64,000 nucleotides of DNA from Nemertoderma westbladi (lineage: Eukaryota; Animalia; Xenacoelomorpha): the NCBI GenBank assembly GCA_032718475.1, contig JAUCBJ010008622.1, positions 1 to 64,000 on the forward strand. Reading direction: 5' to 3'. The notes beneath the pieces were generated by a model. That model saw only the letters and a program-made list of their open reading frames with translations. It was not told the origin of the DNA and did no database searches. Positions 1 through 64,000 of this stretch are shown here, one piece after another. A program made the translations under genes and the position numbers. Numbering within the stretch: the first letter of the stretch is position 1; every line of letters starts with the position of its first letter.

Positions 1-74
1 CTCCAGAACAGTATTAAACTGTATTTAATGCCTACACTTGCAACCTTATTGCTTACTGCAATAAGATTATAAAC

Positions 75-1132
75 TGTTACTGTTCGCGCTTTTGAAGACC
101 TTTAGCAGTTTAACCTGCCAAAATTTATATGTCTTTTAGTTAATTATAACCACTTTAGCATACGACAATAATTTATGCTAATACGCAAAACATTAGCCGA
201 AGTCAGCCCATGCGCGATCATTCACCCGATGGATCTACACCCGGGAGACTGAATTCGGATGCTTGAATTGTATTATTACAGTGTAAGGTTGTAGTGTATA
301 CCTAATGTATTATTCGATAGATCGTTAATAATTAATCTCTGACAGATATTATTGGCTTTCGGGAAATATTAACAGTTCCTTTAGGACGTGGCGCTTTACC
401 TATTTAAACAGAACTAAGACTTATACTAAACGCAACGATACTGCTGCTGATTAAAGTATAAAACGTATTCTTTAGGAAATACTTTGTTACCAATCACAAT
501 CATACACACTATTCTGCCGACAGTCAGTATATTTGATCACACATAAAGAGAGCAGTAATTGACTCGCGTAGGGTCTGCTAAATAACATTGGATTCAATAC
601 ACACCACATTAATATAAATCGCAATTGTTATATATAGCCGGTCTCTCTAACCTGTAGTGTTATCAAGAAAATTGGGAATTGGGTGATTTATCCGTATTAT
701 CCAAATAGCAATATTTCCATCAACAAATATTTACAATTAATAACTGACGGTAAAATAACAGTACAAACAATATGATTAATGAGTTAGGTGATATTCGATT
801 CGTGAGATTAGTTAGGTAACAGTTTATACTTTCGATAATTCAAGCAGTTCTGCAGTTCACGGTACAGCAGTATCTATCTAAAAATGCCGGTGTTTCTGGC
901 TTAGACAGCAATAACAACAAAAGTAACAACTCTCTCTCTCTCTCCAGTCAGACGAACACTCTCCTTATGATCGGCAGGAAAGCTACACGTCGACAGGAAA
1001 AACCGCCCTGATTGGCCCAAGCCAAACAAAGAACCACGCGGCCAATGGCTGTTTCCATGTCAGCAACCAGCTGCTAGATGTCGTAATATGAATCATCACG
1101 GCTAAGCTGTGAAAGGTGGTTTGTGCATTACA
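75..1132. mobile_element. possible LTR-like segment
   Basis: Non-coding stretch starting TGTTAC (75) and ending ATTACA (1132), with CCAAT motifs and a (CT)n tract. No TSD, PBS or second copy found. Confidence 0.2.
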
Positions 1133-1504
1133 AGTTTTTGTCTTACCATGTCCGCTAAAACACGTATATAGCAGAATGATTTTTATGTCCGTTAAAACAC
1201 CTGTAAAGGTACCTTGCGGGCGAGGGGAATATATCTACAGTTAGAAAACCTTTTAGAGTATTCCAGCGCCTGTGGGGAAACTGGATTGCGAAGCAAAAGG
1301 GGCCAGTTATATCCCACAGAAGCTTTTACAATGTCGCCGAAGCAATTCTGTCCTCTTGGAAAATCTTAAGAATCGAGTAGAATTATTTAATCCGCAAATA
1401 TGAATGAATATTCTATCATATATCAAAATATCAATTATTGAAAACATTTATAAATCACTTTGTAATTTATAATTGTTATATTAATGGCAAATGACATCAA
1501 GGCT

Positions 1505-2822
1505 CTAACTTTGGACTTTGTACTTCATGTACATAATACAGCTGATGAAGCTAATGATGACGGGAATACCAAACAAACTAATTATGGATGAAGCCATAGG
1601 AAACCCATATGAGTCAGTCAAGACGCCGCCAATTAATGGTCCTGTTATGTGACCAATAGCGTAAGCTATACGATTCCCCGCCTGCAAGACTGTGTGAGTG
1701 TCTACATTGTCAGGGCAAGCCAACTGGTCTATAGCTAATCTAGTCTGTAGACCAAGACTTGGGGTTTTTGACAACCCGAACGCTATACCCAATAGGAAAC
1801 AACCCAGTAAAGAAAGAATGAAACTCATTGCGTTTGTTTCAGGGTTTGATAGGAGAAAAGGCGAAGGCCCTAGCAGGATTATAGCTAGAATTAGTCCAAA
1901 GAAACCGCTCAGTGTGACCGCCATAGGATTGAACTGTGGAAAGCGTTGCATAATCCCGCTAAGGGTTAACCCTATAGCAGCTGTTGTGATTGGATCAATT
2001 AGGAATATTCTTCCAATTGTAATCTGATTGGTTTTATAGGCTTCAAACAGATGTGTTGCATATTCAGCACCATAGAATCGGTAACATTGTCCAGCGTGAA
2101 CTTGTAGGATTGCGATTAATAAAATTGGAACGTGGCAGAAGATTCCAATCCCGTTGTTTTTATCATCTTCATCTTCTCCGTTTGTCGCTCCTTCTATATG
2201 ACGCGGAGACTCAATTAGACAATATAGGGTGGATAAACCGATGATAGCCCCAAATATAAAGAACGGTGCCTTGAAGCCTAAAGCGTTGTACAACATTGAC
2301 CCAAATACTGGGGCTAACATTCCCGCTACGCTGGCTGCAATAAGAGAGAACCCAGCTAGAAATACCCGATACCCTGGGAATAACTCCATTAACAGACTGT
2401 ATGTGTAGATAAAGGTGATAGTAAGTCCCACGCCGTCTATAACACGGAGGGCAAAACACACGACAATGTAGATGATATCGTTTGAAATGAGATCGATTAG
2501 GCCGAATCCAGTTACACCCACTGTGCCAGCAAAGCTGCAAACCCCGAATACAAAACGGGAAATCCAACAAGTTACTCTTCTGGTCAGGAATATGAATATC
2601 AGCAGTTTGGTTATGGAGTAAGCGGAGTATAGTGCGCCTATAAGCGTTTGGGACCATCCCCGCTGTTCTTTGGCAATAATTGGGAAAAATGTATCTGGCA
2701 TGTATAGACACATGGCGGGCAGTCCCTGGTATAGTATACTATACTGTACCTAAGGCAAAGGTTCGTTTGGTGTAGGTGGGCGGGGCATCTGATAGGCGTT
2801 CATATTTCGTACCATCAACCAT
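1505..2822 (-). CDS. MFS transporter, SLC18B1-like, intronless; apparent frameshift near 2740
   Basis: 402-aa ORF 1505-2713 with many hydrophobic segments and family-like motifs (PDTFFP..A..RG, GMLAPVFGSMLY..LGFKAPF, GHITGPLIGGVLTDSYGF). An upstream ATG at 2822 (MVDGTKYERL...) is one base out of frame. Confidence 0.85.
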
Positions 2823-2989
2823 GGCCAAGTTAATATAGTAAATGTTATTATAATATATATTGCAATAGTTTATGGAATACTTATAAATAAAATTGTCAAT
2901 ATTAATTCTAGGACCTGTGTCTGTATTCTAGCTTTATAATAATAATATATGGTGTGTTCTACAAAATAAAATAATATGTAGATAAGCAT

Positions 2990-4405
2990 ACTACTGTTAC
3001 TACTACTACTACGACTACTACTATCGGCGTGCTGCATTGCAGCTGCATTATATATATTATATATAATATATATGAAGAATGATGGGCCGGCTTGTTGACA
3101 AAATTGCTCCGCCATAACTCCCTATCACCCATGACATTTGTTAGATCATCCACATCTTCAAGGCCAATGTCCTTTAAGATCCGTCTCATAAAAGTAATGT
3201 CTAGGCTGTCTGCCAAGCTTACTCTCTCCATTAGGCCGCCAAAGCACAAGATAATGTGTTGACTGGCCCTCATGGCGAAAAAAATTCCTTCGGATCCAGG
3301 CGGATCCGTTCAAGTTTCGAGCTAGTGGAGACTAGTGAAACACTTCCAATAATGTCGTATAGAGTCTGATTGGAAATTTGTTCATTGTACTTGAAGAAAT
3401 GAACCTGGTGCAGCATTCGTGTGAAAGTGCCATCCCGAGATTTGGTATCCTCTGCAGTTATAGGCCAGCGTTAGTATTAGTACTACTGCTGTCTTAAATA
3501 ATCGAACATTGAGGTTCTGTTTTATTTCATGGGAATATATGGGAATATTTGGGAATATTTCATGTTTTATTCCAAATCCTGGACAGAAAATTCAATGCTG
3601 TCATACCTTCCCCTTACGTATCAGAAGGTTACACCTGACTTGCTGATCCATGATCCCAAGTAGCAGAAGTCATCCACCCACATGCTAATGCAAACCATCC
3701 CTGGAGCTTTTGCCCTTACGATCAGACATTTCTCGGGCACTGTCGGTATACTGTCATATTTCTGGTCTAATTGCAATTTATAAAAAGACCAACACTAGAA
3801 GCAACCTGCTCCAATGAGCAGAGGAGCCTTTGGGCTACCTCTAGTGATTCTGACAGCACCTCTAAGTCATTAAATCTAGATCAGTAAGTTACTCTGCTTG
3901 ATTTCCTCTACTTATTGTCCCAGGAGTGGGTGTTACCATCACCCCCCACCTTTATTAAGATGGTCTAAGGACATGTGTAGAACTTAAGCAACCACAATTA
4001 CGAATAAGAATGGTGTTAGCATGTCACCCTGAAGGACTCTCCATAAGACTTTGAATGGATCCGTGTCACCGTCAGCAGTAGACACAAACGTGGTGAAACC
4101 ATCGTACAGTGATCTGATAGATGCAACTATTTCCTCAGGAATCCCATATGCTGCAATTATCCTGACCATGGTTGGGAGGCTGAGTCGATGGCCTTGAAGA
4201 ATTTAAAAAAGATAATAGCCAGACGTTGGTCTTTCTTTGTTGATAACTCTTCGATTATCCTTCTAACTGCCAGAATAGGCTCCATGGTCTCACGACCTTT
4301 ATGGAACCCATTCTGATTTCCACGGAGCAGTCTCTCAATGGGATCCCTGATGCGATTTAATAGAATTCTATTGTATAGCTTTGCAGCAATCGAGATCAAT
4401 GAGAT
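2990..4405 (-). mobile_element. RTE-clade LINE, 5'-truncated and decayed (copy 1)
   Basis: Fragments ISIAAKLYNRILLNRI, QNGFHKGR, VLQGDMLTPFLF, LWRSNFVNKP are homologous to 14408-16095. Ends in a (TAG)n tail around 2990-3022. Confidence 0.9.
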
Positions 4406-4654
4406 TCAATTTGGATTGTGTGGATTGTGTGGGTTGTGACGTTCCTTGTATAGCCCTACACGTATTGCGCGTAGATTCACATCTACCGGTTTAGTGTTTT
4501 GGTTATTTGGACTTGGCCTACTGGGTGTGTTGGGATTGTATTTGTTTGTGTTATTATTTTGTCCCTGTTCAACGTTCGTGCCACGGTGTGGCCCTACTCC
4601 CAGCTATCTGTGGACTTGCAGTCCCCTGTGTCGCCGCGTATGGTAGCGATTGTC
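4406..4654 (-). mobile_element. probable continuation of BEL/Pao gag beyond the Kolobok-like insertion
   Basis: Removing 4659-8923 and one TSD joins gag ...ANALPKL to RQSLPYAATQG. Composition and Asn/Pro-rich coding resemble the gag region. Confidence 0.5.
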
Positions 4655-4897
4655 TTATGGGGGGGGGGGGGGGGGGTACACCCCCCTCAGGTCAAAATTT
4701 TCGTTTTTTGTTTTTTTATTTCATCCAGAGTAGAATTTAATGCGGATTTGAAATCTGGAAACGGCTTAGCGAGATCTCTTTTACTTCTCGAGTAATGGCT
4801 GGTTTTCCGTCTGTATGTCTGTCTGTCTGTCCATCGAAATATTAAAAAGGGCATAAAATAAGCAATCTGAAATGTTTGCTGTTAGGATTTTTCTTAA

Positions 4898-6327
4898 CCC
4901 TATTACCACTGGGGTGTTTTGACCATTAGCACCACTGGGGGGGGGGGGGGGGGGGGGGGGGCGATTCGACCCACCCACTATATTTTTGTAGTCGTCCAAT
5001 GAAATCCTACAAAATTTGGGCTGTTGGTGAAACAACTATAGATGAGCACTACCAAACCTTAAAAAGTTAAAATTTCATAAGCTGGGACTCATAATTTTGA
5101 TGAAAAATAAAAGTAGTCCCAGGACAAAATTACAAAATTTTTCGTTTTCTAAAAACTAATAGTGTGGCAGTGTTGGCTAGATTTAGTAGGTTTTTCAAGA
5201 CGCTGAATCGAATGTGATTATATTCCACTTTCAAAAATTGAAGTGGATGCTATTTTTCGTGCACCTAAGAAGTGGGCGTGGCACTTCAAATTTTGAAAAA
5301 TACGAGATTCGGAAAATAAACCAAAATTGAAATTTTAACGAATTTATATAGGTTTTCCAGACCGCTGAATCGATTGAAAGTAATATAGAAGCCCGAAGAC
5401 TTAGAAGTTAGCCATTTTTTGAAATCAAAACTTTAGTGTTTTTTCCGAATAAAGTAATTTTGAAAATTTGAAGTGCCACGCCCTAATTTTGGTGCACCGA
5501 AAATTACGTACACAAAGGATTTGAGGCTTCTATATTACTTTCAATCGATTCAGCGCTCCAGAAAACCTATAAAATTAATTTGAAATCAAAACTTTAGTGA
5601 ATTTTCCGAATCTCGTATTTTTCAAAATTTGAAGTGCCACGCCCTAATTTTGGTGCACCAAAAATGGCGAACCACTAAGTCTTCAGGCTTCTATATTACT
5701 TTCAATCGATTCAGCGCTCCAGAAAACCTATAAAAATGCTTTGCAAATCAAAACTTTAGTGTATTTTCCGAATCTCGTATTTTTCAAAATTTGAAGTGCC
5801 ACGCCCTAATTTTGGTGCACCAAAAATGGCGAACCACTAAGTCTTCAGGCTTCTATACTACTTTTAATCGATTCAGCGCTCCAGAAAACCAATAAAAATG
5901 CTTCGAAATCAGAACTTTAGTAAATTTTCCGAATAAAGTAATTTTGAAATTTTAAAGTGCCACGCCCTAAATTTGGTGCTCCAAAAATGACGTACCACTA
6001 CACTTACATACTTGTATAGAGCATTAGAGTGATCCAAACCAATAAAAATAAATAAAAATAGCCCAAACATAAATAATTACTAAATCACGAATGACTTTGT
6101 AAAATTCGAAAATTTCAAAAAATTTGGTGCTGGAGACCAAATTTTGAGGTGGCACCCACATCGAAAAGTAGAAATCCAATTGCAACGTCGTTTTTTGCAA
6201 AAGATGCGGCATTAAATTTGGCTAATTCTCACAAAAAATTGGGCCGGTACGTAATGTGGTTGCATAGTTACAGCAACTAAAAACTAGGAAGGGGCCGATT
6301 CGCCCCCCCCCCCCAGTGGTAATAGGG
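4898..6327. mobile_element. piggyBac-like non-autonomous element
   Basis: TTAA|CCCTATTACCACTGGGG ... CCCCAGTGGTAATAGGG|TTAA: 17-bp TIR and TTAA TSD. No ORF. Confidence 0.88.
5430..6000. repeat. internal tandem repeat, unit about 170-180 bp
   Basis: AAGTGCCACGCCCTAA(T/A)TTTGGTGC recurs at about 5471, 5632, 5794 and 5956. An inverted related copy lies at about 5200-5420. Confidence 0.8.
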
Positions 6328-6520
6328 TTAACGTCGATGTCTGTTTTAATATTTGGAATTATCTAATCACTATGTCTGTATCTCAGTCTGTCTCTCAGTT
6401 TGTCTGTCTGTCTGTCTGTTTGTATGTCTGTCTGTCTGTCAACATGTCCGTCAAATTTTAATTAATATATATTTAATAGATATTTGTGAGTTTTGTATTA
6501 CATATTGAACAGTTGTCTAA

Positions 6521-7932
6521 TAGGGTGGTGCGTTTTTTGCTTTTTTTCGATTTCATTGTTCTACCGGTGCACAAAAGTTGCCAAATGGTAAAAAAATAAG
6601 GCAAAAAAAATTTCATTACATTTCGTCTCTATCTTCACGGATCCCAAGAGGGTTGAAATTCTGAGCCATCGCAATGCGCCATAATGAAATTTATAGCAAT
6701 ATAACACATTAATGAAAGATCAATGATTCAAGAAAGAACTTCATGCATGCATCAAATGTCATCAAATGGCTCCAAACTTAGTTAGAAAACAAAATTTTAA
6801 TTTTTGGATCAAGGTAACTAGTGCCACAGGCACATGGACAGAACCTACCATTTGGCACAAAGTGATGATATTTCTAAATTTTCGCGATGGCCAACTTTGA
6901 GTTCTCCTACTGCATTAATATTAAGCTCATTAGAACCGCAATGGCCGATTTAGTGGGGGTAGACACCTTCAAAACAAACGTAGAGCGAATAGTTCTTGAG
7001 ATATCGCAGAAAATGTGAAGTCCGGCACAAGTCTACACTACTGCCTTGATGCGATATGGAAAAATCCTCAAAAAATTTTATTTTGAATTATCTGAAGGAA
7101 TCAAGAATAGACACATCACTGCAACAAATTGATTTAGTGTATACAGACACCTTCAAAATTAAAGAGTAGTGAATAGTTGACTATAGTTTTTGTACAAAAT
7201 GTGTGGAATGGGTCAACTGAATATCAAGTATTAATTGGTGGATATAGTCTTGACATTTTGTAAAATAACTCAAGAACTGATGACTCTACTCTTCATTTTA
7301 AAGGTGTCTACACCCATTACATTGATCATTTCTGTGATGTGTCTATTCTTGGTTCCTTGAGATAATTCAAAATAAAATTTTTTGAGGATTTGTCCATATC
7401 GCATCAAGGCGGTAATGAAGACTATGTGCCGGACTTCACATTTTCTGCGATATCTCAAGAACTATTCGCTCTACGTTTGTTTTGAAGTTGTCTACCCCCA
7501 CTAAATCGGACATTGCGGTTCTAATGAGCATAATATTAATGCAGTATGATAATTCAAAGTTGGCCATTGCGAAAATTGAGAATTATTATCACTTGCGCCA
7601 AATGGTAGGTTCTGTCCATGTGTCTGTGGCACTAGTTCCCTTGATCCAAAAATTAAAATTTTGGTATCAAACGAAGTTTGGACCCATTTGATGACATTTG
7701 ATGCATGCAGGAAGTTCTTTCTTGGGTCATTGATCTTTCATTAATGTGTTATATTGTTATAAATTTAATTGTGGTGCATCGCGAAGGCTCAAAATTTCAA
7801 CCGCCTTGGGATCCGTCAAGATATCGATGAAATTTAGAGAAAATTTTTTTGCCTTAATTTTTTACCATTTGGCAACTTTTCCGCACCGGTAGAACAACGA
7901 ATTCGAAAAAAAGTAAAAAACGCACCGCCCTA
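6521..7932. mobile_element. hAT-type non-autonomous foldback element with ~650-bp inverted arms
   Basis: 8-bp TSD TTGTCTAA at 6513-6520 and 7933-7940. Ends TAGGGTGGTGCG / CGCACCGCCCTA. Arms about 6521-7175 and 7275-7932 are reverse complements. Confidence 0.9.
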
Positions 7933-8063
7933 TTGTCTAATGGACTAGTTGTCTACTACTAATAACAAATGTGAGCTATCATATAACAATAGCTAGTAAT
8001 AATAATTCTGGAAAACAACCATAAACTTATTTTTTTTTTAATTCCGCAGGCTCTGAGAATAAT

Positions 8064-8275
8064 TCACGTGCTGCGCGAAGTCTTCATGTGCAGCATGAAC
8101 TTTTCATGTGCCACGTGAAGGCTTCTCATTCTGATCAAAAAGCTTTCCGAGGTGCTCGATTAATTAACGTGCTTTATGAAGAATTTAAGTGCTACGTGAA
8201 ACCTTCACCTGCTGCGCAAATGTCTCACGTGCTGCGCGAAGGTTTCACGTGCTGCGCAATGCTTAATGTTCTGTG
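8064..8275. repeat. degenerate ~20-bp minisatellite (TCACGTGCTGCGCGAAG core)
   Basis: About ten units at ~20-bp spacing, plus an isolated copy near 8418. Confidence 0.65.
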
Positions 8276-8927
8276 TAAAGGCTTATTGTAAAATTATGTG
8301 GAAATTTTTATATAATTTTGAATGTTTCTTTTGAGGTTGTCTCATTATTCCATGACTATTTATTACTAAATTACGAAATAGTATGCTATCAAATCAATAC
8401 GCCAAAATGAAATATGTTCACGTGCTGCGCGAAGTGTTTTTTGGCAAGCACTCTAAAATTATTTTAAAAGGTTGTTAAAAGTGGGTAGGGGTTTATTTGA
8501 TCCAAATTTCATTAAATCACATCGATCACATCCATTGAGAAATCACAAAATATGGATAGGGGATCCAATGGGAAAATAAAAGGAGATACCAGTACTGAAA
8601 ATAGAACATTTGAAATATATTGTTCTTAAACTTTAAATGCATTTATCTCGGAATTGTATTTTTCACATTCAAAATACTACTACTCAGCCATTTCTTAACC
8701 AATTTTCGAATTTTTTTTTGTTTGATTTCTTTTCGGGTTTTGATCAAAAGTTATCGGTTAGAATTTTGAATTGTGCCATATTAATTTCTTGAAATTAGTT
8801 AATATCTATTAAGTAATAATTAATATTAGTTAATAATATAAAATATACAAAATTACACACAAGCAGAAATTCTAGCCATTTTCAAAAAAGGTCCATAGGG
8901 GGGTGTACCCCCCCCCCCCCCCCTTAA

Positions 8928-11900
8928 TTTTGGTAACGCATTTGCCGCACTATGCTCTGGTTTTGGCCTGTTGTATTCGGTCTTCGGCGCCCTCCCAAGG
9001 CTATCCTCGCTGTACACTGGGTCCGTGATAAGTTCTGCTTCATAATTGAGGAAGTTCGACATTTCCTCTAGGCCCGGTTCCGCACCTTTCTTCTCCCGGG
9101 TGGAGAAGGCGATCTTCCTCCACTTATTTCTTAGCCAGATTGGCAGTGCCTGTGCTATCGTGGTGATGTTATTCGATGCGTTCAGTTCGTAAGGCGCATC
9201 CAAGGTCTTCAGCACAATCAGCGCCTTTCCGACTTTATTCGCGAAAGTCTTGCTGACAGGGTTATCATGTATGCCACCCGATGTTATTCCCCTCAAGGTT
9301 TGCCGGATGATCTTGGCAGGGTGTCCGTATTCCCTGTCTAGGGCCCGCCATGTAGTCGTGAATCCACCCTCGATACCTTGATACTGCCTTACGATGTCGT
9401 ACGCTGGGCCCCCAGTGTAAACTTGTAAATATTTTAGGCACTCCGCCTGTGTCAGATTCTTTGTTAATATTTCATTACTGTACATTCAGAATTGCAGGTA
9501 TTCTTCCAGTCTGCTTCCATCGAATTTGAACGGCTCCACTGGCGGCAGCTCAATCCTGGTCTTAAGCGCATCGAAGAGTGTTGCCATTCCCATCGCCTGT
9601 ACTTCTAGTGGGCTCGATGGATGCTGTACAGACTCTCCTGTTGCTCGGTGCGGTTCGCCCGTCGGGCCTGTCGACCTCTTCTGTGTTGGATATATCATTG
9701 GGGATAACGGTCCCCTCCATATCTCTGTATCACACGATCTATTTTGGTCTGAGGGGTTTGGGGTTTTTGTTCTTGGTTGAGTACATTGCTGATATTGTAA
9801 TGGGGGAATGTCACCATGCCCCCCCCCCCCCCCCCCCCCCATCGGTGCTATATTTGGTATTGGGGTTGATGTTACCATGTTAGGGCCCATACACCTATCG
9901 GCAATAGCTCCCCCCTCCCCTGGGTATATGTTATATCCCTGCATATTATAGTCATACTGGTGTGCTGGTACTGGTATAGGCCTATCCGCCTCTTGCCTAC
10001 CTACCGGTATGTACGCCGCGACTTCCGGATCTAATCCCGTTGTCCGCGCTACCCTATCGCCTACACTATCTCTTCCAGCATGGTCTATAGTATGTGCAGT
10101 AAGGCCTACAGTATGTCCTGCAATCTGCCTGTGTCCTTCTGTACCGAAGTTTAATCTTCTTGAATATTCCAAGAAGTCCTCCCTGCGACTACCGTATTCT
10201 CGATAGGCAGCTATATCCCGTCGGGAAGTTTCTCTTCGATCCCCTCTCCTGTCCTCGTCCTCGCACCAGTACATCCTGTACCCTTCTGCCGGTGTGTGGT
10301 ATATCTCACCAGGCTGCATCTCTCCGGGGCGATGGCAATCTCCCAAAGTTCGACCCCACTGACTCTCAAACTCCATCTCTGCTACCGACGGTTCACTGTC
10401 CGTCCTTCCTCTCCGGTTGCTCGTAGCAACACTTCTTCTATTCTCTTCACTTCTTCTCTCTTCAGTGTAGCGATCCCCTTCGTGAGATCTCTCTTCGACC
10501 TCCCGGATAAACTCCACTGTTCTTCTTCCGTCTTCCGACTGGGCTCGACGTCTTGTCGCTTGCCCACTCACGGCGCCAACCTCTCTCTCTCTACCCGGTT
10601 GGACGCTCCTGGGGATACTCGCAATCCCCCTACTATTCTCTGTCATCGGGTGTCACGGTTCACCTAACTCGCCCCTCGCAATATCCGCCGATGCTTGTGG
10701 GATATTCTCTGCCCCCCCCCCCCCCTCTCGCCACTAATCTCTCATGGTGGGGTGCCTGTAGCCCCCCCCCCCCCCCCCATTTGCCACCTCTTACTTCGCT
10801 ACTACGCCCCTCTCTAGTCGACACACTATCTCTACCCTGGCTGGGTCTACTCACCCCCGCCTCTCCCTGTGCGACTGCATAGCCTGCATAGCCTTGCAGG
10901 CTCCTGGTGGGTTGACTCACCCCCACTACTCCCTATGCGACTGCGTGGCCTTGCAGGCTCTCATTGGGTTGACTCACCCCGCTACTCTCTGCATAACTAT
11001 GTGGCCTTGCAGGCTCTCGCTTGTCGGACCACCTGTCTCCCCTACATTCGTATTAATATCACCGTTATTAACAACATTATTTTGATTAATTTCCCCTGGG
11101 CCACTATTTAGCGCAATATTGTTACCTAAATTATTATTTAAATAATTATGTTCAGAATTGGGGTTGTTATTTGGATTACTTTGTGCATTTAAATTAGAAT
11201 TATTATTTGGATTATTTTGCACGTTTAAATTAGAATTATTTTCATTATTTTGCACATTTAAATTAGAATTATTTGGATTATTTTGCACATTTAAATTATA
11301 ATTATTTGGATTATTTTGCATATTTAAATTAGAATTATTATTAATGGGTAAAATATTATTTCCTGCAACAAAAGTTTGATTAGGGTTGTCTACTATGGTA
11401 CTATCAATATTAATTCCTTCTAATGTATTATTATTACCCCCCCCCCCCCCCCCCCCGCCCGTACAGTTACACCAGTCCTGGGTCTGTCACCCGGTGCCTG
11501 TAAGTGGGGTATTAACAAACGTCTCCATTACTTCTGGCTCCTCGTAAACACTACCCAAACCAGCCTCACTCTCCGATAATCCCAACTTCGCCAGTTCTAA
11601 CCGGCGCTTTTGCTTCGCATTGTATTGCATAAGCCCCCTTAGCCAGGTATGCATGTCATCCCGCATACGCTTTCCCGCTCTCTCTCTCTCTATGTCTTCT
11701 CTCAAACTTTGGTTTGCTGATTCTGCCTCCCTCGCCTCCTGCTCTCTACGCTCATTCACTTCTCTTGCCTCCGCTCTCTAAGCTCATTTGTTTCTCTCTC
11801 TACCCTCGCTGCCTCTTTCGCTTCTTGCGTTCGTTTATCTCTCTCTCTTCCTGCTCCCTACAGTTTCTCGCCACCCTCTCAGCTCTCTCTCTACATTCCC

Positions 11901-12932
11901 TCGCTAACTCTCTCTCTTTCTCTAATAGCGCGGTTCCCTCATCCAGTTGCCTCTCCAACTCTTGCTGATCCAGTGCCACAAGGTCTAGTTGACACGCCAG
12001 ATCTATCTCTAACACCCTTCTTGCATTTGTGGAGGATGTAGCAGACTTATCGGTCGCGACGGACTCCCGTCGCCCCTCTGTCCTGCTAACTTTCCCCCGC
12101 TTTCTGGGGTTCTCGCTAACCGACGACACCGAATCCTCGGGGTTAACCTCGGGTTCGCCGTCGTGCGGGTCCGCCCAACCCACTAACTTAATCCCCCTAG
12201 CATCCACTAAGTAAGGCCCTACATACACCACATCTGGCTCCATTACCCCGGATCGCCACAATTCAAACATTTCCGTGGCGACCCCTCTCGCTCTCTCAAT
12301 CGCCAGTTCTCCCTGTCCAAAACGGACTAAATAGCGAAAATGTTTATTCGACTCACCTAGCCTCTGACATAGTTTAGGCTGGTCCACCTTTCTCCCTTCT
12401 TTGGCCTCCTTAAGTAGTTTCTGGTTACATTATAGGCCCGTCATAGCCGATCACTCGTCCCGACGTCCTCTTTGCCGACTTTGCCTCCTCTCCTCATGCG
12501 GCGTCGTACCAGCGGCTCCACCGTCGCCGTTCCGGTGGGCTGTCCGTCGCCCTTGGCCTGTGGCTGGCCGGCGACTTCGGTACTCCGACCGCCGTCGTGC
12601 GTCGACTCATCTCTCCCTCGTGGTTGACGGCCGCCCTCCGCTTGGGTAGCCGGATCGTCTATCGTAGGCGAATCTGGTGTGACAGATGCCGCTCTGGGTA
12701 GCCGGATCGTTTGGTTGGTGCCATCCAGGGTCCTCTCTCCCTCTGGATCTCGGGGCTCCTGATCGCTCATCTCTATTGCTGTCTTGCAGTCACAGTGTTA
12801 GTTGGCAGTTAGACTCGGCAGTTAATGACTGTGACGGGATCGGAGATCCCGACCGGGGTAGATTTGTACGCGTGTACGCAGTCGTGCTAGTTGCTTTGGC
12901 CGAAGGCCATTGGGGAAAACGATAAGAGTTTC
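8928..12932 (-). mobile_element. BEL/Pao LTR retrotransposon 1: 5' UTR and decayed long gag
   Basis: IELPPVEPFKFDG...EYLQF*MYSNE...LKYLQVYTGGPA...LDREYGHPAKI...LRNKWRK...LITDPVYS is a typical BEL gag core. Upstream ORF pieces are broken by stops and frameshifts. Confidence 0.85.
11150..11345 (-). repeat. 33-nt coding tandem repeat (QNNPNNSNLNV)n in BEL gag
   Basis: About five units visible in ORF 10974-11321. Forms an AT-rich island. Confidence 0.8.
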
Positions 12933-13426
12933 TGTTGTTTCTCAATATTGGTGGTTCGAACGATAATAGCACAGTAAATCAGTAATGATACAGAAAATAT
13001 GATAGCAGAAAATACAGATTAATTGATGATGTTAATGGCAGTGACGGTCATTAACTATGACCTGTCTGCAACTGAGTAACTGAATCAACTGACCGGTAAA
13101 TCAGTAATGTAGGATAATATATGATTAACACACAAGAATATTGATTTCACCTCTTACTGTACTTTGTCCCTCTGTACCCAATGGATGCTTTCTTATGTCT
13201 AATCACATGCTTCCCTCCCCACTATTGGCTAATATACTAATTGTCACTTTGGCACTCCCTGTGAGTGTTTCCCCCTGCTGCTAGCTTCTACTAGCTGTGT
13301 TCCCTCCGAGGTGGTTTGACCTCTCACCTCTCTCTGTGGCTTTAGGGCTTGTGTCGCCCCCCCTCCCCCCCCCACCAATGTTGGATATGAGACGAGATTA
13401 ATATTGGTAATCTCGTATCCCCAACA
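12933..13426 (-). mobile_element. putative 5' LTR of BEL/Pao element 1
   Basis: TGTTG...CAACA termini at 12933 and 13426, immediately upstream of gag. A PBS-like TGGCCTTCGG follows at about 12901-12910 on the minus strand. Confidence 0.55.
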
Positions 13427-14384
13427 TATTCCGCTTACAGTTAACCTGGTGGGTACAAAGTAGGATTCTGTATGGATCTAAGGGAGTGGATTGGGAGGGT
13501 TTACTACATTCCATGGCTACACAAGCGGACCGTATTGGGATTAAGGAGAAGATGGAATGGGGATGCATTCTAGAATGGAATTTACATAAGATTAAAAAAT
13601 GGCATGAGTCTCGGAAGCAATCATACAGTGGATCGTACTACCGGAGTGGGCAGTAGTTGATCGGGTAGTGTATAGCCCGCTAGTGTAGTGTCCTCTAGCA
13701 TCTGATAGGGACATCAATCTGGATTCTTACAGACCATGGTTAACCTGTCATGAAGAACAATTATGGATGACCAACGGGAAGTGCTGAGTTTAGGGTTTAA
13801 CTTTGTCCTGGTAATGGAGAGTGGGGACAAGGAAGGGATGCAAGAAAGGGACCGGGATATCAAAGCTAGGTACGAAACTATGGAATTTATTAAAGAGATG
13901 GGATAGATTAGACGATACAGTGCTGGTCTCAGGGGTACGAGTGGGTGAAATGCGGGGCTCAGATGGGTTAGGAGACGTAAGCTTTTACGCGACCCCGACG
14001 ATTTCGCAAGTTGGGACGGTGGCTCGGGGGAATGGGATGGACAGAATGGTAGAGATGGAAATGATTATGAACCATTGGACCCAAGAGGGAACACTAGTGG
14101 CAGCCGAAGAGAGTTTGATGGGAATGATGAACAATGACGGAGGTAGGAAACTGAGATACATCCCGTTAGCGATCCCTTAAAAGCATAGGTATGTATATAG
14201 GCATATGAATCTACATGTAGGAAACTGGCAAATAATCCCACGAGCAAATTTCAAGAATGAATAGATAAGGACCATTAAGGATATGGGTTTAAAGGGGGAA
14301 TCGATGCATAGGTACCTAATTCCAAGGCACCCGGCAGATGGGTACATGTACCCTTTATTTAAAGATCATAGCTACTAGGATCGG

Positions 14385-16095
14385 CATGCTGCATTGCAGC
14401 TGCATTTTTAAGAATGCTGTGCCGGCTTATCGACAAAATTGCACCGCCACAACTCCCTATCACCCATGACATTTGCTAGATCATCCGCATCTTCAAGGCC
14501 AGTGTCCTTTAATATGCGTCTCAAGAAAGTCATGGGCTGTCCACCATGCTTATTCACTCCATGAGGCTGCCAAAGTACAAGATTATGCACTGGCTGGTCC
14601 TCACGGCGAAAGCAATGTCCTGCAAAGCGGAGGCGATTATGTTCTAGTGTCAAGCTTGGGGGAACCAATGAGACACCTCCAATGTTATATAGTGTCTGGT
14701 TGGAGATGTGTGCATTGTACTTGACACAATGAACCCGGCGTAGCATTCTTGTGAATGTGCCATCCAGAGATTTGGTGTCCTCAGCAGTTAGAGCCCAGCA
14801 TGGACTCCCATAGAGGAGTACTGGAACTACAACTGCTCTAAATAACTGGACCTTAAGTTTCCGATTAATTCTCGGTGGCTTCCAAATCCTGGAAAGCCTA
14901 TTCAAGGCTGCCCATGCCTTTCCCTTACGTATTCGAAGGTCCTCACCTGACTTCCGGATCCATGATCCCAGGTAACATAAGTCATCCACATGCTCAAGCA
15001 TACCATCTTTTGAGCTTATGCTCATCCGATCAGAGGTCTTGCTCTTTCTGGAGTTAATAAAAAGACCAACACTAGAAGCAGCATGTTCTAATGAGCTGAG
15101 GAGCCGTTGGGCTCCCTCTAGTGATTCTGAGAGTACTCCTATGTCATCAGCAAAGTCTAGATCAGTTAGGTACTTGGCAGGATTTCCTCGACTTCTGGAG
15201 CCAGTAGGTGGAGTTATCATCACCCCATCATCATTATGATGATCTAAGGACATGCGTAGAACATAGTCAACAACAATTATGAACAAGAATGGTGCAAGTG
15301 TGTCTCCCTGGAGGACACCCCATAACACTTCAAATGGTTCTGTGTCACCGTCAACAGTAGACACAAATGTTGTCGAACCATCGTATACTGATCTGATTGC
15401 TGCAATAATTTCATCAGGAATCCCATATAATGAAAGTATGCTGAACATACGTGAGCGAGAGACTGAATCAAAGGCCTTGAAGAAGTCAACAAAGATAACA
15501 GCCAGGTGCCTGTCTTTCTTTTTTGATAACTCTTCAATTATCCTTCTAAGTGCCAAAATGGGCTCCATGGTCCCACGACCTTTACGGAACCCATTCTGAT
15601 TTCCACGGAGCAGTCTCTCAATGGGATCCCTGATGCGATTTAATAGAATTCTATTGTATAGCTTTGCAGCAATCGAGATCAATGAGATTCCCCGAAAAGA
15701 ACCATAGAGTGTTAGGTTTTCATTTCTTGTGGGACTCTTGTTGTTCGGTACATGTCTACTATGATGGGATAGATGAGCTTTAAACACTCAGGTATTTTAA
15801 AGACCTCAGGGGGAACACCATCTACTCCACTGGCACGATTGGTCTTAATGCTCTTTGCAGCAGCCTTCACTTCTGCAAAGGAGATATCACCAATTGGAAT
15901 ATCTGGGAGTACAGACTCAGACACTTTTACTTCTATAAAGCTATCAGGCAATACCCTGTCATTACTGAGGAGCTTTTCAAAGTGGGCTTTCCAACCATTG
16001 AGGCGATCGGCTGGTGATTCAGCCTTAACCTTGGTGGTTGGTTGGCTTTTCCGCCCAGTAAGCAAATTGATCAGGGAATACAACGTCTCAAGTAC
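14385..16095 (-). mobile_element. RTE-clade LINE reverse transcriptase, 5'-truncated (copy 2, best preserved)
   Basis: RASGVDGVPPE, FRGISLISIAAKLY, FVDFFKAFDSV, GVLQGDTLAPFLF, LDFADD, YLGS, LRFAGHCFR. One frameshift near 15715. Confidence 0.95.
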
Positions 16096-18275
16096 TCAGG
16101 GGCCATTCCATGAATAATTTTATAGAAATAAAGAAGGCAATTAGCAGTCCGTCTGTCAGAAAGATTTTGAATTCCACACTCATTGTATAGTTTCGAATGT
16201 TGGGTTCTAGAAGGCGCACCAGTTGCTATGCACAATACCTCGAGCTCAATGTTGTTGAGCATATCAGATAACCCTTCTGTAAGGTTACACCAAACCGGAT
16301 TCGCATACTCTAGCTTAGGCCGGATAAATGACTTATAGATTGAAATTATCGTAACTACCAAACTATTTGAGGAGACAACCGCGTACACCAGCCCGCTCAA
16401 GTTTATATAGAATTCCCTTGTGCCACACGCTGTCAAACGCCTTCGATATATCACAGAATATTATTTGGGTGACGTCGCCATCATCCCACGCTTGGCACCA
16501 TTCGTCATATAGTTTTAAGAGCTGATATATACATCCGTCGCCTGGCATAAAACCAGACTGTTGTCTAGAAATCTTATCAATAAAAAAATTCCACACGTGA
16601 TTTCTAACAATTAGTTCAAAGATTTTGGAGATAATACAAAGAAGGGAGATTGGACGGTAATTATTACAAAGGTAAAATTCGTCTTTTTTATGTATAGGAT
16701 GGATGTGTGCCAATTTCCAGTAGTCAGTGAAAATGGCAGTCTTCAAGGATAAATTAAAGAGACGAGTTATGACTTTCACAAAAATGGGATCAAGAGACTT
16801 AATCAATCTGGCTGACACTCCGTCGTGCCCAACCGCTTTCCCAACAATGAGGGATGATATTCCCTTTTTGACCTCGTCCTCTGAAATAGTTAAATTTTCG
16901 ATTAAACTGTCACTTGGCAGGGCGTTTGGTAGCTCTGGTAATTTACTCTGTCTTTGGGGTAAATGAGTTTGACTTGCAAAATATAAGTTTAAACATTCAG
17001 CCTTGTCACAAGATTTAGATAGGTAAGTATCATTTTCAATTAAAAATGGAATGTTTGAAAATTTAGTTTTTCCTAGAATGTCCTTTACATGTGAGAACCA
17101 TTCCTTCTGTGTCATTGATTTGCTAGATTTAAAATCATCATGTAATTTGTTTTTGTAATTTTGCTTGGCCAATCGGACCTCACCAATAACATAATTACGG
17201 TAGCGGCGATATGCAGCCCATGCTATAGAACCATCAGTTGTTTTAATAGCTGATTTATGTAGTTTTCTCGTTGCCTAAAACATTTCCTTAAATGGGGGGT
17301 AATCCATTTAGGATCCGTTGTTCGAGTTTTAAACGTTTTGGTAGGCACAAAGCGGGATATGCCCTCAATGAGATAATTGTTCTATTTATCTACAACAGCA
17401 TCAGGATCTCTTACAGCAAACTCTTGCTCAAAATGTACAATTTCCAAAAACGAATTAAAACCAATCCAGTCGTCCCCATCGTAATTATAAATTGTTCTGG
17501 AATGTAAAGGAGGCCTACTGACATCGCAAGTGACAAACAAACGGGTTGATGGTCAGAGATTGGTAATGTAGAGCTATCATATTAAGTTGCGGTAGGGGAT
17601 TAGATCCCAAAACAAGAGAGTGAAGGTCTGTAAACATTAGATCTAGACAAGTATGTGAGGATAGGCGGGTTACATTGTGAATGTACTGTTTAAGACCAGT
17701 AGTTGAACAGAAATGTTGAATGGATGGAGTGTCATTAACCAGGCAATTAATATTAAAGTCGCCAGTGACAACCAATCCGTCATATTTGTTAGTTCTGCAG
17801 ATGTCATGTAGATGTAAATGGCTTCACAGAATGAGTCTTCAAAGGAAACACGTCTCCGATGAGGCAGTGACTCTTTAATTAAGACACCAACTCCACCATA
17901 TCCATCACTTCTTGGGTTATTGTAAAATTTGTAACCAAATTGGTTCAACTCACATTCATTTTTTTTAACATCCTGATAGCTAAGCCATGTTTCAGTTAAA
18001 AAATAAATGTCAATGTCCAAGTCAATAATGGACTGGAATATGAAGTCGACTTTGGCAGTGGAAAATATAGGCCCCGCTCTAGGAAGTAAACTGTGCACAT
18101 TTAAATGATGGATTCCTAGAGGGCCTGGCTGTGATTCAATATCCCCACCTAAAAGTAGTAAGAGTAACAAACATTTTACACACAAAATCACTGCTGCGCT
18201 ATAGAAATCAGATAATGATAACTTGAGACCGGTAGAGTTAAAATTACTTAATATCATAATAATTCTTATATCCAA
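16096..18275 (-). mobile_element. CR1/L2-group LINE ORF2 (APE + RT), decayed, RT core deleted
   Basis: LNVHSL, FLTETWL, GYGGVG, TGDFNIN, TCLDLMFT (APE); YRPISLL, QSGFMPG, DISKAFDSVWH (RT), then a direct jump to YKSFIRPKLEYA. Confidence 0.9.
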
Positions 18276-18974
18276 TATACATACCAGAAATCAAAAGTTC
18301 AAACATATATAAAAGTACCGGTATATCTATACACACACACCATTAAAGTCACGTCATTTATGATACCACTGTTATTCTGTTATATATATAGGTATACATA
18401 ATATAACTGTACCGAGCATTTATATCCTGCTACTATTATTGGTTAAATATACACCCGTAATTATACTATACAGAGTGAAGAAATAATTCGAAAGTTGCAG
18501 TAGGTAATGCTACCGCATTACAGTGCAATTAACTGTCTAACTATACTACCTGTCCGGTAGGGTACTATGTGATTTGAGAGAAAATATTTGGGAAATAATT
18601 GGCCTACTGGTGCCACTCTAATAGCAGTAGTATGTTATGACATTGAAAGAAAATATTGGAGAAAAATTTAAATATTGCAGTGCAGTAGGCCTACCGGATT
18701 ACTTATGATATAAGTCATAACCTACTAAAAAACTCCTGAATATAAAAAAAGAAAATCTTGACTGAATATAAAAAAATAAAATCTTGAGAGAAAAATTCTG
18801 GTATATAGGGACAAAAATTATTTCGTTCATGTATTTCATATCAAATAACACAATCAACCACCAAAAATAATCCAGAATACCGGTATTGGTACCGGTACCC
18901 ATCCTAAGAATAATGTGGGCATGCCTACCGTACCAGTAACCTTTAGATAACATGGGTAACATTACAGGCTAACT

Positions 18975-19340
18975 AGTTAACACAGTCAGACAGTATCGGA
19001 TAAATATTACAGAATACGGATAGTATATTTAGAACCATACTAGCCATCACCATCGGAGTCAAGGACGGAATAAGCGTTTGTCAGTGGACAGGGACTGGGG
19101 GTGTTATGGCTTCCACTTACTTTGATGGTACGACCGCGACTGTCATGATGATATCCGCGATGCCCTCCCCTGTTGAGAGTGGATGGGTGGGGATTGCCAT
19201 TAGCGGAGCCATGTCCGATGTTGCCTTGCCGGGTGCAGGAAGCAACCGGGTTAGAGAATGAGGCACCAGAGTCGAGAACATTGGCACCTTCATCGGAAAC
19301 CGAGGGCCTGGACTCTGTACCGGTAACGGTAGTCGTTCCA
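18975..19340 (-). mobile_element. probable 3' end of ORF1 of the same LINE
   Basis: Low-complexity ORF ending PLTNAYSVLDSDGDG*, upstream of ORF2 on the same strand. Confidence 0.4.
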
Positions 19341-19344
19341 GTGG

Positions 19345-22300
19345 GATAGATTGGGATAATAAACATCCAGATTCTCGTATTTAATATCCTTTATGACCTT
19401 ATTAACTGTATGTATTACATTTATTGTTGCATTTATAATATTAGTACTTGAAATGCAGATCTCATATCCAATATCTGGTCTTGTTTGATTAAAGATCCAC
19501 ATTGAGTTGTCCCAATACAGTATTAAATGATTTTTTACAATTATCATTTAGTTTATCTTCACTGTACTGATGCGATGGTCCTCAATTTCCCGTAGCTCTT
19601 GTTTATAGTTGTCTTGGCTAATAGTTATACCTTCAGTTGTTTGAATAAGCCTATAGCCTAAGGCTATATATTTAAAGGTACCAAGTTCTTCATGACTCAA
19701 TAGAAATTGTGATTAACCCGACTATCAAAAACTTATGTACCACTGTAAACAATATCATCAACATGGGTCACAGCAATTCCATGTAATGTACCCGATATCT
19801 TGTAAATAAACATTGCTGGATCAATCTTACTGACAGTCATGCCCAATTTTAACAATTGGTCCCTAAATCGTGTGTACCACATTCTAGGTGCATCGAACAA
19901 TCCATAAATGCATTTCTTTGGTTTCTATATTTTCTTTGGAATGTGACATTCTTTTGGAGGCTGAACATATACTTCATGTGAAATCCCCTGTAAAAAGGCA
20001 GCATGAACATCAAATGACTTGAGTTCCCAGTTGTTGCTCACTATTGTGGCCAAAACCATCCTAAAACTTACCTTACTACATATTGGTTAATCACAGCAAA
20101 CATCTGTAATTTCTTCGAAGCCCCTTGCTACAATACAAGCCTTGCTTTCACAAATTTATGACCATTGAGTTCTTTTTCTGTTAATATCATCAACAAACAT
20201 CATTTTCTTTCCAACTTGTCAGTTCTTTTACCTTAGCATCCATTATTTCCCGCACTGAATAAGTTTTATGGGTAACAGTGGTTACTAAAACTTCATTTAA
20301 GGTTTCATCTTTAATTTTCCATTGACTCACATAATCTGGCCAGTCTACACATTTTGGTTCCATTTCATCAGCAACTTTAATGTTTACAAATGTATTATAC
20401 TTCCCAGTTGACTTGAGTTTGCTTAATATCTTGCCTTCCTTCCATTGTTCAGATTCATATGGTCGAAATAAAACAGTATTTCGAATCTTTGGAATTATTG
20501 AACCATTCTTATAAGAATGTATTTCCGTATCTTTACTAATTTCAATTTGGTACCAAAAAGTTCAACCGTGTTCGTAGTAAAACATAAAGAAGCTCCAGCC
20601 TTTTTAAGTGATGTATTACTTAATAGTAATGGCAGATTATTGTCAACTCTATAAACACTGAAAGATGCCTAAGAAATGCTGGTATTTTAACCAACATATC
20701 TGATATAACAGGGTTTCCAACTCAAAATTTGAAAGGTGTGCAACAAGATGTAATTTATATTAATCTATCATCTTCTTCACTGAGAGTTTCCCTGTATATA
20801 TTCAACCAATCTCGCCCACAAACTGTATGCGTACAGCCAGTGTATGTCTATAATTACGCACGATAAAGCCTCCTTTACAAACAGGCAGCCGACCTCTGAC
20901 ACAGATTCCATAAGCCGATCAACATTACTGATCCCATTGACAGCTTCACCAATATCCCCTCACATGATTGAAAAAATGTGTAAAACACTCTCTCTCCATT
21001 TGTATTATCATAATTGTAATTAAAATCTGCATTATCTCTATAACTATCATCAAGAAATGCTTGGTGTAATTATGTTCTGTACTGTTGCAATTATAACAAC
21101 GTCGCACATATCCACTTGAATCAAACATATTGGCGAGCCCTGAAACTAGGTTGGCCAGATCTACCAGTACTGATACAAGATCCTCTGAATTGCAATCTTG
21201 GACCTCGTTGTAAATATCTCGATTAAAGTTACCCCTTTGAACCCAACCTCTTTGATCCCTCCTAGATCCATAAAAACCTCCCCTATGATCATTCACAAAC
21301 AATATCTCTGCATCACTATGAACCGGTTCAATCTTAATTTTATCCTCTCTTCCTCCAGTACCACTACCGGTAGCACTCACACTAATACCACTAGTGGAAC
21401 TTCCTTGCAGTACAAAGTCATATATCCTCAAAAGTGTGTCAGACATTCCCTCATAATTTCTGTAGTCGTAGCCATAGCCAAATATTTTTATCTCTAGCAA
21501 TTCACACTTTTTAACAGCCTATAAGCTAAAACAGGCCCAGGAAATTCAAATTTGTATTTTTTTATCTTTTCAACAAGACGCTCAAAATCTATAACAAATT
21601 CTCAATCAAACTATCTTTATCTCTAACAAATTCTTCAAATTCCGCATAAGACTGATACGCAGCCTGTGAATCTTTTTTTTAATGTATATATCAAGTTTCA
21701 GTAACACATGAGCAAGTCAGTTAGCCTGTTTTACCTGATCAACGCTAAGTGAGGATACAGCATCTTTAGGCTTACCTTTCAACTTCAAATAAACCGCCAT
21801 TCCATGTTTTGCTACAGGTAAACTTGTTAGTTCAGACCATACCTCTATGTCGAACTTCCACTGTTCATATTCATTCCTGCTGGCTTTATCTTTAAGCGCT
21901 GGTGGAATCTTCCACAATACACTACCACTGCCACCAGTCATCCCAGTTGTACTGGTAGGTCTACCTGTACCTCCAGTTGCCATATTAAAACTTAAAAGGT
22001 ACATATTCAATTAATTGTAATAGCAAACAGGCGCCACTCCGTTAATAGCAATAGGCCTAACTGTCTAATACAGTAGTAGTTAGGTCTACCCTAATTTAGA
22101 GTTCCCAGTTCTGCAATTTGCCATATACCAGTATACATACATCTACCAGCTGACCAGAACATCGATTTACAAATCTTCTTATTGCTGAGAACCAAGCTCT
22201 GCTACCAAAATGTGAAATAGATAAGGGGCCGTCCAAGTATGACGTCAGCACTTTAGGGGGGGGGGGGGGGGGGGGGTTAGGAAAATCTGATGACGTGCTG

Positions 22301-22648
22301 ATGAGGGGAGGGGATGGGGTCAGCCAAAATCTGACGTCAGCATGTTCATTTATAGGTGCTAGAAGAGATATAGCAGAAGAGTAAATACTGTAGCTTGCCT
22401 ATTTTAATTGTTAGAAGCCCCCAAAGGCCCGTAGCACGACCTTCTGTTTCAGTTACCAGTCACCATGTTTCAGTGATTAGGACGCGAAATTTTTTTTAAT
22501 CTGATTTAAGGGAGGGAGGGGGTCAACATTTTGGGGAAAAGTGCAGACGTCATACCTGGACGGCCCCTAATGTGATATAATACTCAGTTAATCATAACAT
22601 AAATCAGTCCTTCCTATTAGAATGCTAGCGTTCTAATAGGAAGGACTG
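19345..22648 (-). mobile_element. Copia LTR retrotransposon, GalEa-like, decayed; integrase not found
   Basis: PBS TGGTAGCAGAGC (tRNA-Met) at 22196-22207 after an LTR end at 22211. Gag PPAL...YEQWKFDIEVW; protease TGCTHTVCG; RT FDVHAAFLQG, IYGLFDAPRMWY, DPAMF, QTRPDI. Confidence 0.88.
22225..22567. mobile_element. PIF/Harbinger-type MITE inserted in the Copia LTR
   Basis: TAA|GGGGCCGTCCAAGTATGACGTC ... GACGTCATACCTGGACGGCCCC|TAA. Confidence 0.88.
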
Positions 22649-22850
22649 GTGAGTGTGAATGCTACCGGTAGTGGTACTGGAGGAAGAGAGGATAAAATTA
22701 AGATTGAACCGGTTCATAGTGATGCAGAGATATTGTTTGTGAATGATCATAGGGGAGGTTTTTATGGATATAGGAGGGATCAAAGAGGTTGGGTGCAAAG
22801 GGGTAACATTAATCAAGGTTCAGTACGGGGAAGATATAGATATATAGAGA
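22649..22850 (+). mobile_element. inverted copy of a Copia gag segment
   Basis: SVNATGSGTGGREDKIKIEPVHSDAEILFVNDHRGGFYG is nearly identical to about 21225-21385 on the opposite strand. Confidence 0.85.
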
Positions 22851-23132
22851 TATAAGATAATAATTAATTGTACCTGTATAACGGATTGAAAAAAACCGTG
22901 AGGGTAAGATCCGGTTTGTAAATATAACAACAATAATATGCTATAAAGCAAAATAAAAACCAATATCTTACAAAAAGAAAATATTTTTTTTACAAATTTT
23001 CGACTCGACATGAGTCTTATTCATGTATTTATTTCCATAAATATGATTACTGTACATTCTAATAAATATTGTTGCCTAGGTTATTATAAATGTATATAAT
23101 TGAATTTCTTATTATTCAATGTGAATTATTAA

Positions 23133-26100
23133 TCAGTCTGGTTTGAACGCTTCCATTCCTTTAGAATTAATCATGGCTTCGTTTGTTGTGTTTAAACCAT
23201 ATGGCTCAAGCGTCTGCAAGTTTGTCTGGTAGTAACCCTCTTTTATTCTCAGTGCCTGTTTCAATGTTTCGCTATTTAGATTTGTAACTCTCTCTATGGG
23301 TGTGGGGCGAGCCACGAAGTTGGCGGAGCCTTAGCGAATTGACACTGTTAGGGGGTGGGTCAATTTATGCAAATAGTTGTCGTCGTCGTCGTCGTCGTCG
23401 TTGTCATCGTCGTCGTCGTCGTCGTCATTGTCGTCGTCGTTACGATTTTGACATGCTAATAACTTTGTCGGATTTAAAGCTGCCAAGTTGAAAATTTGTA
23501 GGTATCAATATGAGCAAAAGTTGAGATTTTTGAGAGACTTTCAGACACCATCAGTGCAATGGTCTCCCGCTAGAGGGCCCCATGTCTAAACATTAAATGC
23601 CCTCCCATTTCTTTGCTTTTAATCCGTTTAAGCTGAAACTTGGCAGATATGTATTAGACCATTAGCTGTGACTTTCAAAGGAGGCGAATCCATCTGCAGT
23701 TCTCCAGTCTGCCGCTAGAGGGCCAAAGGTCTGAATGTGAAATCGTTGTCGTCGTTACGATTTTGACATGCTAATAACTTTGTCGGATTTAAAGCTGCCA
23801 AGTTGAAAATTTCTAGGTATCAATATGAGCTAAAGTTGAGATTTTTGAGAGACTTTCAGACACCATCAGTGCAATGGTCTCCCGCTAGAGGGCCCCATGT
23901 CTAAACATTAAATGCCCTCCCATTTCTTTGCTTTTAATCCGTTTAAGCTGAAACTTGGCAGATATGTATTAGACCATTAGCTGTGACTTTCAAAGGAGGC
24001 GAATCCATCTGCAGTTCTCCAGTCTGCCGCTAGAGGGCCAAATGTCTGAAAGTGCAATCGTTGTCGTCGTTATGATATTGACATGCTTATAACTTTGTCG
24101 AATTTAAAGCTGCCAAGTTGAAAATTTGTTTTGTTGAAAATAAGTTCAACAGTCACCCGCTATAGGACTACTTTATGCCTGAAAGTGAATAGATTCTCCC
24201 GTCTCATTGATTTTAATCAGTTTAAGCTGAATCTTGCCATATATTCTGGACCACATGCTGCGTCTTTGTGGGGGGGGGGGGGGAGATTTAATCGGTCTGC
24301 CGCTATACGACGAAATTTCTGAAAGTGAGATCCGTCTCTCATTTCGTTATCCGTTATTCAAGATGAAACTTGGCCGATGTACGTATGTACTATTCATCCA
24401 TAGGCTGTGTCTTTGTGGGGCTGGAGACCCTAATCCATCTTCAGTTCTCACTATACCGCTAGAGTCAGAAATGGCTGAATAGAAATGAAAGAGGTAAAAA
24501 GTGATTAGGCGAAATCTGCTTAAAATTTGCTAATACAGTAATACTTTCGAATTAGTACTTAAATTAAATTTAAGTCACGTGCTGCGCGAAGGCCCCACTT
24601 CGTGTTATCCTAAAGTCGTTGAAGTTGTGGTCTGCTTGGATAAAGTGCTGGTCAATTTTACAAGATGGTTTTTTTTTCTTGTTTGTTATTTGTGATTTGT
24701 AATTAGATATTCTTGCCTTGAAGTTCATTGCTGATCCGACTCCCTGTTTTCTGCATTTAAGACAGTTTACTAAATAAGTTACATTTTTCGTGTCACATGT
24801 TAAATTTTCATTTATCTTGTATTTAAACTTTTTATTCCTGGCTGTTGATGCGAACACTTTTAAAGGCATTATTGACTGGCCTGGTACACACTTTGCCCTA
24901 GTGCAATACGTTGCTTCTCCCTTTCTTGATTGGTTCTTGTCCCCCTCGTCCAGTTCTGGAATTTTGTACCTGGATGGTGCTAGATGGTTCTGTAATGTTG
25001 GTGCACGTCAGTGGACTACCTTTATTTTCAGTTTATTGAAAAAGTTATTTAGCTCGGGGTCATGCATGAAACTTGATTTGTGTTTTGATATGATTCTGGG
25101 CAATGAAGGCATTTTTGGCTCGTTCTTACCAACGTAGTATATTGTTTCTTTCTCTGGTCTCTTTTTTGTTTCTTTTTCCCTGCTTTTCTTGTATTCTAGA
25201 ACAGCTGCTGATGCAAATTGTTTTGTTACTTCACCAACATCCCAACCTCGTGCAACAAAAGCTGCGCCGAAGTTTACAAGCTGACCAAACAAGGCATCAT
25301 TTTGACTACAATTGCGTCGGAGGCGTAGGGCCACACCATAAGGAATATATTTTTTCTGTTCTTCATGGTGAGAGGTGGTGTTGTGCAAGTACTGATGTAC
25401 GTCTAGAGGTTTAAAATACGTATCTGTCTGTATTAAGCCTTCTTTCACCAATATATATTTTGAGATCTAGGTAATTTACTGACTTTCCTTTCTGCTCAAT
25501 GCAAAATGTTATTTTGCCTGGTTTAACTTCATTATTTAAATCAGATGTGAAACTTTCTAATTTAACGTCTATATCCGCTAAGTATAATGCCAAAATGTCG
25601 TCTCGGTAGCGACCATATTCTTCTGGAAAATTTGTGCTTTTATACGCCACTGTGTCAATCTTGTGAGCACCATAACCGTCTGTATAAGTGCATGAATATG
25701 AGGGACCCATAGCTGACCCGCTAGCCTGTGTATAATGTTGACTATTGAAGCTGCAATTGTTTGTTACTAAGCAAAGTTCTAAACCTTCTAAAATACATTC
25801 AGGGGGCGGCGATTCTGGTAATAAAAGGTCTTGATGCATTTCAAGTAATTCTCTGATACTGTCGAGGCTATCGGCATTATCAACACTTGGGAAAAAATTC
25901 GTTATATCTATACAAGCAAACTCTGCACTATCTGGAAGTGGTGCGTACTTGTTGTTGAACAATTCAATTTTGTCTAGTAAGTGCAAAGTATTCTTAATAT
26001 ACGAGTTGTGTTGCGTTGCTAGGGGTTTCAAAAAATATTCCAATAACTTGCCTAAATTCTCAGACGCAGTTCCGCAACAGGATAATATATTTCTAAGTGC

Positions 26101-26845
26101 CCAATCTCTCTTGTGTGTCTTAACATTTGCAAAAGCAGTTCCTGCATTTGCGTCTTTATTCACTATCCAATTTTTATTGTTGCGAATAACTTCTACGTGA
26201 TTCCACTTGTGAACAAATTTCTCAATGTCCTTTATATACTTCGGTGTTGGGTCATCTTCGCCATGCTGTTTAAACTGATTGTTGCTTTTTAGGTATGTTG
26301 TGACTCCTTTTTCGTAATCTTCTCTTTTTGTTATTACAAATCTTTTTGATCCTTTATCTTGCACACATAATAAAAATTCCTTATTACTTTTTAATTTTTT
26401 AAAAACTTTGCGTTCTAGAACAGTTAAATTATCATGTGTAAAACGAACATTCCTCGGGTTAAAAAGATCATCCCATACCGAAGCTAAAAAAGCTTCAACG
26501 TTTGGGTTTAAACACTTTGACTTATAAAACGTGTTTGTTTTCCATGGTGGTTTCCCTAAGTTGTGTTTATATTCTATTATATGTTGCTCTTCCAAAGTTT
26601 GTTGTTTCAATTTGGGCTTCTCTGTGATTTGATTGGTTTTTGTAAACAAAGTTTCCAACCTCATTTTCTCGAATCATGATCGAATTTGGCTTGCAAAAGA
26701 TGCATAGTCCAAATGGGCTTGTTGTAAATCGAAAGTAAAAGGTGTTGGTACAAATGAAGGCCCTTTGTTTAAAAGATAAATTTCTTCCGGTTCTGGTGAA
26801 AAATCTGGATGTAGCAATTAGGGTAATTACAGCAATACACAACAA
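23133..26845 (-). mobile_element. Penelope-like element (RT + GIY-YIG), probably Neptune-type; frameshifted and interrupted
   Basis: DITNFFPSV, QASGSAMGPSYSC, GRYRDDI, YLDL, IPYGVALRLRRNCS, VTYLVNCLKCRKQGVGS. The C-terminus ...FRIT|PIERV...EGYYQTNLQTLEPYGLN is split by the 23304-24601 insertion. Confidence 0.92.
23304..24601. mobile_element. non-autonomous element with (GTC)n tract and 315-bp tandem units (Crypton- or Helentron/HINE-like)
   Basis: Flanked by a GTGT direct repeat (23300-23303, 24602-24605). (GTC)n at about 23378-23440; units start at 23441, 23756 and 24071. No true TIR. Confidence 0.7.
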
Positions 26846-26986
26846 ACAAATCTGATATACTACTTACTGTATATACAATAATACTACTACAATTTTCGAT
26901 TATTTAACATTTGATTTTTTTTTCATAGTTAAAAAGATCAAAATTTTAAAAATAATCATAAAATATTTATAATATAAGGGAAAAAG

Positions 26987-27434
26987 TCAAGAATCGATGA
27001 TATTATCAACAAATTCAACAATATCTGCTGATTCTTCAGTCTCGACAAAGGATTCTTTTGAAATCATTACAATAGAGAAAGACATAATTTCGTAGGGATT
27101 ATGTCGATTTAGTTGTATTTCAAACTTTTCACCAGCTTCATTGTATTGTGTAATAACAATTAACCCATCTATCATTGATAATAGTAAGATGTTTTTGTAT
27201 TAATTTTCCCTCATGATCAACTTTTAGGTTGTAATCTGAGAGATGAATGGTATTTTCAGAAGCATCAATATCAATTGTGCTTAAAACTTTCCTGGCTTTT
27301 TCAGAAAAATCGATTTTATATTTATCATCTCCTTGGCGGTAAATTGTATAATCAATAACAATATAGGGTTTGCCATCTTCTGCAAAAAATGAATGCCTTA
27401 ATATTGGCATAACCATATCGGAATCAGAAGACAT
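26987..27434 (-). pseudogene. unknown ~150-aa acidic ORF broken by one frameshift
   Basis: Two overlapping ORFs (98 and 62 aa) with protein-like composition in very AT-rich DNA, upstream of the Penelope ORF. Confidence 0.35.
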
Positions 27435-27879
27435 TATTTAATTTATTTTATTGTAAATCAAACAAACAAAGTAAAAACTTTTAAACTAAAACCATTATAA
27501 ATGATTAATTGTGATTAAAGCAAGAGATTATATATAAGATATTTTCAAAAATAATACAGGTCTTAAACCATGAAATAGCCTAAATACGGTTTCTTGGTTG
27601 GTTGATTAGTTGGGAAATACAGTCAAATGAAAATCATTGGGTTGTGCGTAATAATAATAATCAATAATTATAATAAAAACATGCAGTATAATGTTAAGCA
27701 TCATATCAATATGGTACAGATGCGGTAGGGTTAGGTTGAGTAACTATGAAAATGTGACAACGTGTACGTGTACGCGTAGCGGGATTTCAAGTCTCATATA
27801 ACACTCACACTGGTGTTGGTTGGTTGGTTGGTTGGACTAGGACCTAGAGTAACTAGGACCAGACGAGCATCAGTCCAAT

Positions 27880-28543
27880 ATATGTTCTCTGTGACAAAAG
27901 TTAATTGATGTTGAACTTCACAAGCTAACTCTGAGGATAGTGTTGCAGCTAAAAGTTCCGCACATGGTATTGATAGATATGCTTGACTGCCAATTACTCT
28001 AGCCTTTGATGTGAGAAAGGAGACATCAACTTGCCCATCCGATGTTTCACGGCATAACTATAACACTACACCAATTGCTTTCTCACTAGCATCGCTGAAG
28101 GCATGTATTTGATATTTTGGATCTGTTACTTGAACAGGAAAATACCAACGAGGGATACGAACAGATGGCACTTGTTCAATCTCGCGTAACCATTGAGTCC
28201 ATTCATGTATAAGTGCTTGATTTGTCACTGGGTCATCCCAATCTAGTTTCAACTTCCATAACTCCTGAAATAACATCCGTGCAACAAGAACCACAGGACT
28301 GATGAATCCTATAGGGTCAAAGAATGATGCTAGCAAGCTCAGTATTGATCTCTTGGTCCAATGTTCTGGAGTTTTCCATTGCTTCCAGCGAATGTATAAT
28401 TCATCCGTGTTGGGGTTCCATCCGAGCCCCAGGGACTTGGACTCGGGGATTAACTCTACTATTAAGTTATTATCTTGAGCTATATGTAGACCTGCTGGAA
28501 TATGTTTAAGAAATTCTGTTGAGTTGTTGAAACCACCTCGGGC
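27880..28543 (-). mobile_element. BEL/Pao element 2, end of RT and RNase H
   Basis: CLARGGFN, VLGLGWNP, ASFFDPIGFISPV, LWKLKLDWDDP, IPRWY, HAFSDASEKAIG. Confidence 0.92.
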
Positions 28544-28896
28544 TAAACAATTTCAATTCAATTCTGTTTAATCATTTAAAATGACATTGTTGACGCACAC
28601 ATAAATAAAAATGGCGCAGATGCCATATAATAAAATAAGAGATAACACAATTAATTTAAAATATATCGTATCGGGACGATCAGTAAAACGTGGAATAGCT
28701 GTTGAATATTAATACACGTAATTAATGCACCGACTCTACCAACAGGTAAGATTACACGACACCCCACCTCCAATGCACAGTCAAACAAGTGGTAGACAGA
28801 GACAGAGCTTTGACAATTTAGTTATGAGTTGGTTACTATCGGCACAGATTGAAGGAAAAAATATATAGTACAATACGGCTATACGTCTGCAATGGG

Positions 28897-31720
28897 TTAA
28901 ATTATGTTGAAATATCGTAAGATTCGGTCGTGTCTCGCAGTGAAGGAGGATTGAGGAGAGCTGTAGCAGCTTTCTATGAAGTCCCTTTTTGACCGTTCTG
29001 TGACAGTTAGTGACCCTCCCTCTAGTCTCGATAGCAGGGCGTGTTTGCTGTAAGTATAGGTAAGTATGGATGACATGTCCGGCATAGGGAAGTATACACA
29101 GGATTTAGAGTATGAGCTTGCAAGGCCAGCATACGAGCATATGACAGCTGAATTGGTGAGAATTGCAGTTCTCAAGATGGGCTGTAGGATCATGTTCGGG
29201 CATGTTGTACATCTCAATATGGTGCCAATTGCTGCCCTGAAGGCTTCTGTTGATATCGGACGACAGTTGAGGAGGCTGTATACTATTTGATTGCTCGCGT
29301 ATGTTCTAAATGGAGAATTCCACGCAGCGCTTTACGATAATAAATGTCCAGCTGTGCTGCCTCGGACTGAGACAGAGACCCAATGATGAATTTCATTGAA
29401 TAAGTTAGTATTGGAACTGCAATCGAATTCCACATATGACCCAGTGTCTTTGTGCCAAGCCAACGCACAGTCCAGCTGTTCCTGTGGAAGGTGTCCGCTA
29501 CCAAAGCAATAGTGTGTATGCAGAATCCTAAGTTGTTCCCTTCGGGGGTGAATTTGTAGCCGAGAAAGGTCATGGACTGTTCGGAAGGTATTAGATTGCC
29601 GTTTGCTGTTAGAAATGTTGGGGCCTCCTTTGAGCTGTGGCCCTGACTGGGAAAGAAGGTCCACTTCGTTTTGCTGCTTTGAATGTCAAGGTCTACGTCT
29701 TTTAGTTCGTTGGTAATGATATTGATTAGCTGTTCCACCTCTAGTGTTGATTTGGCTGTAATTAGAATATCGTCAGCAAATGCTACGACGCCTAGCCATA
29801 TGTCGTTGATCCTAAATCAGTACCCTTTATTGTCTATCGTCCGCAGAGCGTCCCCTGTGTATAAGTTAAAGAGCAGCAGAGAGAGTAGGGAGCCCTGTTT
29901 GACTCCCTTTGACATGGGAATACCGACCAGTTCTATGATAGGGCCAAATTTTAGATGCACCACTGTACAGGTGTAGTACGCCAGTAGGGATGTGTGGGTT
30001 CAAAATATCTTTAAGCTTCTCGAAGAGGATCACGAAATTCACATTGTCAAAAGCGGCGGTTATGTCGAGCTGACACATGTAGATTGATTCCCCGGATGTT
30101 CGCTGATGCTCTATGCATTCGAGAATGGCTCCTAGCAGTAGGTCTGGGCCGATCCTCTGTTGGTATGCAAACTGGTTTGGCGGCACCAGTTGTTTAGAGG
30201 TGATAAATTCGTGGAGAATGATAGCCTCAAACATCTTGGCGAAAATACTGACAGTGGCAATTGGCCGGTACGAGGGGCGTAGGAGTGGATTTCGGCCCTT
30301 TCCTTTGTACAAGTGGGTAATTATTGTTTCTCCAAAGAGCTTGGGGACTTCTCCTAGTATAAAGCAGGCATTGATTATGTTTGCTAGAATTGGACATATG
30401 AGGTCTGCATCAAGGATGAGGAATTGTTCTACGACAAGGGATGCTATGTCAGGAGCCTTGCCTTTTGATAGCTGTGAAAGTGCCTTCCAAACCATTGAGG
30501 GAGATACTGTTGGGATGTCTGCTGATTTGCATTTCTCTCTAAGTTCCTGCTGCAGTCTCCGTACCTGGGGATCTGTATCCTTGTTTGCCAGATGTTCATC
30601 ATTGAGTTTGTCTCTAATATTCTCCTGGACACTTGATGGTGGAATTATGGATGATTTGTTTTTGAATTTATCCCAGAAATGTTTCGGATCTTTGTGAAGG
30701 AGAGTTGAGTTCCTATGGATGTCGTTTGCAACTAAGTTGTGGGAGAGCCAGTTTTTAAGCCGTCGCACTGAGCGTCGTGACTCTTTGAATGCCCCTTTCA
30801 GAACACTATCGCTGTCCTTGTCCTGCTTGCACCACATCTTATAAAGCTCCTTAGTTGTTTTAGACCTTTCCTGAAGAATAGTCGACCATATTCTAATGTT
30901 TTTGGAGAGCTTGAATTTCTTGCGTAAAGGTAGTGTGGATACTGCAGACTGGAAGATGATATCCTGAAGGCTGTTGGAATATTCATCCAGGTTTGTGTAA
31001 GTCCATTCGGTGATGGGCACTCCTGACTTAGCCTGCAGTTCTTGAATACCTTCACCAACGAGCCTGTTGTACGTAATGACATGGTCCGCTGAGACCTTGT
31101 CCCATGCGAATTTAGTTAAGTGTACTCTTTTCCTTGTGGTGTTGTTGTCTAAAGTGGGTGGGACTTGTATGTCAAAGTTTACAAGAACTGGAACATGATC
31201 GGAGGAATTGTTAATGGGATCTGATTCGAGTATCTTGCCGTGTGTGACCATTTCAATGCCATGGGTCATATCAGTTAAAACGTGATCTATATAGGAGCTG
31301 CCATTTCCACGAAAAGTTATAGTGGGACCTGTAAATTTCGATGATGTGTCAGCAGCGCAGAGATTATTTGAGTGTAGAAAGTTATTAAGTTGAGTCCCTC
31401 TTGGGGTGGCACTGCGTCTCTGAAATCGTGGTCCTTGTAGGGGGACAAGATCGCCATTGGTGTCACAGAGAATGATTGGTGTGGCATTGAGGTTTGCCTC
31501 GAGTATTCCCTCCAACCTTCCAAGAAAATCATTGTATATAGATGAATCTTTGCTGATGTCAGGGGCATAACATGAAAGGATCAGCAGTGGGTTACTCTGC
31601 CCATGCAAACTCCCTCTGATTCCTACAATATCGTCGCCAGAATGGATAGGGGAAATGTCTTTGAGTAGGTCAGCCTGGTACCAGAGCGCTACGCCACCTG
31701 CACCATGCCGAACCATTGTA
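28897..31720 (-). pseudogene. LINE ORF2: partial APE endonuclease and reverse transcriptase
   Basis: GGVALW, CDTNGD, SYIDHV, SDHVPV; YRPIATVSIFAKMFE, QFAYQ, LDITAAFDNV, GVKQGSLLSPLLF, AFADD, FLGY. Several frameshifts and stops. Confidence 0.92.
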
Positions 31721-33409
31721 GTTTTCTGGGATTTCCACTGGCAACATTTGATGCTGGGGTGCCAGAAGTCTGGGCTGTACATGATATCCTAATGTACGCT
31801 ATCTACTGTTAACCGCATGTTTTGCCATGAGTTGTGATGCCAGACCTTAGTGTAGTGGACTTTAATGTCTCTGGTACATAGAAACTCTTCTAAGTCTTTA
31901 GTACTGAAGTTTTTCTTAATTCCTGTTATGAACATGTATGCATATGGGGGTTGAGGTCTGTTACCCGATTGATAGGTACCTCTGGTGCTGGTAGGTTCAT
32001 GGTTTGTGTTGCTGGTCCCATTGCTTGGTCGGAGGAAGCCTTGGTTATCTTCTCTTGTTACTGACTCATGCGGTATGTTGCGAGATCTAGGTGCAACGGA
32101 AATTTGTGATTTCCTAGATGGATGGGGTAATTGATTTGTGTTTGTGGTTGAAGATGGATAAAATTGTCCAGGGTTTGATTGCTTTATATGGCTGTTGTGT
32201 AGAGGGTGTGGGTTTGGGTTAGAAACTGAGGCTCTGGGTATGCTGCTAGTGTTCATTAGTAGTGAACCCCTCTGTTGGGCAGATAATTCATTGTCGTGTT
32301 GTTGTTGTAGTTGCTGAGAGGGAATTGGTTGTTGTTTGCCACTTAGTCCTATGTTAGCACAAGTTCTAGTGGGGGAATGATTGACCCAGTTAACCTTGCT
32401 GGTTTCAGAGATCGCGGCAAACCTGTTACTAGTGTTTGTTGAACTCCTAATACTATTGATGTGGTCTCTTGAGGATCTAGCTGGGTGTCTGGTTTTTGGT
32501 TCCTCCCATGGCTTGGCTGGTGCTGATGATGAGTATGCATTTGGATTAACATCATTATTTTCTACACCCTTTTGCAGTTTGGCTGGGATAATGGGATTTA
32601 GTTTATTTTTGACTGAGTCTAACTCAGTTAAGATGTGGGTTATCTTTGCCTCTAACACTAAGCGTGAATGTCGCTCGTTACTAGCCTCTTCCTGTAGGTT
32701 TATATTCCTTTGCTTGAGGTAAATGTTGTCATTCTCAATCTGGGTCATCCTGGTGTTTGAATTACTGCAACAGCTGTTATTAAGTCTTGTTTCAGTTGTT
32801 GATAGGAATTATTGTCAGACAAATCGGGGTTCACCTTCCTCAGACGTTTCCGGCACACCTCAGACAGACTGCGGTCTTTTACACTGTGCATCAGCTCAAA
32901 TATATCTATAGCTGACTCTTTACCTGATGACCGTGAGACAAGTTCCAGTGAGACAGCTTGGGTCGGAGACATGAAAGGTTTCACATCATGAAACAGCTGA
33001 TCTCTCTATGATGAAAGCAAGCAAGTGTCCAGGCTCGCAAGTTGTTTTGTGAATTGTTTACGTGAGATAGTTAAAAGAGGTGACAAGTCAAAGTCACTAT
33101 ATGTAGGGAAGAGTGAGACTGAGACATGCGGTAGATTGGATTGAGCGGGGATAGAGCCTACCAGACATCTGTTGTCACTTGTTACTACGTGTATTGCTTT
33201 GCTGATTGGAGAATGCGCTGGTATACTGAGGCCAGGTTGCCATTGCTCAGATCGGTCTTTTCCCTGTTTGGTTGGTGACTCTGTTGATAAGCCAGTACCC
33301 TTAGCCTTAACATTCGTAGTAATAATAGGACTCATAATATTTGACTTGAGTGGTGCTAGGGTAAATGACAAGTCCATTTCAATATCCTTGTGTGGTGTTA
33401 GCTTAAAAT

Positions 33410-34010
33410 TGGATAGACACCTCTTTATCCAATCCCGAGCTTCATCACTATCCCTGTAAATCGAAGAAATGTGATTTTGCATTTGTGCAGCAGCAAGTAC
33501 ATAGAGACACAGAAATAGCCCACAGTCATATGTGTTTGATTGTTTACTGTAGGCTGGTGGAAAACCAGTAGCCATCCACTGCCCACTGCTACCCAGTGCA
33601 TTGGAAGTCCGTGGATTTGAGGAGTCAATCTTGTTCAGCAGTTTAATTATGTCGAAAGTGCACGAGTTTGGTAGGTTATGACCAATGGAGTCCAAAAGGT
33701 ACATTGTTTTGTGACGTGTGTCAGCAATATGCAAAACATAATGGGTGCCTCTCAGAACCCCATTCTGGTCGTGTTTGACAACACACTGTGGAAAAAATAA
33801 AATTGAGGGTGGATGTGATAGGTGTCGGCAGATGTAGCGTGGTGCTATGAATTTAATGGCACTGAGAAAATCCCAACCCGGTAAACTTAGTTTGAGTGTA
33901 AGGAGGCTGGAAATAGCAGCCGTGAATGGAAATTGTATTTCCAGGATTCCAAGAAATCCATCTATGATGTCATTGCTAATCCATTTAGTTGAGTTTAAAG
34001 TACACAGAGC
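33410..34010 (-). CDS. Ulp1/SENP-like cysteine protease domain (peptidase C48) within ORF 33006-34157
   Basis: TLNSTKWISNDIIDGF, THYVLHIAD (His), YLLDSIG (Asp), KQSNTYDCGLFLCLY (Gln, Cys). All catalytic residues are present. Confidence 0.9.
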
Positions 34011-34289
34011 TTGATCAGTTGGAACACAAAAGCTAGGGGCTGTGGGCAAAAGCCCATGTTGATATAATGAAATATATTTTGTTTGATCTACATTATTCCC
34101 ATCTTTGTCATTCGGGTGAAATTCAAAATGGTCCAGGAAAACAACCTGCATGGCCACATGTCACTAAATTTTGTAGAGAACCCACAGAACTGCTTCTCTG
34201 GACTTTGAAGAAATCTGTAATCTTACTAATACCTAAACTTGTTTTGTTCTGCACACTTGAGACTCCAGGATGACCTAGATTGGAGTTCT

Positions 34290-35075
34290 TGGAAACCGGA
34301 TGGGAACTCGGCGGATTGGAATCCGGATGGGAACTTGGCGGGTTGGAGTACAGATTGGAACTCGGCGGGTTGGAGTCCAGGTGGGAACTCGGCGGGTTGG
34401 GGTCCGGATGGGAACACGACGGGTTGGAGTCCGGATGGGAACTCGGCGGGTTGGGGTCCGGATGGGAACTCGGCAGGTTGGAATCCGGATGGGAACTCAG
34501 CGGATTGGAGTCCGGATAAGAACTCGGCAGGTTGGAGTCCGGATGAGAACTCGGTGGGTTGGAATCCGGATGGGTACTCAGCGGGTTGGAGTCCAGATGG
34601 GAACTCGGCGGGTTGAAGTCCAGATGGGAACTCGGTGAGTTCGAGTCTGGATAGGAACTCGGCGGGTTGGAGTCCGGATGGGAACTCGGCAGGTTGGAGT
34701 CCGGATGGGTGCTCAGCGGGTAGGAGTCTGGATGGGAACCCGGTGAGTTGGAGTCCGGATTGGAACTCGGCAAGTTGGAGTCCGGATGAGAACTCGGTGA
34801 GTTGGAGTCCGGATTGGAACTCGGCGAGTTGGAGTCCGAATGGGAACTCGGCAGGCTGGAGTCTGGATGGGGACTCGGCGGGTTGCAGTCTGGATGTGAA
34901 CTTGGCGAGTTGGAGTCCAGATGGGAACACGGCATCGGCGGGTTGGAGTCTGGATGATAACTCGGCGGGTTTGAGTCCAGATGGGAACTCGGTGGGTTGG
35001 AGTCCGGATGAGAATTCGACAGGTTGGAGTCCGGATGGGAACTCGGCGAGTTGGAATCCTGATGGGAACTCGTAG
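34290..35075 (-). repeat. 27-nt coding tandem repeat (SSHPDSNPP)n, about 28 units
   Basis: CCGGATGGGAACTCGGCGGGTTGGAGT repeated. Confidence 0.95.
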
Positions 35076-35779
35076 AGACTCGAGGAACTCGAAGATTAGT
35101 AGAGTATTTTTTGTTGGAATCATAGCCGGCACTGCTGGAGAAAGTTTCGTCCACCTTACTGGCTGGTGTGGATGAAGTTTCATCACTAATTTTTACTTTA
35201 CTGGTTACGGTGACATTTTGCTTCTTGTTTGGCCTCGAACCCGGGGCTGCCTTTTGCATAGAGGTAGGCGATGGTTTCCCCTTACTTCTTGTGTGTGGTC
35301 CACTATTTATCTTATTGGTTTTTACTTTTGTTAAATCTGTAGCAATTTTAGTGGAGCTTGCAAACATTTTTGTAGCCCATTAGATTTTTCCCCCTTCTCC
35401 CTGTTTGTTTTTTGTGTGGTGTGCTAGTAGCAGTTCTTGTGATAGGTTGGGGGGATGTAGAGCTAGTACCAGTATTTGATAAAATTTTTACCGGTAAACC
35501 TACTTGAAACTGTACAAACCCCATATGATTCGTGTCCTCAATGGTTGTAGTCTGTATGAAAGTACTCTCCCCGGACGGTTCATCTTGGGTGTGGTTAGAC
35601 AATGAGTCACCCCAGCCCAGGTCATTGGCTGTATGGATGACCGCGCCTTTCCGAACCGGGGTTGACGGTGTGAAAACGGCATGTCGCTGGCATGCGTGTG
35701 TCAGCGTCGCACCGGAAGGAGCGGACGAGTAGATAGAGTAACCCATCGCAGGTATAGTCCCGGAGGGATCGGGCGAGAA

Positions 35780-36560
35780 GCTCGAGGAACCCGTATTCAT
35801 CACCCCGGAGGGGGTGGAAGAGAAACTCGAGGAAACCATCGTCGTCATCACCCCGGAGGGGGTGGAAGAGAATCCCGATGAACCCATCGTCGTCGTCACC
35901 CCGGAAGGGGTGGAAGAGAATCTCGAGGAACACGTCGTCGTCATCACCCCGGATGGAGTGGATGAGAAACTCGAGGTACCCGTCATCGTCGTCACCCAAT
36001 AGGGGGTGGAAGAGAATCCCGAGGAACCCGTCGTCGTCGTCACCCCGGAGGGGGTGGAAGATAAACTCAAGAAACCCGTCATCATCGCCCCGGAGGGGGT
36101 GGAAGATAAACTCGAGGAGCCCGTCATCGTCACCCCGGAGGGGGTGGAAGATAAACTCGAGGGGCCCTTCGTCGTCGCCCCGGAGGGGGTGGAAGATAAA
36201 TTCGAGGAGCCCATCGTCGTCATCCCAGAGGGGGTGGAAGAGAGACAAGAGAAGCCTGTCGTCGTCACCCCGGGTGGGGTGGAAGACCCTTCCATCGTCA
36301 TCGCCCCGAAGGGGGTGGAAGATAAACTCGAGGAGTCCGTCGTCGTCACCCCGGAGGGGGTGGAAGATAAACTCGAGGGGCCCATCGTCATCACCCCGGA
36401 GGGGGTGGAAGATAAACTCGAGAACCCCGTCGTCATCGCGCCGGAGGAGGTGGAAGATAAACTCGAGGAGCCCGTCGTCATCACCCCGGAGGGGGTGGAA
36501 GATAAACTCGAGGAGCCCGTCGTCGTCACCCCTGCGGAGGTGGAAGATAAACTCGGGAAA
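35780..36560 (-). repeat. 42-45-nt coding tandem repeat (GSSSLSSTPSGVTTT-like), about 18 units
   Basis: CACCCCGGAGGGGGTGGAAGATAAACTCGAGG core repeated. Confidence 0.95.
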
Positions 36561-36599
36561 CCCGTTAACAAACCGATGAACCGATAAACCGATAAACAA

Positions 36600-36890
36600 C
36601 CGATGAGTCCTATAGCAACTTCTATTTCATGTTTAAGTTGATCACCAGAGCGGGGGCAATCATCTACATACATATCTCTCTTGATGGTGATCTCCACATC
36701 TTTATTGTAATCATCTCCGAAATCATGCCCACATTGATTGACAGCATTTATCACTACACAAGGGGAGTCTAGTTTACCAAACACATGTACAGTGAACCTG
36801 TAATCGATTGGCTCACCTTCCAGGTCATCATTGTCCCACCAGAGGAATCGTAATGCATCTCTGTCTTCCACAGGAACATATACCTGATTT
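36600..36890 (-). mobile_element. BEL/Pao element 2, RT core upstream of the LINE insertion
   Basis: EDRDALRFLWW, YRFTVHVFGKLDSP, DMYVDD. Confidence 0.92.
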
Positions 36891-37118
36891 TAAACTCCAC
36901 AAAATGGAATTTGGGGGGGATAATAATTCTGAATCTTTAGAAGTTAAAGGTTAAAGTTAAAAGTATTGCATGGTACTGTAACCATGACATATATTATCAA
37001 TTTGTGCTACTAGTATTTTTTGTGCCACATTTATCACATATGAAAAAATACCATAAACACAACCTAAACAGACTTTAATGAAGGGAATTTATGAGTGTCA
37101 TATACGACTTCAGCTATG

Positions 37119-37835
37119 CGGATTCGTGACAGGACAATTGTCACCCGGACAATTGCCCCTCGGACTATTGCCCCCCGGACAATTGCCCCCCGGACTATTG
37201 CCTCTCGGATAAATGCCCCCCAATAGCACTTACCCACCAAACAATAAATTGGCCCAAGGAAAATTGCAAAATAAATAAGGTCGTTCCTAACTAGTAATTT
37301 AGTCTTACTAACTTGTTACAACATTATACAATAATTTTATGTAGCTAAGTCCGTATTATATTTAATAAAACATTCATGTTTGCTTATTTATTTGCACAAT
37401 AATTTCGATATTTTCCAACTGAAGTATTTCATTACAATAATAATAATTATGTTAACGCGCTCTTAAGCCATTCAATTACGTCATAAAAAAGCTATAGCTA
37501 GCATAAAGACAATCAAATTGTTCTAAAAAAAAAATCGTGCATATTTTGAAAAACACAAAAATTAAAAAGTTGACAAATGGTGATCAAATCAAATTGTTCT
37601 AGATAAAATCTTGGATCTTTCGAAAAAAGGAAATAATTTAATGTTTGAAGTGTTGATCAAGATTAATATTACTTGAATTTCATTAAACTATACGAAAACA
37701 TTCAAAGGATTTCTAGATTTAAAACATATTCATTAACCCGTGCAATTATCCGGGAGGCAATAGTCCGGAGGGCAGTTGTCCTCGGGGGGCAATTGTCCGG
37801 GGGGGGGGGGGGGGGGGGGGGGGGGGTGGAGAACC
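37119..37835. mobile_element. MITE with repetitive subterminal inverted arrays
   Basis: (CGGACAATTGCCCC)-type repeats at 37130-37222 and their reverse complements at 37740-37800. TSD not resolved. Confidence 0.6.
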
Positions 37836-38669
37836 CATAAGGCCTTAAAATCAGGTTGATTTGATAATCATTTTTGATTATCGAATTTGTGCTACTTGTT
37901 TCTTTCGTGCCACAGATTGACACATATCCCAAAATGCCATAATCAATAAGTTATTATATAAGGTCATAAAATCTGTTTGATTTGGGGGTGATTTTTCATT
38001 ATCATATTTGCACTACTTGTTTTTTTCGTGGCCCTGGTTCACATTCAAAATTACCAGAAATTTTCTCGAATGTTATATTTTAGTTCTATAATCGTGATCA
38101 GCATCCAAAAAACGCTATTTACAGAATATATTTATTTTAGCAAGCAATGAAAACTTTTGAAAATTTTCGCTCGAAAATTACTTGAGCACAAAAATTAAAA
38201 AAACTATAAAATTGCTGTTTGCGGTTTTGGATTTGGATAAGCTGGCCCAGAGATACAGAAGAATTACAAAAAACATTCTAAACAAAAAATGTGTAAACAA
38301 AATTAGCATTGCATTTTTTATTTCCTTTTGGCCAAATAAAGATTATACACAGTAAAATGGAAACTTTATTCTTTGAGAAAAGAGATCTATCAAAGAAAAT
38401 TCGAATGAGCCTAAAATTAACTTCCTACATTTTAAATCAGGAAGCCAATGGAAATGCATTCCACTGCCCACACTGGATCGACCTAGTAGTACGAAGGACT
38501 TATTCGATCAATGGAATGGTGTCAGTGATTACTACCGATACCAATATGAGCCTAAGTATAATAAGCAAACAAAATGCTATATGACTTCCCCCGCCACCAG
38601 TCCACTCATAAATATTTCACAGCAAAATGATAAATCCAGTCGAATGTCTCAGAAATACTGCTTAATGTT

Positions 38670-39400
38670 TCATATGAAGTAGATAAGAGATGGAAGGAAC
38701 AAAATAAGATGCATTGAAACGTCATTGAGAGATTCAACACCATCAGTAGTAGTAGTGGATGATATTTCTGTGGTTTCTTGACTGGTAGCTGGAGTGATTG
38801 GGAGAGTGGCCTCAGGTGTTGTTGTTGGAGGTTTGAGGGATAATGTTATCATGTCGTGACCAATATAATATTCAAATCCTGCTTCCAAACCTGTTTCCAA
38901 AATGTGCTTTTTATCTGCGTAAACAAATACTGTTAAAGATACTGTACCATAGAATATATCATCACCAGAGCAAACTTCTACACCATAGGCGAAGTTGATA
39001 GTTCCAACATCTCGTGAAAACTTTGCCGAGATAACGACAATAATATCAGCGATAGTCCAAATTGAACAGGGAGTGTAGGTCATGTTATAGCTGATTGGTA
39101 CTTGAGATATAATTTCTTTGATGGTATGCAATGTGCCATCTAAGAGCACGCTGTCGGAGAATACTCTGTATTTATTTTCCAAATCTTCGTTTAACTCAGC
39201 AGTACTGATATTGGGATCGTTTCCAATAAATTGTATATCCACCAGGATAGAACCGCAAGTAATATTCATGCTTAGCACTGTGGCTATTTCTTTTACAAAA
39301 TTTTCTATGACATCCAGGTCTTCCCATGATCCATCACGTATGAAGTTCTCGCATTCACTTTGTGTAGCATTGATAACAAACATCAGATTGATAGTGTTTC
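38670..39400 (-). CDS. terminal exon of a mucin-like surface protein: SEA-like folds, Thr-rich stalk, GPI-type hydrophobic tail
   Basis: Phase-1 acceptor TTTTATAG before 39400. ITCGSILVDIQF resembles the SEA GSxxV motif. C-terminus DGVESLNDVSMHLILFLPSLIYFI*. Confidence 0.75.
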
Positions 39401-39524
39401 CTATAAAACAATATTGCCAAACATTATTTTCGAACTACAAAAAATAATTCTACTAAATTTATCACAAATACCACGTATATAAACTGGAATTATCCCATAA
39501 ACTGAGTAATTAATTATAAAGTGG

Positions 39525-39662
39525 CATTGATGTCAGCATACAATGGTCTATGACGTCAGCATACATGGTCAGTGATGTCAGCATACATGGTCTGTGACGT
39601 CAACATACATGGTCTGTGATGTCAGCATACATGGTCTGTGACGTCAGCTTACATGGTCTGTG
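39525..39662. repeat. 21-bp minisatellite (intronic)
   Basis: GTCAGCATACATGGTCTGTGA about six times. Confidence 0.85.
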
Positions 39663-40959
39663 TAACTAATTATTCATCAAATTGCCATGGAATGTTCAAA
39701 ATGCCAGTTAATCACATCAAAATAGTTTTCTCTGTTATGCACTTCTGGTCCATTGATTTGTAGAAATTGCTGTAGCAGTGGACTAATTTACTAAATGGGT
39801 ATTGCCTTTAGTTCATCTTTCTCTCGTTTTTGGAGTCATTATTAATTTCTCAGTCGAATCAAAATGTTATCAGAGTCATGTTGTAACTACTGAAATGGTT
39901 AGTGTTGTGTAGAATAATGGTTGTCACATGGCGCCAAAAATGTAATATACTTGCGAAAAACATCCTGTAATGACCTCAGGAACCAGGAAACCCAAAGTAA
40001 TCTTATAATTTATGGGAACAAGTTAGACTACAACTGGTCAGCTACCTGTATCAGTTTGTTGCTAGCAGGACATTGTACACCAAGATTACACATCTGCCTA
40101 CATCTATGTTACCATTTGCTGTTACCATCAGGAATACATCAGAGTTTATTAAATTTATTTAGGAACAATTGGACTTTTAGACTCCAACTGTATATTTGCA
40201 TTCTCTGATTACGTACAGCAAGTCTGTTTGAAATATATAATATATTCATGTTTTGGTGCAATCTTTCTCCAGATTAATTTGCAACCCCCTCCTTCTCCCA
40301 AAGCTGCAACCCCCTCCCTCTACCAAAGCAATACAATGCCTTTATAATAAAACTATTACTTAGCTATTCATATGTAAATTAAATATTGAAGAATATTGTT
40401 TATATGTTTGTTTATACAGTTCTGATTCATCCAATTGTGAGAATTTACTTCCCCGGTTGGTATTTCTGCAGCAGGGTAGGTTTGAGAAGGGACATAGTGC
40501 CGCTCATAACCATTGTGGTCAGAAGGATAAGCTCAGTTATCTCTAGAAGGCGATTATCAATAAAGATGTCACAATAAAAAAAGGCAAAGAACAGCCATTG
40601 AAACTGTGCATATGGTAAGTCTCACAAAGTCTCAACAGATCTAATTTTGTAATTAAAATTAACTTGTGAGTGGGCTTTATCCCCCTACCAGTGGAAGCCT
40701 TGGGTGGTTGGCACACTCATGCTTCAGACTTCAGACATGTTTTTACCTGGGCTACAATATCGATGGGGTACAATAAATAGTATGATACTATATTTTTGTA
40801 CAGTTAACTTTTTGTTAGTTATTTTGACTTGATTATCAGGTTATAACATGATAATAGGCCAATTGTGTAATAGTTTGAGAAGAAAAATTTTGAAATTAAT
40901 TATGCGTTATTTAAATAAGAAATGGGAATATATAGCACTCAGGGCGCTACTTAACTAAC

Positions 40960-41617
40960 TAGTTGCATCTGCAGTTGTTTCATCTGTAGTTTGAGCTGCT
41001 GTTGTTTCATCTGTCGCTGTTGGAATTGCGGTTGTTAAAACTGTAGTTGGAGCTGTGTTTGTTGGAGCTGTCGTTGTTGGAACTGTGGTACTATCTGTCT
41101 TTGATGAAGCTGTAGTTGGAGCTTCTGCTGTGGTCGGAATGGTAGTTGGTGCTGTGGTTATTGGAACTGTGGTTGATGTCGCTGTTGGTGGAACTGTAGC
41201 TTTAGCTGTTGTTGAGGAAGCTGAGGTTGAGGCTTCTGCTGTGTTTGGAGTGGTAGATGGTACTGAGGTTATTGGAACTGCGGTTGATGTAAATGTTGTT
41301 GTTGGAACTGTTGCTGTAGCTGTCATTGTAGCTGTTGTTGTTAGAACTGTGGTAGTAGCTGTGGTTGTTGGAACTGACATTGTAGCTGTTGTTGTTGGAA
41401 CTGTATTAGTAGCTGTGGTTGCTGGAACTGTGGTAGTAGCTGTAGTTGATGGAGCTGTAGTTGGAGCTTCTGCAGTTGTTGGAGCGGTAGTGGGCACTGT
41501 GGTTATTGGAACTGCGGTTGATGTAGCTGTTGTTGTTGGGACTGTGGTAGTAGCTGTAGTTGATGGAACTGTATTTGTGGCTGTGGTTGTTTGAACGATA
41601 GTTGAGGCTATGGTTAA
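40960..41617 (-). CDS. Thr/Ala/Pro-rich mucin exon, 3' part
   Basis: Open frame TTATTTVPTTT...; phase-1 donor A|GTTAGT at 40960/40959 is compatible with the 39400 acceptor. Confidence 0.75.
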
Positions 41618-43233
41618 CCCTTTCAGTACCAATCATTTTCAAAAACCGTAATTGATGCGCCAATAGAATTTTGGTTGTTATTTAGGAAACCCGAAGTAAG
41701 TCCGGAAGTCCTATGTAAGTCCGTGTAAGTCCTATGAAAAAATGATGAAAGTCAAAGTTGTGGAGAATCATATACTTAGTCGAATGGAGAAACAAAATTT
41801 CAATTTTATATATAACTAATATTGTTTATAATTAAATAGTTATTAAATTTGGCGATTTAAGAAAAATGTAAGTCCTATGCAAAAATGTTGAAAGTCAAAG
41901 TTGTAGAGTATCATATACTTAGTCCAATGAGGAATAAAAGTATCAATTTCAATTACAACTAATATATTTATAACGAAACTCTCTCTTTATAGAGGTACCG
42001 GCTGACCGGTACTTTAGGTGGTAGTTGGTGTAGGAAAGAATGACCCTCAATAATGTGGGAACATATTTCTATATTAGGATTTATTTTTAAATTTTGATAT
42101 CGTGTCCTCCATGACCGATAGCTCACTCGGTAGATCGCCTGTATTCAGATGTGGAAGTTGTGGGTTAAATGCCGGAACATGGATTGTCTTTTATTAAAAT
42201 AAGTTTCATTCACATCCAGCCAGGGCGTAGTGTATATCATTAGGCCTATAGGCCTGCCGTATCTAGAACTACCAGCGTACTAGCATATAGACTGTAGTTT
42301 TTCCACACTACGTTAGGGTAGTAGTGTTTAGTAACAGAAGCAAAATTTGAATTGGTGATAAGTAATGATGAATGACCAACTAACCAAAACATTTAGACAT
42401 TCCAAAAGGAACTTTCCATTGACTTGGAAGGTTTACTCAATCTATAACCAAAACACTAAACAGCCATTAACCATTAACATTAACCACCACTAATATTGTA
42501 TCATTCAGCGAGCGACCTTCCTGTTTTATAAAGTGCAGAAATGGTTAAAACAACCTTCATCAACAAAAATTACAACCTAGTTTCAGTCCATGTCGCTTTG
42601 GCCAATAAATATAACCAAAACACTAAACGCGACCATCTTATATCAAATAAGTTCTGATTGTTATAGTACCATAAAAAGCGAGTCAGACATATCTATTTGA
42701 TAATGTGCTGAAGTGGTTTTAACACGTATGTACAGTACCAATCCTATGTAATAAGCGGAATGCAGAAATGCACTACTGTATATTGGCTACAATTTGGTGC
42801 ATGCAGTTTGTAATTGTCAGGCAGTCTGATAGGTCCCAACCATGGTTTAGATTTTTGAAATTTTTTTATAGTTTTTCTTATGCGCCAGATAAATTTGAAT
42901 GGTGCCACTTTTGCGCCAATGGCAACTAATCACCCATAGATACTTATTGAATCTATGGGGATTATCCTGTTTGGGGGGCCTCCAAAACCAGGCTGGTTAG
43001 TAAAGGAGCAGGTTACAGAGGCGAGTTGAAAAGAACCAAAACAATAAACGTGAGTGAATGTTGTAGAATAGAAAACCAAATTTAAAACCAAATTTAATTA
43101 AGAATCAACTGTCAGATGTATAGACCTACCGGAACTCTGAATAGACTGCAGGCCCCCAAACAGGATAGAGCCAATCTATGGCCAAGGCGCCTATTGACGT
43201 GGAATGCATGGATGAGCCATGGTACTGAAAGGG
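41618..43233. mobile_element. piggyBac-like non-autonomous element inserted in the mucin exon
   Basis: TTAA|CCCTTTCAGTACCA ... TGGTACTGAAAGGG|ATAA. Confidence 0.85.
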
Positions 43234-43237
43234 ATAA

Positions 43238-43368
43238 TAAACCTGTCATTGTAGCTGTGGTTGTTGGAGCTATTGTTGTAGCTGCAGTTGTTGAAACTGT
43301 AGTTGTGGCTGTGGGTGTTTGAACGGCAGTTGTAGCTGTTGTTGTTGGAACTGTAGTTGGAGCTGGAA
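43238..43368 (-). CDS. Thr-rich mucin exon, 5' part
   Basis: Phase-1 acceptor TTTTTTAG|TTCCAGCT. Reads PAPTTVPTTTATT...MTGLL and is in frame with 41617 once the transposon is removed. Confidence 0.72.
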
Positions 43369-44289
43369 CTAAAAAATTTAATTTTCATAAAATATTTTAG
43401 AACAGACTTGTAATATTATTCTATTAATCTATATTCTATTATCTATATTATTCTATAATATTATATTATAGTTGTAATAAACATTTATAAAATAAAATTA
43501 TATATAAAAAATTTAAAAATGGCGAGAAATAAATCGAACACAGCTTCCTAAAAAATAAATACATGAAAAATAAATTCCAGAACAATAACGCGAAATCAAG
43601 ATGGAGTAAAATAAATGCTATCATTAATAAACACAAAAATTAAAAATTCTGGCTACATACAATGCATTCGCGATGGCAATAGTATAATCCAATCTACTAG
43701 TAAAGTAATCGCTAATATATTTAATAGGGTATATTTAAAATTAGCTACTGTCGACTGGCATCAGACATGACAAAAGACTATTACAAACCGCAAACTCTAA
43801 GATAACAATAACTAATGATAATAATACCATAAATATAACGTAAAATAAAATCACCAACCCAACACCATTCACATTTTCAAATATCACACAGTTAGATATG
43901 CTGGATGTACTTGATAAACTCAATACAAATAAACCAAATGGACCATCTACTATTCCACCTAAAATAATATAATTAATTAGACTCTTAACTTGGACTCATA
44001 GTTAATTTTGCCAGGAATAATCATGTGGCGTGACAGGAGGATAGAAAAAGGGTTAACTGGTCTTCTGGACGATTTTGATTTATTCATAAAAGTGAATAGA
44101 AAATTTATTTACGAATGCGCTATAATACTTGCCTTGAATGTTATTTTAAGTATTCGAAAAATGAAATTGAAGTAGTCGTGTCCATCAAAAATCCATTTAC
44201 GAGACCCTATTTCCAGAGGTGAAAGTGTAATCACGCTAATTATTCTATAAATTAAGTAGTTTAAGTTATTTTCTGATGTCAATTCGAAG

Positions 44290-47200
44290 TGTAGTTGGGT
44301 TTTTTGGGGTCCTAATTCCACTGGAAATTATTACATTATCTGACTGATATATATAATATATGAATAAGACATGCAGACTTCACGGGAGAGAGCCCTGCAC
44401 TATACTACACATATCCCCTTCTTAGGAGGGGTGGGTGATTAGCAATAAACGTACTGGTAAATAACGATATACCGCTAAAAGTTAAAATGAACAGGCTATT
44501 AGGGTTATTTACTGTAGTCACTGTTGGCGTATCGTGGTGGGGGGGCGAATGGTTCGACCGGAGCGGGTATGGGTGGGGGCGGGGGGTGGTGGGGCTTGGG
44601 TCGGTGTTTGGGGTGCCCGTGGGGGGCTGGCTGAGGCGGCGCGGCGACGTCGGCCCAGGTGGGTACGGGTGGCGCCGATGGCGCCATTGGTGGTGGGTTG
44701 GGTGTGACTTCTTGGAGTGGTTGTGGTGGGGTGGGCGGTAGTGGTGGGCCCGAGGGTGGTAGCGTGGGCAACCGGGTCCGCAGAAAAACCCGGTTGCGTC
44801 GCACAACGCGGCCGCTGGCTTGATGTACCAGGTGGTCGTGGTTCTGGAGGGTCTCGACTACTGTCCCCTGGCCCGTCCAGCGTTTATCGCGGGGGTCCTG
44901 GATAAGGACAGGGTGGCCTACTGGGAGGGCTCGGAGTGGTCGGGTGTGGCCGTCAAAGTTCGCCCGGAGTAGCGCACGGTTGGAGTCGGCAAAGGCGTCG
45001 AGCTCGGCGAAGGTTTGGTGCCATTTGGGGTCGAGTGCAGTGAAATGCACGGGGAGGGCCTCACGGATGTTCCTGCCGTAGAGGAGTTCCGCGGGGGACC
45101 GGCCTCCATTGCGGGGGGTATTCCGGAATGCGAGTATCCCCTGGGCGATGGCGTCCGAGTCGTAGTTGGCTCCCCGGATGATCTTCTTAAGGGCTTTCAC
45201 CGCGGCCTCTGTCCGTCCGTTTGTGTGTGGGAGGTGGGGGCTGGAAGGCTCGAGGGTGACGCCCCATCGATGGAGGAAGTTCCTGATGGCTTCTGACACA
45301 AGTTGGGGGCCTCCATCTGGGTGGAGCACCATAGGCACCGCGGTGGCGAGGAACAGTTTACGGAGGCAGTCGATAATGGCGACCGAGGTGGTGTCGGAGT
45401 TTAGCCGATATAATGTCGGCCACCCAGTGAACTCGTCGGTGGCGGCCATGTAGTTTTTGGCATCGACCTGGAAGAGGTCGATGTGGGTCCGTTGGAACGG
45501 ACGGGTCGCTTCCGGGTTGCGCTGGAGGGGCTCGGGTGCGTGGGAGGGGAGGACTGCCTGACACAGTTGGCATCGCTCCACCGCCTGTGTAATGTCGTGG
45601 ACGATGGAGGGCCACCAGACAGACCTGTTAGTGCGTTCTCACATCTTGTTAAGGCCCTGGTGGGCTGTGTGGAGTTGCAGCAGGGTCTCGTGTCGCAGTT
45701 CCACGGGGATGTATAATTGGGGCCTGCGGAGGATGAGGCCATTGTGGGCCATCAGCTCAGTGCGGTGAGCGAAGTAAGGTCGGAGTTGGTCGTCGGTAAT
45801 CTGGTGTTTGGAGGTCGGCCAGCCCTCATTGATGGTGGTGAGCAGGGCGCCGTAGACGGCGTCTAGCTGGCCGACCTGGCAGACCTGTTCGAGACGGGCG
45901 TCCCGGGATTTGACGGGTTGTATTTCTCCCGCAGCCGCATTGACAATGAACTCCCGGTCGGCGTCGTCCTCCGGGGTGAGTAGTAGGTCGGAGGGCTCCC
46001 GTGCATGGTGGGGGGCGCGGGAGAACGCGTCAGCCACGAGGTGCTTGGTGCCACGTTGGTGCCGAGCGGTGAAATTAAACCACGCCAAGGTGGTCTTCAG
46101 TTTCAGCAAGCGGTCGTTGGTGACCTGGTCGAGGCTGCGATCGTTCAGTACAGGAATCAACGGACTGCTGTCGGTCACCAGTTCGAAGTGCCGCAGTCTG
46201 TCGAGGAAATAGCGGCACTTGTGGGCCGCCAACGCAGCGCTGAGGGCCTCCAGTTCGGCCATACTGGACCAGTTGGCCTCGTGTTTGGCGAGGGTACGGG
46301 AGCCGCACTGGACGGTGAGCCAACGGTTGGAGTCAGGGTCGCGCTGTTGGAGGAGGAAACCGAGTCCGTGGAGCCGGGAGGCGTCGGTCGGGGTGGAACC
46401 CAGACAGGTTGTGGGGGCTGGACAGGCGGACTGAGTCGCCTCGAATGCCTGGTTGTGTTGGGGCAGCCACAACCAGCTGTTATAGTTAGAGTTCAGGCTC
46501 CGAAGGGGTTCGATTAGTTGGGTTATCTCGGCTGTGGAGTTTCCCAGCTGCTGGACGAGGCCGAGGAACGATCGGAGTTCCTTCCGGCAGGTTGGGGTCG
46601 GGAAGTTCCGTAGGTCGTCCGTGAGTTCCGGGTCGATCCGGAATCGGCCGTGGGAGACAATGTAGCCGAACCGCCGAACTTGACCTCCGGTAGGCAGAAC
46701 TGAACCTTCCTTGGGTTGATGGAGATGTCGGCGGTGTCGCAGGCGGCGAGAACTCTCGCCACTGCCTCCGGATGCTCCTCTATGGTGTTGGTATAGATGA
46801 GGATATCCTCGACGATCCGGCCGATGTTGGGGACGCCCTGGAGGGCCTTGGCCATCCGGGCGTTGAAGACATCCAAACTGCGGTGCCACCCCATGGGCAT
46901 TCGGCGGTACTGGAACCATCCCCGCGGAGTGGCGAACGTGGTGAGCTCCCGGCTGTTCCAATCGAGGCCGACCTGGTGGAACCCTTTGAGTCCATCGACG
47001 ATGGAGAAGTAGCGGGCCGGTGTGGGGACGCTTGAGACGACCTGGAACGGGTCCGGGGAAAAGTAGGCGGGTCGGACGGTGTGGCGGTTCAACTCCCGGA
47101 GGTCGACAGTAATCCGGACGGAGTTGGGGTCGCTCTTCTTCCTAGTAACGACCATCGGGCTGAGCCACGCGTTGGGACTGTTGGCATCATCCGCGGGCTC

Positions 47201-48105
47201 GAGGATCCCCATGGCAACCTGGTCGCTGAGCTCCCTGTGGAATGCCTCCTCCAGGTTGGCCGGTATGGGGCGGTTGGAGTACCGGAACGATGGTTTGGCG
47301 TCCAGGAGCATTTTTATGGTTATATCCCCCCCGGCAATAACCCTACAGTTCCCAGATAGGGGGCGGGGGTACCGGGTAACCAGAGTTTCCCAGGTCTGGG
47401 TCGCATTGGGTGGCAGTGTCGGCGATGGTGTTGGTGTTGGTGGGGTTGGCAGTCGTGTGGGTGGTGGCGCGGCCAGTAGCTGGTTCGCACACTGCCTAGT
47501 GGGGGCGTCGGGTGGCCCCCGCCCACCCCGGAGGATGGGGCTCCACAGGATCCCGAGGATGAAGCAGGTCTTCCTGGACAGCAGTGGTTGGTGGAGGCCG
47601 TCCAGGACCCAGACATCCGTGGTGTAGGCAGTGTGCAATATGCATGGCACTGGATGGTGGCGCCGAATACTCCCTTAAAAACCCAACCCGCTCTACTACT
47701 GTTGGCGAGTTTAGGTGGTTGGGGCGGCGGGTTGGAGTTCCGGAGGTTCTCGACTTTCCCACTGAAGGCTGAGTAGATCCGGAAGGAAATCGCCGTAATG
47801 TTGGCACCGGAATCTGGGAGGAACTGGAGTTCAGTGATTCCGAAACTGGGGTTCTTAGTGACCTGGAATCCCAGTGTCACTGTCTCGAGGGACTCCAACT
47901 GTTCATGGAGGAGACGGTGGAGTAAAGTTCGGGACCGGCGAGGATCGACCAGATCTCGGCGGCATTGGTCGACCGATCGTCGTCTTAATCATAATCGGTG
48001 GCGGGCCCGTCGGCTGCGTTGGTCTGGGGCTGGGGGCGGCGGGGGCACATCCGATTGTAGTGCCCGACTGTGTTGCAGTGGCGACAGCAGGCATCGGCGC
48101 CGAGC
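44290..48105 (-). mobile_element. Ty3/Gypsy LTR retrotransposon (protease, RT, RNase H, integrase, PPT, 3' LTR start); 5'-truncated and frameshifted
   Basis: LPDSGANIT; WLSPMVV, VDLRELN, DGLKGFHQV, RMPMG, IVEDIL; TDASRLHGLG; HTAHQG, CQLC, DGGPQL, NGRTEAAVK. PPT AAGAAGGGGA precedes TG at 44411. The far LTR end is uncertain. Confidence 0.93.
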
Positions 48106-48505
48106 ATTTTCCGAATATATTATTTTTCAAAATTTGAAGTGCCACGCCCACTTCTTAGGTGCACGAAAAATAGCATCCAGTTCAATTTTCGGAAATGGAA
48201 TATAATCACATTCGATTCAGCGTAGTGAAAAACCTACTAAATGCTAGCCAACAATGCCACACTATCAGTTTTTAGAATATCAAAAAAATGTATATTTTGT
48301 CCTGGGACTGCTTCTATTTTTCATGAAAATTATAATACCCACCTTATTAAATTATCATTTTTTTGGATTTGAAAATGTTCTTCGATAATTTTTTCACCTA
48401 CAACCCAAATTTCGTAGGATTTTATTGGATGATTACAAAAATACACCGGGGGGGCTGAATCGACTCCCAGCCAGTGCTTCTAATGGTCTAAACACCCCAG
48501 CCCCT
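48105..48505 (-). mobile_element. partial relative of the piggyBac-like element at 4898-6327
   Basis: Reverse complement of about 4910-5315 (e.g. TTTGAAGTGCCACGCCCACTTCTTAGGTGCACGAAAAATAGCATCC). Confidence 0.8.
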
Positions 48506-48519
48506 ATGTAAAACGGAAA

Positions 48520-49321
48520 ACTAGAGCGAAAAATTGGCAAAGAGTAAATTTTCCAAAGTGTTGGAGTGTTTCGATGGGGATACGTTTGATTGTCCATCCC
48601 AGAGAGATGAAGAACTCCGCTAATGAATCAACAAGTCTAAGGCACTCCTGATATATGAACCGGTTATCACAAGGGATTTTGTACCCATGAAAGTGAGGTG
48701 TGTCGTTGTTTGGGGGATCAGGTGATCACTTATGTGCAAAAATAGGAGGGGGTGGCTCAGCTGATCCTCTACCACTATGGAAAATCCAAGCTGTCTTGTT
48801 AATATCTATCTGTAAGCCCACCTTCTCTTCTTTTAGAATTATCGAGTCTATTTCTAATTCGATGTTAAACTGTGATGTGCTTATTAGAAATATATCATCC
48901 GCATATGAGAAGGACCAGCATTGGTTCGGGTATGAGGTATGCAATGCGTAGTAATCGTCATCATTGTAGTTATGGTGGATATGTTTTATGTAAAAGATAA
49001 ATAGAGAAGGTCCCAAGATAGAACCCTGTTTGACTCCAATCTTTGCTGGGAAGCTCTCTGTGTCAGTTACTGTTCTAGATCTCATAAATATCATACTAAT
49101 GGAGTATTAGTGGATGAGTAGGATAACACCACATATGTGTGGATTTATAACACGACATAGTCTGAACCTTATCGAATGCCTTTGAAATGTCCATTTGGAT
49201 AATAAATATATCTGAGCCTTGCTCCCGAAAAATATTTGTATTAGTTACAGAACAGCAGCAAGGACAGTATCAGCACCGATTCCTTTTTGATATGCAACTT
49301 GAGCAAAATTAGGTGATACAG
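48520..49321 (-). mobile_element. LINE RT fragment
   Basis: DISKAFDKV, GVKQGSILGPSLF, SYADDI. Confidence 0.8.
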
Positions 49322-49323
49322 TA

Positions 49324-51437
49324 CCGTCAGAGCGGGTGACTTGGATAGGTTTTAGGTATTTCCGCGATGTTTTAGTGCACTTCCCATTAATGAATGGTCC
49401 TGAAATTACAAATATATACCGAATGGCATCTTGTCTATCAAACCATTCACACTACACTTATCAGATATTACGTATTTGGCGGTAATGAGCTATCAAAAAA
49501 ACTATCCAAGTCAACCTCCAATCGGCTGACTTGGATATTTCATATTTCTTTAAATAAAAATTGCTTTATACACGTTTGTAGATTCAGAACAAGTCAAATA
49601 TTATTGTAATCTTTAGCAAATAGACATAAGAAAGAACTATTTTGATTATGACTATAAAAAGTTAACAATTTAGTTCAGAATTTGTAAATTCATTCTTCAC
49701 TCTGGGAAGACTTCATCGCCAAATGTCTCTAAGTCGAACCTAAATGTGCTTCTGGCACGAGCTGTGCCACCATAATTCACTGGCTTAGCTAATTTCCGCA
49801 ATATATCTTCATAGCTGTGGGTAGCAGACCGTGGGGGGTCCAACAGAACAATGCTCACTGTGTCACTCAGCTTAATACTTTATTTAATTCTTTCACCATA
49901 TTCGACCACAACCTCATGCACATCCGGTTTCACTGCTTGAATTCTTGAAACAATACTTCTATTATTAACGGATAATAACAGCCAGTCACCTGGATTTATG
50001 TCATGGCTAACTTCCGAGATATCACTATCATATTCCACGTCGCCCACAGAATCCTCAACTTCAACAATCGAAGATTCAGTGTTGCTACTACTATCACACA
50101 ATCTCCCACAATCATTTTCTTAACAGGTAGAACTACAGGAGCCCCACTCGATACCAAATTATTCTCCAGGTTCTTAACGAGCGGTAAAAGTACAGAATGA
50201 AACCATACCTCAAACGTACGTCCATCAAACCATCCAGATTTAGTCGCCTCGTAAACTGCTCCACGGGGACCATTAACAGTCCACTCTGACCACAGGTTTA
50301 GTGCCTTGTATACAATCATCGGAGGGCACATCTCACCAATAGCATTGCCACACATCATAAAACTAGTTGACATTTTCGAGTGATCTATTTTCGCTTCGAC
50401 GCGACGCAAACCTCGTCGAACTATGCATTCCTTATCAGCGGGAGAATCCACCACGCAGAGCTCATCGTAATTAAATAGAAACTGGGGCTGGATATCCTGA
50501 ACTTCCCCTTGTAGTGCCCAAAAAACTCCTTGACAGCCTGGCAGTTAACACAAACTCGGCCAGGTTTAACTTTATCCGCAAATCTCTTTGTAAGGTTGTT
50601 CCGATTCATAAATCCCTTCAACCAATCTTTACCAGGAGAATTGTTCGCAAATCTCGTAGTTCGCTTCTTCTTGTCGAGATAACTTTTTACAAGATGTTTA
50701 ACATCTTCACCTGTAAGAGGGAACTTCCAGTTGGTTATATGGTTCAAAGATTTAACAATCATTTGCTCTTCAATGGTTTCAAGAACCGGCTGCCCACCCG
50801 GCTTCTTTTCCGAATTAACGCCATTCGCCGAGCGCCACAGTGTTCCAAAGGGAATCTTAAATTCCTTATGAGCCCTATAGATTTTCTTTCCTGATTTGAT
50901 AGCTTGTAGTGCGGCATCTAAATCACTAGTAATTATAATTATAATTATAATTATAATTAGTTTTGTATCCTCTTGCCCCGTTTTTTCTACAATATTTAGT
51001 CATATTAGGCTAACATAAATACAATTCAAAATTAGGTAGTAAAATTTTGTAACTAAATTTAGCAAAAAGTAAGCCTATGGTTAAATTCTTAAATAATCAT
51101 TAAATTAGATATAAAAACAGATTTGGACCTATAAAAATATATGTAATTTACTGTATCATCGCTAAAAATACATTTACACCGTTCATGGAGCAGAAATTGC
51201 AATTTTACTTAACACCAGTTTATAATCAGCAGTGCTCCATTTCAACACCAGTTAAAATTGACCATTTCAAACTTGCCTCCACGCCTGCACTGATAAACAG
51301 TTACTATAGCCATCCATTAGTCCTGTGGCAAAGCTGTGGATATCACTTGGCTCTGATTGGCTAGAATTCTTAACTTCACTCTCTCAGGAACTCATTATCC
51401 AAGTCCCCTCCAATATCCAAGTCACCCGCTTTGACGG
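49324..51437 (-). mobile_element. pogo/Tigger-type Tc1-mariner transposon with a decayed, internally deleted transposase
   Basis: TA|CCGTCAGAGCGGGTGACTTGGATA ... TATCCAAGTCACCCGCTTTGACGG|TA. CENP-B HTH (FANNSPGKDWLKGFMNRN) and DDE_1 start (MMCGNAIGEMCPPMIVYK, SGWFDGRTFEVWF). Confidence 0.92.
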
Positions 51438-51519
51438 TATGAAAATAGTTCTTTACAAGGTTATGCTTAAGTAACTCGTTATTCTTAATTTTAACTTTTG
51501 GAGCTGAATCAGTTGCCTT

Positions 51520-51990
51520 ATTTATAAATAATCAATAAACTGTTTTAGACATATTTACTGGTGCTTATTTGCTGCGAACCATTTTCAAGTTCAATGTTAA
51601 TAATGTATACAAGATTATGGGATTTATTATGGTGACATAGTAAACAGGTTTCATCTGCATAAAGTACACTAAGTAGTGACGTCACTGTGTAGGTTATTTA
51701 TATAAATTATAAAAAATAATGGTCCAGGTATTGACCCCTGGGGGACACCAGTCGTTATAGGTAGAAATTCTGAGTAAATTGCATCATTTTAACACTGTGA
51801 TCATGAGGTAAGGTAATCTTGATTGCGAAAATCAATAAAAACAACACACGAGTATAATTGATTATCTAGGGTGTAGTAAAGCCGGTAAGCAACATTAATT
51901 AGAGCGTGAACAGTAGAATGCCCTCGACGAAAACCATATTGATTTTTTATAAGAATTTGGAACATATTAAAGAATGACGATATGGTCATT
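51520..51990 (-). mobile_element. CR1/L2-type RT fragment
   Basis: QYGFRRGHSTVHAL, VFIDF, GVPQGS, LYADE. Confidence 0.8.
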
Positions 51991-52189
51991 AGGTGAAGCT
52001 GTGGAAGTGTATTTAGCGGATTTGAAGAAACTGATTGTTCTTACCAGTAGTGGTAAACAAGCAGATCTTGATGTAATTGTTCAGATTATTAAGTTCCAGT
52101 TTATGATTGGACTTGCTATGAAGTGAGTAGTCCGATGGTGACGATAACAGCTGCCGAGATTGCATGTCTCTCGAAGAATTGGTATTAAC

Positions 52190-53710
52190 TACAATTACTA
52201 GGATTGGCATGGTGCATTGCTGCTGCATTTTTAAGAATGAGGTGTTGGCTTTTCGACAAAATTGCACCACCACAACTCCCTATCACCCATGACATTTGCT
52301 AGATCATCTGCATCTTCAAGGCTAGTGTCCTTTAAGATGCGTCTCAAGAAAGTCAGCAAGAAAGTCAAGAAAGCTGTCCACCATGCTAATTCACACCATG
52401 AGGCTGCCAAATTACTATGAATATTACTATTAAATTACAAGTTGGTAGATTATGCATTGGCTGGTCCTCACAGCGAAAGCAATGTCCTGCAAAGCGGAGG
52501 TGACTCTGTTCTAGTGTCAAGATTGGGGGAACCAATGAGACACCTCCAATATTATATAGTGTCTGGTTGGAGATGTGTGCATTGTACTTGACACAATGAA
52601 CTCGGTGTAGCATTCTTGTGAATGTGCCATCTTGAGATTTGGTATCCTTAGCAGTTAGAGACCGGCATGGACTCCATTAGAAGAGTACTGAAACTACTGC
52701 TGCTCCAAATAATCAGACCTTAAGTTTCTGATTAATTCCTTTCCCTTACATTTTCGAAGGTCCTCACCTGACTTCCGGATCCACGATCCCAGGTAACAGA
52801 AGTCGTCATCATGTTCAAGCATACCATCCTTTGAGCTTATGCTCTTCCCGTCAGAGACTTACCGAGGACTTTCAATGTTAACTGTCAAAATTTTGGTCTT
52901 TTTGGATTTAATAAAAAGACCAACACTAGACTCAGCCTGTTCTAATGAGCCGAGGAGCCGTTTGGCTCCCTCTAGTGATTCTGAAGGTACTACTAAGACA
53001 TCCGCAAAGTCTAGATCAGTTAGATACTTGGCAGGATTTCCTCGACTTCTGGAGCCATTAGGTGGAGTTACAATCACTCCATGATCATTATGATGATCTA
53101 AGGACACGCGTAGAACATAGTCAACCACAATTATGAACAAGAATGGCGCAAGTGTGACTCCTTGGAGGACTCCCCATAATACTTCAAATGGTTCTGTGTC
53201 ACCATCAACAGTAGACACAAATATTGTTGAGCCATCGTATACTGATCTGATTGCTGCAAAAATTTCATCAGAAATACCAGATAATGAAAGTATACTGAAC
53301 ATACGTGAACGAGAGACTGAATCAAAGGCCTTGAAGAAGTCAAAAAGATAACAGCCAATTGCCTGTCTTTCTTTTTTGATAACTCTTCAATTATTAAGTC
53401 TTTAATTAAGTGCCAAAATTGACTCCATGGTCCCATGACCTTTACGGAACCCAGAAAAATAAAATTATATTGTATAGCTTTGCAGCAATCAAGATCAATG
53501 AGATTCCCCGAAGTGAACCATATAGTGTTAGGTTGCCCTTCATGGGAACTGGCACCAACTTATTTTTTTTTTCATTTCTTGTGGGACTCTTGTTGTATGT
53601 AGGGTATCAGGCAATACCCTGTCATTATTGAGGAGCTTTTCAAAGTGGGCCTTCCAACCATTGAGGCGATCAGCTGGTGATTCTACCTTAACCTTGGTGG
53701 TTGGTAGGCT
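52190..53710 (-). mobile_element. RTE-clade LINE, decayed (copy 3)
   Basis: High nucleotide similarity to 14385-16045 (GVLQGVTLAPFLF, LDFADV, LRFAGHCFR). Confidence 0.93.
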
Positions 53711-53779
53711 TTAGGGTATTAAAAACCAGGCATGTGATTGTTCATTTAACTGTTCATTTAAATTTGTTTAAATAACTAT

Positions 53780-54350
53780 TCATTAGTTGATATCAAGGAA
53801 GGCAAATTTCCAAATTCGCGTGGCTGAACAGTGAACATCTGTTCAAATATCAGGTTGTGATGTTTCGGGGTAGAGTTTATGTGATGAATCGAATGGGTTT
53901 TGGATTAGAATTCGCTCGGAAAGTATTAGAAACAATTATTGAAGATATATTATTTTCAGTGCATAATTATCCAAATTCAGCGGTGGATGGTATGTAGATG
54001 ACATTGATTGTGAAGAAGATATCATATCGGTTAATCAAGTGAAAAAATTTGGTTTGACATTGAAACCTGCAGTTAGTATTGATAATAATGATGTGCTGGG
54101 GTTACATTTCTACAAAGAATATTGAATTTTAAAGTGGTGCCACCATGAGAAAAATGATCTTGCTCGGCAACTATTTAATATGACAAGACGATAATTGCAC
54201 TGTTAGCACTGCACTGGGGTGTTAGAATGGCTGCCCACTTTTCAGTTTGCATTTGGCTGGCTATGTTTGTCATTTAACTGGTTGAAGCGGCAGTGTAAAG
54301 GTGATTGGGACGAGGTTACAAATACATCATTAGAATCATTCATAAGAATC
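53780..54350 (+). mobile_element. highly decayed LTR-type RT fragment
   Basis: LVDIKE, YVMNRMGFGL, YVDDI across broken frames. Confidence 0.5.
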
Positions 54351-55221
54351 ATAAGAATCATTCAGAAGAAATCTACCCTTTGCCTGAGTAATACATCAAA
54401 TCCAGACAGATCAGTTGACAGCAACTATCTACAGAGCTAACTGGTACTGATAGCTAGTATGGTAAAGTCACGGAATGTGCCATTTGCACTTAGTGTACCT
54501 GAGCACCAACTACTAGCACCAGCTCGCACCTGTAAATCGTGCAGGTCAACTGTGGGGTATCCGTCTGGATCCAAGGTATTTGCTCCTAAATTTTATGGCG
54601 TCCCAGGACGTCCCAGGTATTACCTTGGTGTGGGTGGGTAGTCTTAATAAAGGGCTTGCTGTGCATAACCGAATGTATGTGGGCGTTAGTGCGGGTTCCT
54701 TATGCGTCCTGTAGACATCCCTCCCCCTTGTGTCACTGTCGTCTAAAGGTTTAGGCAGCCATTCGTCTAATGTTTGGCAGGGGTTTCCAGATAAGATACG
54801 TTAAAACTTACATAGTTAAAGTTTTTAAGTATATTTTAACGTAAAGCAGAATACAAAACTAAACATTTACAAGTTTACTAATTGTAACAAGTATTTTAAC
54901 AAGTATTTGCAAGTTTTGCTAAGTGAAGTGATAACTAAAGGATAAAGCACCTTTTATAGTAAAATCGGATGTGGAATGGAATTCTATAATTATATATTAG
55001 ATATATAATTATATATTCTAATCGTTCTATATGTTCTATGACATTCTTAAAAGCCGCATTGGCCCAATAAATTATTAAACACAATATGTAATCATCTCAT
55101 TGATCCAGCTAATCAGAATCCAAATTTGTACGCATAGCATTTATTCAACTACTATGTATAAAACCAGATAGGCGGTATATTTAAATTCGAAATAAACCAT
55201 TACAAAAATACGAATTCTCTA

Positions 55222-55292
55222 AATGAGATTCGAACTCTATAGCTAACATATACACGACCTACGAACTAACCTACTGGGCTAATGGACCATCT
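55222..55292 (-). mobile_element. tRNA-derived SINE-like head
   Basis: A-box TAGCCCAGTAGG and B-box GAGTTCGAATC on the minus strand. No full cloverleaf. Confidence 0.4.
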
Positions 55293-56490
55293 AATGTATC
55301 TCTGTAAAATACGTTAGATATTACAAAGTTTTTTTTTACATAGTTTTTTAAAGAAAATAAAGAATAAATGTCGTAATTTTTAAATTTTTTATACAAACTA
55401 AACTACAAATTGCTACTTAAATGAAATAATTTCACAGGCCCAACTTACAGTTAAAACAAAACTTAGGTGTAATAGGGTGTCCGACAAAATTTGATACTTT
55501 TTATTTTTTGATTTGTGCAGCTCCATATTAATGATTTTCAGTAATTATGGTGTCATTGGATAGATGGAAAGTGCTATTTTGTGTAAACTGATGATAAAAC
55601 ATGAAATAGAGTAACCAACATGGATTGTTTTAATATTCTAATTACATACATAAATACTGTATGATTCAAGGTATTAAATGTTCTAATAGACATCAATATG
55701 CACTCCTCCAACTCTCTGAACTTTGAGTAACCTAGCAGATATTTCATTAATAGAGCAGTAATTATTATGTACTGTATTGTAATTATCTGGAATTAACCAT
55801 TAAATTTAAATTCCAGACATATTTTGAATTTCTGTGTTGTTTTTTTTTAATTCCAGATTGTCCGGAATTAACCAGGGATTCCTGTTAAATTCCGGACAAG
55901 TTGAAGTTTTAAAAAAAACCTAAAAAAAAAAATACATTTTGTACTTTAAAAGTAATTGATGAATAAAAGGGGCAATAATATCAAAACAGAATGCCCAAAT
56001 GTACAGAAATTGATATCATTGTTTACAAGGAGTACAATTAGTTGTCTAGATGATCGAGGTTTTGTCCAGAATTACCCCATTTTTGTCCAGAATTACCCCA
56101 AACTACCCTAATTCATTTCTAATGACTACTTACATCAAACAATTATTTAAACATTCTATATAGGTAGGTTAGTTACATACTATAAATAAGGAGGAACGTA
56201 TATATTGTAAATACATAATTTCCTTTTATGTTTTTAATGAACATAAAATATAAAACCAAGCATTATTAAATTCACAAGCAATCAAATAATTTTAATAAGT
56301 TAATAAATAAATAAATTAATTAATAATAATAATTTAACAATTAATATGACATTATAAATAGGGTACAATTGAAACAGTAGACTCTGATTACAGCTGCGCT
56401 GGTAAATACAGCTGATATATATGTGTGTAAAATAATGTAGCCCAGAATATTATTATAATTATTATTTGAATAAGTACTATATATTCGTAC

Positions 56491-56820
56491 CTGTTGTTGT
56501 TGGAACTGTAGTTGTAGCTGCGGTTGTAGGAACTGTAGTTGTAGCTGCGGTTGTAGGAACTGTAGTTGTAGCTGCGGTTGTAGGAACTGTAGTTGGAGCT
56601 GTGGTTGTAGGAACTGTAGTTGTAGCTGCGGTTGTAGGAACTGTAGTTGGAGCTGTGGTTGTAGGAACTGTAGTTGGAGCTGCGGTTGTAGGAACTGTAG
56701 TTGGAGCTGTGGTTGTAGGAACTGTAGTTGTAGCTGCGGTTGTAGGAACTGTAGTTGGAGCTGTGGTTGTAGGAACTGTAGTTGGAGCTGTGGTTGTAGG
56801 AACTGTAGTTGTAGATGAAA
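56491..56820 (-). CDS. mucin exon made of near-perfect 24-nt repeats (TTVPTT[T/A]A[P/T]-like)
   Basis: Acceptor TATTTCAG|TTTC, donor ACAG|GTACGA; 330 nt, phase 1-1, open frame. Confidence 0.8.
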
Positions 56821-56929
56821 CTGAAATATATAAAATGTAAATAAAACATATTAGAATAGAATTGTAATATTATTCGTAATAGTAGAAATAAGGTTATATA
56901 TAAAGTAAAATGTAAATATATTACCACTC

Positions 56930-57170
56930 TCAGTTAAACCCACCAGCTGGAGAAGAATGTGCAGATGAGTACTCCAGGATCGCTTTGAAGGAGTCGCCAA
57001 GCGGAAGGATGAGTTAGAATGGGTAATTAACTCGCCCTTCTTCGACCCAGGCAGCCCTGTAAATGTCCCATTCTCTCGCACCGAAGTTGAGCTTTGTATA
57101 AATAAACTAAAACTTGAAAAGGCAGTGGGAATTGATTCCATCCCTAATGAAGTTTTACAACACACATCAT
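56930..57170 (+). mobile_element. short LINE ORF2 fragment
   Basis: PFSRTEVELCINKLKLEKAVGIDSIPNEVL is the typical pre-RT motif. Confidence 0.65.
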
Positions 57171-57302
57171 TATTATCTGATTATTATCTCTAAACTGACC
57201 TACTGCTGCCGGCCCCAGGCCACAGGCTGCCAGGTAGGCGGAAATTATCTGATTATCTACCGTACACTGATACTGCAGTACCGGTACGGACGAAATTTCT
57301 CA

Positions 57303-57600
57303 GTTGGTAACTGCCCCTGGCGGATGTAGGACAGAGTCGCCTACATCCATTTATTTGGTGAAGACACCAGGAGCAGTGAGTCCCAACCTCTTATAATTAA
57401 TTATAAACCCTCAATCAGTCGGTATACCGTATTTCTCAGTTGGTAACTGCCTCTGGCGAATGCAGGACAGAGTCGCCTACATCCACTTATTACTTAGCGA
57501 TATTATTTTCGCTGTGTTGGTAACTGTTCCTGGTGGGTTCAGGACGAGTCGCCTGTAATCCGTATATTTGGAGAAGCAGCCAGGTTCAGTGATTCCCAAC
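57303..57600 (+). other. repeated structured-RNA-like motif in the LINE 5' UTR (two full copies, one partial)
   Basis: GTTGGTAACTG...CCTGG...[hairpin]...CCAGG...CAGTGAnTCCCAAC at 57303-57387 and 57516-57600; partial at 57439-57486. Confidence 0.6.
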
Positions 57601-57617
57601 TTTTACAACCTGAAATA

Positions 57618-58893
57618 ATGAATGACAATCCAGCAATCTCAGCCTCAAATAACAAAATACCGGGAGGCAAGACAATTCCAAGATCGCCACTAGCGAGTAG
57701 AATTGTGCAGCATGGCGCGGATGGGGAGCGTCCCTACACATGGAGTCAGGGACCTGTTGAGAGAGAAAGCGATGTGTCGACAGAGGAATCCCCCGAGTCG
57801 ATGGAAAACCAAATCAATTCACGTATAAATAAACCTTCAAAGTTGAGAAGTAAACAGTTCGGGTCTTCGAACAAAACATTGGAACCAACAACTTCCGAGT
57901 CGATGGATAATCCTTCTGAGTCGACGGATAAACCTTCCGAGTCAACGGATAATCCATCGATGGATTAACCTTCTGAGTCAACGGATAAACCTTCCGAGTC
58001 AACGGATAAACCTTCCGAGTTGATGGATAAACTCTCCAAGTCGGCGGATACACCTTCCAAGTCGATGGATAATCCTTCCGAATCGATGGATAAACCTTCC
58101 AAGTCGACGGATAAACCTCACGAGTCCGCGGATAAACCTTCCGAGTCGACGGACAAACCTTCCGACAAGTCCACGGATAAACTTCCCGAGTCAACAGATA
58201 AACTTTCCGTGTTGACAGATATACCTCCCAAGCACACGAATGAACCTTCCGAGTCGGCGGATAAACCTCCCGAGACGATGGATAAACCTTCCGAGTCGAC
58301 ACAATATCGTTCCGAGTCGATGGAAAAACCTGCCAAGTTGACGGATAAACTTTCCGAGTTGATGGATAAATCTTCCGAGTCGACGGATAAAGTTTCCAAG
58401 TCGACCAAAAAACCTCCCGAGTACACGGATAAACCTTCCGAGGCGATGGATATACATTCCGAGTCGACGGAGAAACCTTCCAGGCTGAAGGATAAAGCAT
58501 CAGAGTGGACAGATAAAACTTCCAATATGACTGACGAACCCCACGAGTCATCTATGATACATGCCGAACCTTCAAATAACAACTTAATGATTAACAATTT
58601 CAATGATAAATCTCTACAGGTACCAGTAAGCAGTATGCCTGATGAATCTGTTTATGAAGTATTTTCATGCAACCCATCTAAGATAAAGGTTGATATTTCT
58701 AAATTAATCAGACAATATTTAATATCGCTGCCTCAGGTTTGTAAAACCAGTCCTGGAATCATTATTCCAAGTCGTGAGGACTTGTGGACGTTGGAACCAC
58801 CGAGATGGCTTGTTGACTCTATAATTTATGGCTTTATGGGCTTACTGGAAAGGCAGTATGATATTTCTTTGCAGCCATATTTAGTCAACTTGG
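57618..58893 (+). pseudogene. Ulp1-type ORF1, copy 2, N-terminal part: (SESTDKP)n repeat and start of Ulp1
   Basis: ATG 57618; in-frame TAA at 57966 within the 21-nt repeat; DLWTLEPPRWLVDSIIYGFMGLLE; frameshift near 58865. Confidence 0.8.
57895..58550 (+). repeat. 21-nt coding tandem repeat (SESTDKP)n, about 30 units
   Basis: TCCGAGTCGACGGATAAACCT repeated. Confidence 0.95.
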
Positions 58894-59149
58894 CAGTCTG
58901 GTCCACTAGCCCAAGCGGGAAACAATTGTTGTTCCCGATCGGGAAAATTGCAATTGCCCGATTGGGAAATAATGAATTTATATCAAAGCAACTATAATTT
59001 AACATTTCCAGATTAATGTTAGGCTGTTTACTTTACAATTGGGTATTTCTTATGTTTATTGTGGTAGGCCAATGATTCTTAATATAATATATATATTAAA
59101 CTGTTAAATTCAATAGTGATATTATTATTTATTATGTCTCCTAAAAGAA

Positions 59150-60875
59150 CTTTTGAGTGCACTGTACTAAATCATGGTTACATTCAACAACGGGTTGCTA
59201 ATAATGAATTTCAATTTCATGAAGATTTTAAAGTAATGAACGTTAAACATCGACATGGAAAATGGCGAGTAATCGAGTATATGTCATCATAAATGTTGTT
59301 TCATCACGTGTTACGTATATTTGCAATGTCTGTCATGGATATTATGAAGAAAAATTGAACCAACAAACTGGGAGTGGCTCAAAAGACCAAGAAATAATAT
59401 CAACATCAACATCAACAGAAAATATTGTTGAGATGGAAAGCATAATAGCTACAGAACAAGTGGTAGTTGAAACTGCAGATGAAACTGCATCAAACGAATC
59501 TGATTTTTTATCAACACTAGTTAACCAAATTATAAATGAAATCAAAGATGCACTTAATGAATCTCTCCCAATAAAAACAACTGACAACCTAATTTACTCA
59601 TCCGATTTATACTGCCCTAATGGAAAATTGAAAATGTTATTATTATCACCACTATGTAATATTACTGGTGATCATAAGAAATATAACCGCAACTTGTATA
59701 GAATGAATAAAATTGTTGACCTTCTATTTTCTTGTCATGATAATGTGGGAAAATTGACACACAGGAAAGTGTAGTCTGCTATTCTGTCGATAGTTAGTTC
59801 CAAATTTGGTGCAATATTAAGATCATACACATCATCAGCAGCCAGCTATACAAAAATACTTAACATTTTGGAAAACTCATCTTCTCTTAAGAAGTTACCT
59901 AAGGGTGACATTACAATAGCTTTAGATAACTTTCAGTTTCTTGGTAAAACATATCATATATACACAAATAAACAACCTTTAGCAAAAGTGTGCTCTGTCA
60001 TGAGTCATCTACATTCCCCACAACTACATATAACTAATCAACTGACATACATTGATCTGAGTAATACAATGCTCGATGACTTGGTTTCCGACTATTTTCA
60101 AGAGTTTGCTAATACACACAACAAGTTTAGGAATGCTTTCATTTCTCAAGAAATATCTGAAGTTTTGCATGATTATTACCCTGACAAACAATTCAAACAT
60201 AGTTCATCGTTTTGTGATGGAACATATAATATACTCTACAAAGCAGTTGATGTTGGTCCAGTGATCAAACTACCAATCCAAGTCAATGTTGAACTACATA
60301 GCCTGCTAAAAAGTATTGAACAATATGGAATGCCCCGCGATATGCAGAAATGGACTCAATTATATGGTAGCCTTGGGTCAATTATCGATCTATGACAGAA
60401 TTTATTTGCTACTTTGGATAGACCAGACTTTAAAGATGCTTTCAAAAAGTACACAAAGTCATACATTACTAAAATGAAATGTGCACTACAGGAATGGCAA
60501 GAAGAGGTCCGGAATTCAGATGTAATTCACTCAGGAGTCTCTTCCGATGAGGTTATAGGGCTTTCTGAAACTTTGGCTGATGAACATCTCACCTTTTATG
60601 ATGTCGGAAAAACAAGAATTAAAAAAGCTGTAATGAAAATATTACACAATGGACCACGTTTTACTCAGGTCGATAAGCTTCCAGTTGTACCAGTTACACA
60701 AACTGAGGAGATATACATGTCGTATGTTGATAGTTTGACTAAAGTCGAATTAGAGAAGACAGCCAAAGTAGAAATTGATAAGCTACCAATTTCTGAAAAA
60801 CGTTTGTATATAGAAAAACTTAATAAAGCTAAAACAAAGGATGATCTGTTGGAAATTGTGCATAGTTTACTTTGA
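59150..60875 (+). pseudogene. putative transposase remnant
   Basis: ORFs 59262-59774, 59868-60395 and 60414-60875 share one frame, separated by stops. Includes YICNVC and GDITIALDNFQFLGKTY. Confidence 0.5.
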
Positions 60876-61393
60876 AGGTTAACAATAAGTTTAATTGCAG
60901 TAAAAGTACACTTTTTATATGGTAGAAGACCTATTTATAATTATTGGAATTAAAATTTGTTACAGTTTGCAATAATAACATATCGTATTATATGCTAAAA
61001 ACCAGTTTGTTTACAATGTGCAGTCACCACTATACTCATATATCCTTTATTAGCCTCATTGCGCTTGTCCTAAAGGCAAATTCTACTTGGAAAATTTCTA
61101 AAATTTTGCTAAACTTCATGTGTACCCAGTTTGGTTAGATTTAATCGAGGGTTGGCTGATTCTTTAATGGTACCTCTATGCTAAGGCTCACCTTACTTCG
61201 TGGCTCGCCCCATGACAATACCAATATTCAGGAAACTCAGTTAATGTTCTTTTTATGGCGAAGGAAATTATATAAGGAATGGCAAATTTGTGATGTTTGA
61301 CAATTATAAAAAAAAATAACAATAATTCAAAATCTACTATATAAAGTTTATACCTAAATTATAGATAACACAACTTCAACTTTACAATAACGG

Positions 61394-62544
61394 TTATAGT
61401 CTAAACTGTTTCAACAAATCTTTTTGTTTTCTCAATAAAATATAGTTAAAACATGAATTCGTAAGCTTTTTCATTGGAAGACCTATATGATTACGGCATA
61501 GGAAATGCATGCCATTAGTTTCGCTTTGTTTCAGTTTACGAAATCCAGTAGGCCCTACATTTTCCATGAAACCAAGAATTACATTTCTCACACTTTATCC
61601 AAAAGGAATCAAACCATTTATCCTCTGGTGACTGGTAGTACCGCTTGCACATCATACAACGATTTGCTGAGTATATAAAGTTTATACTTATATCATAGAT
61701 AAACCAAATTCAACTTTACAATAACAGTTGAGTATAAACGGTTTCAACAAATGTTTTTGTTATATTTCTCAATAAAATATAGTTAAATCATGAATTCTTT
61801 ATTTTCGAAGCTATTTCTTTGGAAGACCTTCTATATGATTACGGCATAGGAAATTCATGTCATTAGCTTCGCTTCGTTTCAGTTTGTAAAATCCAGTACA
61901 TTTTCCATGAAACCAAGAATTACATTTCTCATACTTTATCCAAAAGGAATCGAACCTTTTATCCTCTGGTGACTGGTAGTTTCGAAATGATCTGAGATAG
62001 TGCTCTTGATGTAATGGGGTTTTTACTCAGATCATCCCAAGACAATTGGCCACGGTGATGCTTTTCTTTCTGGCCAACATTCTTACGTCGAGTGGATGCT
62101 GTATTAGAATGGTCTTTAGCTGAAGATTCTATACTTCCTACTTCTATTACAGGCATTGTCAATATTTTCCAGCCACAGTCTCGTTTTTGTATAGGCTGCA
62201 GACAATTTGCATTATCTTTAGCTTTATTGCCTACCGGTATACGTTTATTTCGTTTAGGTGTCTGGTTCTCAACTACAGGTATTATGGGTGAACTTCTAGG
62301 GAATAATTGCACTACTGGTCACAGGATTACCAGTACCGGTACTTCTTAGAGTGGATCGCTTTTTGGTTATTCTGGCTGGAGTGCCAGCACCCGACGTGGA
62401 GCGGTTACTGGTTGCGGATCGTAGTTGAGGAGTTAACACTAACGTAGAACCAGAAAATGACGCATTACTAGTATTCAAAAAGGACCTCGAACTTGATAAA
62501 TCGAGTGGCGATTTTTGAGTTACAACTGATGAACTTTCCTCCAT
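61394..62544 (-). pseudogene. PHD-finger protein remnant, PHD segment duplicated
   Basis: WIKCEKCNSWFHGKC...FLCRNH at about 61490-61610 and again at about 61840-61950, preceded by Ser/Thr-rich ORFs. Confidence 0.6.
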
Positions 62545-63104
62545 TCTATTATAATAAACCTTACACTCAACTCTCAGAACTTTAGGGCATAGTCAGGCAG
62601 TAGATGGTAGGCTACTGCAACTGCAGTAAACATGGACCTGCCATTCCAGTCAGCCAGCAGACTGTTTGACAATATGGCCTATATTGTAGAGTGGTAGAGT
62701 GGTAGGTACTGTCAGACTGACTGACTGAACAGCTGAAGGTGCTAGCTATCCACTATCATTTATGAATATGAAGATATTGTAATGTTTCCTGATCTGGCAA
62801 TAAAACATTTATGAAAATATTAAAATGTTTCCCGATCTGGCAATAATAAATTTCCTGATCAGGAAACTTACCTTCTGACCTTATATTTAACATTGCAATT
62901 TAAAGCAGCAAAAGTACATAATGAGCATCAAACCCATTGGTCACTAGGGACAGGTGATTATCCCTACACCTCAACTGTATTGCGCATCCTAACCAGTCAA
63001 TGCGCAGAAATGTTTATGTTAATTTTTCCCGATCGGGAAACATTTATTGCCCAATCTGGAAATGTCTGTGTTTACCGATTGGGCTAGTGGACTAGACTGC
63101 TTGG

Positions 63105-64000
63105 GACTAAGCTGCAAGCTCAAAATTATGATATGCTGAGTGCTATTAAATATGTAGCTAATCGATACATGGGAATCAACAGAAAAAGAAAACCCATACT
63201 ACTTATTCTTCCTGAATGCACAAAAATTGGTTCTGTTAATAATAAATCAGGCAATAATCATTGGATTATACATATTGCGGATACAAAAGAAAAGAGAGTC
63301 AGTTGTTTGAACCCACTTGGCCATAATACACCTAATAAAACCACATTCGAGTTTGCAAAAATATTATCTGAAATAGACGCTCTGAATCCAACTTACACAT
63401 CATCGACTGACAAGTGGTTGGTGACAGTAAGTTCTCACAATTACACAAAACAGCAGAATGGAAATGATTGTGGCGTGTTTATTTGTTTCTATGCTTTGAG
63501 CTTGGCTCAATCTCTAAAAACTGTACCAACCATGCTGAGGACTGATATCACAGGTACCAACACCAGGCAGTGGCTTCTTGCTTGTTTCCAAGCCTGTAAA
63601 TTAGTTGAAGATGAAAATTTCTACACTTCCGATATCGATAAGGAAACTGTAATTTCGCCACAATCACAAGATGATATTAATTTGGAATCAGTGCCTTTGT
63701 CCCGATACTCATCGACAAATAATAATACAATATTAACCTCAGACATACGAGTAAATGAAACACAATTAGATAATACTTATGTTTATGATCAAATGCAGAA
63801 GCCACGAAAACTTGCAATTGCGTCTCTTATGGAGAAAGGAGATCGGGAGAAAGAAAATGTAAGAATAAATATTTTTAATAGAATTAGGTCATTATTATCA
63901 CCGGTACAAGCTATGTCATTAAAACTAAAAGCCCGGGTATCTTCATATGAATTGGCCATCGATATTTATGAATTAATGCGAGTCTTATATGAGAATTATT
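63105..64000 (+). CDS. Ulp1-type ORF1, copy 2, continuation (open to window end; missed by the ORF track)
   Basis: TKLQAQNYDMLSAIKYVANRY...NHWIIHIADTKEKRVSCLNPLG...KQQNGNDCGVFICFY...LLSPVQAMSLKL...AIDIYELM, colinear with 32745-34010. Confidence 0.88.

Follow-up and report, generated by a model that had tools for sequence, protein, structure and literature searches.

A decayed APE-type LINE of Nemertoderma westbladi with a Ulp1/SENP-family protease domain in its probable ORF1 region

The 64,000-nucleotide stretch of Nemertoderma westbladi DNA analysed here (the window) contains an APE-type LINE copy that arrived as one insertion, has since decayed and carries a Ulp1/SENP-family protease domain in its probable ORF1 region. 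This element, element A, lies on the minus strand at 28551-36592, is approximately 8 kb long and interrupts a BEL/Pao element, pieces of whose pol gene form both flanks. A Peptidase_A17 match (Pfam, E=7e-27) was found on the 28058-28552 side, and the flank at 36600-36889 reads as RT-like by its motifs. As the first-pass annotation had proposed, the unit is bounded by a 7-bp target-site duplication (TSD), TAAACAA on the plus strand, located at 28544-28550 on the tail side and, as a direct repeat, at 36593-36599 on the 5' side, with BEL/Pao pieces beyond each copy. The tail-side junction is bridged in runs X1 and X3 (X1, X2 and X3 represent two other samples, X2 and X3 being from one of them), and the TAAACAA word was present in 141 of 20,000 random 60-nt stretches of the window. 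The (TTGAA)n tail described earlier is there too, short, at approximately 2.5-3 units (28551-28566, minus strand), next to a putative 3' UTR (28567-28899, minus strand) that follows the last ORF2 stop; at the other end, the 5' junction (36566-36592) is filled with short stretches that repeat words of the target flank. Element A is an APE-type LINE in having the APE upstream of the RT, a TSD and a simple-repeat 3' tail, and its parts come in the order repeat array, PIP-like motif, protease, helical segment, coiled coil, C-terminal region, APE and RT. That a C48 protease and an APE-RT LINE inserted together, with the protease in the ORF1 region, was strengthened by contigs from the other samples and by element B, a second element in the window.

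The domain at 33381-34145 (minus strand) is, as judged by sequence matches and a modelled fold, a cysteine protease of the Ulp1/SENP (C48) family. The catalytic and clamp residues (Trp 33983, His 33743, Asp 33692, Gln 33542 and Cys 33524) include the His, Asp, Gln and Cys previously called intact, and the His-Asp-Cys triad and oxyanion Gln stand in family order and are invariant in alignment A1. A Peptidase_C48 profile hit had been expected: yeast Ulp1 (1euv) matched the domain with E=1.8e-7, whereas the Pfam C48 profile (PF02902) gave 17.4 bits, below its gathering cut-off of 20.7. All seven protease matches among 1.84 billion representatives were C48 proteins, as were 27 of 30 matches in an Atlas search (score 0.95). 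The best fold matches of a structure model of the protease (pLDDT 70, pTM 0.75) were SENP5, SENP3 and SENP1 (Z 21-23, rmsd 2.1-2.6 over 185-190 residues), with SENP5 at the top (Z 23.1, rmsd 2.1, 185 aligned), a result that leans toward C48 because C48 proteins made up the alignment behind the model; a single-sequence model reached a pLDDT of only 35.5. In a viral fold library only distant giant-virus Ulp1-like proteins were matched. Word-index protein searches with the protease confirmed 0 of 465 near-length and 0 of 7535 longer candidates (alignment A3), which is weak evidence, and metagenome scans confirmed none of 113 and none of 166 pattern matches. The domain shares the fold, the triad, the Gln and the first Trp with Ulp1 and SENP1/2/3/5, but identity is only about 20% (15-23% to SENPs), the His-Trp pair of the family is His-Tyr in element A, with the Tyr directly after the catalytic His, and the substrate-contact stretch has diverged.

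A profile built from the proteases of elements A and B matched Ulp1 with E=1.3e-12, SENP1/2 with 6e-10 to 4e-6 and SENP8 with 0.4, which favours, at the sequence level, SUMO proteases over the NEDD8 protease SENP8, and SUMO is probably the substrate. Just before the protease, at 34195-34230 (minus strand), lies the motif ITDFFxxxR. The PIP degron signature is Q/N-x-x-hydrophobic-T-D-aromatic-aromatic-x-x-x-R/K (PMC3973308); positions 4-8 and +4 match, and we call the motif PIP-degron-like only, because position 1 is Ile instead of Q/N. It was noticed after the fact and is the sole such match in six frames of the 64 kb; the sequence of element B within the window holds none. Its presence would fit a native ORF1 protease that acts on ubiquitin or NEDD8 rather than SUMO, perhaps at PCNA or at ORF1 itself to offset degradation, as would the identity of just 15-23% to any SENP, the loss of the Phe-Phe stretch of SENPs, a fold match to the NEDD8 protease at Z 18.3 and a SENP8-like Atlas cluster at rank 3; this reading is nevertheless unlikely, as SENP8 ranks nine to eleven orders of magnitude below Ulp1 and SENP1/2 in the profile search.

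The giant ORF1 of the first-pass annotation stood in so far as the C48 domain lies in the ORF1 region, but the frame is not intact in element A, where ORF1 consists of three pieces of 405, 463 and 346 codons with two frame changes (near 34150-34166 and at 32753) and two in-frame stops (33008 and 31791). An intact ORF1 would comprise about 1,220 amino acids, and active copies very probably have a single ORF1 frame. The likely start is ATG 35367, followed by a low-complexity N-terminus (35073-35367, minus strand) and by a 27-bp tandem array of approximately 29 (28.8) units that reads as a Ser/Pro-rich 9-residue repeat (34289-35072, minus strand), and the frame that reads this array as protein is open from 35379 to 34123. 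A second, CpG-rich tandem array of approximately 17 (17.1) 45-bp units occupies 35781-36555 (minus strand). Both arrays lie within element A, as had been claimed, but the size of ORF1 is overstated if the 45-bp array is counted, which lies upstream of the likely ATG in other frames. It may be part of the 5' UTR or an upstream array that is translated: synonymous changes among its units are in excess in one of the minus-strand frames (20/35, expected 0.25) and in the plus-strand mirror of that frame, and CpG changes run 14 to 1 by strand, counts that leave the coding status undecided because array units are not independent. No frame preference was found by a selection test among the units of the 27-bp array of element A or the 21-bp array of element B.

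Downstream of the protease, a conserved helical segment (32868-33005, minus strand), common to element B, matched no Pfam or PDB family; a possible death-fold resemblance had no support. The coiled coil noticed in the first reading was recovered as a heptad pattern at 32581-32754 (a/d hydrophobic fraction 0.75 in the best of seven registers) within a predicted coiled coil at 32581-32800 (minus strand), where the frame change at 32753 is absent in X1-X3. The RRM-like end of ORF1 fared less well: Pfam and PDB searches with this putative C-terminal region (31716-31971, minus strand; premature stop 31791, absent in X2 and X3) gave no match, and the assignment is by motif shape. An Atlas search with the coiled-coil/RRM piece returned only unnamed clusters (0.85-0.86). 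The unusual length of ORF1, approximately 1,220 codons, would suit a native protease that cuts its own ORF1 and frees the coiled-coil/RNA-binding part, in the manner of viral CE-clan polyprotein processing, and viral CE-clan proteases are among the matches (ASFV pS273R, Z 13.7; adenain, E=0.033). Sequence and fold both match cellular SUMO proteases far better (E to 1e-12, Z 19-23), and we regard self-cleavage as quite unlikely.

Element B, a decayed relative at 57.6-64 kb on the plus strand, has the array, the protease and the next domain in common with element A; three colinear segments are shared. It comprises a 21-bp coding-frame array (57892-58523), the N-terminal part of a C48 domain (58650-58892, with a frame change near 58860) and, at 63097-64000, the C-terminal C48 part, a linker and the shared helical segment, in a frame that is open to the window end and across the position matching the 33008 stop of element A. 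Its protease scored 31.7 bits with PF02902 (cut-off 20.7) and has His 63259, Gln 63451 and Cys 63469, with Asn 63310 in place of the triad Asp. The two elements form a clade with support 100/100 in a tree of eight rows. Over 254 codon pairs they share 37% amino acid identity, with codon-position identities of 46/65/36%, a pS of 0.80 and a dN of 0.63. Because this identity persists although synonymous sites are saturated, the protease is old and was under selection, maintained in two elements that separated long ago. The downstream part of element B lies past the window end, and it is a candidate LINE only.

ORF2 (28900-31710, minus strand) encodes a truncated APE, the RT and a C-terminal region, with breaks at 29989, 29819 and 29305, all three absent in the X1 contig. 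APE motifs (GGVAL 31698, CDTNG 31467, SSDHVP 31206) and RT motifs (YRPIA 30270, FADD 29780) are present, and Pfam matched both domains claimed earlier, the APE above cut-off (PF14529, E=1.4e-7) and the RT in three pieces (PF00078, C-terminal piece E=4e-15), but the N-terminal part of the APE is missing in element A. A joint contig connects 31716 to 31710, from ORF1 to ORF2, in X1, X2 and X3, and each of these runs has contigs with additional sequence between the two positions, approximately 320 nt by the X2 contig. This contig and colinearity with a Mytilus protein, P0003, suggest that the ORF1 end, spacer and APE start were deleted at 31711-31715. Of 7914 candidates, only three proved to be ORF2 relatives, the Mytilus APE-RT proteins P0001-P0003, presumably RTE-X-like by their motifs; they have a colinear APE, linker and RT but are distant (25-27% identity). 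The N-terminal part of the RT scored 47 bits against P0001, 31 against an RTE-like RT of the window and 25 against its CR1-like RT, and we tentatively place element A as RTE-X/Proto2-like (RTE group).

The contigs of the other samples lack most breaks of element A. Those of X1 (31716-34149) and X3 (32096-34149) cover protease and coiled coil with no joint, and the indel at 32753 is of the size that keeps one frame between the two. All three runs have contig breaks at 34149-34167, the site of the other ORF1 frame change, and none has a fully open ORF1, since the X1 ORF1 contig, with eight substitutions in all and none at the stop codons 33008 and 31791, keeps both stops. Among 40 listed substitutions between element A and the other samples (59 further), 29 were scored, 10 synonymous and 19 not, leaving out four in the flank and seven in the 3' UTR; the ratio is as expected for decay, which makes these substitutions useless for dN/dS.

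The protease module is framed by an 18-nt inverted repeat (32736-32753 and 34265-34282) whose arms match at 17 of 18 positions, a feature that chance produced once in 2000 resamples of 1.6 kb and eight times in 600 of 5.7 kb. By eye, arm 2 resembles a terminal, degenerate unit of the 27-bp array, and the heptad pattern appears to run on across arm 1. Given that C48-bearing DNA transposons are described (PMC4948706), the module (32736-34282) could have landed in ORF1 of an otherwise ordinary LINE as an independent cassette, for instance a non-autonomous DNA transposon with short TIRs; element B would be another host. This is very unlikely: the sole symmetric flanking duplication is 2 nt, removal of the module does not keep the frame, heptads and array unit appear to extend into the arms, no third arm copy of at least 14/18 occurs in the window and none near element B, and in the other samples the module is in frame with the coiled coil. 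It is also highly improbable that the protease ORF1 is one of several swapped 5' parts of the same ORF2, most RT copies lacking it, as might be argued from the ORF2 contigs of X1 and X3 that end at 31705, the higher summed depth over ORF2 than ORF1 (approximately 93 vs 36 in X1, 120 vs 55 in X2, 205 vs 179 in X3) and the ORF1 swapping described in CR1/L2 (PMC4120745), because usual LINE 5' truncation gives the same picture, no protease-skipping joint is among the listed joints, and depth is not copy number, a use of the ratios that we rejected, those of X2 and X3 disagreeing despite their one sample.

We give about an even chance to a protease-bearing ORF1 protein of approximately 1,220 residues that coats the RNA of its own element and likely deSUMOylates host proteins near it. 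By analogy with other ORF1 proteins, the coiled coil and C-terminal region would trimerise and bind RNA, and the protease would strip SUMO from host proteins close to the element. Loss of SUMO could then weaken silencing that depends on SUMO, or the control that SUMO exerts over proteins of the element itself, and PCNA, reached through the PIP-degron-like motif, is a possible site of action; if the rest holds, such a purpose is about evenly balanced. It is tempting to go further and to see an old APE-LINE lineage with a working, PCNA-tethered SUMO protease in ORF1, whose RNP deSUMOylates silencing or replication-fork proteins as a counter-defence, but this fuller version is doubtful.

Peptidase C48 is also carried by the DNA transposon Zisupton; there and in the Kaonashi (KI) C48-MULEs, the protease is encoded either by a second gene or within a transposase unit, in contrast to the presumed RNA-binding ORF1 of element A. 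KI C48-MULEs are DNA transposons of plants with a peptidase C48 whose function is stated as unknown (PMC4948706). Among non-LTR elements, NeSL of nematodes and Utopia-1_TSP encode a single protein in which a Ulp1-like cysteine protease stands ahead of the RT, alongside zinc fingers, and a restriction-like endonuclease forms the C-terminus (PMC4640811), whereas in element A an APE precedes the RT and the protease lies in a separate ORF1 region ahead of the coiled coil. We rejected a NeSL/Utopia assignment: the N-terminal Ulp1-like protease is shared, but these elements have the endonuclease after the RT and no APE. Both papers agree with the occurrence of Ulp1 domains in RLE-type non-LTR elements and Mutator-type transposons named in the first reading. 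The PHD, esterase and zinc-knuckle domains named there for APE-LINE ORF1 are likewise in line with descriptions of CR1/L2/Jockey ORF1 as modular, with PHD, esterase and CCHC beside the RRM and frequent domain turnover (PMC4120745, PMC13343379), in the main texts of which the words protease and peptidase are absent. Beyond Utopia/NeSL and plant MULEs, searches of research papers showed no precedent for Ulp1 in an APE-LINE ORF1.

Ulp1-like domains have been acquired by several unrelated transposon classes, with their function stated as unknown in the papers cited here. The APE-LINE ORF1 protease would be an independent case, tied to a protein that travels with the element RNA. As in the first reading, piRNA-guided silencing needs SUMO, in Drosophila (bioRxiv 10.1101/533091), and element A may therefore offer a domain, small and complete, for testing the idea of a transposon-borne deSUMOylase as counter-defence.

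The ORF1 region of the minus-strand APE-type LINE at 28551-36592 holds, to judge by its sequence, a complete C48 (Ulp1/SENP) protease active site whose nearest kin are Ulp1/SENP1/2. The Peptidase_C48 profile match anticipated by the first-pass annotation held up in part: yeast Ulp1 matched the LINE protease with E=1.8e-7 in a PDB sequence search, followed by SENP1/2, with Ulp1/SENP making up 12 of the 13 PDB matches, although the frame 33006-34160 scored only 17.4 bits against Pfam Peptidase_C48, under the cut-off of 20.7. All seven matches among 1.84 billion representatives were C48 proteins of 23-36% identity, with no close relative among them, and the C48 set was common to 27 of 30 Atlas matches. 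The catalytic residues that had been called intact were located at 33743 (His), 33692 (Asp), 33542 (Gln) and 33524 (Cys), and all four are invariant in A1, an alignment of C48 proteins with the LINE protease. The model predicted from A1 (pLDDT 70.4, pTM 0.75) best matched SENP5, SENP3 and SENP1 (Z 21-23, rmsd 2.1-2.6), fold matches that carry the bias to C48 of its alignment; a single-sequence structure model failed. With a two-element profile, Ulp1/SENP1/2 reached E=1.3e-12 to 4e-6 versus 0.4 for SENP8. That the protease acts on a ubiquitin-like substrate other than SUMO seems rather unlikely, and that it self-processes the ORF1 protein is a decidedly doubtful prospect.

A tblastn search with the LINE protease recovered a second, plus-strand domain in element B, a decayed relative at ~57.6-64 kb, split between 58746-58859 (39%, E=5e-6) and 63091-63660 (33%, E=7e-33). 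Between the halves sits a DNA transposon-like element of 4.2 kb (58893-63100) with 32-nt inverted ends (91%) and a flanking duplication of 3 or 5 nt; a decayed long frame inside it (59247-60875) had no convincing family match. The element B protease exceeds the Pfam C48 cut-off (31.7 bits) and keeps three of the four catalytic residues (His, Gln, Cys), Asn standing in place of Asp. A 21-bp array lies upstream of it, and the 61-nt repeats preceding element B may be a 5′ UTR repeat. Element B then reads through 301 codons with no stop; this frame, which spans the position of the LINE's 33008 stop, reaches a segment with 49% identity to LINE 32889-33005. Over 254 codon pairs the two elements share 37% amino-acid identity (46/65/36% at codon positions 1/2/3), with saturated synonymous sites (pS 0.80) and dN 0.63, and their protease domains form one clade (100/100) in a tree of eight rows that left out only the near-duplicates P0011-P0015 and the two-domain P0009. 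On these codon-position identities, substitution levels and the joint clade, the protease and its adjoining domain are an old unit maintained by selection, element B having been read up to the window end, short of any coiled coil, APE or RT.

The giant ORF1 is in three pieces in the window copy: from a likely ATG at 35367 the path runs through 405, 463 and 346 codons (~1,220 in total), with a frame change near 34150-34166, a second at 32753, and stops at 33008 and 31791. ORF2 has three breaks (29989, 29819, 29305), and comparison with the Mytilus APE-RT protein P0003 shows ~70 APE residues to be absent. A heptad register is clearly visible in the proposed coiled coil; the RRM-like end of ORF1 found no support in Pfam or PDB. 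We read the 27-bp array, in the frame open over 35379-34123, as a putative Ser/Pro-rich stalk; unit comparison revealed no frame preference. Upstream of the ATG, a CpG-rich 45-bp array (observed/expected 1.03 vs 0.73 in the window), in frames ending at 35622 or 35348, may be a 5′ UTR repeat, one frame's synonymous excess among units notwithstanding. Directly before the protease stands ITDFFxxxR, the sole PIP-degron-core match in the window's six frames, with no such motif in element B; it departs at the first position from the signature Q/N-x-x-hydrophobic-T-D-aromatic-aromatic-x-x-x-R/K, as given in the available part of PMC3973308. A PIP-box pattern is given in the available part of PMC6312923. 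The protease module is flanked on both sides by an 18-nt inverted repeat, with arms at 32736 and 34265 that agree at 17 positions; such a pair turned up in 1 of 2000 resamples of the 1.6-kb stretch and in 8 of 600 when the 5.7-kb stretch was resampled. This unexplained repeat is the chief support for the module being a nested cassette, which we consider improbable, as the symmetric flank duplication is only 2 nt and the window holds no further copies of the arm.

Four public sequencing runs (X1-X4; at most three samples from three studies, X2 and X3 being one sample) were compared over 28200-34285, the differences reported being among those listed, with 59 substitutions, 54 loose ends and 113 pieces besides. 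In X1, X2 and X3, indels at 32753, 29989 and 29305 have sizes that fit the window copy's frame changes and the 29819 stop is absent; the 31791 stop is absent in X2 and X3, and X1's ORF1 contig retains both ORF1 stops. X1 record 3, a contig with 26 substitutions and 24 gap letters in full, has an ORF2 stretch open from 31705 to the end because none of its 20 ORF2 substitutions creates a stop. Protease and coiled coil lie on one joint-free contig in X1 record 6 (31716-34149) and again in X3 record 23 (32096-34149). Contigs from X1, X2 and X3 alike end within 34149-34167, the site of the window copy's frame change. In each of these runs, a joint contig connects 31716 and 31710 through added sequence, whose length in X2 record 13 is ~320 nt. 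The X1 and X3 ORF2 contigs stop at 31705, and depth over ORF2 exceeds that over ORF1, as would be seen had ORF1 been swapped so that only a minority of copies carry the protease; 5′ truncation, however, fits the same ends and depth, which are compatible with either truncation or another 5′ part, and we hold such a swap to be quite unlikely.

Direct TAAACAA repeats at 28544-28550 and 36593-36599 bound the LINE, in agreement with the 7-bp TSD claimed from sequence (the word was found in 141 of 20000 random 60-nt window stretches), and the (TTGAA)n tail is present, if short (2.5-3 units). The 5′ junction carries ~27 nt of short word copies taken from the target flank. The two flanks are pieces of a BEL/Pao pol gene, one with a Pfam Peptidase_A17 match (E=7e-27, 28058-28552) and the other with text that is RT-like by motif (36600-36889). 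Because X1 and X3 contigs (records 2 and 18) bridge the tail junction, the insertion is present in both samples; the window itself may derive from one of them. Depth peaks over 28555-28590, at the LINE 3′ end; an X4 contig has 34 nt of this stretch in common, with unrelated sequence on either side, and the tail may be common to other elements. A single X4 contig lies on 28553-29898, reaching no further than 1.35 kb from the tail, and continues into 19 loose letters that resemble a cDNA template-switch adaptor; this end hints at possible transcription of the family in another sample.

Elsewhere in the window, minus-strand BEL/Pao-like gag and pol pieces (8853-12429, 25008-28552, 36600-36889) are so labelled by motif, the Peptidase_A17 match excepted, as are a putative Penelope-like RT (25008-26673) and a GC-rich Gypsy-like pol with RT, RNase H and integrase text (44505-47988). 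The stretches 14408-15787, 52196-53534, 3015-4407 and 16363-18290 hold three related copies of an RTE-like RT (75-80% identity) together with a fragment of a CR1-like APE/RT, and DDE_1 (pogo-like) transposase fragments lie at 49996-50999 (Pfam E=3.6e-6). By eye, a 414-aa single-frame MFS transporter-like membrane protein (1505-2749) is likely a host gene, and minus-strand Thr-rich mucin-like repeat exons with a SEA-like C-terminal exon (38670-43365, 56487-56817) belong to a gene whose introns may house the neighbours of element B. Long inverted repeats (6519-7934, 21218-22817, 4909-5317/48106-48500) are probably foldback or MITE elements.

A search for ORF2 relatives yielded just three Mytilus proteins (P0001-P0003; 25-27% identity, 3 of 7914 candidates), with which the LINE RT scores higher than with the window's RTE-like and CR1-like RTs; by motif we tentatively take the LINE to be RTE-X/Proto2-like. 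A clade list is given in the available part of PMC5753468. NeSL and Utopia share the Ulp1-like domain but have a restriction-like endonuclease where this LINE has APE (PMC4640811, available part), and plant C48-MULEs carry such a domain with a function stated as unknown (PMC4948706, available part). The words "protease" and "peptidase" are absent from the main text, as available, of two CR1-group ORF1 surveys (PMC4120745; PMC13343379), and a literature search yielded no precedent for an APE LINE with Ulp1; Repbase, Dfam and subscription journals, outside its scope, may hold one. The protease-bearing LINE is real, and Ulp1-like domains in other transposons were already known. In the parts available, LINE ORF1 proteins are described as binding and chaperoning their own RNA (PMC4120745), and Drosophila piRNA-guided silencing and SetDB1 recruitment as needing SUMO (bioRxiv 10.1101/533091). 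We infer, at about an even chance, that the RNP would bear the protease as part of the ORF1 protein, behind a flexible repeat stalk, from where it would strip SUMO off proteins of the host or the element in its vicinity, with PCNA as one possible site.
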